A stretch of 44,328 bases of DNA from Tubiluchus corallicola (lineage: Eukaryota > Animalia > Priapulida): positions 1-44,328 of the forward strand of contig JAQGDQ010002429.1 in assembly GCA_030141605.1 (NCBI GenBank), in the 5' to 3' direction. Of this stretch, positions 1-44,328 are shown piece after piece. How positions within the stretch are numbered: position 1 is the stretch's first letter; each line of letters begins with the position of its first letter. Below the pieces are notes generated by a model. That model was not told the DNA's origin and did no database searches. It saw only the letters and a program-made list of their open reading frames with translations. A program made the translations under genes and the position numbers.

Positions 1-2
1 AT

Positions 3-878
3 AGTAACGCCGGTATCTTTGGACTCTCTATCGCCGCGACAACAATGCTCGCACTTGCCGGCATCATCGTCGCGCTAGACGCCTACGGCCCCGTCACTGA
101 TAACGCAGGAGGAATCGCCGAAATGGCCGGACTGCCAGATGATGTCCGAAAAGTAACAGATGCCCTAGATGCCGTCGGCAACACGACAAAAGCCGTCACA
201 AAAGGATACGCCATCGGCTCCGCCGGCCTGGCCGCTCTTGTGCTTTTCGCCGCCTATACACAGGACTTAACATACTATTTCCCTAATTTGACCGTTTCCT
301 TTGAACTTCAGGATCCTTACGTCATGGTCGGCCTGTTTATCGGTGGACTCCTGCCTTACCTCTTTGCCGCTATGGGCATGAAAGCCGTCGGAAAAGCCGG
401 TATCTCCGTGGTTAAAGAAGTCCGCCGGCAGTTCAAGGAAATCCCAGGAATTATGGAAGGGGAAACAAAACCTGAATATGGAACTTGTGTCGATATTCTA
501 ACAAAAACAGCCATTAAACAAATGATTCTGCCATCATTACTTCCTGTGCTTTCCCCTGTTGTCATCTACGTTATCATCAATATTATTGGCGGTCAGGAAG
601 CTGCTTTTTCCGCTCTTGGCGCTATGCTGCTGGGAACAATCGTAACGGGACTCTTTGTCGCTATCTCCATGACATCCGGCGGAGGCGCATGGGATAACGC
701 TAAAAAATATATTGAAGACGGAAATCTTGGCGGAAAAGGATCGGATGCCCATAAAGCCGCCGTTACCGGTGACACTATTGGCGACCCTTATAAAGATACA
801 GCCGGACCCGCCATTAACCCAATGATTAAAATTATCAATATTGTCGCCATTCTGCTGCTGGCAATACTCGCTGGGTAA
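3..878 (+). CDS. hppA: Membrane-bound H+-translocating pyrophosphatase, K+-independent type (5'-truncated by window edge)
   Basis: Motifs [27 protein letters not shown] (Lys at the K+-independence position), GGAWDNAKK and [14 protein letters not shown]. The frame is open from base 3. Confidence 0.96.
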
Positions 879-908
879 AACAAAAGCATGGTTTGTTATT
901 GACTTTTC

Positions 909-942
909 AAAATAAGGCCTTGTTTTCAAGGCCTTATTTTTT
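909..942 (+). terminator. Rho-independent terminator after hppA
   Basis: AAAATAAGGCCTTG-tttt-CAAGGCCTTATTTT perfect 14-bp inverted repeat ending in a T run. Confidence 0.85.
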
Positions 943-1094
943 ATTGTCCCCTTTAGTCTCAATTTCGCCAAGCAAAAAGTAAATCTTTTTTTTGATTTTT
1001 TTATTTAAATTATGGTATAAAATATATCTCATTTAAAATTTATTTAAATAGTACAACAACAAATGGTAACCTAACCTCATTTAGGGAGTTTTTT

Positions 1095-1886
1095 ATGAAA
1101 CAGTATTTCACACTTCTCGCAGTACTTATGCTTTTTAGCTTATCTATTATTCCAGAAAGCATGGCTCGTACTTTGCGAGTAGGAACCGAAGGGGGCTACC
1201 CGCAGTGGAACTACACCCTTTCTTCCGGTGAGGTTGTTGGTTACGAGCTTGATCTTGCGAAAGCAATCGGCGAACATCTCGGTTGGGATGTGGAAATCGT
1301 CATACAGGATTGGGACGGTCTTGTTCCCGCTTTGCTAAACGGAAAATTCGACGTTATTATGGCAGGCATGTCCATTACTGAAGAGCGTAAAAAAGTCATC
1401 GACTTTACAGACGCTTACGGCACTATGCCCAGCATGTTCTTCGGAAGAGAATCAGTCTACGGTGATATTCAGTCCATGGAAGACGCGCGCAAAATCATGA
1501 ACAGAAAAGTTCTAGGCGCTCAGGTGTCAACAATCCATCTTAACTGGCTCCGGAAAGAATTCGGCAAAACGAATAAAATTCGCGGCTATAAAACATTCAA
1601 TGAGCTCGCTTTAGATATCGCCGCTGGCCGTGTGGACGCCGGTGTCTCAGAAGTCGGTCCTATTCATGACTTTTTCAAATCCGCAAGAGGAAAAAATCTC
1701 GTGACATTCGGTCCCAGACTCGATGGAAGCTTTGACCCTATCTTCGGAGAAGGTGTTGGCGGAGGCATGAGAAAAGAAGACACACTCTTAAAAGAAACCC
1801 TCAATACCGCTCTTTCTGAGCTCAGGGAAGAGGGCGTTCTCCGACGCTTATCAATCAAACATTTCGGATTCGATGTTTCTTTGTAA
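1095..1886 (+). CDS. Polar amino acid ABC transporter substrate-binding protein (HisJ/ArtJ-like)
   Basis: Signal peptide, LRVGTEGGYP and QDWDGLVPALLNGKFDVIMAGMSITEERKKVIDFT family-3 SBP signature. Confidence 0.92.
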   Translation: MKQYFTLLAVLMLFSLSIIPESMARTLRVGTEGGYPQWNYTLSSGEVVGYELDLAKAIGEHLGWDVEIVIQDWDGLVPALLNGKFDVIMAGMSITEERKKVIDFTDAYGTMPSMFFGRESVYGDIQSMEDARKIMNRKVLGAQVSTIHLNWLRKEFGKTNKIRGYKTFNELALDIAAGRVDAGVSEVGPIHDFFKSARGKNLVTFGPRLDGSFDPIFGEGVGGGMRKEDTLLKETLNTALSELREEGVLRRLSIKHFGFDVSL

Positions 1887-1922
1887 ACATATTATATTTT
1901 CATTTTTATAAACAAGTATAGT

Positions 1923-1954
1923 CGATATCTATATCCTCGCGATATCTATATCCT
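1923..1954. repeat. Tandem 15-bp direct repeat (CGATATCTATATCCT x2, 17-bp period)
   Basis: Copies at 1923-1937 and 1940-1954, between the SBP and first permease genes. Confidence 0.8.
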
Positions 1955-1976
1955 ATTTTAAATTAAGGAAAATCCC

Positions 1977-2774
1977 GTGTTTGATTTTTTTGGCTGGGAA
2001 GATAAGCTGCTCTTAGGTACGCTTATGACCTTCAAAGTTGCCCTGTTTGGCTGGATACTCGGCCTGGTTATCGGAATTATTATGGCAAGCCTTAAAGTGG
2101 AGTTCATAAAACGCTTCGCTAATAAGGCCGCTCCTCCCCCCAGAGGCTTCTTAAGGTATCGCTTTCTCTTTATCAGAACGCTCCTCACTGTCGGAGCTTT
2201 GCTGCCTTCCCTTTATACAACACTGATCAGAGGCTTGCCTGAGCTTCTTATTATCTATTTTCTCTTTTTTGGCGGATCCGGAATCGTCATGTACATAGCC
2301 TCTGTTTTTGGTCATACCGGCTATATCGAAATTAACGCCATGCTTACCGGTATTATCGCTATTGGCATTATCTCTGGCGCCTATTCGACAGAGGCCTTCA
2401 GAAGCGCTATTTTACAAGTGCCCAAAGGACAGATAGAAGCCGCCATCGCCTGCGGAATGTCCCAAAAAGCAATCTTCTTTAAAGTTAAATTTCCGCAAAT
2501 TCTTTCCCTGTCACTCCCTAGCCTAGGGAATATATGGCAGCTCACGCTTAAAGATACAGCGCTGATCTCCGTGACAGGACTCGCTGAACTCATGTTTTAC
2601 GCGAGAATAGCTTCCCAAGCGGAATATCAACCCTTTATATTTTATATCGCCGCCGCTTTTCTTTACCTCTGCATCACATTTCTTTCTGGTATTCTCTTTC
2701 AATCCGCTGAAAAAAAATTGAGCAGAAAAGAAAAAAAAGCCCCAAAAAACAAACGATTTAAATATAGCGTGTAA
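1977..2774 (+). CDS. Amino acid ABC transporter permease (HisQ-like)
   Basis: YTTLIRGLPELL, EAA loop GQIEAAIACGMS and LKDTALISV. Confidence 0.92.
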   Translation: MFDFFGWEDKLLLGTLMTFKVALFGWILGLVIGIIMASLKVEFIKRFANKAAPPPRGFLRYRFLFIRTLLTVGALLPSLYTTLIRGLPELLIIYFLFFGGSGIVMYIASVFGHTGYIEINAMLTGIIAIGIISGAYSTEAFRSAILQVPKGQIEAAIACGMSQKAIFFKVKFPQILSLSLPSLGNIWQLTLKDTALISVTGLAELMFYARIASQAEYQPFIFYIAAAFLYLCITFLSGILFQSAEKKLSRKEKKAPKNKRFKYSV

Positions 2775-2785
2775 AGGTAAATCTT

Positions 2786-3565
2786 ATGAATTGGCACTTT
2801 CTCTGGTCATCTTTTGTGCAGATGTTCTCCGCTCTGCCCGTGACATTGGCACTCGCTTCCTCTTCCCTGTTCTTTGGCGCCCTGCTTGCCTTCGCTGTCG
2901 CTTTAGTTCGTATCTCTGAAAAAAAACTATGCCAATGGCCTTTCTCTCATTCCTTCGCCGCCTCTCCATTACAGAATATTATTGGCTTCTTCACCTACGT
3001 CCTGAAACTAACCTTAGTCGCCATTGTGCGGCTTTACGTCTTCTGCTTCAGAGGAACCCCTCTTTTACTTCAGATTTATATGATGTACTACGGAATTGGT
3101 GAGTTTCTCAGCTATCAGGAATGGGTATGGGAAAGCCGCATCTGGCCTATTTTACGCGAGCCCTTCTGGTACGCCTCTTTCGCCCTCATGATGAATTCCG
3201 CCGCCTATAGCAGCGAAGTTATCCGAGGCGCCATACAGGCAATCCCTCCTGGGCAGATCGAAGCCGCGAAAAGCTGCGGAATGAAACGGAGAACCTGCTT
3301 TAAAACTATCATCATTCCACAAATGATCAGAATCGCCCTGCCAGCCTACAGTAACGAGGTCATTCTCATAATCAAAGCAACCTCGCTTGCCAGCACAGTT
3401 ACAATCCTTGAGGTCACAGGCGTTATGCTGGAAATCCGCTCGCAAACCTACGCGATCTATGAGCTTATCGTTTTAGCCGGCCTGATCTACCTGACTCTTA
3501 ACGCCCTCGCCGCACGGGGACTCTTTATTTGTGAGCGGCGTTTATCCCCCTGGAATTACCGCTAA
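2786..3565 (+). CDS. Amino acid ABC transporter permease (HisM-like)
   Basis: FRGTPLLLQ, GQIEAAKSCGM, ALPAYSNEVILIIKATSLAS. Confidence 0.92.
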   Translation: MNWHFLWSSFVQMFSALPVTLALASSSLFFGALLAFAVALVRISEKKLCQWPFSHSFAASPLQNIIGFFTYVLKLTLVAIVRLYVFCFRGTPLLLQIYMMYYGIGEFLSYQEWVWESRIWPILREPFWYASFALMMNSAAYSSEVIRGAIQAIPPGQIEAAKSCGMKRRTCFKTIIIPQMIRIALPAYSNEVILIIKATSLASTVTILEVTGVMLEIRSQTYAIYELIVLAGLIYLTLNALAARGLFICERRLSPWNYR

Positions 3566-3570
3566 AATAC

Positions 3571-3601
3571 AAAAGCCGCCATAAAATTATGGCGGCTTTT
3601 T
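3571..3601. terminator. Bidirectional intrinsic terminator between convergent genes
   Basis: AAAAGCCGCCATA-aaat-TATGGCGGCTTTT. Confidence 0.88.
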
Positions 3602-3624
3602 ATACATAACCCCAACCTAGATTT

Positions 3625-4104
3625 TTAGGCGACAATCTTCCATGTACCATCCACCTGGCGGCAGGCGACGCCATAAGCATCCTGCTTTTGACCACCAACC
3701 ACAATGGATTGCTGAAACTCACGGCAATATTTACCCGAGCTTTCCTGCCATGTCTTGGTAGGCACAACTTGACCCGTATGACCTGTATCCGGGTTTTTCC
3801 ATGAATAAGACTGTCCCGTTCTTCCTGTCTCCAAAGCATTGTGCGTTGTTTGTTGCATCATTAGCTTATCCGCATTATCTAAAGACTCACCAACACTAGA
3901 GCCCACCAAGGCGCCTAAAAGAGTCCCTGCCGCAACCGCCGCGATCTGCCCCTTTCCTTTACCAAACTGAGCCCCCGCCAAAGCACCTGCCGCAGCGCCA
4001 AGAACAGTTCCACCTTGCTGTTTAGCTCCCGCATTCCCCGTAGTTGATTGACATCCTCCAGCAACAATTCCAACAACCACTAACATCATAATGCTTAAAC
4101 GCAT
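3625..4104 (-). CDS. 17-kDa surface antigen-like outer membrane lipoprotein (glycine zipper, RT0821/Lpp0805 family)
   Basis: Lipobox-like AGGC, glycine zipper GTVLGAAAGALAGAQFGKGKG, WKNPDTG, and C-terminal CREFQQ...YGVACRQVDGTWKIV. Confidence 0.9.
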   Translation of the reverse strand: MRLSIMMLVVVGIVAGGCQSTTGNAGAKQQGGTVLGAAAGALAGAQFGKGKGQIAAVAAGTLLGALVGSSVGESLDNADKLMMQQTTHNALETGRTGQSYSWKNPDTGHTGQVVPTKTWQESSGKYCREFQQSIVVGGQKQDAYGVACRQVDGTWKIVA

Positions 4105-4316
4105 ATCGCTATTCTCCTAAAATAAAAATTACCAATAAATTATAGCCGCTTATCAAAAAATATAGCTTTAAAAATCTATAAAATCAATGTCTTTTCTTAA
4201 TGATAGAATTATAAAAAAAGAACTCAATTATTTTTAAACTTTCACTTTATACCCTATCTTGATAAAAACAACAACCATACGGTAATAAATATATACGTTT
4301 AACGCTCAAGGCTTAT

Positions 4317-4940
4317 TTAAGCCGTGACAGTATCAGAGTTTTGAAAATCCTCAATTTCTTTCCTCAAAGCGTCATAAGTCTCCACAGTGGACAAATGAGG
4401 ATAATCTCCTTTCACATTGTCCGGAGCCTGAAATAAAATACCCTTTTCCGCAAGAGACAACATGGAAATATCGTTATAGGAATCACCCGACGCAACCACT
4501 TTGAAATTCAATCCCTGAAACGCCGCGACAGCTTTTGTTTTATGATCGTCTAGACGGAAATGACACCTCTGTATGACCCCCTGCTCATCAACAGCAAGAC
4601 GATGGCAAAAAATAACAGGAGAGGAAAGCTGCTGTATCAACGGTGACGCAAGCTCCTCAAACGTATCCGATAAAATAACCACAGGCATCCGTTTTCGCAC
4701 TTCGCCCAAAAATTCAGCGGCGCCCTCTAAAGGGCTCATTTTGCTAATAATTCTTTGAATATCAAAGAGTGTTAAATTATTGTCTTTTAAAGCCGACAAA
4801 CGATGTTTCATCAATAATGTATAATCTGGAACATCCCGCGTTGTCATCAAGAACGCCTCAATACCAGTTTCCTTCGCAACACGCACCCACATCTCCGGAA
4901 TAAGAACACCTTCAAGATCAAGACAGAGTATTTGCATCAT
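4317..4940 (-). CDS. thrH: Bifunctional phosphoserine phosphatase/homoserine phosphotransferase (HAD)
   Basis: CLDLEGVLIPEMW, TTRDVPDY, ILSDTF, GDSYNDISML. Confidence 0.92.
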   Translation of the reverse strand: MMQILCLDLEGVLIPEMWVRVAKETGIEAFLMTTRDVPDYTLLMKHRLSALKDNNLTLFDIQRIISKMSPLEGAAEFLGEVRKRMPVVILSDTFEELASPLIQQLSSPVIFCHRLAVDEQGVIQRCHFRLDDHKTKAVAAFQGLNFKVVASGDSYNDISMLSLAEKGILFQAPDNVKGDYPHLSTVETYDALRKEIEDFQNSDTVTA

Positions 4941-5593
4941 CTTTCCTTTTCAATTTCTGTTTTAATGGTTTTAAAAATAGTGTAAAACATCTCTTCTGTC
5001 AAAATTCCTGTATTTGTATTATAACGAGAACAATGGTAACTGTTGACAAGAGAATAACCACGAGAAAGCCTGTGTAGATGCCCATGTTTAAAAGGAAAGC
5101 GGCTTTTCTTTTCCTTCAAGGCGCTGAGTGTCGCCTCATGAGCGAAATGCCCCAATGTTAAAATAACTCGCAAAGAATCCATTGAACATATTTCCGAAAA
5201 CAGAAACGTCCCGCATTGCTTCCGTTCGCCAGCTGTCGGCCTATTCTGAGGAGGAACACACCGTACCGCATTAACAATACGACATTCCTTCAGAGTCAAA
5301 CTGTCATCAACACGCCGATCATAAGTCCCATCGGTAAATCCAAAATTTTCCAGAGCTTTATATAAAAGATTCCCCGCATAATCCCCCGTAAAAGGACGAC
5401 CGGTGCAATTCGCGCCATGCAGCCCAGGCGCCAGACCAACAATCAAAAGAGACGCAGACAACGGACCAAAAGAAGGAACAGACCCATTAAAATAATCCGG
5501 AAATAAATGCTGATTTTCACCTCTGAAAGTAACAAGGCGAGGGCATAAAGCACACTCTCTCTCAACATAAACCCCTTCTTCAACGCTTTGCAT
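4937..5593 (-). CDS. Uracil-DNA glycosylase, family 5 (UdgB-like, Fe-S)
   Basis: CALCPRL, GLAPGLHGANCTGRPFTGDYAG, RCVPPQNRP, SYHCSRYNTNTG. Confidence 0.92.
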   Translation of the reverse strand: MQSVEEGVYVERECALCPRLVTFRGENQHLFPDYFNGSVPSFGPLSASLLIVGLAPGLHGANCTGRPFTGDYAGNLLYKALENFGFTDGTYDRRVDDSLTLKECRIVNAVRCVPPQNRPTAGERKQCGTFLFSEICSMDSLRVILTLGHFAHEATLSALKEKKSRFPFKHGHLHRLSRGYSLVNSYHCSRYNTNTGILTEEMFYTIFKTIKTEIEKER

Positions 5594-5716
5594 AACTCTT
5601 TAATTTCCCTTCACCATACATAAGAGTAAATTTTAAATATCCTACACGATCCCATAAACGATATCAACCATACAATCAAAAACAGCAGCATGCTAAGCAG
5701 GCCATCAAACTAACTT

Positions 5717-7852
5717 TTAATACTTTATACAATACATTACAGAAACATTCCTAGGACGCGTTTCATGACCATGATGCGTAAAGGATATTTGATAGCTGTT
5801 CTTATAATTCGTACCCAGATAAAAAGCCGCTGTAATAAAATCTGTCTCCTCTCCCGCTCCTGTCTTAAACTGAGAGACATATCCCCCACTCACTCCCGCG
5901 ATAATCTTTCCCGATACCTGCTTTAACGTGTTGACCTGCTCACTCTGGCGGCTACCCAAAGAACGAGACGGATCCACCCCTCGGCCATGATCCCACCCGC
6001 GCATAAACTCCCCTCGAAGATCAGGAAGATTAAAAGTACTACTTCCATCCCCGTTTCCATAGCGCTCGCCAATAATAGAAAAAAGATCCACGTAAATCGC
6101 TCTGGAAACAGCCGAACCATCACACTCAAGCCAGCCAACAGGAACATTGATTTCAGAAAACGCAATAATACTCCCAACTGGAAATCCCCCCCCGGAAGGT
6201 AAATTTTCCAGTATACTCATACAGTTATCAACCTCTTCATGAAGAGTATTGATGTCTTTATAAATATCATCCATATCTTCCTGAATGGTCGCTAACGTCT
6301 GATTGACTCCTCCCACATCCCCCTGAACCACCGCTAAAGCCTGATTAATTCCTCCCACATCCCCTTGAATTGCCGTTAAGGTTTGATGAATACTACTTAA
6401 ATCCTGCTGAATAGTCGTTACATTATTTTGAGTCCCCTGCAAAGACTGATCAAAAGTAACCATATCCTGCTGAACACTCGCCAAATCCCCGTCAAGAACA
6501 TTAATATCCTGCTCAATACCTGCAAAATTCCCATTTAAATCCATAATTTCCTGATGAAGACTCTCTAAAGCCTCCTGAACATTCGCAACTCCCATATTGC
6601 TACTTTGATCATCATACACGATGTCCTTGGCCAACCCCGAGAAATTACCCGTCGCAAACTGTCTAGCCTGCTCCGCCCAATGATAAGCGGAATATCCCGC
6701 CCCTTCAATAAGCTCCCCCTCAGAAGCGCTCGCCCATTTCTTCGACAATTCCTTCCAGGAAAACGCGCCATCTTTATAGCCCAACGCCTCATCCTTATAA
6801 GATTTTGATTCATTCCTATAGAGAAAAGAAGTGTCTTTATAATCAGAAGCCTCTTGACTAAAAGATCGCGCCTTTATCACTTCATCTTCTGCCTGCAAAA
6901 ACGATTCTTTCGCTTTCTCTGACCAATGGAGCGACGAATATCCAACCCCCTCAACAAGACTATCCCAAGGCGCCTGCGACCATTGTCGCGACAACTCCTT
7001 CCAAGAGCGTGACTCCTCTTTATAACTTAAAGCCTTTTCAGTATTTTCGAGAGTATCTTCTGTATAGCCGATAATATCATTTTTATAAACAATAACCTCT
7101 TCTTTATGAGTGATAGTATCTTCTTTATAGGTAAACGCTTCATCTTTATATCCAACAACTTCATTTTTATACTTTAAAACCTCCGCTCTATCGCTGACTA
7201 CATCCTGCTTATATCCTTTGGCATCTTCACTAAAAGAGCGTGCTCGATCCGCTTCATTTTGAGACCGGTTCGCTTCATCCCGCGCTCTGTCCGCTTCGCT
7301 TTGCACCTTTGCAAAAAGCGTCTGCGCCTGTATAAAAATATCTTTGACCTGATCGGACTCTCTTTTAATTTCCTGCCAGATATACTCAAACATATATTCA
7401 CTATTTTCAAATCCATTCCCCAGCGCATTCCATATCAATATTTTCCCCGGCTCACCCACAGGCAAAAGACTCTCACACTGATCCCCCAATAAAGGTCGGT
7501 ATTGCAATGATCGAGATAAAGCCAGCTCATTCTGCTGCAAAACAGCATATATCCTATCTAGCTCATCATTAATAACACGGGAGCGAAAACTGCCGCCTTC
7601 TTGAAAAAAAGACGACCTCTCCGCAGCAACTTTCCGTATAAAAACAATAACAACAGGAGATAATAGACTACCCGGAGCCTCGTCAAAAACAACATTAACG
7701 CCATTTTTCTCCAAAAAAACACTGTATCCCGTCTCAATTTTCTTATCATCAATCCATATATCAACTTCTGATATATCAAAAATACGAAATGGACAGAAAA
7801 AATCTGTCGCCTCTCCCACAGCTCTATAACTAATCTGCAACTTCGACATCAC
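5717..7852 (-). CDS. Phage tail fibre: T7 gp17-like N-terminal anchor, long coiled coil, C-terminal tail-collar domain
   Basis: N-terminal FFCPFRIFDISEVDIWID...FQEGGSFRSRVINDELDR; C-terminal PVGSIIAF...VPVGWLECDGSAVSRAIYVDLFSIIGERYGNGDGSSTFNLPDLRGEFMRGWD...ETRPRNVSVMYCIKY. Confidence 0.9.
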   Translation of the reverse strand: MMSKLQISYRAVGEATDFFCPFRIFDISEVDIWIDDKKIETGYSVFLEKNGVNVVFDEAPGSLLSPVVIVFIRKVAAERSSFFQEGGSFRSRVINDELDRIYAVLQQNELALSRSLQYRPLLGDQCESLLPVGEPGKILIWNALGNGFENSEYMFEYIWQEIKRESDQVKDIFIQAQTLFAKVQSEADRARDEANRSQNEADRARSFSEDAKGYKQDVVSDRAEVLKYKNEVVGYKDEAFTYKEDTITHKEEVIVYKNDIIGYTEDTLENTEKALSYKEESRSWKELSRQWSQAPWDSLVEGVGYSSLHWSEKAKESFLQAEDEVIKARSFSQEASDYKDTSFLYRNESKSYKDEALGYKDGAFSWKELSKKWASASEGELIEGAGYSAYHWAEQARQFATGNFSGLAKDIVYDDQSSNMGVANVQEALESLHQEIMDLNGNFAGIEQDINVLDGDLASVQQDMVTFDQSLQGTQNNVTTIQQDLSSIHQTLTAIQGDVGGINQALAVVQGDVGGVNQTLATIQEDMDDIYKDINTLHEEVDNCMSILENLPSGGGFPVGSIIAFSEINVPVGWLECDGSAVSRAIYVDLFSIIGERYGNGDGSSTFNLPDLRGEFMRGWDHGRGVDPSRSLGSRQSEQVNTLKQVSGKIIAGVSGGYVSQFKTGAGEETDFITAAFYLGTNYKNSYQISFTHHGHETRPRNVSVMYCIKY
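6290..6390. repeat. 42-bp (14-aa) tandem coding repeats in the tail fibre
   Basis: CCTCCCACATCCCC recurs at a 42-bp spacing; protein IHQTLTAIQGDVGG-INQALAVVQGDVGG-VNQTLATIQEDMDD. Confidence 0.75.
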
Positions 7853-7876
7853 GCTTCCTCCCTAAAAAATACCCAC

Positions 7877-8266
7877 TTAAAAAAGAAAGTCTGACGTTAC
7901 AGAATAACCCTCTTTCAGCAAATTCCCCATTGATCTATCCCGATAGTATTTCGCTCTCCTGTCATAATAGTCAGCCGAGCTTTCTCCTTTGGCGCGAACT
8001 TCTAAAGCCGCCTCTTCATCACGCTTTTTCTTCTCCTCCATAACATCTAATACCGAACCGGAAATCTCCATATCCGACCCGCTGTAGGAAACTCTTTGAG
8101 AAGCCTGCTCTCTCCGCGCCTTTTTACGAAATGACAGCTCTTTCTGCCTGTTCTCCTGGCGAATTCTTTCCGCCTCTCTCTTCGCTGTTTTCTTCTGCTC
8201 CTTGCTTTGAGAATATCCCAAAACCGAGCTCGCAACTTTAATAATAGGTTTAATAATCCCACACAT
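7877..8266 (-). CDS. Small virion/internal (ejection-type) protein, putative
   Basis: Position after the nozzle gene; charged helical protein with QRVSYSGSDMEISGSVLDVM, resembling the 'QRA..AASG...SGS.LDV' motif of small podovirus internal proteins. Confidence 0.55.
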   Translation of the reverse strand: MCGIIKPIIKVASSVLGYSQSKEQKKTAKREAERIRQENRQKELSFRKKARREQASQRVSYSGSDMEISGSVLDVMEEKKKRDEEAALEVRAKGESSADYYDRRAKYYRDRSMGNLLKEGYSVTSDFLF

Positions 8267-8305
8267 ATTTCTTACCCTCTTAAATACCGTTTATAAAATA
8301 CCGCC

Positions 8306-10291
8306 TTAATTTGAAAAAGAGATATACGGAACAATCGCCGTCATCGTCAGAGGCAGCGGTTGATCCTGCAAAATCTGTACGCTCTGTTGGCGCCTGTGAA
8401 CACCCTCCATGGATATTTCACGATCACCAGAAAATAAAACCGGCGCGCCATCCATAGCCAACGATAAATAACGCGTCGGCAATTGCTGGCAATCTTCCGA
8501 TATACCCCCTACTTTTCCACCAACCGTAGCGAAAAAACGAACATTGATCTTATAAAGACGCCTCATGCTGCCAAGACGATTGTCGTTAAAACTATTGGGA
8601 TCAATAATCATGCTCTCATATAAAGAGTCATACTGAAACCCTATATAAACACACGAAGCTTCCGTCTCCAAAAAAACACGCCCATTGTCCACAACCTCAG
8701 GTTTGTGACAACATCCGTCCGCTAAAATACTCACCTCTTCTCCCTCAAGATGCTCCAGCCCATCAATAAAATTCGTCTTCTCTCCCTCGTAGACAATACC
8801 GCTGTCAACAAAAAAAGCGCCTTGAAAATCACTCTCTCCAGAAGGAATATATTGCGGCGTTAGAAATTCAATATACCTCTTGATCCTATCGCCAACCTTC
8901 CGACGAACAACAAGCCATAACACTTCCTGATCCTGATAGCGAGAAACAGCGATATCCTCTATGAAACTTTGCTCCCCCCCTATATCATGCCGATGCCAGG
9001 AAATAATAGAACTGTCCCGAAAAAGAGTCGCCCCAAGAAGCCGCCCGTCACACCCTTTCGCCCAAAGTGTATACCATGGATTTTGCTGCCAGATAATTTT
9101 GTCAATTTTATTATGCAATAAATGACGCGATAAAATAGAAATATCCGGCGTTTTCCAAGCGTCATTCTCAAAACTCCAGACCATCTCATGAACACTTCTT
9201 CCGCTACTATGAATAAAAACCATAAGATTATCCGTCTGAGCAGGAATCGACGCCGCTGACGATAAAGATGTCTCCCGTAGAACATTGATATTAAACGGAG
9301 TCAAACTTGCCCCTAAATCTGTCGGAACAATACGAAACCCACCATTATTCGCGCCCGCGAAAAGCTCTCTTCCCGCAAAAAGCCACTGAATATTTGTATC
9401 CCCCTCTCCTAAAACAGTCACTGTAATCGCTTTGTCATCTTCTATCTGCCCATGAGCAGTCGGAGAAAAATTGTCAATATCCCTGTTTGAGGAAAACCAA
9501 ATCGTATCCGGATAATCCCTCACACCCGCCGCGACAATCCTGTTTTCAAAGATAATTCCACACGATGGCCAACCGGTCTTCTCACTCCAGGCGCCAAGAC
9601 GCCACTGGTTCGTCAAAAGCGATGCGGCAAAGCCTTTCTTAGTATCACACATAACTTCCTTATAGTTGAGAAACTCGGTAATAACACCCCATCCCCAATT
9701 TTCATCATGCTCTAACCGTATGAGCCGGCCAACATCATCGCTTCGAAAATATTCCGCTGTACATCTGATCTTAACATGCCCAGACAGCGCGGTGACATGC
9801 ATTCTTTCTTCTGTCGTATTCACATCCAGCCATGGACCATCCTGCATTTTAAAAACACTTAAAAACCAGCCTTCCTCATTTAAAACAAGCTGGTGAGGAC
9901 ACACATCCGGATGCCACAAAAATAATGTCGACTTATACTGACACCATTTAAGATCACGAACCATACCTTCTGACCAAGGCGCAGAGGATTCACACAAGAC
10001 AGATTTCTTATCATCATCCGCCCTGATAACACGATAGTAACAATCCCCAAACTCAATCATAAAAGCACCATACCGACGAACCGCGAACGGAATTAAGCAG
10101 GCCCTTTTATTGTCTTTTGTCTCAAGGACAAACCGTGTCCCAGGACGACGGGTCACAGGGCCCTGAGGCATCGGAAGCATATTCTTCAACACTTTACACG
10201 CATGAGCATAACGAGGAAGATCAACACGACCATAAAGCCATGGGGACCATTCTCCTGCGTTCGCTGTCGTAATAAGAGGTAAATAACGCAT
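8306..10291 (-). CDS. Tail tubular protein B / nozzle (T7 gp12-like)
   Basis: N-terminal NAGEWSPWLYGRVDL...NMLPMPQGPVTRRPGTRF, SWHRHDIGG, GLEHLEGEEVSILADG and C-terminal QDQPLPLTM. Confidence 0.85.
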   Translation of the reverse strand: MRYLPLITTANAGEWSPWLYGRVDLPRYAHACKVLKNMLPMPQGPVTRRPGTRFVLETKDNKRACLIPFAVRRYGAFMIEFGDCYYRVIRADDDKKSVLCESSAPWSEGMVRDLKWCQYKSTLFLWHPDVCPHQLVLNEEGWFLSVFKMQDGPWLDVNTTEERMHVTALSGHVKIRCTAEYFRSDDVGRLIRLEHDENWGWGVITEFLNYKEVMCDTKKGFAASLLTNQWRLGAWSEKTGWPSCGIIFENRIVAAGVRDYPDTIWFSSNRDIDNFSPTAHGQIEDDKAITVTVLGEGDTNIQWLFAGRELFAGANNGGFRIVPTDLGASLTPFNINVLRETSLSSAASIPAQTDNLMVFIHSSGRSVHEMVWSFENDAWKTPDISILSRHLLHNKIDKIIWQQNPWYTLWAKGCDGRLLGATLFRDSSIISWHRHDIGGEQSFIEDIAVSRYQDQEVLWLVVRRKVGDRIKRYIEFLTPQYIPSGESDFQGAFFVDSGIVYEGEKTNFIDGLEHLEGEEVSILADGCCHKPEVVDNGRVFLETEASCVYIGFQYDSLYESMIIDPNSFNDNRLGSMRRLYKINVRFFATVGGKVGGISEDCQQLPTRYLSLAMDGAPVLFSGDREISMEGVHRRQQSVQILQDQPLPLTMTAIVPYISFSN

Positions 10292-10304
10292 GATCCCCCC
10301 CTCT

Positions 10305-10862
10305 TTAAATCATTCTGGATTCAATCCAACCGCTGTGCTCTATCGATCCGGCGGTCCCCTCCTGAGCGTCTGCCGATCGCGCCCTTGCGTACTCAATTTC
10401 AAAACGTCGGTATAAATCCTCCCCAAGCGACTGGTTGTCCGTTAAAACAGGCGCTAACTCAGCCGCCATTTTCGCCGCGATAACACGACGTAAACGCGCG
10501 TCCATCTCGCTGGCGCTAATACGGGAAATATACGTAATACGAGCAAAAGAAGCATCACTAAGCAACTGCCTTCCCTCGCACCGCCACGGCTCCCCTTCTT
10601 CAAACTGCCATACCCGTAAACAGGAGTCCGGAAGCTGAAATTGATACTGAAAACCCCACTCGGGCGCTGACGATAAAGGCGATAAAAATTTACGCCGAAT
10701 AGCACAGTTCCAAGGGTAATCCTGTATGACCTCATCTCGAATCTCCGGCCAGAGACTAGCGCAAATCCCCGACAAAACCGTCCCCTCATCAAACGAGGTG
10801 ATATTCTCCGATTGAACCAGCCATAATGCCCTATTACAAATTTCTATCTCCTTTGAAGCCAT
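10305..10862 (-). CDS. Tail tubular protein A / head-tail adaptor (T7 gp11-like)
   Basis: EIEICNRALWLV...ITSFDE, YPWNCA, FQYQFQLPDSCLRV, ARSADAQEG; typical size and position. Confidence 0.85.
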   Translation of the reverse strand: MASKEIEICNRALWLVQSENITSFDEGTVLSGICASLWPEIRDEVIQDYPWNCAIRRKFLSPLSSAPEWGFQYQFQLPDSCLRVWQFEEGEPWRCEGRQLLSDASFARITYISRISASEMDARLRRVIAAKMAAELAPVLTDNQSLGEDLYRRFEIEYARARSADAQEGTAGSIEHSGWIESRMI

Positions 10863-10896
10863 ACCTTTTCCTCCTTGCTCACCCGCTATAGTCCCT

Positions 10897-11358
10897 CTAA
10901 TCCATCACATAAGAAACATAACCGTATAAAATATTCCCGCTATTAACCGCTCCATTGAAAATATAAGATGATACCGTCACACCTTTCCTCGTCTTCAATA
11001 ACGTCGCGGGATGAAATATTTTCTCCCCTGATGAGGCAATATTGATATTAGACGCTATCGCAGAGTAATCTTCCAAAACCTCCTCTCCATCAATATTCAC
11101 AAAAGGCATATAGCCAATATTCATCTTCTTGCTGCCACCCCAGCTGTTGTAATAACAATAGAGCGATAAAATCCGTAAACATCCCGCCGGCAGCTTTATA
11201 AGCCTGACAAGAGTGATCGTGTCACTATGATTTTCTTCCGGGCGAAACTCAAAAAACGCAACCCTGATACGCCCATGTAAATCTGTTGTCGCATTGTGAA
11301 TAATCGGAACACTCTCCATATCCGCAATCTGTTTGGACTCTAAAATTTTTATGCTCAT
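10897..11358 (-). CDS. Putative capsid decoration/minor structural protein
   Basis: Beta-rich 153-aa ORF immediately after the major capsid gene. Start moved to ATG 11358, which follows an AGGGGG RBS (the ORF track starts at 11406). Confidence 0.55.
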   Translation of the reverse strand: MSIKILESKQIADMESVPIIHNATTDLHGRIRVAFFEFRPEENHSDTITLVRLIKLPAGCLRILSLYCYYNSWGGSKKMNIGYMPFVNIDGEEVLEDYSAIASNINIASSGEKIFHPATLLKTRKGVTVSSYIFNGAVNSGNILYGYVSYVMD

Positions 11359-11414
11359 TTTTCCCCCTGTCTTATATGTTTCAAAGCATCTTCCATACAG
11401 ATGCATCCCGCCTT

Positions 11415-12311
11415 TTAAATCGTCTCATCACAGAGAATCTCAACAACTTTCCTCTCCTCCATCCTTGTCGCTCCACACTCCAAGGAAGCATAGACCTGTA
11501 CCGCATTGCGCTTGTCTTTTCGATACGAGATATCCGTCTTAATATTCCCCGCACACGCCAACACAATTCCCGACTTGGACCAGCATAATACACTCCTGAC
11601 TTTATCCTTGGTAACCCCCAGTAAATGAGAACTGACACGAATAAACTTAAATCCCAAAAATGTATCAATTTTCCCGTCCACAAGAGCCTGAACAGTGTTA
11701 TAATCCATACTGGTAACCTCTGTCGTCCGTAGCAAGTTGCTGATTTGCCGCGCTGTAACAGCGCAATATTGCGCCTCATCATCATCTACATCCGCGTCAT
11801 CAAGCATCTCACGCGCAATCCTAAGCTTGTCAATCGTTAAGCCGCTCGCCTGCGCGCTTCCCGATTCCGACCAGTCAACAGAAATCCGCTGAGAATCCGG
11901 AAAAGGCACCGCCGTATTCCCCTTGCGACCCGACCATGCTGTCGATGTCGCCGCGATAATAATACGCTCGTCCTTCTTACGCCCTAAAGCATAAGACGCG
12001 TTTTGAGCATAAGCCGACGTCGGATCAACCAACATGCTCAGCTGATCCTGCCGATCAATAAGATCCCCCCAATCCGCAGATACCAAAGTAACAGCCCGCC
12101 TGTCATGACGAGTCTCCACAAGAGGCGTGTCCGCATGACGCGTCGTAACATCAATCGCTTCCGTAGGACCAATACGATCATAAAAATAACGCTCTACACC
12201 TTGAATCTCATTGCGAACACAAGGCGCTAACTTCGACCCTCTCTGCTGTAAATTCAGCTCCACAGCATGATGATAACCATCCGCATGAAACATCGTAATT
12301 GATTCAGACAT
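11415..12311 (-). CDS. Major capsid protein (BPP-1 Bbp17/T7-like family)
   Basis: LQQRGSKL, RHADTP, DWGDLIDRQD...LVDPTSAY, ALGRKKDERII, EVTSMDYN...LVDGKIDTFLGFKF, GATRMEERKVV. Confidence 0.9.
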   Translation of the reverse strand: MSESITMFHADGYHHAVELNLQQRGSKLAPCVRNEIQGVERYFYDRIGPTEAIDVTTRHADTPLVETRHDRRAVTLVSADWGDLIDRQDQLSMLVDPTSAYAQNASYALGRKKDERIIIAATSTAWSGRKGNTAVPFPDSQRISVDWSESGSAQASGLTIDKLRIAREMLDDADVDDDEAQYCAVTARQISNLLRTTEVTSMDYNTVQALVDGKIDTFLGFKFIRVSSHLLGVTKDKVRSVLCWSKSGIVLACAGNIKTDISYRKDKRNAVQVYASLECGATRMEERKVVEILCDETI

Positions 12312-12326
12312 TTTTCCCCCTATTCT

Positions 12327-13034
12327 TTACTTATTCCGTGTAATTGCTTGCGTTAAATTATTGATCTTCTTCATCGCGCTTTTATGAGAAGGATGTCCCT
12401 TATCCATAAGTGCTGACATAAAATCACGATCCTGCGATAACGCCATCCTCTTTTCATGCGCCCGCTGAGGTGAAAGCATCGCCTCTGAATCCTGATGGCC
12501 CGCAAGACTGTCTTCCGTCATGGCATCCCCGATAGACGCGAGCGCGTCCATCACTTTCATACCTCCCACAATATCTTCTAAAATGGCAACAGATTCCGGA
12601 TCCATACCAAAATATCGCGCGGCCCTCCTAGCGCTCTCAAGCTTTACGCTAAAATCCGCACCCCACTGTTGCCGCATACGATCAGAAAACGCCATATGAT
12701 CCATATACAGCTCTTCACGAGACTGTTTCCATTTGCTAAAAATCGTCTCTATAAAAGCATTATGAATTGCCTCCGCCTGCTTTCGCGTCAGACTCTGATC
12801 ATAAGCGCATTGGCGAAACCAGTCGGTCATATCATGATCATAAATCTCCTCCATATGCTTTGGGCACGTAAACGCATAAGAATCCAAGCTTTCCGGCGCT
12901 TCTACACGCTCCTTAAGACTGAGAAAAGCACGAATAACATCATTCATATTTTCCCACCCTTCCCGTTGCGCTATCGCGTCTAAATCGACCCCTATATCAA
13001 CAGATTCGCTCTTGTTGTTCATATCATTCTTCAT
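12327..13034 (-). CDS. Capsid scaffolding/assembly protein, putative
   Basis: Lies between portal and capsid genes; helical, APESLDSY, QQWGADF and C-terminal DKGHPSHKSAM motif. Likely start is ATG 13034 after GAGGA. Confidence 0.7.
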   Translation of the reverse strand: MKNDMNNKSESVDIGVDLDAIAQREGWENMNDVIRAFLSLKERVEAPESLDSYAFTCPKHMEEIYDHDMTDWFRQCAYDQSLTRKQAEAIHNAFIETIFSKWKQSREELYMDHMAFSDRMRQQWGADFSVKLESARRAARYFGMDPESVAILEDIVGGMKVMDALASIGDAMTEDSLAGHQDSEAMLSPQRAHEKRMALSQDRDFMSALMDKGHPSHKSAMKKINNLTQAITRNK

Positions 13035-13314
13035 TTCTATTTTCCTCAATTACCTTTAAGATATCCAAAGAGTGTGTCTCTAACATTTCAAGAATATGCA
13101 GAAAGACATCACGAGCCCCTTCATTAAACGCCGTCTGATAAGGATCATTCGGAACAAAACTTGTCTGCCCCATGCGACAATAAACCGCAAGGTCTGCCAA
13201 GACATCTTTTGAGGCCTAACTTCCATCCCCTAACGTCGACTGCCACGCGAATAAAATATCCCTCGCTTTCTTCTTTCCCCATAGCCTAACAAGCCACTCT
13301 ACGCTGTTTTTCAT
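13024..13314 (-). pseudogene. Bbp19-like small phage protein interrupted by an in-frame TAG (codon 33, 13216-13218)
   Basis: Hand translation: MKNSVEWLVRLWGKKKARDILFAWQSTLGDGS*ASKDVLADLAVYCRMGQTSFVPNDPYQTAFNEGARDVFLHILEMLETHSLDILKVIEENRNEE. It fills the portal-scaffold gap and is absent from the ORF track. Confidence 0.75.
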
Positions 13315-13352
13315 AAACCGTTCTTCTCTTTCCCATGGTGGGCTTTTCAACC

Positions 13353-14909
13353 CTATCCCTCTATACCCTCTTGCTTTTCACGTACCATACCTTTGTCATA
13401 ATACGCCTCTCTCATCTGACTGACCTCTTGAAGAGGGCGGACAATCCTCGCCGGAAGACCATAGGCGTGCGCTAAAACACGCACGGCTTCATCCGTGTCA
13501 AAATTGTCCCATACCTCCGGGTAATAAGCCGCCATCGATTCAATCGCCTCAAAAGACCTGAGAACAGACGTTCCCTCAGTCGCTTTCTGCGCTCGCGCCA
13601 ACGGGCTGACATACCCAATATCAATATATTCATTTCCTTTGAGAATATCCGGCAAAGGCGGCAATAAACCACTGCGCTTCATAATGTTAAACTGCCGCTT
13701 GATTAAAGGATCAAGAAACTCCGATTGAATCCGACCTAAATGCGGACCCATCAAGCGAAGCTTTTCCTCCTGACGCATCAGCGCTTCCGTCGCTGTTTTC
13801 AGCGGCTGGCCAATCATCATCATCAAAGACCAACAGAACGCTTCACGAATAGCCTCCCGCCTCTGCTCCTCAAGCTCAAGTCCTGGACCTATACTGTTTC
13901 CTGAATGAAGAGGTTCATAATTTTTTCTACCCGTAACAGGATCAATCCCGCCATAAATAATCCCCCCCGGTACAGTTCGAATTCCTCGGACAGACGCTTC
14001 ATCAGGCGCTAAAAGAGGAGGATCCGCCTGCTTCTGAGCCGCGACAATCGTTGTCTTGCTCATGGCGTTCACCATGCGAATATCAGGAAGCGCAGACATA
14101 GCAGGACTCTCTCCATAAGGGCTATGAGTCGTCGTGGACCAACGGGGAACCTGCCAGGGAAATTCATAATATCCCCCCTCTGAAACAATCTGCCCACTTT
14201 CTTTCTCCACATAAAAAGATAGCCATGGCATACACTGCAATACAGCGCTCTTCCTTAAAGCGCCATGCATACTGTCGCGTGGAAAAATAGCGTGAGTAAA
14301 CGTAAATTTCTTATCCGGAGATTTCTCAAGCGCCTTTCTCATCTTAGGAGGAAGAGCCGACTCCCCCCACATAGCGACCGCGTTGGAAACCGTCAGATCA
14401 AATTGCCGGAATAAAGTATCAACCTGCTCTGCCGCGTTCTCAACAATACAACATTCAAAAACAGGACGACAGGAATATAAAATCTTATCATCCTTCTGTA
14501 GTTCACCAACATAAAAAAACGCCGTCCCAAAACAGACTAAATCCATATAAAGATCCTGAACACGCGCGTAAAAACGTTGCCCTCCCGATAAAAATGTACG
14601 CCGCATTCTTCTGGTCACTTCATCAAGCCATAAACGCACATCCCTCCTGTCATCAATATCCGCGTCATAATGATGAAGTGTAAACCATTCATTGGCAGCA
14701 TTGGTCATCATCCCCCAAAGTCCCGAAGAAAGATAACTCGCGGCTATTGAGGCCGTACTATCATAAATTTGCCTCTGATGACCAGATGCCTTCATATGCA
14801 TCGGGCGCACAAAAGAGTCTATTTCATGCCATTGCCGCTCTTTAAAATTTCTCTCTGTTAGCAAATCCTCATGACGACATAAAATTTCCAATGCTCTACT
14901 ATCCTGCAT
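13353..14909 (-). CDS. Portal protein (head-to-tail connector, T7 gp8/Bbp21-like)
   Basis: IYDSTA, DLVCFGTA, EGGYYEFP, YGESPAMSALPDIR, KTATE, LGRIQSEFLDPLIKR, YVSPLARAQK. Confidence 0.92.
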   Translation of the reverse strand: MQDSRALEILCRHEDLLTERNFKERQWHEIDSFVRPMHMKASGHQRQIYDSTASIAASYLSSGLWGMMTNAANEWFTLHHYDADIDDRRDVRLWLDEVTRRMRRTFLSGGQRFYARVQDLYMDLVCFGTAFFYVGELQKDDKILYSCRPVFECCIVENAAEQVDTLFRQFDLTVSNAVAMWGESALPPKMRKALEKSPDKKFTFTHAIFPRDSMHGALRKSAVLQCMPWLSFYVEKESGQIVSEGGYYEFPWQVPRWSTTTHSPYGESPAMSALPDIRMVNAMSKTTIVAAQKQADPPLLAPDEASVRGIRTVPGGIIYGGIDPVTGRKNYEPLHSGNSIGPGLELEEQRREAIREAFCWSLMMMIGQPLKTATEALMRQEEKLRLMGPHLGRIQSEFLDPLIKRQFNIMKRSGLLPPLPDILKGNEYIDIGYVSPLARAQKATEGTSVLRSFEAIESMAAYYPEVWDNFDTDEAVRVLAHAYGLPARIVRPLQEVSQMREAYYDKGMVREKQEGIEG

Positions 14910-15026
14910 TTTTATTGCTTCCCCTTAATTCAATACCACTTGAATTGAAATGTGAATAAAATAAAACCCGCCTCTTTTACTTAACAGAGTAAAACACCTA
15001 TATCCCTCTCATTATGAAACAAATAT

Positions 15027-15052
15027 ATTCTATAAATATTCACTTTCTGTTC
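15027..15052. promoter_or_regulatory. Tandem LexA-like boxes (ATTC-N7-ATTC-N7-GTTC) upstream of the portal gene
   Basis: ATTCtataaatATTCactttctGTTC; the alphaproteobacterial SOS box is GTTC-N7-GTTC. Confidence 0.4.
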
Positions 15053-15085
15053 ATATTTACAGCCATTAAACATTCTTTGGTTTTT

Positions 15086-15571
15086 CTACTCACTTTTTTT
15101 ATTCAATAAGCTGTATAAAATAAAATCCTCCCGCAAACGGCCAAAGGCAGGCAAATAAGCTTCCTTATAAAATCCAAGACACTCAAGCCATCTGTGTGTT
15201 CTCTCATAACAGGCAAGGCTATAGCAGATCATTCTATGCATTCCTTTTTTTTCAAGCGATTTAAGAAATCTGTTCCTGATATATAGTGTCGCGGCAATAG
15301 AAACATCCGGCCAACGATCTGTCGCAAACATCGCCCCCCCATATACACCTGGCCATAACTGCGGAGCCGCGACAATCGCAACAGGAATAACCCTATGCCC
15401 CTCCTTGATCGCGATCTCTACGCCATTATAGTTTTCCTCCGCAATATCATGGGCGATCGTCTCAATCTCATCACCATACCGCAGCGCCATAATCTCCTGA
15501 TGATCACAAGACCGTATACGCGAAACGACAAAAGCGATATTTTCATAACAAAGCTTTTGAAAAATAACCAC
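15086..15571 (-). CDS. GNAT-fold phage protein (T7 gp13-like/acetyltransferase-like)
   Basis: IRSCDHQEI, WPGVYGGAMFATDRW, THRWLECLGFYKEAYLPAFGRLREDF. Confidence 0.65.
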   Translation of the reverse strand: MVIFQKLCYENIAFVVSRIRSCDHQEIMALRYGDEIETIAHDIAEENYNGVEIAIKEGHRVIPVAIVAAPQLWPGVYGGAMFATDRWPDVSIAATLYIRNRFLKSLEKKGMHRMICYSLACYERTHRWLECLGFYKEAYLPAFGRLREDFILYSLLNKKSE

Positions 15572-15621
15572 ATTTCCTCCTTATCCCGCAACTTCCCGCT
15601 GATAGATATCAACAATTCCTC

Positions 15622-17195
15622 TCACCAAGAAAAAGGATCATAATCCTCCCTCTCATTCCCTATAGGACGTTGACGCTCACGGTAAAGGCTTTTATTCCTA
15701 GAAATCAGCCAGGCAAACGTCAACGCGGCAGCGTCACCCGCATCTGTTGAAAATCCCAGCCGTTTGCGGATATTTTCTTTCGACTCCAATAAAAGCTGCT
15801 CGCTGGAATTAAACCGAAACATCGGCGCGCAAAAATGACGATGCAAAATATCATCATCAGGAATATCCGCGCCTCCGGGATCCATAATCCATTCTCTTAA
15901 ACGTCCCCACATCTCCGCTCTTTTGTTCGCATATTGCCGTGTATCATCCGCTTTAGAACCAAAGTTCACCAAGGAAATAATCGACTCAAACCCCAGCTCC
16001 ACAAGACGATCATAAATCGCCGCGCCACCACCACCAGAATCAATACACGCCAGATAAGCCCCTGTTTTCTCAATAATATTCGCGATCCAACCCGCTAACT
16101 CCATACTGTTATCACTGTCGCGATGCTCGTTCACATGGCTTCCCAAACGACGACCGCAACGATCAATAATCCACGATAAATCACCTCCCCCTCTTGCGAC
16201 ATCAATACCTAGTATAATTCTATGATGAGGGCTGCTTTCCAACTGATTACGACGCGCAGCCAAAACATACTCGGGCTTGATAAACGTATAGTGAGAAGCG
16301 GAAGTCTGAAACGCCTCCACCGCTGTCGCCGGAAACTCCTGCTTGAATTTCCAGCAAGGTCCCATTTCCGGATTCTCACCAACCCCCTTGGCTAGCACTT
16401 CATTTCGGCGAAAAGCCCAAAAAAGCTGCTCATCATTAAGAGAATAGCTTTTCCCATACTCACGCCACGCTGTCGGAAAACTCCACCCCTTAGGCACAGA
16501 GCGACAATAACCCTCATTCCAAAACCAAGGAAGAAAAATAAGCTCAAACTCCCCTTTTCCAGACTCCGCCGCTACACACATTTCATAAAATACTCCGCCA
16601 ATACCATTGGCCGTGCTTTCTAAAATAATTTCTGTGTCATCCTGATCAGCAACAGCTGTTACAGCGCTAGCAACATTACTATCTGCTCGAGGCCAGAAAG
16701 AAATTTCCGACCCATGAAAAAACTGAATTGTATCAGAGCGACCAATATCTCTCCCTCCTGCCGTTGCAGCATGATAGCTGCTATCAAGACGATTAAAATA
16801 CATTTCACTCACATTACTCCGACCCATATAAGGACAAACAAATGTAGGGCAATATTTCTGAAATCGGCGCGCCATCTCCAGCAAATTCATGGTTGCCTCC
16901 TTGCGATGAGCCACCAAAAGACAACGAACTCCACGACGATGTGTTATATAATGATAACTGCGCGCAACAACATAGGTTGATATTCCTAATTGACGCGCCT
17001 TTAAAATCAATATCCGAGCCCGACCTGTTTTTTTTTCTGTGTGCAAATCTTCTGATGAAGTATAAATTGTGTTCGATTTAATTTTAAAGAACGAATACCT
17101 TGTGTTGTTGTCCTGATCTTAAGGCACTTTTGGGCATAATATGAAAAATCGTCTCGTAACCTCTCACGGATACGACGTTCATATAAATCCATCAT
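15622..17195 (-). pseudogene. terL: Terminase large subunit, split by a frameshift at an A9 tract (17028-17036)
   Basis: N-terminal piece (DDFSYYAQKCLKIRT...LKLNRTQ, 17007-17201) and main piece (ILKARQLGIST Walker A, FHGSEISFW Walker B, ESTANG motif III, GIDVARGGGD nuclease) join as QKKKTGRARIL if one A is added. Confidence 0.85.
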
Positions 17196-17565
17196 CAACA
17201 CCAGAATAAAAACCGTTAAGATGTTCCTCTATTCTGTTTTCCAAAGAGCGACGCTGATCTTCTTCTAGATGTGGAAATAGATCATTATCACGTATTAAAG
17301 GGGATAAAGATTCCGGGCTAATCGCAAAAGCACGCTCCGCTAAAGCCATATCACAACCCAACAAAAACTCCCGCCGATATTTATTGGCGCTCTCACAGTC
17401 AATTTCCTCCATTACCTCGTCAGCCGCTATCCTTCCTAAAGCAAGATGATAAACCAATTGAGCAATATCCTCTGTCTCCGCCCTTGCCCAGACTTTTTCA
17501 CAACAGCTTAAAAATTGCTCAAGAGATAAGTCACTATTAATAAATTCAAATCCCTTCTCTGACAT
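17179..17565 (-). CDS. Hypothetical protein in the phage module (128 aa, acidic)
   Basis: GAGGA RBS; stop overlaps the terL start region; no motif recognised. Confidence 0.65.
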   Translation of the reverse strand: MSEKGFEFINSDLSLEQFLSCCEKVWARAETEDIAQLVYHLALGRIAADEVMEEIDCESANKYRREFLLGCDMALAERAFAISPESLSPLIRDNDLFPHLEEDQRRSLENRIEEHLNGFYSGVDDGFI

Positions 17566-17608
17566 ATTTTTTCCTCACCTATTTTTCATTAAAGCAAATA
17601 ATAGTGCA

Positions 17609-17947
17609 TTAATCTATAAATTCTTCAAATTCAGCAAGTGCGTCTTCATGCTGAAAGCTCGCTTTATTATTATCTATCTGACTAAATTGCATGTATAAGC
17701 GGGTAATAAGGACAAGAGTCCTGATATTTTTATTAAAAAGATCATTTTTTATTTCATCAGAAAGATCCGTGCGACCTTCAGTCTGGATTGTCTTTAATTC
17801 TGTTAAGGCCTGCAAAAACTCTAGTCGCTCCTTAATGGAAATATTCATCCATTTTTTAAACGTTTTCTTTTCTACGAATTTTTTTCCGGTAATTTTTCGA
17901 ACAGAGGCATAAATATCTTCATATTTTTCTATACTATATCCATTCAT
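17609..17947 (-). CDS. Hypothetical protein, possible terminase small subunit
   Basis: First gene of the module, upstream of terL; C-terminal HEDALAEF resembles tails seen on small terminase subunits. Confidence 0.45.
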   Translation of the reverse strand: MNGYSIEKYEDIYASVRKITGKKFVEKKTFKKWMNISIKERLEFLQALTELKTIQTEGRTDLSDEIKNDLFNKNIRTLVLITRLYMQFSQIDNNKASFQHEDALAEFEEFID

Positions 17948-17989
17948 TTTTCTTTTTTAAAAGCATATACTATAAATAATTAAGACTAT

Positions 17990-18018
17990 ATTTTATTCCA
18001 AAAAAGCGTAAATGTCAA
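17990..18018 (-). promoter_or_regulatory. Near-consensus sigma70 promoter facing the phage module
   Basis: Minus strand TTGACA (18018-18013), 17 bp, TAAAAT (17995-17990), about 40 bp upstream of ATG 17947. Confidence 0.65.
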
Positions 18019-18024
18019 TACAAT

Positions 18025-18039
18025 ATTCTATTTATGTTC
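18025..18039. promoter_or_regulatory. LexA-like box (ATTC-N7-GTTC) next to the -35 element
   Basis: ATTCtatttatGTTC, one mismatch from GTTC-N7-GTTC, 6 bp upstream of the -35. Confidence 0.4.
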
Positions 18040-18195
18040 TATATATATTTTAAATTGCGACTTAAGGTAGAATAAGAATTATAGGCCCACAAATCAATAC
18101 TAAATGTATTGAATCGGGTCGCAAAAAAGAGCCGAAAATTTACCCATTTCCTATCACAAATAGACCCGATTACTCTATGGTAAAAACAATAAAAC

Positions 18196-19116
18196 TTAAT
18201 GACACAAAAGTAAGGGCATCAAAGCACGCTCCAAAAGATACCGCGTAACGCCTCCTAAAACCATCTCACGAAAACGACTATGCCCAAAAGCTCCACAAAC
18301 CAATAAATCAGCATCCCTTTCCTCACAGGCCGCAACCAGACCCGCACCAACAGATGTCACATCTTGCTTCTGTATAATACAGTTTTCCGCTTTAATATTA
18401 TGCCAGTATAACCATTTCTGCAAATCAGACGCAACTTCAGAAGGGGTTTTATCACTTTTAAATGTTATGATAATAACATTGCTCGCTTTCTTTAAAAAAG
18501 GAAGCGCAGCAATAACAGATTGACACGCCTCACTACTGCCGTTCCAGGAAATCGCAACTGTTTTTCCCTCAAAACCCGTATATCCATGAGGAACAACAAA
18601 AACAGGACGATGCGCCTCAAATAAAGCGATATTTAACGCTGTAGAAGCCCAAGGATCAAAAGAATTACCCGGATGAGAGGTAACAATAATATCCGCTGTC
18701 CGACAATGCATCGCAAAAGAATCAACATGATCATTACGAATACGAGGCGTCCAAGAGGCACTCGGAAGTGTTTTTGGATCCTCTGAAGAAATCACATCAA
18801 TATCATACTCCTTACAAACATTCAAAAAGATATCCCGAAATTCCTTACGCTGCTGCTCGTCTATATTCTTCGACGCCTTAAAATACTCTTCGATAATCTC
18901 ACTGTCACTATAATCCGACAAAGGATAATAAATCGGCTGTAACCCAGGAACAGCCGTCGTCAACAACTGGTTATGCAACTTCGGTGAAGTAGACATTGAA
19001 GCTCGAAAAACATCAAAATGCGCCTCAAATATCTTTGCCAAAACAGAGGCAACCTTTAATGTATCTAACGCCGTATCGCGCATTTCCAGAGGAACCAATA
19101 TCCTTTTGATTGCCAT
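18196..19116 (-). CDS. Universal stress protein (tandem Usp)
   Basis: MAIKRILVPL, HRPVFVVP, ISWNGSSEA, DLLVCGAFGHSRFREMVLGGVTRYLL. Confidence 0.92.
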   Translation of the reverse strand: MAIKRILVPLEMRDTALDTLKVASVLAKIFEAHFDVFRASMSTSPKLHNQLLTTAVPGLQPIYYPLSDYSDSEIIEEYFKASKNIDEQQRKEFRDIFLNVCKEYDIDVISSEDPKTLPSASWTPRIRNDHVDSFAMHCRTADIIVTSHPGNSFDPWASTALNIALFEAHRPVFVVPHGYTGFEGKTVAISWNGSSEACQSVIAALPFLKKASNVIIITFKSDKTPSEVASDLQKWLYWHNIKAENCIIQKQDVTSVGAGLVAACEERDADLLVCGAFGHSRFREMVLGGVTRYLLERALMPLLLCH

Positions 19117-19427
19117 TAGACTTCTCCTTTTCTCATTAAAGACAAAAAAAATACATGAAACTCACTCTTCTGTTTTCAATATTATACTCTTTATTGTGAT
19201 ATGTTTATCAAATTTTTTCAAGCTCAAAAACAGGAGCTCTCTACCATAAGATGAATAGAGACAAAAATATACCCAGACCTTAACACTCAAAACCCTCTAT
19301 TCCAAAGCCACATTGTAATAGCCTAAACAAAAATCTAAGAAATTTTGAAAAAATTATATTATACAATACAATAGAGCAAACAAATCCTTTAAACTCTATA
19401 TAATAAAAAGAAAACATGGAGGCAAAT

Positions 19428-20324
19428 ATGGAAATTGTTGAAATCCGTAATAACGATTTTAAACTCTTAAAAAAACGCGGATTTTTAATTATTCACGATA
19501 AAAATCAAAATAAGGAAATAGGAAATGTCCCGCTGGATTCAGTGTCAGCCCTTATTCTAACAGCAGACAACGCCACACTCACCAAACAAATTATGGTTTC
19601 CTTAGCAAAACAAGGCGCACCCATCGTTGTCTGCGACGAAACCTATACACCCTCTTCAATCATGCTTCCTTATGGCTCTCATTATAAACATACAGAACGC
19701 GTCAAAAAACAAATTAACGCCACACCTGAACTTCTTGGAAAACTCTGGAAGAAAATCATCACCTATAAAATCTACAATCAAGCGCAAACATTAGAATATT
19801 TTTATCCCAACCACCCTACAGTCAAAACACTGAAATATTACTCCCAGAGAGTGAGATGGAACGATGGATACCGCTACGAAGCCTATACAGCACGCGAATA
19901 TTTCAAAGCTCTCTTTCCCAGAAAATTCAAACGAGATCGAGACGCCAGCGATATTAATATCTTTTTAAATTACGGCTATACAATTTTACGCTCGACAATC
20001 GCTCGCTATCTTGTCGCCTCAGGATTAAATCCCGCACTCGGTATTCACCACAGCAATACCCTCAACCCCTATGTTCTCGTGGATGATATGATAGAACCTT
20101 ACCGCCCTTTGGTTGACTTTTACGCTCTCAATCTCTGGAAAACAAAAGAACACACTCTGACACCAACCACAAAAAGAAAATTGATCTCTATCCTGAGTCA
20201 TAAAATTCGCTACAACAAAAAAGAAACATCCATAGAACAGGAAATCAGTGCCTATATTAACTCTTTGGCGCAAAGCTATCTCAAGGGAAAAGTCGTTTTA
20301 AAACATGGAGAATTCATATGGTAG
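19428..20324 (+). CDS. cas1: CRISPR-associated endonuclease Cas1 (type II-C)
   Basis: YEAYTAREYF, NIFLNYGYTILRS, GIHHSN, LVDDMIEPYRPLVD with the catalytic E/H/acidic residues present. ATG 19428 follows GGAGG; an alternative start is 19416. Confidence 0.93.
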   Translation: MEIVEIRNNDFKLLKKRGFLIIHDKNQNKEIGNVPLDSVSALILTADNATLTKQIMVSLAKQGAPIVVCDETYTPSSIMLPYGSHYKHTERVKKQINATPELLGKLWKKIITYKIYNQAQTLEYFYPNHPTVKTLKYYSQRVRWNDGYRYEAYTAREYFKALFPRKFKRDRDASDINIFLNYGYTILRSTIARYLVASGLNPALGIHHSNTLNPYVLVDDMIEPYRPLVDFYALNLWKTKEHTLTPTTKRKLISILSHKIRYNKKETSIEQEISAYINSLAQSYLKGKVVLKHGEFIW

Positions 20325-20428
20325 CCTTATCTAAAAGTAAGGCTAAGGGGGGAGAGAAATCTCCCCCAACCATTTTACGATATAAAATCTTATTATATGT
20401 GTTACTGGTCCAACACATTTCTGATACT
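20322..20428 (-). ncRNA. tracrRNA
   Basis: Anti-repeat 20401-20427 (25/27 match to the repeat), 3-nt bulge, lower stem 20392-20397, then nexus-like ATTTTA/TAAAAT and hairpins GGGGGAGA/TCTCCCCC and TAGCCTTA/TAAGGCTA. Confidence 0.88.
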
Positions 20429-20523
20429 TACTATTTGTACTATATTTTTATAGCATATGCAACAAAAAAACGTATATAATTGATACGATCAAACCAAAAA
20501 GTTTAAAAAAAGGGAGCCTACTT

Positions 20524-23500
20524 ATGAAATATCGTTTAGCACTGGATCTCGGAGTCTCCTCTATCGGAAGCGCGATTATCGAACTTAACGACGACAACAC
20601 GCCCAAAACCATTATTGACGCAGGTGTCCGTATTTTTCCTCTCTCAGAAGGGGCAGAAAATCGACGAGGAAACCGTGGCCAGCGAAAAAATATCGCCCGG
20701 AGAAAAAAACGCCTTCAACTCCTTAAAAAAATCCTTACCGAAAAAAACCTGTGGCCTTCAGAAAAAAGTAAAGAGGATAAAATAAATGCTCTGAACGCTT
20801 ACGGTATTCGCACTCAGGCGATCCGAGGAAAACTAAACGATCCCCATGAAATTGGCCGTGCGTTCCTTCATCTCGCGAAACATCGTGGCGCCGGATTTTT
20901 AGATATTCAAGCGCAGGAAATTGAAAAAAACAGTGCGCTGGATCTCGACGATGAAGACGGAAAAAAGAAAAAAAAAGAAAAAAAACTAACCGACTATGAC
21001 TATCTGGAAATATACATGCAGGACGCAAACTGTCGAACTGTCGGCGAGTTCTTTTATATGCGTCAGAAACCTAGTTATCGAAAAGAAATTCCTCGCGCTC
21101 AAAAACATAGCGGCAAAAAAATTGTTCACTATGAACAGGAAACACGTCTCGCTGTCCGCCAGAATAAAAAACAAGTAGAGAAAAAAGAAGTTGATTACGC
21201 AATCCCACGCTACCTTGTCAAAGAGGAATTCGAACTCATCTGGGAGAAACAAAAAGACTATTACCACACTTTAACCGATAACGATTTTAAACAACGCGTT
21301 TATGACACTCTGTTTTTTGAACAGAGACACGCTCCGTACGCAACCGGGAATTGCCCCTATGTCACAGAGGAAAAAAGACTATCTAAAGCTCACCCTCTGG
21401 CAGAAGAACGCAGAATTTATGAGGAAACCAACAATATCCGTGTCCTGACCGATCATGAAAAACGCATCTTAACAAAAAAAGAACGCGATCAAATTATTAA
21501 CGAGCTTCTGATGCAAGGAAAAAGCGCAGGAAAGCAAAGTATCAAAACGCTTTTAGGTAATAATAAAATAAAGATTTCCCTTCAGGACAACCGCATAATC
21601 AGGCCCTATCTTTTATCCCGGGAAGAGTATAAGCAGATTCCTACTTTATTAACTCTTCCGCAGGAAAAATTGTATGATCTTTTTGAATTTATGGCAGAGC
21701 CCGCCGTCCCTGGCGATCCTGACGGGCGCTTATATCGAGAAGATGAGCTGATTGAAGAGCTGAAAAAACGCCTTGATATAGAAGATCGCAAGCAAATTGA
21801 GCAGCTTTTAAAAATTATGCCTAAAGATAGATCCGCTCTTGGAAAAACAGCGACTTTAAAAATTAACGCCCTCTTAAAAGAGGATGTCATTTCCTACCGA
21901 GAAGCAACAGATCACCTGTTCGCCGAAGGAGATGCCCGCTTTGAATCAGAAGAGGAAATCGCACGCAAGCTGCAGGGAAAATATGAAAAACTGCCGTATT
22001 ACGGAGAAATCTTATCCAAAGATGTTCAACCTGTTCATCCCTGGCAAAAGAAACGCAACAAAACACTTAATCCCGGTGAAAAAAAATATGGAAAAGTCGC
22101 GAATCCCGCTGTCCATATGATTTTAAACCAGCTACGTCTTGTGGTCAACGAGATCATTAAACTCTATGGTCGCCCCTATGACATCAATATAGAACTTGGT
22201 CGAGACGTCGGCATGTCAACAAAGAAAAAAGACGAGTGGGAAAAATGGCAGAAAAATAACCAGAAAGCAAATGAAGAAGCTACTAAAGACCTAAAAAAAC
22301 ACCGTATGGTCGTGAATGGAACAAACATTTTAAAATGGAAGCTGGCAAAAGAACAGGGATGGCAGGATGCCTTTGATCCTGAAAATACAATCTGTGTCTG
22401 TACATTAGGCAGCTTTGAAATCGAGCATCTAATCCCAAGATCCGCCGGAGGAAGCGACACGCCGATGAATCTTGTTTTAACCTCTCGATCTGACAATATG
22501 GCAAAAGGGGAGCTGTATCCGTATGAGTTTTTATCACAACATCGCCCTGACGCTCTAGGTGTTGTCTTAGGTAAAATGCGCAAGAATATGCCGGAAGGAA
22601 AACAATGGCGCTTTGAATCGGACGCCCGGGAGCGGTTTGAAGAAGGAGAAGATGAAGACGCAACCAGCCGCTATCTCACAGACACACGCTATGTGGCAAA
22701 ACTCTCCGCACGCTACTTAAAAGCAATTGTAGATTATCAAGAGGGCGATACAAATGAAGTGCGCATCTTACCTGTAAGAGGCGCTCATACAAGCCGCTTA
22801 AAGCGCACCTGGAACCTGCAGGGTATTGAATATGATATAATGGGGCTTGCTGAAGAAATCCCTCGCTACCTTGACGATTCTTATTATTACTGTAAAGAAA
22901 CAGGCGTTGTTCTTGAACCCGAAAATGTTACAGGCTCTGCCTTATTACATCGTGAAAAAAACCCGGATTGGCTTTCCAAACCGCGTATCACCCACTATCA
23001 TCACGCTGTTGACGCAATTGTCGTTGGATGTCTCAACCGAAACTTCATGGCAGAAATGGCAAAGCGTGATCGTCGCGGTCAGCGCATAGAAAGAAAAGAC
23101 TATCCGATGCCTCTTTCTACCCTTGATTCCGATAATCGTAAAAAAAGCACTGCGATTTTTCGCGATCAGGTGCTAGATTTACTCTCTACTGTAAAAATTT
23201 CTCACAAACCAGATCATTGCACAAGCGGCCAGCTTCATAAAGAAACATTGCGAACTGTCATCATGGAAAACCCAGAGAAAAAAGGGAAGCTTATCACACG
23301 ATATCAACGCCCCATCAGTAATGTTCTGAAAAAAGAATCCGATCTTGAAAAAATACTCTTTAACACCAATACCATTAAGCTAGAGTGGGACAGCCGTATT
23401 AAAGTGGACTATGAAAAATGCCGCACGTTAATTAACGATATCCACGCTGAAAAAGAACAGGCAAGAGAAGATCTGGAACTTAACAATCAGCAGCTTGAAA

Positions 23501-24114
23501 GTGAAGGAAAAAAAGGAAAAAATATAAGCGAACCTGCTATTTTAGCGCACGCCTTTAATCGGGTTAAAGAAGCTGGCAAATATAAATCAAATGCATATCC
23601 TCACTATGAAAATAAAGCAAGCTCCATTTATATTCCAAAACATGGAGCTTGTTATGATTCCGGTAATAATCATTGTGTTCATTTTTATTATATTGAAAAT
23701 AAAAAGGGCGAAAATAAGCTTAAAACAGAGGTTGTGAATCGTTTTGACGCCAATAATAAAGATTTTATTGCTACTTATAAAAAAGAAAAAGGACATCTGC
23801 TCTGGACAGTTCAGCAGGGTGATTTGATAGAGCTGGATACGCCAGAAGAGTGGAAAACGACCGTCGCCTCCCCCCGCTGCATTGCTGAGATTAAAAAAAT
23901 CACTGCAAATGGGGAATTAGGGTTTGTTTTATCTCATGATTCACGAGGAAGTGCTATAGTAAAAGAAATGGCCTATACCCAGCGAGACTTATTAAGCAAA
24001 ATGTTATCTTTTTTTAAAAAACATAACGCCCGTAAAATTGAACTGACTCCTTTTGGTAAAGTAAAGAGAAAACATAAGGCTTTAAAAAATGTCCCGGAAA
24101 CAGCGTCGAAATAG
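20524..24114 (+). CDS. cas9: Type II-C CRISPR nuclease Cas9 (1196 aa)
   Basis: RuvC-I LALDLGVSSIG, Arg-rich bridge helix, HLAKHRG, RuvC-II INIELGRD, HNH EIEHLIPRS...NLVL...DNMAKG, RuvC-III HYHHAVDAIVV. Confidence 0.96.
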   Translation: MKYRLALDLGVSSIGSAIIELNDDNTPKTIIDAGVRIFPLSEGAENRRGNRGQRKNIARRKKRLQLLKKILTEKNLWPSEKSKEDKINALNAYGIRTQAIRGKLNDPHEIGRAFLHLAKHRGAGFLDIQAQEIEKNSALDLDDEDGKKKKKEKKLTDYDYLEIYMQDANCRTVGEFFYMRQKPSYRKEIPRAQKHSGKKIVHYEQETRLAVRQNKKQVEKKEVDYAIPRYLVKEEFELIWEKQKDYYHTLTDNDFKQRVYDTLFFEQRHAPYATGNCPYVTEEKRLSKAHPLAEERRIYEETNNIRVLTDHEKRILTKKERDQIINELLMQGKSAGKQSIKTLLGNNKIKISLQDNRIIRPYLLSREEYKQIPTLLTLPQEKLYDLFEFMAEPAVPGDPDGRLYREDELIEELKKRLDIEDRKQIEQLLKIMPKDRSALGKTATLKINALLKEDVISYREATDHLFAEGDARFESEEEIARKLQGKYEKLPYYGEILSKDVQPVHPWQKKRNKTLNPGEKKYGKVANPAVHMILNQLRLVVNEIIKLYGRPYDINIELGRDVGMSTKKKDEWEKWQKNNQKANEEATKDLKKHRMVVNGTNILKWKLAKEQGWQDAFDPENTICVCTLGSFEIEHLIPRSAGGSDTPMNLVLTSRSDNMAKGELYPYEFLSQHRPDALGVVLGKMRKNMPEGKQWRFESDARERFEEGEDEDATSRYLTDTRYVAKLSARYLKAIVDYQEGDTNEVRILPVRGAHTSRLKRTWNLQGIEYDIMGLAEEIPRYLDDSYYYCKETGVVLEPENVTGSALLHREKNPDWLSKPRITHYHHAVDAIVVGCLNRNFMAEMAKRDRRGQRIERKDYPMPLSTLDSDNRKKSTAIFRDQVLDLLSTVKISHKPDHCTSGQLHKETLRTVIMENPEKKGKLITRYQRPISNVLKKESDLEKILFNTNTIKLEWDSRIKVDYEKCRTLINDIHAEKEQAREDLELNNQQLESEGKKGKNISEPAILAHAFNRVKEAGKYKSNAYPHYENKASSIYIPKHGACYDSGNNHCVHFYYIENKKGENKLKTEVVNRFDANNKDFIATYKKEKGHLLWTVQQGDLIELDTPEEWKTTVASPRCIAEIKKITANGELGFVLSHDSRGSAIVKEMAYTQRDLLSKMLSFFKKHNARKIELTPFGKVKRKHKALKNVPETASK

Positions 24115-24451
24115 TCTGACAGGCTGGACTATCATGTGGGTGATGTGTTTATTTGACCTGCCTGTGCGCACTAAGACAGAAATGCGCCGCGCAACCCGGT
24201 TTCGCAACCTGCTTTTGGACAAGGGATTTTTCATGAAGCAATTTTCTGTCTATATGCGCCCCAGTGGCACAATGGATCAAGCAAAACGGCTTGTCAAAAG
24301 CTTTAGACATGCGATTCCTGATGGAGGTGAGGTTACTTTTCTTTACCTGACCGATCGTCAATATTTAATCGCAGAAAATTATTGCGGAAAAAGCCCAAAA
24401 CCTAACGAAGAAGAAGAAAGACGCACCCAAGGGCAGCTTTTGTTATTTTGA
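24089..24451 (+). CDS. cas2: CRISPR-associated endoribonuclease Cas2
   Basis: MWVMCLFDLPV, FRNLLLDKGFFMKQFSVY, LTDRQY, C-terminal QLLLF. Confidence 0.94.
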   Translation: MSRKQRRNSLTGWTIMWVMCLFDLPVRTKTEMRRATRFRNLLLDKGFFMKQFSVYMRPSGTMDQAKRLVKSFRHAIPDGGEVTFLYLTDRQYLIAENYCGKSPKPNEEEERRTQGQLLLF

Positions 24452-24480
24452 TTCCAGAGCGTTTTATTCATTATGAAACA

Positions 24481-24505
24481 AAAAAGCACCTTTCAGGTGC
24501 TTTTT
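24481..24505. terminator. Bidirectional terminator-like hairpin between cas2 and the array
   Basis: AAAAAGCACCT-ttc-AGGTGCTTTTT. Confidence 0.75.
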
Positions 24506-24557
24506 CTATACGCTTACTCTTAAAAAATCTTATTTATCAGTCTGTTGCTGCGGCTCT

Positions 24558-27500
24558 ATTGTATCAGAAATGAGTTGGACCAGCAACTATAACTAAAACG
24601 GGCGCCAGTTTCTTGGCGACTTCATTGTATCAGAAATGAGTTGGACCAGCAACTATAACTACTGCCCCCCACAAATCCGACAAATCGCCATTGTATCAGA
24701 AATGAGTTGGACCAGCAACTATAACACGCTCCCGTACATCGTCATCTACCTCAACATTGTATCAGAAATGAGTTGGACCAGCAACTATAACCCCCGCCCC
24801 TTGTCCCCAAAGCCTTTTTGGATTGTATCAGAAATGAGTTGGACCAGCAACTATAACTCAAAAACGGTAGTGGCGGTTACTACCGCAATTGTATCAGAAA
24901 TGAGTTGGACCAGCAACTATAACCCTCTTTTTTAAGCATATTGTTACGATTCGATTGTATCAGAAATGAGTTGGACCAGCAACTATAACGTAAAAAAGCC
25001 GAAAAAGAACAGATAGCTAATTGTATCAGAAATGAGTTGGACCAGCAACTATAACCGCAGGGAGGCTGTTCCGCAGGATGTAAAAATTGTATCAGAAATG
25101 AGTTGGACCAGCAACTATAACTGTTATTTATAAGTATATATTAGCGTGTATATTGTATCAGAAATGAGTTGGACCAGCAACTATAACTTTTTTGAGCAAA
25201 ACAAGGACCTTCCCCGTATTGTATCAGAAATGAGTTGGACCAGCAACTATAACCACGCCAGCCGAGGATTGGAATTTACGGTAATTGTATCAGAAATGAG
25301 TTGGACCAGCAACTATAACAATTTGACACTACGGAAATCGACAAGTTGAATTGTATCAGAAATGAGTTGGACCAGCAACTATAACACGCAAGTAATTCTA
25401 TCACGATAACTCCTAATTGTATCAGAAATGAGTTGGACCAGCAACTATAACCCTGCACTTCTTTTCGTAAAACAGGCGCTAATTGTATCAGAAATGAGTT
25501 GGACCAGCAACTATAACTGTACGTATCTGGGGAAGGCGAAAAGCTGGATTGTATCAGAAATGAGTTGGACCAGCAACTATAACGTGTGGCAGCGGAAAAC
25601 GAGCTATTTGACAATTGTATCAGAAATGAGTTGGACCAGCAACTATAACAGGAAGTTGTCGCGGCCATAAAGGACGCCGATTGTATCAGAAATGAGTTGG
25701 ACCAGCAACTATAACTGGATAGCGAATCCACTTCCTTTGATTTTTATTGTATCAGAAATGAGTTGGACCAGCAACTATAACAAAGAAATAGGGGAATTGT
25801 TGCAGCTGGAGATTGTATCAGAAATGAGTTGGACCAGCAACTATAACAACCCACGACTCGCCGCAACGAATCGGATAATTGTATCAGAAATGAGTTGGAC
25901 CAGCAACTATAACGCAATTTTTCCAATTTATCGTTTTTCCTAAATTGTATCAGAAATGAGTTGGACCAGCAACTATAACCAGCGGGGGCGCCTTCTTTCC
26001 CATATTCGCATTGTATCAGAAATGAGTTGGACCAGCAACTATAACACGCTTGTTCATATCCTCTATATTCTTCGATTGTATCAGAAATGAGTTGGACCAG
26101 CAACTATAACCCTCGCCGAACGCGGAGTATGCGGCCACAAATTGTATCAGAAATGAGTTGGACCAGCAACTATAACCCAAAAGCGGCGGTCGTTTCTGCT
26201 AAAACAATTGTATCAGAAATGAGTTGGACCAGCAACTATAACGACCTAGCTAACCCCTTGATATGGCAGCCTATTGTATCAGAAATGAGTTGGACCAGCA
26301 ACTATAACTTTGCGTGCGACAGGGCGATACGGTCGTCCATTGTATCAGAAATGAGTTGGACCAGCAACTATAACAGCGCTTCAGCAGGGGAAAAATCCGA
26401 ATCCATTGTATCAGAAATGAGTTGGACCAGCAACTATAACCCTATCCCACGCAAAAAATGGTAAATTTTAATTGTATCAGAAATGAGTTGGACCAGCAAC
26501 TATAACAACAGGTTTATCTGGAACGAGCAGCCCGGCATTGTATCAGAAATGAGTTGGACCAGCAACTATAACAGCCTCTGCCGCCACGGCAAGAAAAGCC
26601 TGATTGTATCAGAAATGAGTTGGACCAGCAACTATAACCAACGAGCGACTCGGCTCTAGCCCGCTTTTATTGTATCAGAAATGAGTTGGACCAGCAACTA
26701 TAACCTTTAGCTGCGAATCGATGTCCGCTTTCTTATTGTATCAGAAATGAGTTGGACCAGCAACTATAACAATGTAGCGCTGTTTTGCGCCTCTTGGCTT
26801 ATTGTATCAGAAATGAGTTGGACCAGCAACTATAACAAAACGAGCATTCCGGAGGATTCCACAGAGATTGTATCAGAAATGAGTTGGACCAGCAACTATA
26901 ACCAAATTTGGTATGCGGGCGCCACGCTCAATATTGTATCAGAAATGAGTTGGACCAGCAACTATAACTCGGCTGGGAACGTGCTGTAATCTTGCTTTAT
27001 TGTATCAGAAATGAGTTGGACCAGCAACTATAACTCCTCAAAAAATTCCATTTTCGATCATAGCATTGTATCAGAAATGAGTTGGACCAGCAACTATAAC
27101 TGTTTTTCCATTTATCCCGATTCGCTAGTTATTGTATCAGAAATGAGTTGGACCAGCAACTATAACGATTTTCATTTCCCAGTGTCAAAAACGCAAATTG
27201 TATCAGAAATGAGTTGGACCAGCAACTATAACTCCCCGCGCAAACTAGCTAAAATCGCCGCGATTGTATCAGAAATGAGTTGGACCAGCAACTATAACCC
27301 GGTCACCAACTCAATGTCCTGTTGCGAAATTGTATCAGAAATGAGTTGGACCAGCAACTATAACTATTTGTTGAAATAAAAGGAACGTTTTTAAATTGTA
27401 TCAGAAATGAGTTGGACCAGCAACTATAACATTCCCGAATGCAATATCCATGCCATCTATATTGTATCAGAAATGAGTTGGACCAGCAACTATAACAAGT

Positions 27501-27760
27501 AGCCTCTTGGATCGCGGGGCAGCTCAATTGTATCAGAAATGAGTTGGACCAGCAACTATAACATAGGGAAGGCGGGCGCACCGCTATCGTTGATTGTATC
27601 AGAAATGAGTTGGACCAGCAACTATAACCGCGGTACAAGAATACCTCGCCTGTACCCGATTGTATCAGAAATGAGTTGGACCAGCAACTATAACGGAGGA
27701 AACAGACTGAAATAGCGGCGCGCCATTGTATCAGAAATGAGTTGGACCAGCAACTACAAG
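24558..27760 (-). CRISPR. CRISPR array: 49 repeats of 36 bp and 48 spacers (30 bp; one of 29 bp at 26046-26074)
   Basis: Repeat on the minus strand is GTTATAGTTGCTGGTCCAACTCATTTCTGATACAAT with a 66-bp period; the terminal repeat at 27725-27760 is degenerate. Orientation inferred from the GTT start and tracrRNA pairing. Confidence 0.98.
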
Positions 27761-27772
27761 AAGACAAAATCA

Positions 27773-29659
27773 TCACAATGAACGCCCAAATAAATGCTCA
27801 ATATCCTTCAACTGAAGCTTAATCCATGTCGGACGACCATGACTGCACTGACTAGACCGAGGAATCCTCTCCATCTCCCTTAACAAGGCATTCATCTCCT
27901 CTAACGTCAAAACCCGACCCGCACGAATACTCCCATGGCAGGCCATACTGGAACAAACCTCCATTAATTTCTCTTTTAATATCTCCGTCGCCTCAAAACT
28001 CTCCAGCTGAGACGCTAAATCCTCTATCAACCCTTTAATATCCGTAACACCCAATAAAGCCGGAACCTCACGAACAACAACCGCCCCACTACCAAAAACC
28101 TCCACAACAAGACCAAGCTCTAAAAGCTCTTCTTTCCTCTCCTCAATACGCGCGGCGGAAACCGGATCCAACTCCACCATTTCCGGCAAAAGCAACCCCT
28201 GACGAACAATCTCCCCCTTCTTAAGCTCTTTGACAAAACCCTCATACACAATTCGCTCATGGGCCGCATGCTGATCAACAATAATCAACCCCTCACTCGT
28301 CTGAGCAAGAATATACTTCTTTTGAATCTGAGCACAGGCAACACCCAAGGGAAAATCAGACGGCTCAGGTACCTTCTCACGCTCCGCAGGCAAGGCGGCA
28401 GCGGCGACTTCAGGCCCCTCTTGCACCTCATGAGAAAAAGAACCCCGCTGAAAACGAGACGCCGTATGAGAACCAACCTCCCTTGGCGTAAAAAAAGACG
28501 AACTCCCTTTTCTCTCCTTAAAACTCCCCCGCCCAATCCAATGCTCTTGTTTACCTCGCTCGGGAAAACGATCTCGCTTTTCTTCCGGGAAAATCGACGC
28601 CTCTTTTTCAACAGAGCCCAAAGCATCACGCACACTCCCTTGCGGCGGCTTATAACCAAAATTTACAATCGCTTGCCGAATAACACCAACAAGAAAATTG
28701 CGAACATGCTGACTCTCCCGAAAACGAACCTCACTCTTCGCGGGATGCGCGTTCATATCCACCATCTTAGGATCAATTTCCAAAAATAAAACCAACAACG
28801 GATGACGAGAAGAGGCAATAACATCACGATAAGCCCCCCGAACAGACCCCGCGATTAAACGATCCTGAACAGGGCGCCTGTTCACAAAAAAAAGCTGCTT
28901 CCCCGTATTTTCACGATGAAACGCAGGATCCCCTATCCAGCCCGAAAGCTTCATATAAGAATCTTCCGACTCAATATAAGAGGAGTTCTCAGAAAACTCC
29001 TTCCCCATAACAAGAGATAAACGCTCGCTCATACCTTCCGGCACCGAACGATCCGCAGAAGGAAAATATAACGGCTTTTGCTTTCCATGCGTAAGCGAAA
29101 AGGTAATATGAGGATGCGAAAGAACCAAACGCGTTATCACTTCCGTAATGCGTATCTGCTCCGTCTTCGCTGATCGCAAAAACTTCAACCGAGCCGGCAA
29201 AGCAGAAAAAAGATTACTAACCTCAATATGAGTCCCTTCCTGCAAGGCAGCGGGCTCAATCTCACCTTTCTCCCCGTTGATAACCTTGATAGAGGCCGCA
29301 TGCTCCTCTCCTTTTTTCCGAGAGGTAATCATCACCGTGCTAACCGCACTCATCGCGGCAAGTGCCTCTCCCCTGAATCCCATAGTTTGAATATAAGAAA
29401 GATCATGAGCCGCCAACTTCGATGTCGCATGGCGCTCTACGGCCATCGGAAGCTCCTCTGCCGACATGCCAACACCATCGTCACGAACAGACATAAAACT
29501 CTGCCCACCGTTACGCGTCGTAATATCAATACGGCTTGATCCCGCATCAATGCTATTCTCGACAAGCTCCCGAATAACAGAAGAAGGGCGCTCAATCACC
29601 TCTCCAGCAGCAATCTGGTTCACCACATGGGAGGGCAAAAACTGTATTGAAGAATTCAT
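27773..29659 (-). CDS. mutL: DNA mismatch repair endonuclease MutL
   Basis: NQIAAGEVIERP, GFRGEAL, DQHAAHERIVYE, ACHGSIRAG, CSHGRP. Start moved to ATG 29659 to avoid overlap with pgi. Confidence 0.97.
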   Translation of the reverse strand: MNSSIQFLPSHVVNQIAAGEVIERPSSVIRELVENSIDAGSSRIDITTRNGGQSFMSVRDDGVGMSAEELPMAVERHATSKLAAHDLSYIQTMGFRGEALAAMSAVSTVMITSRKKGEEHAASIKVINGEKGEIEPAALQEGTHIEVSNLFSALPARLKFLRSAKTEQIRITEVITRLVLSHPHITFSLTHGKQKPLYFPSADRSVPEGMSERLSLVMGKEFSENSSYIESEDSYMKLSGWIGDPAFHRENTGKQLFFVNRRPVQDRLIAGSVRGAYRDVIASSRHPLLVLFLEIDPKMVDMNAHPAKSEVRFRESQHVRNFLVGVIRQAIVNFGYKPPQGSVRDALGSVEKEASIFPEEKRDRFPERGKQEHWIGRGSFKERKGSSSFFTPREVGSHTASRFQRGSFSHEVQEGPEVAAAALPAEREKVPEPSDFPLGVACAQIQKKYILAQTSEGLIIVDQHAAHERIVYEGFVKELKKGEIVRQGLLLPEMVELDPVSAARIEERKEELLELGLVVEVFGSGAVVVREVPALLGVTDIKGLIEDLASQLESFEATEILKEKLMEVCSSMACHGSIRAGRVLTLEEMNALLREMERIPRSSQCSHGRPTWIKLQLKDIEHLFGRSL

Positions 29660-29702
29660 TATAAAACTCTCTTGCCTCTCAATCTTTAAAAACACACTAT
29701 CA

Positions 29703-31322
29703 CTATATCTGCTTCGCGATTCTTTCCATAAGAGCCGTCGTCGAGCCGTCATGAGCGGAAAAGTCACCTTCCTGCCATTCTTTTAAAATCGCGCTCGCTA
29801 GCTTTTTTCCAAGCTCAACACCCCATTGATCATATGAATTCAGCCCCCAAATAACCCCTTGAACAAAAATTTTATGCTCATAAAGAGCAATCAGCATACC
29901 AAGATTAAATGGAGTAATCTCATCAAACAACAGCGTATTCGTCGGACGATTCCCTGAAAAAACCTTATGAGATAATAGGCTTTCTAGCGCTTGACCCCGC
30001 GTGTCATTTTTAACCTCTTCCAGCGTCCTTCCTCGCATTAACGCCTCTGTTTGTGCCAGAAAATTAGCTAAAAGAATCTTATGATGATCCCCTGCCTGAT
30101 TATGTGTCTTGATCGGCGCTATAAAATCCGCGGGAATAATATCTGTCCCCTGATGAAGAAGCTGATAAAAAGAATGTTGCCCATTGGTTCCAGGCTCTCC
30201 AAAAATAACAGGACCTGTCTTCCAAGTAACCCGCTGACCATCACGGGTCGTGGATTTCCCGTTGCTCTCCATATCGGCCTGCTGCAAATAAGCCGGAAAC
30301 CTATGCAGATATTGATCATACGGTAAAACAGCATAGGACGCCAGTTGAAAAAAATTACGATACCAAATGCCTAAAAGAGCAAGAATTACAGGAGCGTTTT
30401 TCTCAAGCGGCACTGTTTTAAAATGCTGATCCATCGCAAAAGCACCCTTTAACAGAGCTGAAAAATTCTGCATACCAACCATAAGAGCAACAGATAAACC
30501 AATTGACGACCATACAGAATAACGACCACCAACCCAATCCCAAAATATAAACATATTAGACGCCTTAATACCAAACGCCTCTACAGCCTCCTGATTAGTT
30601 GAAAGAGCAACAAAATGACTGGATACCGCCGCTTCTCCCAACTGATCCGTTAACCATCGACGCGCCGTATAAGCGTTGGTTAATGTTTCCTGTGTCGTAA
30701 ATGTTTTAGACGCGATAATAAAAAGCGTCGTCTCCGGATTTAACGACTTTAATGTCTCACATATATGCGTCCCATCAACATTCGAAACAAAATGCGCCGA
30801 TAAACGCTCATGATGAAAGGGACGCAACGCCTCACTGACCATCACGGGCCCCAGATCAGAACCGCCAATACCTATATTGACAATATCTGTGATTTCCTTC
30901 CCGCTGCTGCCTTTCCATTGGCCTTCTCTTACAGATTCGCAAAAACGCTCCATATGCATAAGAACACCGCTCACATCCTTGATAATATCTTGGCCATCAA
31001 GATTAAACGTATCCGATCCCTGATAACGCAAAGCCGTATGTAAAACAGCCCTGTTTTCTGTATTATTGATCCTTTCTCCCGCGAACATGGCATCACGCTG
31101 CCGCTCGACACCAGCTTCTTTCGCAAGCGCGCAAAGGCACGCCATCGTCTCTTCTGTAATACGATTTTTAGAATAATCCAAAAATAAGCCTTCAATCTCC
31201 AGAGAAAAGCGCTGCGCGCGCTGCGGATCCTCCCTGAATAAATCACGCATATGAAATGAACAAACCGTATGATAATGCTTTTCCAAAGCATGAACTGACG
31301 ACAATGATGTAAATGATGGCAT
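29703..31322 (-). CDS. pgi: Glucose-6-phosphate isomerase
   Basis: [41 protein letters not shown]. Confidence 0.97.
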
Positions 31323-31420
31323 GTAAGCAGACTCCTAATACACTTTATTAACAGAGAAATAGATGGTGCTTCTTTCAATGACCAAGGGGCTATTTTTCCT
31401 ATAATAAACGCTCTGGCTTA

Positions 31421-31711
31421 TCAAGAAAAAAGCAATAAAGCAATTCCTGTATTCATTGCTATCCAAGAGCAAAAAGGCGAAAAAAGAATACGCCACAAAC
31501 GCGTCTCAGGAACATATCCCAACCCATGCACAAACCCTCCTGAAGCACCAAAAAGTGTCAAAAATAAATAGGCATGATCCCTTCCACCAACTGATATGCC
31601 CAGAGGTTGCGCGAAAATTAACAGCAAAATGGAAATCCCTCCTGCCATTATAAGACTGAGCATCTGACTTAATCTCAGCCTCTGCTTTTTTGTATCACAC
31701 TGCATTTTCAA
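31421..31711 (-). CDS. ybgE: cyd operon membrane protein YbgE
   Basis: GFVHGLGYVP...WRILFSP motif; position downstream of cydB/cydX. Confidence 0.8.
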   Translation of the reverse strand: MKMQCDTKKQRLRLSQMLSLIMAGGISILLLIFAQPLGISVGGRDHAYLFLTLFGASGGFVHGLGYVPETRLWRILFSPFCSWIAMNTGIALLLFS

Positions 31712-31743
31712 TCCTGTTGATTAACGATTTAATTACCCTATAA

Positions 31744-31779
31744 GAATTCAGCTCAAGCGTTTCCCCCTGAGCTGAATTC
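31744..31779 (-). terminator. 12-bp stem-loop between cydX and ybgE (terminator or mRNA-stabilising hairpin)
   Basis: GAATTCAGCTCA-N12-TGAGCTGAATTC. Confidence 0.6.
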
Positions 31780-31803
31780 CCGTTAGCGTACTATCATAGG
31801 ATT

Positions 31804-31974
31804 TTATTCTTCTTGTTCCTGCTCCAGACAAGCGTCCATACATATGCCCGCCTTAAGCGCAAATATAGAAACAAGCGGCAGCCCTATAACCCAAAGAATA
31901 TATAACCAGCTAGCTTGCGATATAAGTAAATACATAACCAGTGGTAATCCAACTATCCACAAAAAATATGTCAT
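31804..31974 (-). CDS. cydX: Cytochrome bd small subunit CydX-like, 56 aa, with internal duplication
   Basis: Hand translation MTYFLWIVGLPLVMYLLISQASWLYILWVIGLPLVSIFALKAGICMDACLEQEQEE; AGGGAG RBS; directly after cydB. Confidence 0.8.
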   Translation of the reverse strand: MTYFLWIVGLPLVMYLLISQASWLYILWVIGLPLVSIFALKAGICMDACLEQEQEE

Positions 31975-31993
31975 ATTTTTCTCCCTCTACTTC

Positions 31994-33136
31994 CTAGTAA
32001 GCTTCACCGGTTGTATTTTCAATTGTCTCAGGCGTAACTTTGCCTCTTAAAACATGGAAAACCCACGCTGTATACAGTAAAACAATCGGCACAAAAATCA
32101 ACGCCGCGATCAGCATATTAAACAAAGTCGCCTCGCTTGATGACGCGTCCCAAACCGTTAAACTATGGCTGGGATGAGAGCTGGACGGAAGAATAAAAGG
32201 AAACATCGCCAAACCAACTGTTGAGATAATCCCCAAAAGCGCTGTACCACTCGTAATGAAAGCATATCCAAAACTTTCCTGCTTAATAAACAAGAAAGTC
32301 CCAAGTAAACCACCAATAGCAAGCAGAGGAGCCAGGAATTTCCAAGGGCTATTCATCATATTTTGCATCCATTGCCCACTTTCCAGCACGACAACTTTCG
32401 CAACCGGATTTGACGGCCCTGTTGTATTGATCTCAGAAGTGAAGGCATATCCATCGATTCCTACGGCCACCCAAACACCCGCCAACACAAACAGACCAAG
32501 AGCCGCCAACGCACAGTGGCGCGCGATCTCACTCGCACGCGCGCTCAGAGGCATCTCCGTTTTCAACGCGATGTAAACACCTCCATGCATAACAAGCATA
32601 GCAACGCTAACCAAGCCGCAAAGGATCGCAAACGGATTCAAAAGGCCGAAAAATCCACCCGTATAAAGAGGTGTTAAGAAAAGCTCATCCATATGGAAAG
32701 GAACGCCTTGAATAACGTTTCCAACAGCCACACCAAAAATCAAAGCAGGAACAGCCCCGCCGACAAAAAGACACCAGTCCCATGTCTCCCGCCAGGTTTC
32801 ATTCTCCATCTTGCTACGGAATTTAAAAGCAACCGGCCTTAAAATCAATGAGAACAAAACAAGCATTATCGCAAGATAAAATCCGGAAAAACTAATCGCG
32901 TAAACAAAAGGCCATGCCGCGAAAATAGCGCCGCCCCCTAACAGAAGCCAAACCTGATTTCCCTCCCAAACGGGAGCAACTGTATTGATAACAACGCGTC
33001 GTTCCTTGTCTGTTTTCGCTATAAAAGGAAGTAATGCGGCAACTCCGAGATCGAAACCATCCATAATGGCAAAACCAATCAGCAGAACCCCTAATAACAA
33101 CCACCAGATAATGCGCAAAATTTCATAATCAAGCAT
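31994..33136 (-). CDS. cydB: Cytochrome bd ubiquinol oxidase subunit II
   Basis: DGFDLG, PVWEGNQVWL, LTVWDASSS. Confidence 0.97.
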   Translation of the reverse strand: MLDYEILRIIWWLLLGVLLIGFAIMDGFDLGVAALLPFIAKTDKERRVVINTVAPVWEGNQVWLLLGGGAIFAAWPFVYAISFSGFYLAIMLVLFSLILRPVAFKFRSKMENETWRETWDWCLFVGGAVPALIFGVAVGNVIQGVPFHMDELFLTPLYTGGFFGLLNPFAILCGLVSVAMLVMHGGVYIALKTEMPLSARASEIARHCALAALGLFVLAGVWVAVGIDGYAFTSEINTTGPSNPVAKVVVLESGQWMQNMMNSPWKFLAPLLAIGGLLGTFLFIKQESFGYAFITSGTALLGIISTVGLAMFPFILPSSSHPSHSLTVWDASSSEATLFNMLIAALIFVPIVLLYTAWVFHVLRGKVTPETIENTTGEAY

Positions 33137-34710
33137 TAGTTTTCCTCCTGTTGTGATTCTGTTGTTTCATCTTTTGTTAAATATGTTCTATAGTTATCCG
33201 GCCCAAGACGTACATATTTCAACATCAAAATAATATCAATAACAAGTAACGCGGAATATAAAAGAATAAATCCCGAGAAACTCAGCCATAAGTTTCCAAT
33301 AGATAAGGACGAAACACCTAGTGACGTTGGAAGAACATCATTAATCGCCCATGGCTGACGCCCATACTCAGCGACAAACCATCCCAATTCCGCGGCTATC
33401 CATGGAAGCGGTAAAGATAAAAGAACTATCCATAAATAACATCTGCATTGATCAAGCGTATTGTTTTTAGCTTTCCAGAAACTCCACGCAAATAAGGCTA
33501 TCATGAACAGGCCTATGCCCACCATGATTCTAAACGACCAGAACAAAGAAAAAACGTTATAAGGAACCGTATCTGCTGCGGCTTTTGCGATGATTTCTTC
33601 TGAAGCCATTAGCGGGTCCTCTATATAGTTTCGCAGCAGCAGTCCGTATCCAAAGTCGTCCTCATACCTCGCTAAAATAGCTCTATTTGCGGCAGTATCG
33701 TTTCCACTTCTAATGTCTTTAAATGCTGCGAAGGCTTTTTGCCCATTGCGGATTCTCTGCTCACTTTCCTGAACAATCTCACGAACACTTTGTATCTTGC
33801 CATCCTCAGCCGAGTTTGTAAGCCATCCCAAAAGTCCCGGAAACGCAAGCTCTAGTGTATTATGTTTCTCCGCATTATTAGGAAGCGCAAACAACAGTAA
33901 ATCCGCAGAACCTTCATGAGGTTCCCAGATAGCTTCTATAGCGGCCATTTTTGCTGGTTGATACTCATTGACATTATTTCCGCTTGTATGACCAGCAAAC
34001 ACAACAGCAAGAGAAATAATTAAACCAAAAGCAGCTGCAACACTCATAGAGCGCTTGGCAAACTCTATATGACGCTTTTGCAACATATAAAAAGCGCTTA
34101 CAGAAAGAACAAAAACAGCGCCTACAAGATAGCCCGCAGCCAGCGTATGCATAAATTTACTCTGAGCAACAGGGTTAAAAACAACTTCCCAAAAACTAGC
34201 GACTTCCATACGGACAGTATCCGGATTGAAATGGACGCCCGCAGGATATTGCATCCATCCATTCGCAATCAAAATCCACAAAGCAGAGAAGTTGGATCCA
34301 ATGGCAACCAACCAAGTTACAACACAATGCTGTAATTTAGAAAGCTTGTCCCATCCAAAGAAAAAGAGCCCAACAAACGTCGCTTCCAAGAAAAAGGCCA
34401 TTAAACCCTCAATCGCAAGAGGCGTCCCAAAAACATCCCCCACATAAGTTGAATAATAAGCCCAGTTGGTTCCAAACTGAAACTCCATGGTTATTCCGGT
34501 CGCAACACCCATGGCAAAATTAATACCAAAAAGCAATCCCCAAAATTTTGTCATATCACGCCAAACAACATTGCCTGTCCGAACGTAAATTGTTTCCATA
34601 ATCGCCATAATGACACTTAAACCCAATGTCAATGGAACAAAAAGAAAATGGTAAAACGCAGTTACAGCAAATTGTAAACGTGATAAATCAACGATTCCTA
34701 TATCAAACAT
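33136..34710 (-). CDS. cydA: Cytochrome bd ubiquinol oxidase subunit I (long Q-loop)
   Basis: HFLFVPLTLG, EFQFGTNW, QPAKMAAIE, FRIMVG, EYGRQPW. Confidence 0.97.
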   Translation of the reverse strand: MFDIGIVDLSRLQFAVTAFYHFLFVPLTLGLSVIMAIMETIYVRTGNVVWRDMTKFWGLLFGINFAMGVATGITMEFQFGTNWAYYSTYVGDVFGTPLAIEGLMAFFLEATFVGLFFFGWDKLSKLQHCVVTWLVAIGSNFSALWILIANGWMQYPAGVHFNPDTVRMEVASFWEVVFNPVAQSKFMHTLAAGYLVGAVFVLSVSAFYMLQKRHIEFAKRSMSVAAAFGLIISLAVVFAGHTSGNNVNEYQPAKMAAIEAIWEPHEGSADLLLFALPNNAEKHNTLELAFPGLLGWLTNSAEDGKIQSVREIVQESEQRIRNGQKAFAAFKDIRSGNDTAANRAILARYEDDFGYGLLLRNYIEDPLMASEEIIAKAAADTVPYNVFSLFWSFRIMVGIGLFMIALFAWSFWKAKNNTLDQCRCYLWIVLLSLPLPWIAAELGWFVAEYGRQPWAINDVLPTSLGVSSLSIGNLWLSFSGFILLYSALLVIDIILMLKYVRLGPDNYRTYLTKDETTESQQEEN

Positions 34711-34715
34711 TATTT

Positions 34716-34901
34716 TTAATCCCCTAACATACTTATAAGAGAAGAGTTCATTCTTAAAAAATTCATTCCAAATATTCTATTCGCAATGTCAACATCAGGA
34801 CGATGTTGCGGGCTGAAAAAAGTATAATAGAGAAAAAAAACAAACACAACTTTTACAACAATAATCGTTGCAATATGACGAACCAGTGGAATTTTAAACA
34901 T
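34716..34901 (-). CDS. Putative cytochrome bd small subunit CydP-like
   Basis: Single TM ORF (LVRHIATIIVVKVVFVFFLYYTFFSP) 5 bp upstream of cydA, with GAGGA RBS. Confidence 0.7.
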   Translation of the reverse strand: MFKIPLVRHIATIIVVKVVFVFFLYYTFFSPQHRPDVDIANRIFGMNFLRMNSSLISMLGD

Positions 34902-35144
34902 ACCTGTCCTCTCCAGCGTTTATTGAAGCCTTCTCTCTCTGCATTATCGTTTTAATACTCCCTGTATTTTTTACACTATTATAGTTTTTGCTTTAATTTA
35001 TAAAATGAGAGCGGCACTTTTAAAGTTTTAGTTGTAACACCCTTATTTTAAAGCCATTTATACCCTTTAGAGTTATCCCTCCATATCACTATAGTATAAT
35101 TTACTGATAATAACAGCTATTTTTTTATCTTTCCTATTATTTTT

Positions 35145-36401
35145 CTAACATGGCAGCTGAATACGAACAATACTTCCAACGCCTACCGTGCTTTCAATAT
35201 AAAGGCTTCCTCCATGATACTGTATAATTTTTTCGGCAATTGAAAGCCCTAAGCCTGCCTTCTTGCCTAACTCTGAACAATTCTTCCCAACCCGATAAAA
35301 ACATTCCGTTAAATGAGGAATATACTCAGAGGCGATACCTTCTCCCTCATCTTCAACAATGACCTGAACATAGGGCTTTGAATCAATTGTTACCCGCTTG
35401 GCGGAAACAGTAACAGAACTGCTTTCATGACAGTAATATACCGAATTTTCAAATAGATAAAAAAAGACTTTAACTAAAGAATCATATCGCCCAGAAATTG
35501 CCGGCAAAGACTCTAACGAAGAAGAAGACAGATCAATATGAATCTTTTTCTCCCGAGCACGAGACGTAACAAGCATCTTCGCTTGTGTGCAGGCGTCTTT
35601 TAAAGAAACAGACTCAGAAAAGACCGCCTTCTCTAAAGAAGACCATTTTAAAAATGTCAGAAAATGATCGGTAATCGATATCATTGATTCCGTTTTTTGA
35701 TTCATTATCTTTAAAAAATGCCGTTGCGCGCTTGATCCATCTCGCCGATGCTTCACCAGCGCACCCATAAAATCACGCAAAGACTCCAAAAGAGGCCTGA
35801 TCTCCTGCGTAATATTGGCTGTAACATCAGCATGCCTTTGCTTTACATGATGCATGATAGAAATATCCTGCAGAAAAACTAAAACCATCTCCTCAGAAAA
35901 ACCGTGAGAAAGAAAAATAATATTAACCCCATAAGGCCTCAAACCATTGTCATGGGTCGAAAATTGTAGCCGCTGCGGCTCTCGCTGATCGAACGCTTTA
36001 TCCACAGCATTAAGAACTTCCGGATGACGTAGCGTAAATGACAAAGGACGATTAATCGGATGAGCGCAAAAAACCTCATAAATATCAGCACTGGCAGCTA
36101 CTGTTTTTCTTTGCTGATCAACAAGCAGCAAAAGACCGGGAAACATATTAACTAAAGAAAAGACAGCCTCCCTATCATCCTGATGAGCACTCGTGCTCTC
36201 ACTTGATAAAGCAGCAACAGGAACCTCCTCCATATCACGCGCAATAATGTTCCCATAAACAAAAATACCCGACGCTATCATCGATAAAATAATCAATAAT
36301 AAACCAACACCAAAATCAACCATTCCCATAAAAACAAACGTTAAAAAAATCCCAACAACAACAACAATACATGCTATAGCAATATGCTTAATCATAATCA
36401 A
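35145..36401 (-). CDS. PhoR-like membrane sensor histidine kinase with a degenerate H-box
   Basis: Two TMs, PAS-like LRHPE, N box ENS, G1 DEGEGI, F box FYRV, G2 GLGLSI; H-box reads ANITQEIRPLL. Confidence 0.8.
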   Translation of the reverse strand: MIMIKHIAIACIVVVVGIFLTFVFMGMVDFGVGLLLIILSMIASGIFVYGNIIARDMEEVPVAALSSESTSAHQDDREAVFSLVNMFPGLLLLVDQQRKTVAASADIYEVFCAHPINRPLSFTLRHPEVLNAVDKAFDQREPQRLQFSTHDNGLRPYGVNIIFLSHGFSEEMVLVFLQDISIMHHVKQRHADVTANITQEIRPLLESLRDFMGALVKHRRDGSSAQRHFLKIMNQKTESMISITDHFLTFLKWSSLEKAVFSESVSLKDACTQAKMLVTSRAREKKIHIDLSSSSLESLPAISGRYDSLVKVFFYLFENSVYYCHESSSVTVSAKRVTIDSKPYVQVIVEDEGEGIASEYIPHLTECFYRVGKNCSELGKKAGLGLSIAEKIIQYHGGSLYIESTVGVGSIVRIQLPC

Positions 36402-36417
36402 AACATCCTATATATTC

Positions 36418-37272
36418 TCATTTGCTTTGTGGCTTTGTCTTATATTTACCCAATTTATTTTTAATAGATATTGTCTCTATAATGCCTTGAACAAGGACCT
36501 CCATGTCTTTGTCCGCCTGATAATCCGCCAGCACGACATAATCCACTCGCCCCTGCTTAAGAAGATCTTGGCAATTTTTCTTTCCACCTCTAATTTTCGG
36601 ATTATACACCGCAATCGCAGTTCCCCCTTGATACTTCAGCATTTTCATACAAGGAACATCCGTTGCTCCATCCCCTATATAAATGATATTTGAAAAAGGA
36701 ACCCGCCTTTCTTGTTCTAAAGTATATTCGTTGATTGTTTTATTGTTATAGGAATTTTCTATGCCCTTATTAATCCGAAAAAGATATTGTGTCTTTGTCG
36801 TATAATTAATAGCAAGCGCCGGCCAACGCGCAACATCATGCTGATCATACAAAAACCCCGAGGCAAAAACATATTTAAACTGTTTGTAAATGGGCGTCCC
36901 TTCTAAAAGCTCCCTGAGCCCCGAGGAGATAATATAATGCTCAAGAGTCACCTTTTGGGTTTTCGCATACTCGTTTATCCTATCAAACCAGCTCGAAACA
37001 CCATCAAATAATGGAACATTCTTCCCATGTTCCTGGAAAGCCTGCTTGTTAATCGGTTTATTTTTTCCATCCGCTTTTTTTAACATCAAATACATATAAG
37101 CAAGAATTTCATCCATATCCTGCTTTTCAGCGAGTTCACCCACTTCCTCCCAGAAGTCGTCTTTTTTCATTCCGATATCTGGTATAAAGGAATGTTCCTG
37201 CATATTTCCCGGAGCAAGCGTTCCGTCAAAATCATAGGCGATTGCAACAATTGGTTGTTTTTTCTTTGGCAT
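36418..37272 (-). CDS. HAD-superfamily hydrolase
   Basis: YDFDGTL, IISSG, K, YIGDGATD motifs I-IV. Confidence 0.85.
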   Translation of the reverse strand: MPKKKQPIVAIAYDFDGTLAPGNMQEHSFIPDIGMKKDDFWEEVGELAEKQDMDEILAYMYLMLKKADGKNKPINKQAFQEHGKNVPLFDGVSSWFDRINEYAKTQKVTLEHYIISSGLRELLEGTPIYKQFKYVFASGFLYDQHDVARWPALAINYTTKTQYLFRINKGIENSYNNKTINEYTLEQERRVPFSNIIYIGDGATDVPCMKMLKYQGGTAIAVYNPKIRGGKKNCQDLLKQGRVDYVVLADYQADKDMEVLVQGIIETISIKNKLGKYKTKPQSK

Positions 37273-37291
37273 TCTGCTCCTCTAGCTGCTG

Positions 37292-37960
37292 TTATTCTTT
37301 CGACTGCGGGGCTTTCCACCCTTCCGGATCTTTTAAAAAGCAAGCGACTTCATCCAGTGTCTCGACGGAGAAAGTTTTTTCCTCTCTGGCCACATTAAGA
37401 ATGTCATGCCATGTCGCCAGAGCATGCAGCTGAACACCCGCTTGCTCCAAAAGGGTAATGCTTTGCGGAAAAATTCCATAATGAAAAATAACAAAAACAT
37501 GCGCGACCCTGCCTTCCGCTTCACGCAATGCCTCAATAAAGCTGATTTTACTCCCTCCATCCGTGGCGAGATCCTCAACCAGTAAAATCCGATCCTCTTT
37601 CTTTAAATTTCCCTCAATTCGAGCATTTTTCCCAAAGCCCTTAGGCTTCTTTCGCACATAATGCATCGGTAGCTGTAGACGATCCGCAATCCAGGCAGCA
37701 AACGGTATCCCCGCCGTTTCTCCCCCCGCGATACCATCAAACGCCTCTATACCCATATCATTGATGATTTTCGTAACAGCAAAATCCATCAGAACAGACC
37801 GCGCTCTGGGAAAAGCTATTAATTTACGGCAATCCACATAGGTTGGGCTTTTCTTCCCTGATGTCAGCGTAAAGGGCGTATCAACATTAAAATTAACGGC
37901 TTTTATATCCAATAAAATTTTCGCCGTAATACGAGCTATCTCGTTTGTCTGTATCTTCAT
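37292..37960 (-). CDS. pyrE: Orotate phosphoribosyltransferase
   Basis: FTLTSGKKSPTYVDCR, YVRKKPKGFG, LLVEDLATDGGS. Confidence 0.95.
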   Translation of the reverse strand: MKIQTNEIARITAKILLDIKAVNFNVDTPFTLTSGKKSPTYVDCRKLIAFPRARSVLMDFAVTKIINDMGIEAFDGIAGGETAGIPFAAWIADRLQLPMHYVRKKPKGFGKNARIEGNLKKEDRILLVEDLATDGGSKISFIEALREAEGRVAHVFVIFHYGIFPQSITLLEQAGVQLHALATWHDILNVAREEKTFSVETLDEVACFLKDPEGWKAPQSKE

Positions 37961-38070
37961 TTTCTACCTTTTTTCATCTTCAAAATCTCTATTGAGAAAA
38001 TAATAATTCCATTTATCACTGCTTTTCATACCCTGTTGATAAACTCGTTTTTATACGTGAATATTCTTTC

Positions 38071-39147
38071 CTACAGAGACAGTTTCCAGCGACACGGCCC
38101 CGCAGGAGACGAAAAAACCTTGATTTCCTCCCCCGTAGAAACCGAGATAATATCCGGAGAATCCGCATGCTTTACAGGCTCAAGCATAATGGTTTCCGAC
38201 GTAAGAGGAAGACCATAAAAATCAGCGCCATACCGTGATGTAAAATCCTCCAACTTATCAAGAGCGTTTTCCTCCTCAAAAACCTGCGCGTAACACTCTA
38301 GCGCGACAGGCGCGCTAAAAATCCCCGCGCATCCGTAAAAAGCCTCTTTTTTCGATACAAGATGAGGTGCTGAATCCGTTCCCATAAAAAACCGAGGATT
38401 CCCTGAGGTCGCTGCTTTTCTCAGAGCCTCCTTATGACACCGCCGCTTTGCAATAGGCAAACAATACATGTGCGGGCAAATACCCCCTTTTTGAAAAATA
38501 TCACTCCTGTCAATCATCAAATGATGTGGTGTGATTGTTGCTCTCATGACAGAATCGGGCTGTGCGAGAATATAATCAACAGCCTCTTTTGTCGTTATAT
38601 GTTCCATAACAATCTTCAGTTCAGGAAACTGTTTTCTAATTTTATCTAAAATTCCCTCGATAAACACACTCTCGCGATCGAATATATCAATAGATTTTTC
38701 AGCGGCTTCTCCATGGATTAAAAGAGGAATAGCGTTCTTCTCCATAGCCGCAAATACAGACCATACCTTCTTTATATCACCAACACCCCTTTGAGAATTC
38801 GTTGTTGAGCTCGCGGGATAAAACTTCACAGCGTGAATAATCCGCTCATTATACAGATTGACAATTTCATTCGGATCCATTGCCTCCGTTAAATAGCAGG
38901 TCATCAAAGGAAAAAAAGAAGCCCCCTCCCCAACAGCGTCCAAAATATCACGACGATAAGAAAGAATAGCCTCCGCCGTTGTCAGAGGAGACGATAAGTT
39001 CGGCATAATAACAGCCCTGCTACAGTAACTCGCTGTCCATGGCGCAACAGCCTTAAGCAACGCGCCCTCTCGAAAATGCACATGAAAATCATCCGCTCTG
39101 CGGAGGATTATCGCCTGTCTTTGCTTGCCATATCCTGTCATTATCAA
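38071..39147 (-). CDS. pyrC: Dihydroorotase (class II)
   Basis: DDFHVHFR, IMPNL, EHITT, YCLPIAK, GTDSAPH. Confidence 0.95.
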   Translation of the reverse strand: MIMTGYGKQRQAIILRRADDFHVHFREGALLKAVAPWTASYCSRAVIMPNLSSPLTTAEAILSYRRDILDAVGEGASFFPLMTCYLTEAMDPNEIVNLYNERIIHAVKFYPASSTTNSQRGVGDIKKVWSVFAAMEKNAIPLLIHGEAAEKSIDIFDRESVFIEGILDKIRKQFPELKIVMEHITTKEAVDYILAQPDSVMRATITPHHLMIDRSDIFQKGGICPHMYCLPIAKRRCHKEALRKAATSGNPRFFMGTDSAPHLVSKKEAFYGCAGIFSAPVALECYAQVFEEENALDKLEDFTSRYGADFYGLPLTSETIMLEPVKHADSPDIISVSTGEEIKVFSSPAGPCRWKLSL

Positions 39148-39228
39148 TCCTCATATCATTCTATATATCAACACTAAGATCTCTTCAGCTTAGTAGCATA
39201 AATGATTTTGATAAAAGCTGCATCGTTT

Positions 39229-40704
39229 TTATAACGGAATAGTCTCAATAAAAAACTGATGATTCATAATATCCGGTGACACCTCCAGCATTAAACGAGA
39301 ACGCAACAAGGGAAAATCAGAATATACTACCCTCTGCTTTATTACCGCAATAACATCAGAAGACGCGCAAATACGAAAGGTAAAGCCGGGATTATTTTCT
39401 CCCTCTTTCCAACATCGCTCTAAAGCGCGCAGCGCATTGAAATGAACTGAAAACACATACCCGCTTCCCTGGCACGCAGCGCACGACGCCAAAAAAGAGG
39501 CGCCAAGAGAACGCCTTGCCTTAGAGGATCGAAAAATGACAAGCCCGCTACGCTCTATATGAACAATATGCAGCTGAAAATGATGGCGAAAACGATTATG
39601 AAGCGCCCGACAGAATCGCTCATAATATTGGCGCTTGTACAACGTAATAAAGTCAACAATAATCTGCCCGCCAAGCCCCCGTAAAAACAATTGCGGCACC
39701 AAGAGATCCATAGCTTCCAGATTTATTGCTAAAGAATGTGCGTCTTTCTCCTTTTGAAAAGAGGCGCGACCGCTGTTCACATCAACAGCGATACAAGCCG
39801 CCGTTTCTTCAATTACCATGGAACCCCCAGAAGGAAGAGAGTAAGACGGCGATAAAAGAGACTCCAGCTGCTCATTGATTTTATAGGACTCAAAAAGAGG
39901 AAGAGAGCGGCCTTTCCGAAGCTCTATCGCCACTGAGAACAGCTCTTGAGGGAAAAAAACACGCTTTATTTTTTTACATTTTTCCGCTTCCAGCGCGTCA
40001 TTTGTAACAATATTCAGTACGGTATCTAGCCCTAAAATATCTTGCCATAAAACTAAAGGATGCGCTGTGTCAAACAAAATATCCCCCTGTGGATTAAAAT
40101 CCCGACTTTGCGAATCCCATAGAGACTTCAATAAGATCGCTTCCTGACGTAGCTGTTCATCAGAAGCCATCGCAGCAACCGTTCTTATTAAATAACCCCC
40201 TTCCCGTAAAGAAAAATCACACGTTTCCAATAATTTTTGTAAGCGCTTTCGCGGCTCCTTAGATAACTTTCCAGAAAAACTTATTTTATTATGAAATGGC
40301 CTGTACACAAGAAAACGTCCCGGCAACGAAATAAACGTTGTTCCTCGCGCTGATTTCCGCTCCATAGCTTCACGTGTTATCTGTATATATATTTTTTTTC
40401 CTAAAGGAACATGGCTTTCTAGACATAAAAGCCCCTCTGGGTTTTTTAAATCCGCCGGCAATAAATCTATACACTTTTCCCGAGGAATAAAAACAAAGCG
40501 GTCCGCCGCCACATGAACAAAAATACCTTGAGAGTCAATAGAGGAAACACGCCCAGCTAAAATCTGCCCAACCTGCTCACCCTGCCTTGAATCTCTCATA
40601 TAAAACGCGAGAAGATTGCCATCTTGATCACAAAGCGCATAGCGTATATAGTTCGCAAAACAGGATATCAATATCGTTTTACGCGTTTGTATCTTACCTT
40701 GCAT
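39229..40704 (-). CDS. Ribonuclease E/G family protein (RNase G-like)
   Basis: S1-like region, AVDVNSG, GGQIIVDFI, Zn-link CAACQGSG. Confidence 0.85.
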   Translation of the reverse strand: MQGKIQTRKTILISCFANYIRYALCDQDGNLLAFYMRDSRQGEQVGQILAGRVSSIDSQGIFVHVAADRFVFIPREKCIDLLPADLKNPEGLLCLESHVPLGKKIYIQITREAMERKSARGTTFISLPGRFLVYRPFHNKISFSGKLSKEPRKRLQKLLETCDFSLREGGYLIRTVAAMASDEQLRQEAILLKSLWDSQSRDFNPQGDILFDTAHPLVLWQDILGLDTVLNIVTNDALEAEKCKKIKRVFFPQELFSVAIELRKGRSLPLFESYKINEQLESLLSPSYSLPSGGSMVIEETAACIAVDVNSGRASFQKEKDAHSLAINLEAMDLLVPQLFLRGLGGQIIVDFITLYKRQYYERFCRALHNRFRHHFQLHIVHIERSGLVIFRSSKARRSLGASFLASCAACQGSGYVFSVHFNALRALERCWKEGENNPGFTFRICASSDVIAVIKQRVVYSDFPLLRSRLMLEVSPDIMNHQFFIETIPL

Positions 40705-40759
40705 CCTTTAAAAATCCTCTCTGCTATTTTTATACAGAAAATTATTATACGGAAACATG

Positions 40760-41386
40760 TTAAAATAGAACAAGCCATATACAAACACCGTATAACATTA
40801 AAGCCGAAATACGATTAATCCATCGGGTAAAACTCTCCGACTCGAACCATTCAACGGCTTTCGCCGCTAAAAACCCATAGGTTGCTAAAATAAAAAACTC
40901 GATAACAATCGCCGTTATCGCCAGAACAATCATCTGAGGAATAACAGAATTGTTGTAATCAACAAACTGAGGGACCAACGCCATAAAATATAAAATCGCC
41001 TTAGGATTCGCGATCTGTACAGAAAAACCAACAAACCAAGCGCGTATATACCCCGTGCGTTTCGGTACACGAAGTTGATTTTGAGTCTCTTCCGGATTTG
41101 ACAATAAAGCGCTTGTGGCTAAAAACGCCAAATAGGCAGCGCCAATCCACTTGATGTAAAAAAACAATCTCTCCGACGTTACAAGCATAATACCCAGGCT
41201 TGTTGTCGATACCACAAAATAAATAATATTTGTCGTTAAAATACCCAGCGCCGTAACAATACTAACGAAAAAACGATAATAAAGCGCTCGTGAAACAACA
41301 GCGAAAACAGCCGGACCAGGCGAGCTGGAAATCACAAATTCCATGGCGCAAAAACCTAACCAAACTGAAAAACTAACACCCAGCAT
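40760..41386 (-). CDS. LysE/RhtB family amino acid exporter
   Basis: SPGPA, IKWIGAAYL, NPKAILYF...PQFVD; likely start ATG 41386. Confidence 0.92.
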   Translation of the reverse strand: MLGVSFSVWLGFCAMEFVISSSPGPAVFAVVSRALYYRFFVSIVTALGILTTNIIYFVVSTTSLGIMLVTSERLFFYIKWIGAAYLAFLATSALLSNPEETQNQLRVPKRTGYIRAWFVGFSVQIANPKAILYFMALVPQFVDYNNSVIPQMIVLAITAIVIEFFILATYGFLAAKAVEWFESESFTRWINRISALMLYGVCIWLVLF

Positions 41387-41754
41387 ATCGCCACCTTCAC
41401 TATAAATCTTACTTACGTACACTAAAAATCTCAATTAAGATTCATGCGATAAAAAATAATTCGCCCTTAAATCTAAAAAAAAGAAGGCGAGCCTTCCTCA
41501 TCGAATTAGCGAACTTCTATCCTTTTTATAAGGGCTCGGCACATTCATTAAAAAAGCCTGTCTCATAGATGATATAATGATTATCAAAGCTAATTTAAAT
41601 TTTCAAAACTATTTCAACCTATAGCCTGCCTTTTTTTGGGCATAAAAAAACCCCTAAAATACCTTTTCATATTCTTAAAAGCGCCATCTTAAATTTTTAC
41701 AATGAAAATTGTTCAGTAGCAAAACTCTCCTTTTTTATATATATAGCCCATTTT

Positions 41755-41789
41755 TGTCAGCTGTGGAAACACAGCTGACACTTTTTTTT
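41755..41789 (+). terminator. Orphan intrinsic terminator on the + strand (candidate sRNA 3' end)
   Basis: TGTCAGCTGTG-gaaa-CACAGCTGACA followed by C and T8; no + strand ORF upstream. Confidence 0.8.
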
Positions 41790-41891
41790 CCCTTTCTTTT
41801 ATCGAGCCGGCAAAAGGCTTATTAAACCCGCTCTAACCTTAAGCAATTTAGCTATAGTTTGCGCTAGGGTATCTATTCTTCACGCCTGCTC

Positions 41892-41924
41892 AAGAGCGGG
41901 CCAAATTCATAGCCCGCTCTTTTT
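41892..41924. terminator. Hairpin downstream of rplI
   Basis: AAGAGCGGGC-N10-GCCCGCTCTT followed by Ts on the + strand. Confidence 0.65.
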
Positions 41925-41951
41925 CACACTATCCCTAAAGAAAATAAAGTA

Positions 41952-42524
41952 TTAAACAGCCGCGTCAGGAGTCGCGTCTCCTTCCGTCTGAGCAGCAGGC
42001 TCAGGCTGCGCATAATATTGATTCTCTTCTTTGATATCGTCGGATGGAGGAGGTGGGTTTTTTTGCATCTCGGCCTCTGCGACGCTTTTCGCGACATTGA
42101 CAGTAACAGGAACAAAAACTTCCGGATGCAACGCAACGGAAAAAGTATGCAAACCAACAGCTTTAATCGGCTTGGCTAAATTTATCTGCTTCCGAGAAAC
42201 GGTAAATCCACTTTCAACAATGGCTTTCGCAACATCGTTCACGCTGACAGACCCATAAAGCTGCCCACTTTCCCCAGCCTGCCGGATAAGAACAACTTGG
42301 ATTCCTTCCATTTTCTTGGCAACAGCTTCAGCTTCCTGACGCTTTTCTAAATTTTCAGCTTCAAGCTGTACTTTTCTTTTCTCAAACGCTTTCTTATTTT
42401 CATCTGTCGCACGAAGGCACTTCCCCTGCGGTAATAACCAGTTACGTGCATATCCTGCCTTAACGTTAACCACATCACCCATCTGGCCAAGATTTTCAAT
42501 ACGTTCCAACAAAATAACTTCCAT
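41952..42524 (-). CDS. rplI: 50S ribosomal protein L9
   Basis: [39 protein letters not shown]; start ATG 42524 after GGAGG. Confidence 0.97.
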
Positions 42525-42712
42525 TTCAGACCTCCAAATCCATCTCTCTTTACTTTCCGTGATTTCTCTAAATATACTCCTGCCGCAATCACACGAAGAA
42601 CACACTCTCATAAAATGAATTCAAAATACATGAAGCATAAATAAAAAACAATAAAATAATCTCTTGTGTTTGCCTCTTTTAAAACAAGCCTACAGGCGGT
42701 TTCTGCGCATAA

Positions 42713-43708
42713 TCACTCTATACTTGCGCTCTGTGGTTTTTTTCCGCTCCAAGATTGCATATGGGCAATTCCCCCTAAGGCAACTGTAAAAAATAAAGCG
42801 TATAGAAAAAATATAACTAAAAGCATGTAATATAAAAAAATAATCAAAGCCCGTTTATCATCCTCCAACGCGTCCGCAAAACGACAAACCCTCCCATACC
42901 CTATGCAGAATAAAGGAACAGCCGCAATAAAAATACCCCCTACAGCCAGCATATATAAAGATGGGTAAATATGACGAATAAACAAAGCCCCAACCGCCAA
43001 AGCTATAAAGAGTTTAAAAAACCACTGCGGCAATATCATTGTTCGAAAACCCAAGCTGTATATTTTTCTCTCCGCGAGGCTAAAGCCAAATTTCGCAAAC
43101 AATAAAAGCAGTAAAGCATTCATAAAAAGCATAAGACCAAACAAAAGGCTTGTAAAATACCAAACCACCGGCTTTCTTTCTGTCGACGACTCTCCCCCTA
43201 GCGTGCCAGAAGAAAGCGGTAAGTCATATGCTTCTTCCTGCTGATTTTCAAGAACAATATGATCAGAAAACATGTCATGAAAAACCTCTTCTGTAATAAA
43301 AGAGGCCAGCTCGTCAGTAATATTACCTTTTCCTAAAATAGAAACAAGCACCCAAAAAACCAGAAGAGTCACATTGATATAAGCAACCGCATAACCTACA
43401 CGCTCTTTAGAAAATCCTTGCTCCCGCAGCGTTTCCTGCTGCCCGTATAAAGTTTTAAAAAAAATCAAAACAGGAACAGATATACTCACCGCCACCAACG
43501 TAAAATAAAAACTTTGCTTAATTCCAAGCAATAAAGCGATACCGATAGCGATCACAAAGAAGAGGTCATTCAGCCCATAACGCCTCCCCCAATAAAACAA
43601 TAATATCGGTGAGAACCATGAAAGCTCAAGAGCTGATACCATTACAAAAAATAAAATCCCCCCCCCTATGTTTTTCAGCATATGAGAAGAGCCTGTATCG
43701 GTTTTCAC
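42713..43708 (-). CDS. Polytopic membrane protein, probably DUF2232/YybS-like
   Basis: Many hydrophobic segments; conserved position between rpsR and rplI. Confidence 0.6.
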   Translation of the reverse strand: MKTDTGSSHMLKNIGGGILFFVMVSALELSWFSPILLFYWGRRYGLNDLFFVIAIGIALLLGIKQSFYFTLVAVSISVPVLIFFKTLYGQQETLREQGFSKERVGYAVAYINVTLLVFWVLVSILGKGNITDELASFITEEVFHDMFSDHIVLENQQEEAYDLPLSSGTLGGESSTERKPVVWYFTSLLFGLMLFMNALLLLLFAKFGFSLAERKIYSLGFRTMILPQWFFKLFIALAVGALFIRHIYPSLYMLAVGGIFIAAVPLFCIGYGRVCRFADALEDDKRALIIFLYYMLLVIFFLYALFFTVALGGIAHMQSWSGKKPQSASIE

Positions 43709-43755
43709 ATCCTCCGCCTTATCTCTTTAAAAATACCACAAATTTACCCGGCGAT

Positions 43756-43983
43756 TTACTTGACAGCGTAAGGCAAAAGAGCAAGGTGACGCGCCCGCTT
43801 CACAGCCTTCGCCAATTCTCTTTGTTTACAGGCGGAAACAACCGTGATTCTACTTGGGATAATCTTTCCTCGCTCAGAGATATATTTCCGCAACAAATCT
43901 GTGTCCTTATAATCAATCTTAGGAGCATCAGGACCAGAAAAAGGACACATTTTCCGACGACGACCAAAACGACCTGCATTCAT
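43756..43983 (-). CDS. rpsR: 30S ribosomal protein S18
   Basis: [36 protein letters not shown]. Confidence 0.97.
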
Positions 43984-44328
43984 TAAACTTCTCCTTCTTC
44001 TGTATTCTCAGTCGCACCATTTTCAGGAAGCGGCTCTTCCTGCGGGCTCTTTGTATTCTCATCCAATTCTTCTTTCGGAGAAACGGCTTTCTCAGGCGCG
44101 TTCTCTTCCGTAGCCTCATACCCATATTGGTTATCATAAGGTCGTCTCGAAGGCTCGCTACTACGGCGCATAACTACTGAAGGACCTTCTTCCAGCTCTT
44201 CCACACGAACAGTAAGAAAACGTAAAACATCCTCGTTAATACGCATGATTCGCTCCAGCTCCTCAATAGCCGCCGCCGGTGCGTCAATATTCATCAGCAC
44301 ATAGTGCCCTTTCCGACTTTTATTAATA
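43983..44328 (-). CDS. rpsF: 30S ribosomal protein S6 (5'-truncated), with acidic tail
   Basis: [12 protein letters not shown]...[22 protein letters not shown]. Confidence 0.95.

Follow-up and report, generated by a model that had tools for sequence, protein, structure and literature searches.

The window (the whole analysed stretch of 44,328 nucleotides, contig JAQGDQ010002429.1 of the Tubiluchus corallicola assembly GCA_030141605.1) carries a podovirus-type gene module that is not a recent prophage. Genome comparisons indicate that the window bacterium and its relatives, including animal-gut symbionts with tiny genomes, inherited one stripped podovirus-type set with the chromosome. Alongside the gene content given in Table 1, we observed vertical inheritance, purifying selection, and a locus that has lost its integration and replication genes as well as the large ejection genes. 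We consider it probable that the module is a gene transfer agent (GTA) domesticated independently from a podovirus; no earlier description of this module family as a GTA was found in the literature searched (mostly non-subscription papers). Few independent GTA origins have been established, and telling new ones from dead prophages is difficult; the locus would offer a podovirus-derived candidate for a further origin that can be put to the test.

A stand-alone head-tail-packaging module

The minus-strand gene run from 17947 to 5717 forms a head-tail-packaging module of about 12 kb flanked by usp and udg. The first-pass annotation had described this co-oriented set, and profile matches for its main genes show it to be real. 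The accompanying claim that integrase, repressor, replication and lysis genes, tRNAs and att repeats are missing also held: no profile for the four gene classes matched any of the 42 window ORFs scanned, no tRNA was found in the window, and none of the 20 repeat families listed contained a long direct-repeat pair bracketing the module. The near-consensus sigma-70 promoter reported for the first gene was recovered as the top-scoring element (TTGACA-17-TAAAAT, 11/12) among 63 consensus matches in positions 4000-20600, a match to the consensus only. No NCBIfam model matched the module genes.

Table 1. Features of the module and its flanks in the window.
Feature	Position	Strand	Basis
usp	18196-19116		PF00582 match; flanks module
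sigma-70-like promoter candidate, TTGACA-17-TAAAAT	17990..18018	-	43 bp 5' of first gene
small-terminase (TerS) candidate, 112 aa, all-helical	17609..17947	-	position and helical core
128-aa ORF	17179..17565	-	not in relatives' modules
large terminase (TerL)	15622..17195	-	phrog_2, E 9e-27
gp13-like/GNAT-type internal virion protein	15086..15571	-	phrog_308, E 8e-4
portal (T7/BPP-1-type head-tail connector), 518 aa	13353..14909	-	PF12236, E 8.5e-121
Bbp19-like small gene	13024..13314	-	phrog_4437/528; kept in relatives; TAG-interrupted here
scaffold	12327..13049	-	phrog_3742, phrog_458
major capsid protein, 298 aa, HK97 fold	11415..12311	-	PF19821, E 2.8e-84
probable decoration protein, 169 aa	10897..11406	-	BLAST to post-capsid ORF of relatives and phages
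tail adaptor (tubular protein A, gp11-like)	10305..10862	-	phrog_394, E 1e-46
tail nozzle (tubular protein B, gp12-like)	8306..10291	-	phrog_376, E 4e-148
gp14-like small ejection protein	7877..8266	-	phrog_418; PF24072, E 3e-4; alignment
tail fibre, 711 aa, coiled-coil repeats and C-terminal Collar domain	5717..7852	-	PF07484, E 2e-21
udg	4937-5593		PF03167 match; flanks module

From its position and helical core, we infer that the first gene encodes TerS. The candidate had no profile match; it is 35% identical (E 6e-8) to an ORF of the relative G001, and its helical core aligns with a small ORF 5' of terL in eight relatives; these ORFs measure 78-173 aa, and in six of the relatives either 78-93 aa or 122 aa. 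Its predicted model was of low confidence (pLDDT 58.9), with a single-sequence fold too poor for structure search. The adjacent 128-aa ORF had no match among 1.84 billion representatives. TerL retains its ATPase motifs and three nuclease aspartates, with 35-44% identity to relatives and at most 39% to its best phage matches. The gp13-like gene has been relocated 5' of the portal, likewise in G001, G014 and G136. The predicted capsid model (pLDDT 89.5) had as its best Foldseek match the podophage LME-1 capsid 9eg4, an HK97-type fold. A decoration role for the post-capsid gene is probable from its position; this candidate had no profile match and occurs patchily among relatives. The gp14-like gene, for which PF24072 fell below cut-off in the window and above it in G001, is the sole ejection-type gene left after the nozzle in the window module.

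Two further lines were abandoned. Codon usage was dropped, because plus- and minus-strand host genes correlated at only r 0.025 and the measure was thus strand-driven (module versus minus-strand host genes, r 0.946). CRISPR self-targeting was rejected, all 48 spacers being at least 8 mismatches from the rest of the window.

Inheritance with the host chromosome

The capsid gene gave one match each in 11 of the 12 genomes of the Hepatincolaceae-containing order (the order of G004); the exception, G007, is a 0.9-Mb bin likewise without an Mrp or TerL match. Both genomes of the sister order also carry the module, whole in G001 and ending at a contig end after terS-terL-gp13 in G014. The conserved site is not udg/usp, where the first-pass annotation had proposed to test synteny: of 12 relatives whose upstream DNA could be read, 11 have the module next to the Mrp antiporter operon, and the window copy does not occupy this conserved location. 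Module core genes are open in G001, G003, G005, G008 and G010 (genomes of 1.1-2.1 Mb), and the module is kept in symbiont genomes of 1.1-1.5 Mb, where unused genes usually disappear. Erosion is visible elsewhere, with two frameshifts in G002, no fibre in G009, and neither gp14-like gene nor fibre in G006; across relatives, the fibre is lost or highly variable.

In the host tree (MutL, RplI, RpsR, RpsF), the window, G001/G014 and Hepatincolaceae lay on one side of a branch with SH-aLRT 98, a deep grouping that could be partly artefact given long-branched, AT-rich hosts. The five-gene module tree united the same taxa at 100, with the inner order G009,(G003,(G011,(G004,G012))) as in the host tree. 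Congruence between module and host, which the first-pass annotation had proposed to check, was evident: the trees had 6 of 10 splits in common, a number reached in 0 of 20,000 shuffles, and the Mantel r was 0.879. Pairwise dN/dS (NG86) ranged from 0.06 to 0.26 in five module genes versus 0.09 to 0.22 in mutL, with similar dS values near saturation. Among the matches listed, none of 80 IMG/VR capsids fell inside the 47-row module clade (support 100). Domestication, as initially proposed, is thus well supported at the family level by an order-wide single copy, a conserved locus, host-congruent trees, purifying selection and the lack of viral members. Absence from relatives, nesting among phages and relaxed selection, named beforehand as signs against domestication, were not observed.

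Packaging, ejection and uptake

GTAs are defined as phage-like particles built from tailed-phage-derived proteins, fully endogenous and vertically inherited with the host chromosome, that package mostly random host DNA, cannot package all of their own genes, and pass DNA to recipient cells (PMC9662315). The module is endogenous and vertically inherited, and its predicted products are homologous to tailed-phage proteins. As a GTA, the operon would be switched on from a host sigma-70-type promoter in a minority of cells. Scaffold, capsid and portal would form a head, which TerL and a shortened TerS would fill with chromosomal DNA without a specific pac site, while adaptor, nozzle and fibre would form a stub tail binding kin cells. 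The gp14-like protein would lengthen the channel as far as the outer membrane or across it but no further, leaving DNA in the periplasm to be taken in by host ComEC, DprA and RecA, as shown for BaGTA, and lysis would be supplied by genes elsewhere.

The DNA-binding domain is missing from GTA small terminases (PMC6854486, PMC11841831). The TerS candidate is 78-93 aa in five Hepatincolaceae, and in G001 and G014 it has a Cys/His-rich N-terminus that could bind DNA. In T7, gp14 crosses the outer membrane, gp15 spans the periplasm and gp16 reaches the cytoplasm (PMC11784390). An ORF of at least 500 aa followed the nozzle in 29 of 29 IMG/VR loci with enough flank among the matches listed, and no phage ORF of that size, fibre aside, did so in 11 module loci; this count omitted 51 of the 80 listed IMG/VR loci (too little flank or no nozzle match) as well as L011 and L015 (short flank; nozzle below threshold). 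The free phage HTVC010P has just 268- and 370-aa annotated ORFs directly 3' of its gp14-like gene. In Hepatincolaceae, an outer-membrane channel is doubtful, because a hydrophobic segment at the N-terminus of its phage relatives is missing from the gp14-like protein. BaGTA uptake requires comEC, dprA and comM (PMC5496983). ComEC scored above cut-off in 14 of 15 genomes and DprA in 5 of 5, although both are weak discriminators, occurring also in 10 of 14 control genomes; a secretin was found in 0 of 5 genomes.

These features also bear on the foremost alternative, to which we give a modest chance: that the module is domesticated and functional in a role other than gene exchange, either diverting or poisoning the assembly of related podoviruses or forming particles that adhere or serve as decoys in the animal gut. 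The inheritance and selection data would fit it too, as would the incomplete ejection machinery, the truncated gp14-like protein of Hepatincolaceae and the inconstant fibre, and repurposing of RcGTA-like genes in symbionts has been raised by George 2022 (PMC9254644). The conserved TerL ATPase and nuclease residues, which are under selection, favour DNA packaging instead, and the retention of ComEC and DprA without a secretin likewise tells against a non-exchange role.

The first-pass annotation's proposal to look for lysis and ejection genes elsewhere was followed up in relatives' genomes. In G001, which has a single capsid gene, an intact gp16-like gene lies with an amidase and a spanin at another contig end and may supply full ejection there, and in G003 a holin-like ORF and a decayed lysozyme lie 3' of the fibre. 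No lysis set was common to all carriers, GH108 and holin-like genes each occurring in 6 of 15 genomes, mostly in prophage-like cassettes. The G001 and G003 loci, together with the reliance of FpGTA on a second operon (PMC12946183), would suit a fixed helper-dependent transducing unit that makes its own heads and stub tails and relies for ejection and lysis on another locus or on a related prophage resident in the cell. We regard this as improbable: the gp16-like profile phrog_684 had no match in four chromosome-level Hepatincolaceae assemblies, a search of 15 other genomes with the G001 protein gave a single match, weak and partial (E 3.6e-5), and the G001 locus may be a piece of a separate prophage. 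The profile phrog_992 was uninformative, matching nothing anywhere, controls included.

Internal stops and lesions

Three termite-gut relatives carry 19 in-frame TGA codons, and no TAA or TAG, across six module genes. Since 12 of 15 TGA alignment columns hold Trp in another genome, and a second Trp-like tRNA (anticodon TCA) was found only in these three of five genomes searched, the pattern indicates that the module genes of this branch are still translated. Use of code 4 throughout these hosts was rejected, as RF2 is intact and host genes end in TGA. The six internal-TGA candidates in 221 non-module ORFs comprised three phage tail genes and three cases no more than about 30 codons away from a doubtful start. 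A TGA-to-Trp reassignment limited to phage-derived genes, in a host with RF2 and normal TGA stops, would extend phage stop-codon recoding to permanent host loci.

Both lesions listed in the first-pass annotation are present in the window sequence. A frameshift in a 9-A run of terL (17028-17036) puts the ATPase and nuclease domains out of frame with the first ~55 codons, and an in-frame TAG (13216-13218) interrupts the Bbp19-like gene. A second sequencing run of this sample also has the TAG. It shows the A-run shortened by 2 bases, a length that is uninformative because many homopolymers are shortened in that run; both DNA runs stem from one sample, one possibly being the source, and are not independent checks of the lesions. 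Together, the lesions probably cut this strain's particle output sharply or to zero, and its own module copy may be inactivated. We lean towards recent damage; bypass by slippage or read-through with low output is possible, and an assembly error in the A-run is rather unlikely.

That the module is a defective prophage relic, functionless and slowly decaying, is very improbable and, for the whole family, largely refuted: these two lesions, the erosion in G002, G006 and G009, and the judgement of Dittmer et al. 2023 that the Hepatincola region cannot make phage (PMC9992710) speak for it, but dN/dS stands at the mutL level even with synonymous sites near saturation, core genes remain open in five relatives, and termite-lineage stops are TGA only, mostly at Trp sites and with a matching UCA tRNA. 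The decaying prophage raised at the outset remains plausible only for the copy of this strain.

Within the preferred reading of a podovirus-derived GTA, we venture, as a speculative extension, a new GTA family in which ejection would be pared to an outer-membrane piece, DNA handed to the competence channel, and output gated by translation (UGA-reading tRNA versus release factor 2 in the termite-gut branch; A-run slippage and stop read-through in this strain), such that few cells would make particles.

Comparison with known systems

The nearest described counterpart is 'Prophage region 2' of Ca. Hepatincola porcellionum, interpreted as an old defective prophage by Dittmer et al. 2023 (PMC9992710). 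It is the orthologous module, with terminase, portal, capsid and tubular protein A in 3 of 3 strains and no att sites; the published account, in the portions available, neither surveys the order nor tests for selection, and does not consider a GTA. The window host is a deep lineage separate from Hepatincola, its copy lying between udg and usp.

Podoviruses of the DU_RP_II, ct3Et533 and HTVC010P type have a BPP-1-like gene order that the module follows almost throughout, and they carry homologues of its portal, Bbp19-like, scaffold, capsid, adaptor, nozzle, gp13-like, gp14-like and fibre genes; capsid identity to phages in the collection is at most 52%. Their genomes are 35-42 kb, whereas the module is ~12 kb; DU_RP_II and ct3Et533 have replication genes and three large virion proteins 3' of the gp14-like gene; an integrase and lysis genes are present in DU_RP_II as well. 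The module has none of these. The marks of an active temperate podovirus (integrase, att, repressor, replication, lysis and large ejection proteins) are absent from the module loci. Capsid-forming phage satellites (cf-PICIs) are mobile and have their own integrase and replication genes, whereas the module is a fixed single copy with neither at its locus.

RcGTA is siphovirus-like: its portal is of the HK97 type, and it has a protease, a tail tube and a tape measure. The window module has a T7-type portal, adaptor and nozzle, and none of those RcGTA components was found in it; PF05065 matched in 0 of 5 carrier genomes. RcGTA (Rhodogtaviriformidae) is likewise a structural-only chromosomal cluster, vertically inherited and with a shortened TerS (PMC9662315). 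BaGTA (Bartogtaviriformidae) resembles the module in its ~14-kb cluster with terminase, portal, capsid and collar-type fibre (PMC9662315, PMC3610622), in its reported tailless or short-tailed particles, and in competence-dependent uptake, which we propose likewise for the module (PMC3610622, PMC5496983). Gene lengths in B. australis give a BaGTA portal of 620 aa and a probable capsid of 372 aa, as against 518 and 298 aa in the module, the terminase of NYA-2014a, a phage nested in the BaGTA group and used as a proxy, had no significant BLAST match to the window TerL, and BaGTA employs run-off replication, whereas no replication genes were found among the 42 window ORFs. Short-tailed GTA-like particles already have a precedent in FpGTA of Faecalibacterium prausnitzii, a probably podovirus-like 10.5-kb operon that encodes TerL, portal, scaffold, capsid and a TerS without a DNA-binding domain (PMC12946183). 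FpGTA has a Gram-positive host, lysis in its second operon, and particle and DNA evidence, whereas the module, compared with it by description, is read from genes alone (PMC12946183).

A second podovirus-derived cluster, in Rhodospirillales and other Alphaproteobacteria, has stand-alone portal, capsid, adaptor, nozzle, gp14-like and fibre genes and no large ejection genes, as in the module. Its capsid is 272-282 aa (29% identical), and its TerL, encoded downstream, is T7-type (NF033889) with no significant similarity to the window TerL (E 1.7). A single clade for both was rejected (AU p 0.022); the second cluster was not found in 15 genomes of the module-carrying group, nor any description of it in the literature searched. 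Two unrelated alphaproteobacterial domestications of podoviruses, both without large ejection proteins, suggest a general rule in which delivery would be periplasmic and completed by ComEC, and the loss of these proteins may serve as a genomic signature for finding GTAs.

Gene content and integrity of the module

By its gene content and its inheritance, the module is a genuine podovirus morphogenesis locus that is old and domesticated. Its genes run from 17947 to 5717 on the minus strand; they are co-oriented and flanked by usp and udg, as the first-pass annotation had described. Profile searches named TerL, a gp13-like protein, portal, a Bbp19-like protein, scaffold, capsid, adaptor, nozzle, a gp14-like protein, and a collar-domain fibre, and the predicted structure of the capsid (pLDDT 89.5) was closest to podophage capsids. 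The trimmed character claimed for the set also held: none of the 42 window ORFs matched integrase, repressor, replication, or lysis genes in profile searches, no tRNA was found in the window, and the top sigma-70-like match of the 16.6 kb scanned lay 43 bp upstream of the first module gene, where a promoter had been proposed.

The two suspected lesions proved to be a terL frameshift in a 9-A run near the gene start and a TAG inside the Bbp19-like gene. All sequencing runs containing window DNA derive from one sample, and the TAG was present in both runs of that sample. The terL A-run was 2 bases shorter in the second of these, but many runs of bases were shortened there; elsewhere in the window's coding sequences, 9-base runs occur twice more, both in frame. 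The window's own copy is probably impaired. Between the TerS candidate and terL, a 128-aa ORF is inserted, with zero relatives among 1.84 billion representatives. Adjoining usp is a type II CRISPR-Cas locus, ordered cas1, anti-repeat, cas9 (1196 aa), cas2, and repeats; none of the 48 spacers in its 49-repeat array matches the window.

Coordinates of features in the window and in related loci
Feature	Genome	Locus and position
128-aa ORF	Window	17179-17565
Type II CRISPR-Cas	Window	19416-27760
Anti-repeat	Window	20401-20427
Methyltransferase gene, terL-portal	G003	L003 5953-6774
Insertion of ~2 kb, terL-portal	G010	L016 13940-16089
Extra 175-231-aa ORF, scaffold-capsid	Termite-gut branch	L005 9209-9904, L009 9171-9698, L011 6807-7334
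Isolated capsid gene	G154	L046 9826-10689
Shortened capsid gene		L242 4096-4899
Extra TCA tRNA	G004, G012, G011	G004:C1:52667, G012:C35:6405, G011:C78 (L361, L363, L366)
prfB	Five genomes	L318-L322
gp16-like gene cluster	G001:C8	L128 8348-14360
Small cassette with GH108 endolysin	G007, G005, G010	L313, L316, L317
Second podovirus family		L137-L149 (e.g. L143 2374-19491)

Distribution and vertical inheritance

The window MutL was at most 51% identical to any sequence found, its named matches being Rhodospirillales. The nearest relatives of the capsid (56-69% identical) include Ca. Hepatincolaceae symbionts, and capsids of the phage collection reached 52% at most. The same stripped gene set was present in 10 of the 14 genome loci fetched. 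Within the order of the termite-gut relative G004, which by PMC11724238 equates to Hepatincolaceae, a single capsid match per genome was obtained in 11 of 12 genomes, so the cluster is not absent from close relatives; the remaining genome, G007, is a 0.9-Mb bin where Mrp and TerL were likewise not found. In the two-genome sister order, the module is complete in G001 and truncated by a contig end in G014.

An Mrp antiporter operon adjoins the module in 11 of the 12 relatives with readable upstream DNA (assigned by Pfam in L001, through BLAST or a family search in G006, G010, and G014, and by matching ORF order and size in seven others), with G005 and the window as the exceptions. The udg/usp site is therefore derived, and the synteny check suggested for it failed. 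Insertions between terL and portal were seen in G003 and G010, and the extra ORF in the scaffold-capsid gap, confined to the termite-gut branch, had no Pfam or PHROG match. The G154 capsid gene had no further structural gene matched close by. On a termite-metagenome contig (L242), a shortened capsid gene of the module clade lies among phage replication and integrase-like genes and is possibly a fragment taken up by a mobile element.

In a 152-row capsid tree, the window, the G001 group, and Hepatincolaceae formed one clade with support of 100. Nesting among free phages was not seen, as 0 of 80 IMG/VR capsids among the matches listed fell inside the 47-row module clade when viral and metagenome loci were added. 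The same grouping was recovered by the five-gene module tree (100) and the four-gene host tree (98), with identical inner order for five genomes. Congruence with the host tree, a check proposed in the first-pass annotation, was seen: over 13 common taxa, 6 of 10 splits agreed, a level reached by none of 20,000 label shuffles, and the four host splits lacking a module counterpart were unsupported forks. The deepest host grouping is less sure, given long branches and AT bias. Pairwise dN/dS, likewise proposed there, was 0.06-0.26 for capsid, portal, TerL, adaptor, and nozzle against 0.09-0.22 for mutL, indicating no relaxed selection, with dS similar in both and nearly saturated. A further stripped module, in G136, shares the relocation of its gp13-like gene with the module described here; it branches as the clade's sister with support of 100, suggesting that domestication may predate the clade.

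TGA recoding in the termite-gut branch

Six module genes of the termite-gut relatives G004, G011, and G012 contained 19 in-frame TGA and zero TAA or TAG (7,491 codons), and 12 of the 15 TGA columns hold Trp in another genome. One capsid TGA site is common to all three genomes, and a TGA in the Bbp19-like gene is shared as well, likewise at a Trp site. These hosts retain RF2, their ordinary genes terminate with TGA, and internal TGA was nearly absent from 221 non-module ORFs, P2-like tail genes excepted; the P2-like tail cluster with in-frame TGA is in G012. All three carry a second Trp-like tRNA (74 bases, anticodon TCA) beside tRNA-Leu, found in neither of two comparison genomes. The Trp-site TGA codons and this tRNA argue that the module is translated in this branch, resembling the recoded late genes described for phages and prophages (bioRxiv 10.1101/2021.08.26.457843). 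ARAGORN gave the tRNA an SeC label from its anticodon, but the long variable arm is missing. In the five genomes searched, prfB was uninterrupted over 371-410 codons, and the match showed no trace of the programmed frameshift that is usual in this gene.

Loss of large ejection genes, patchy lysis genes and a proposed particle

In the related podoviruses DU_RP_II and ct3Et533, the gp14-like gene is followed by three large virion proteins. An ORF of at least 500 aa occupied this place in 29 of 29 IMG/VR loci whose flank was long enough, among the matches listed, and 10 of these match the large proteins of L014. In all 11 module loci, the fibre or host genes come next after the gp14-like gene. 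The free phage HTVC010P has only shorter annotated ORFs there.

The search for lysis and ejection genes elsewhere, also proposed earlier, covered relatives. Another contig end of G001 carries a gp16-like gene, a DUF3800-like gene, an amidase, and an Rz-like spanin, which are either a second locus or part of a separate prophage. Four chromosome-level Hepatincolaceae assemblies gave no gp16-like match, and 15 other genomes yielded one partial, weak match only. Lysis candidates were scattered (GH108 in 6/15 genomes, a holin-like protein in 6/15), and in G003 the fibre is directly followed by a holin-like ORF together with a decayed lysozyme. Beside a DeoR-like gene, G007, G005, and G010 share a small cassette labelled by sequence inspection as repressor-like, Mor-like, and GH108 endolysin genes; a holin-like gene is added in G007 and G005, and G005 and G010 appear to have a degenerate endolysin.

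In T7, gp14 is described as crossing the outer membrane and gp15 as crossing the periplasm, with gp16 reaching the cytoplasm (PMC11784390), and BaGTA DNA uptake proceeds via ComEC, with DprA and ComM (PMC5496983). Among carriers, ComEC was above the cut-off in 14/15 genomes and DprA was found in 5/5, with secretin in none of five. Small terminases of GTAs are reported to have no DNA-binding domain (PMC6854486, PMC11841831); the ORF preceding terL codes for a short, helical product in every carrier examined, and the alignment showed TerL catalytic residues retained. By analogy, we somewhat favor a particle that would package host DNA and eject it into the periplasm and no further, the recipient's competence channel then completing uptake. 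Against this mechanism, ComEC and DprA are common genes, Hepatincolaceae gp14-like proteins lack a hydrophobic N-terminus, and module copies are eroding in the window, G002, G006, and G009. A new GTA family is a good candidate reading of the module.

Comparison with known systems

The Hepatincola copy corresponds to "prophage region 2" of Dittmer 2023, judged defective in that account (PMC9992710); the main text of Castelli 2025 uses neither the word GTA nor the word capsid. Profile results separate the module from the RcGTA type, and it is set apart from the BaGTA type by the lengths of its genes and by a terminase comparison made with a proxy. Among GTA-like elements with short tails, FpGTA offers a precedent (PMC12946183). 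Of 151 alphaproteobacterial genomes sampled, 32 gave weak capsid matches (E 1e-25 to 1e-9), which suggest a further podovirus cluster, likewise stand-alone, that has a T7-type terminase. In this second family (nine loci inspected), a 272-282-aa capsid accompanies a downstream T7-type TerL and an S24-type regulator; the cluster is widespread in Azospirillum and relatives, with only capsid and decoration left in G118. Its terminase has no significant match to the module TerL, and a single clade uniting the two families was rejected (AU p 0.022).
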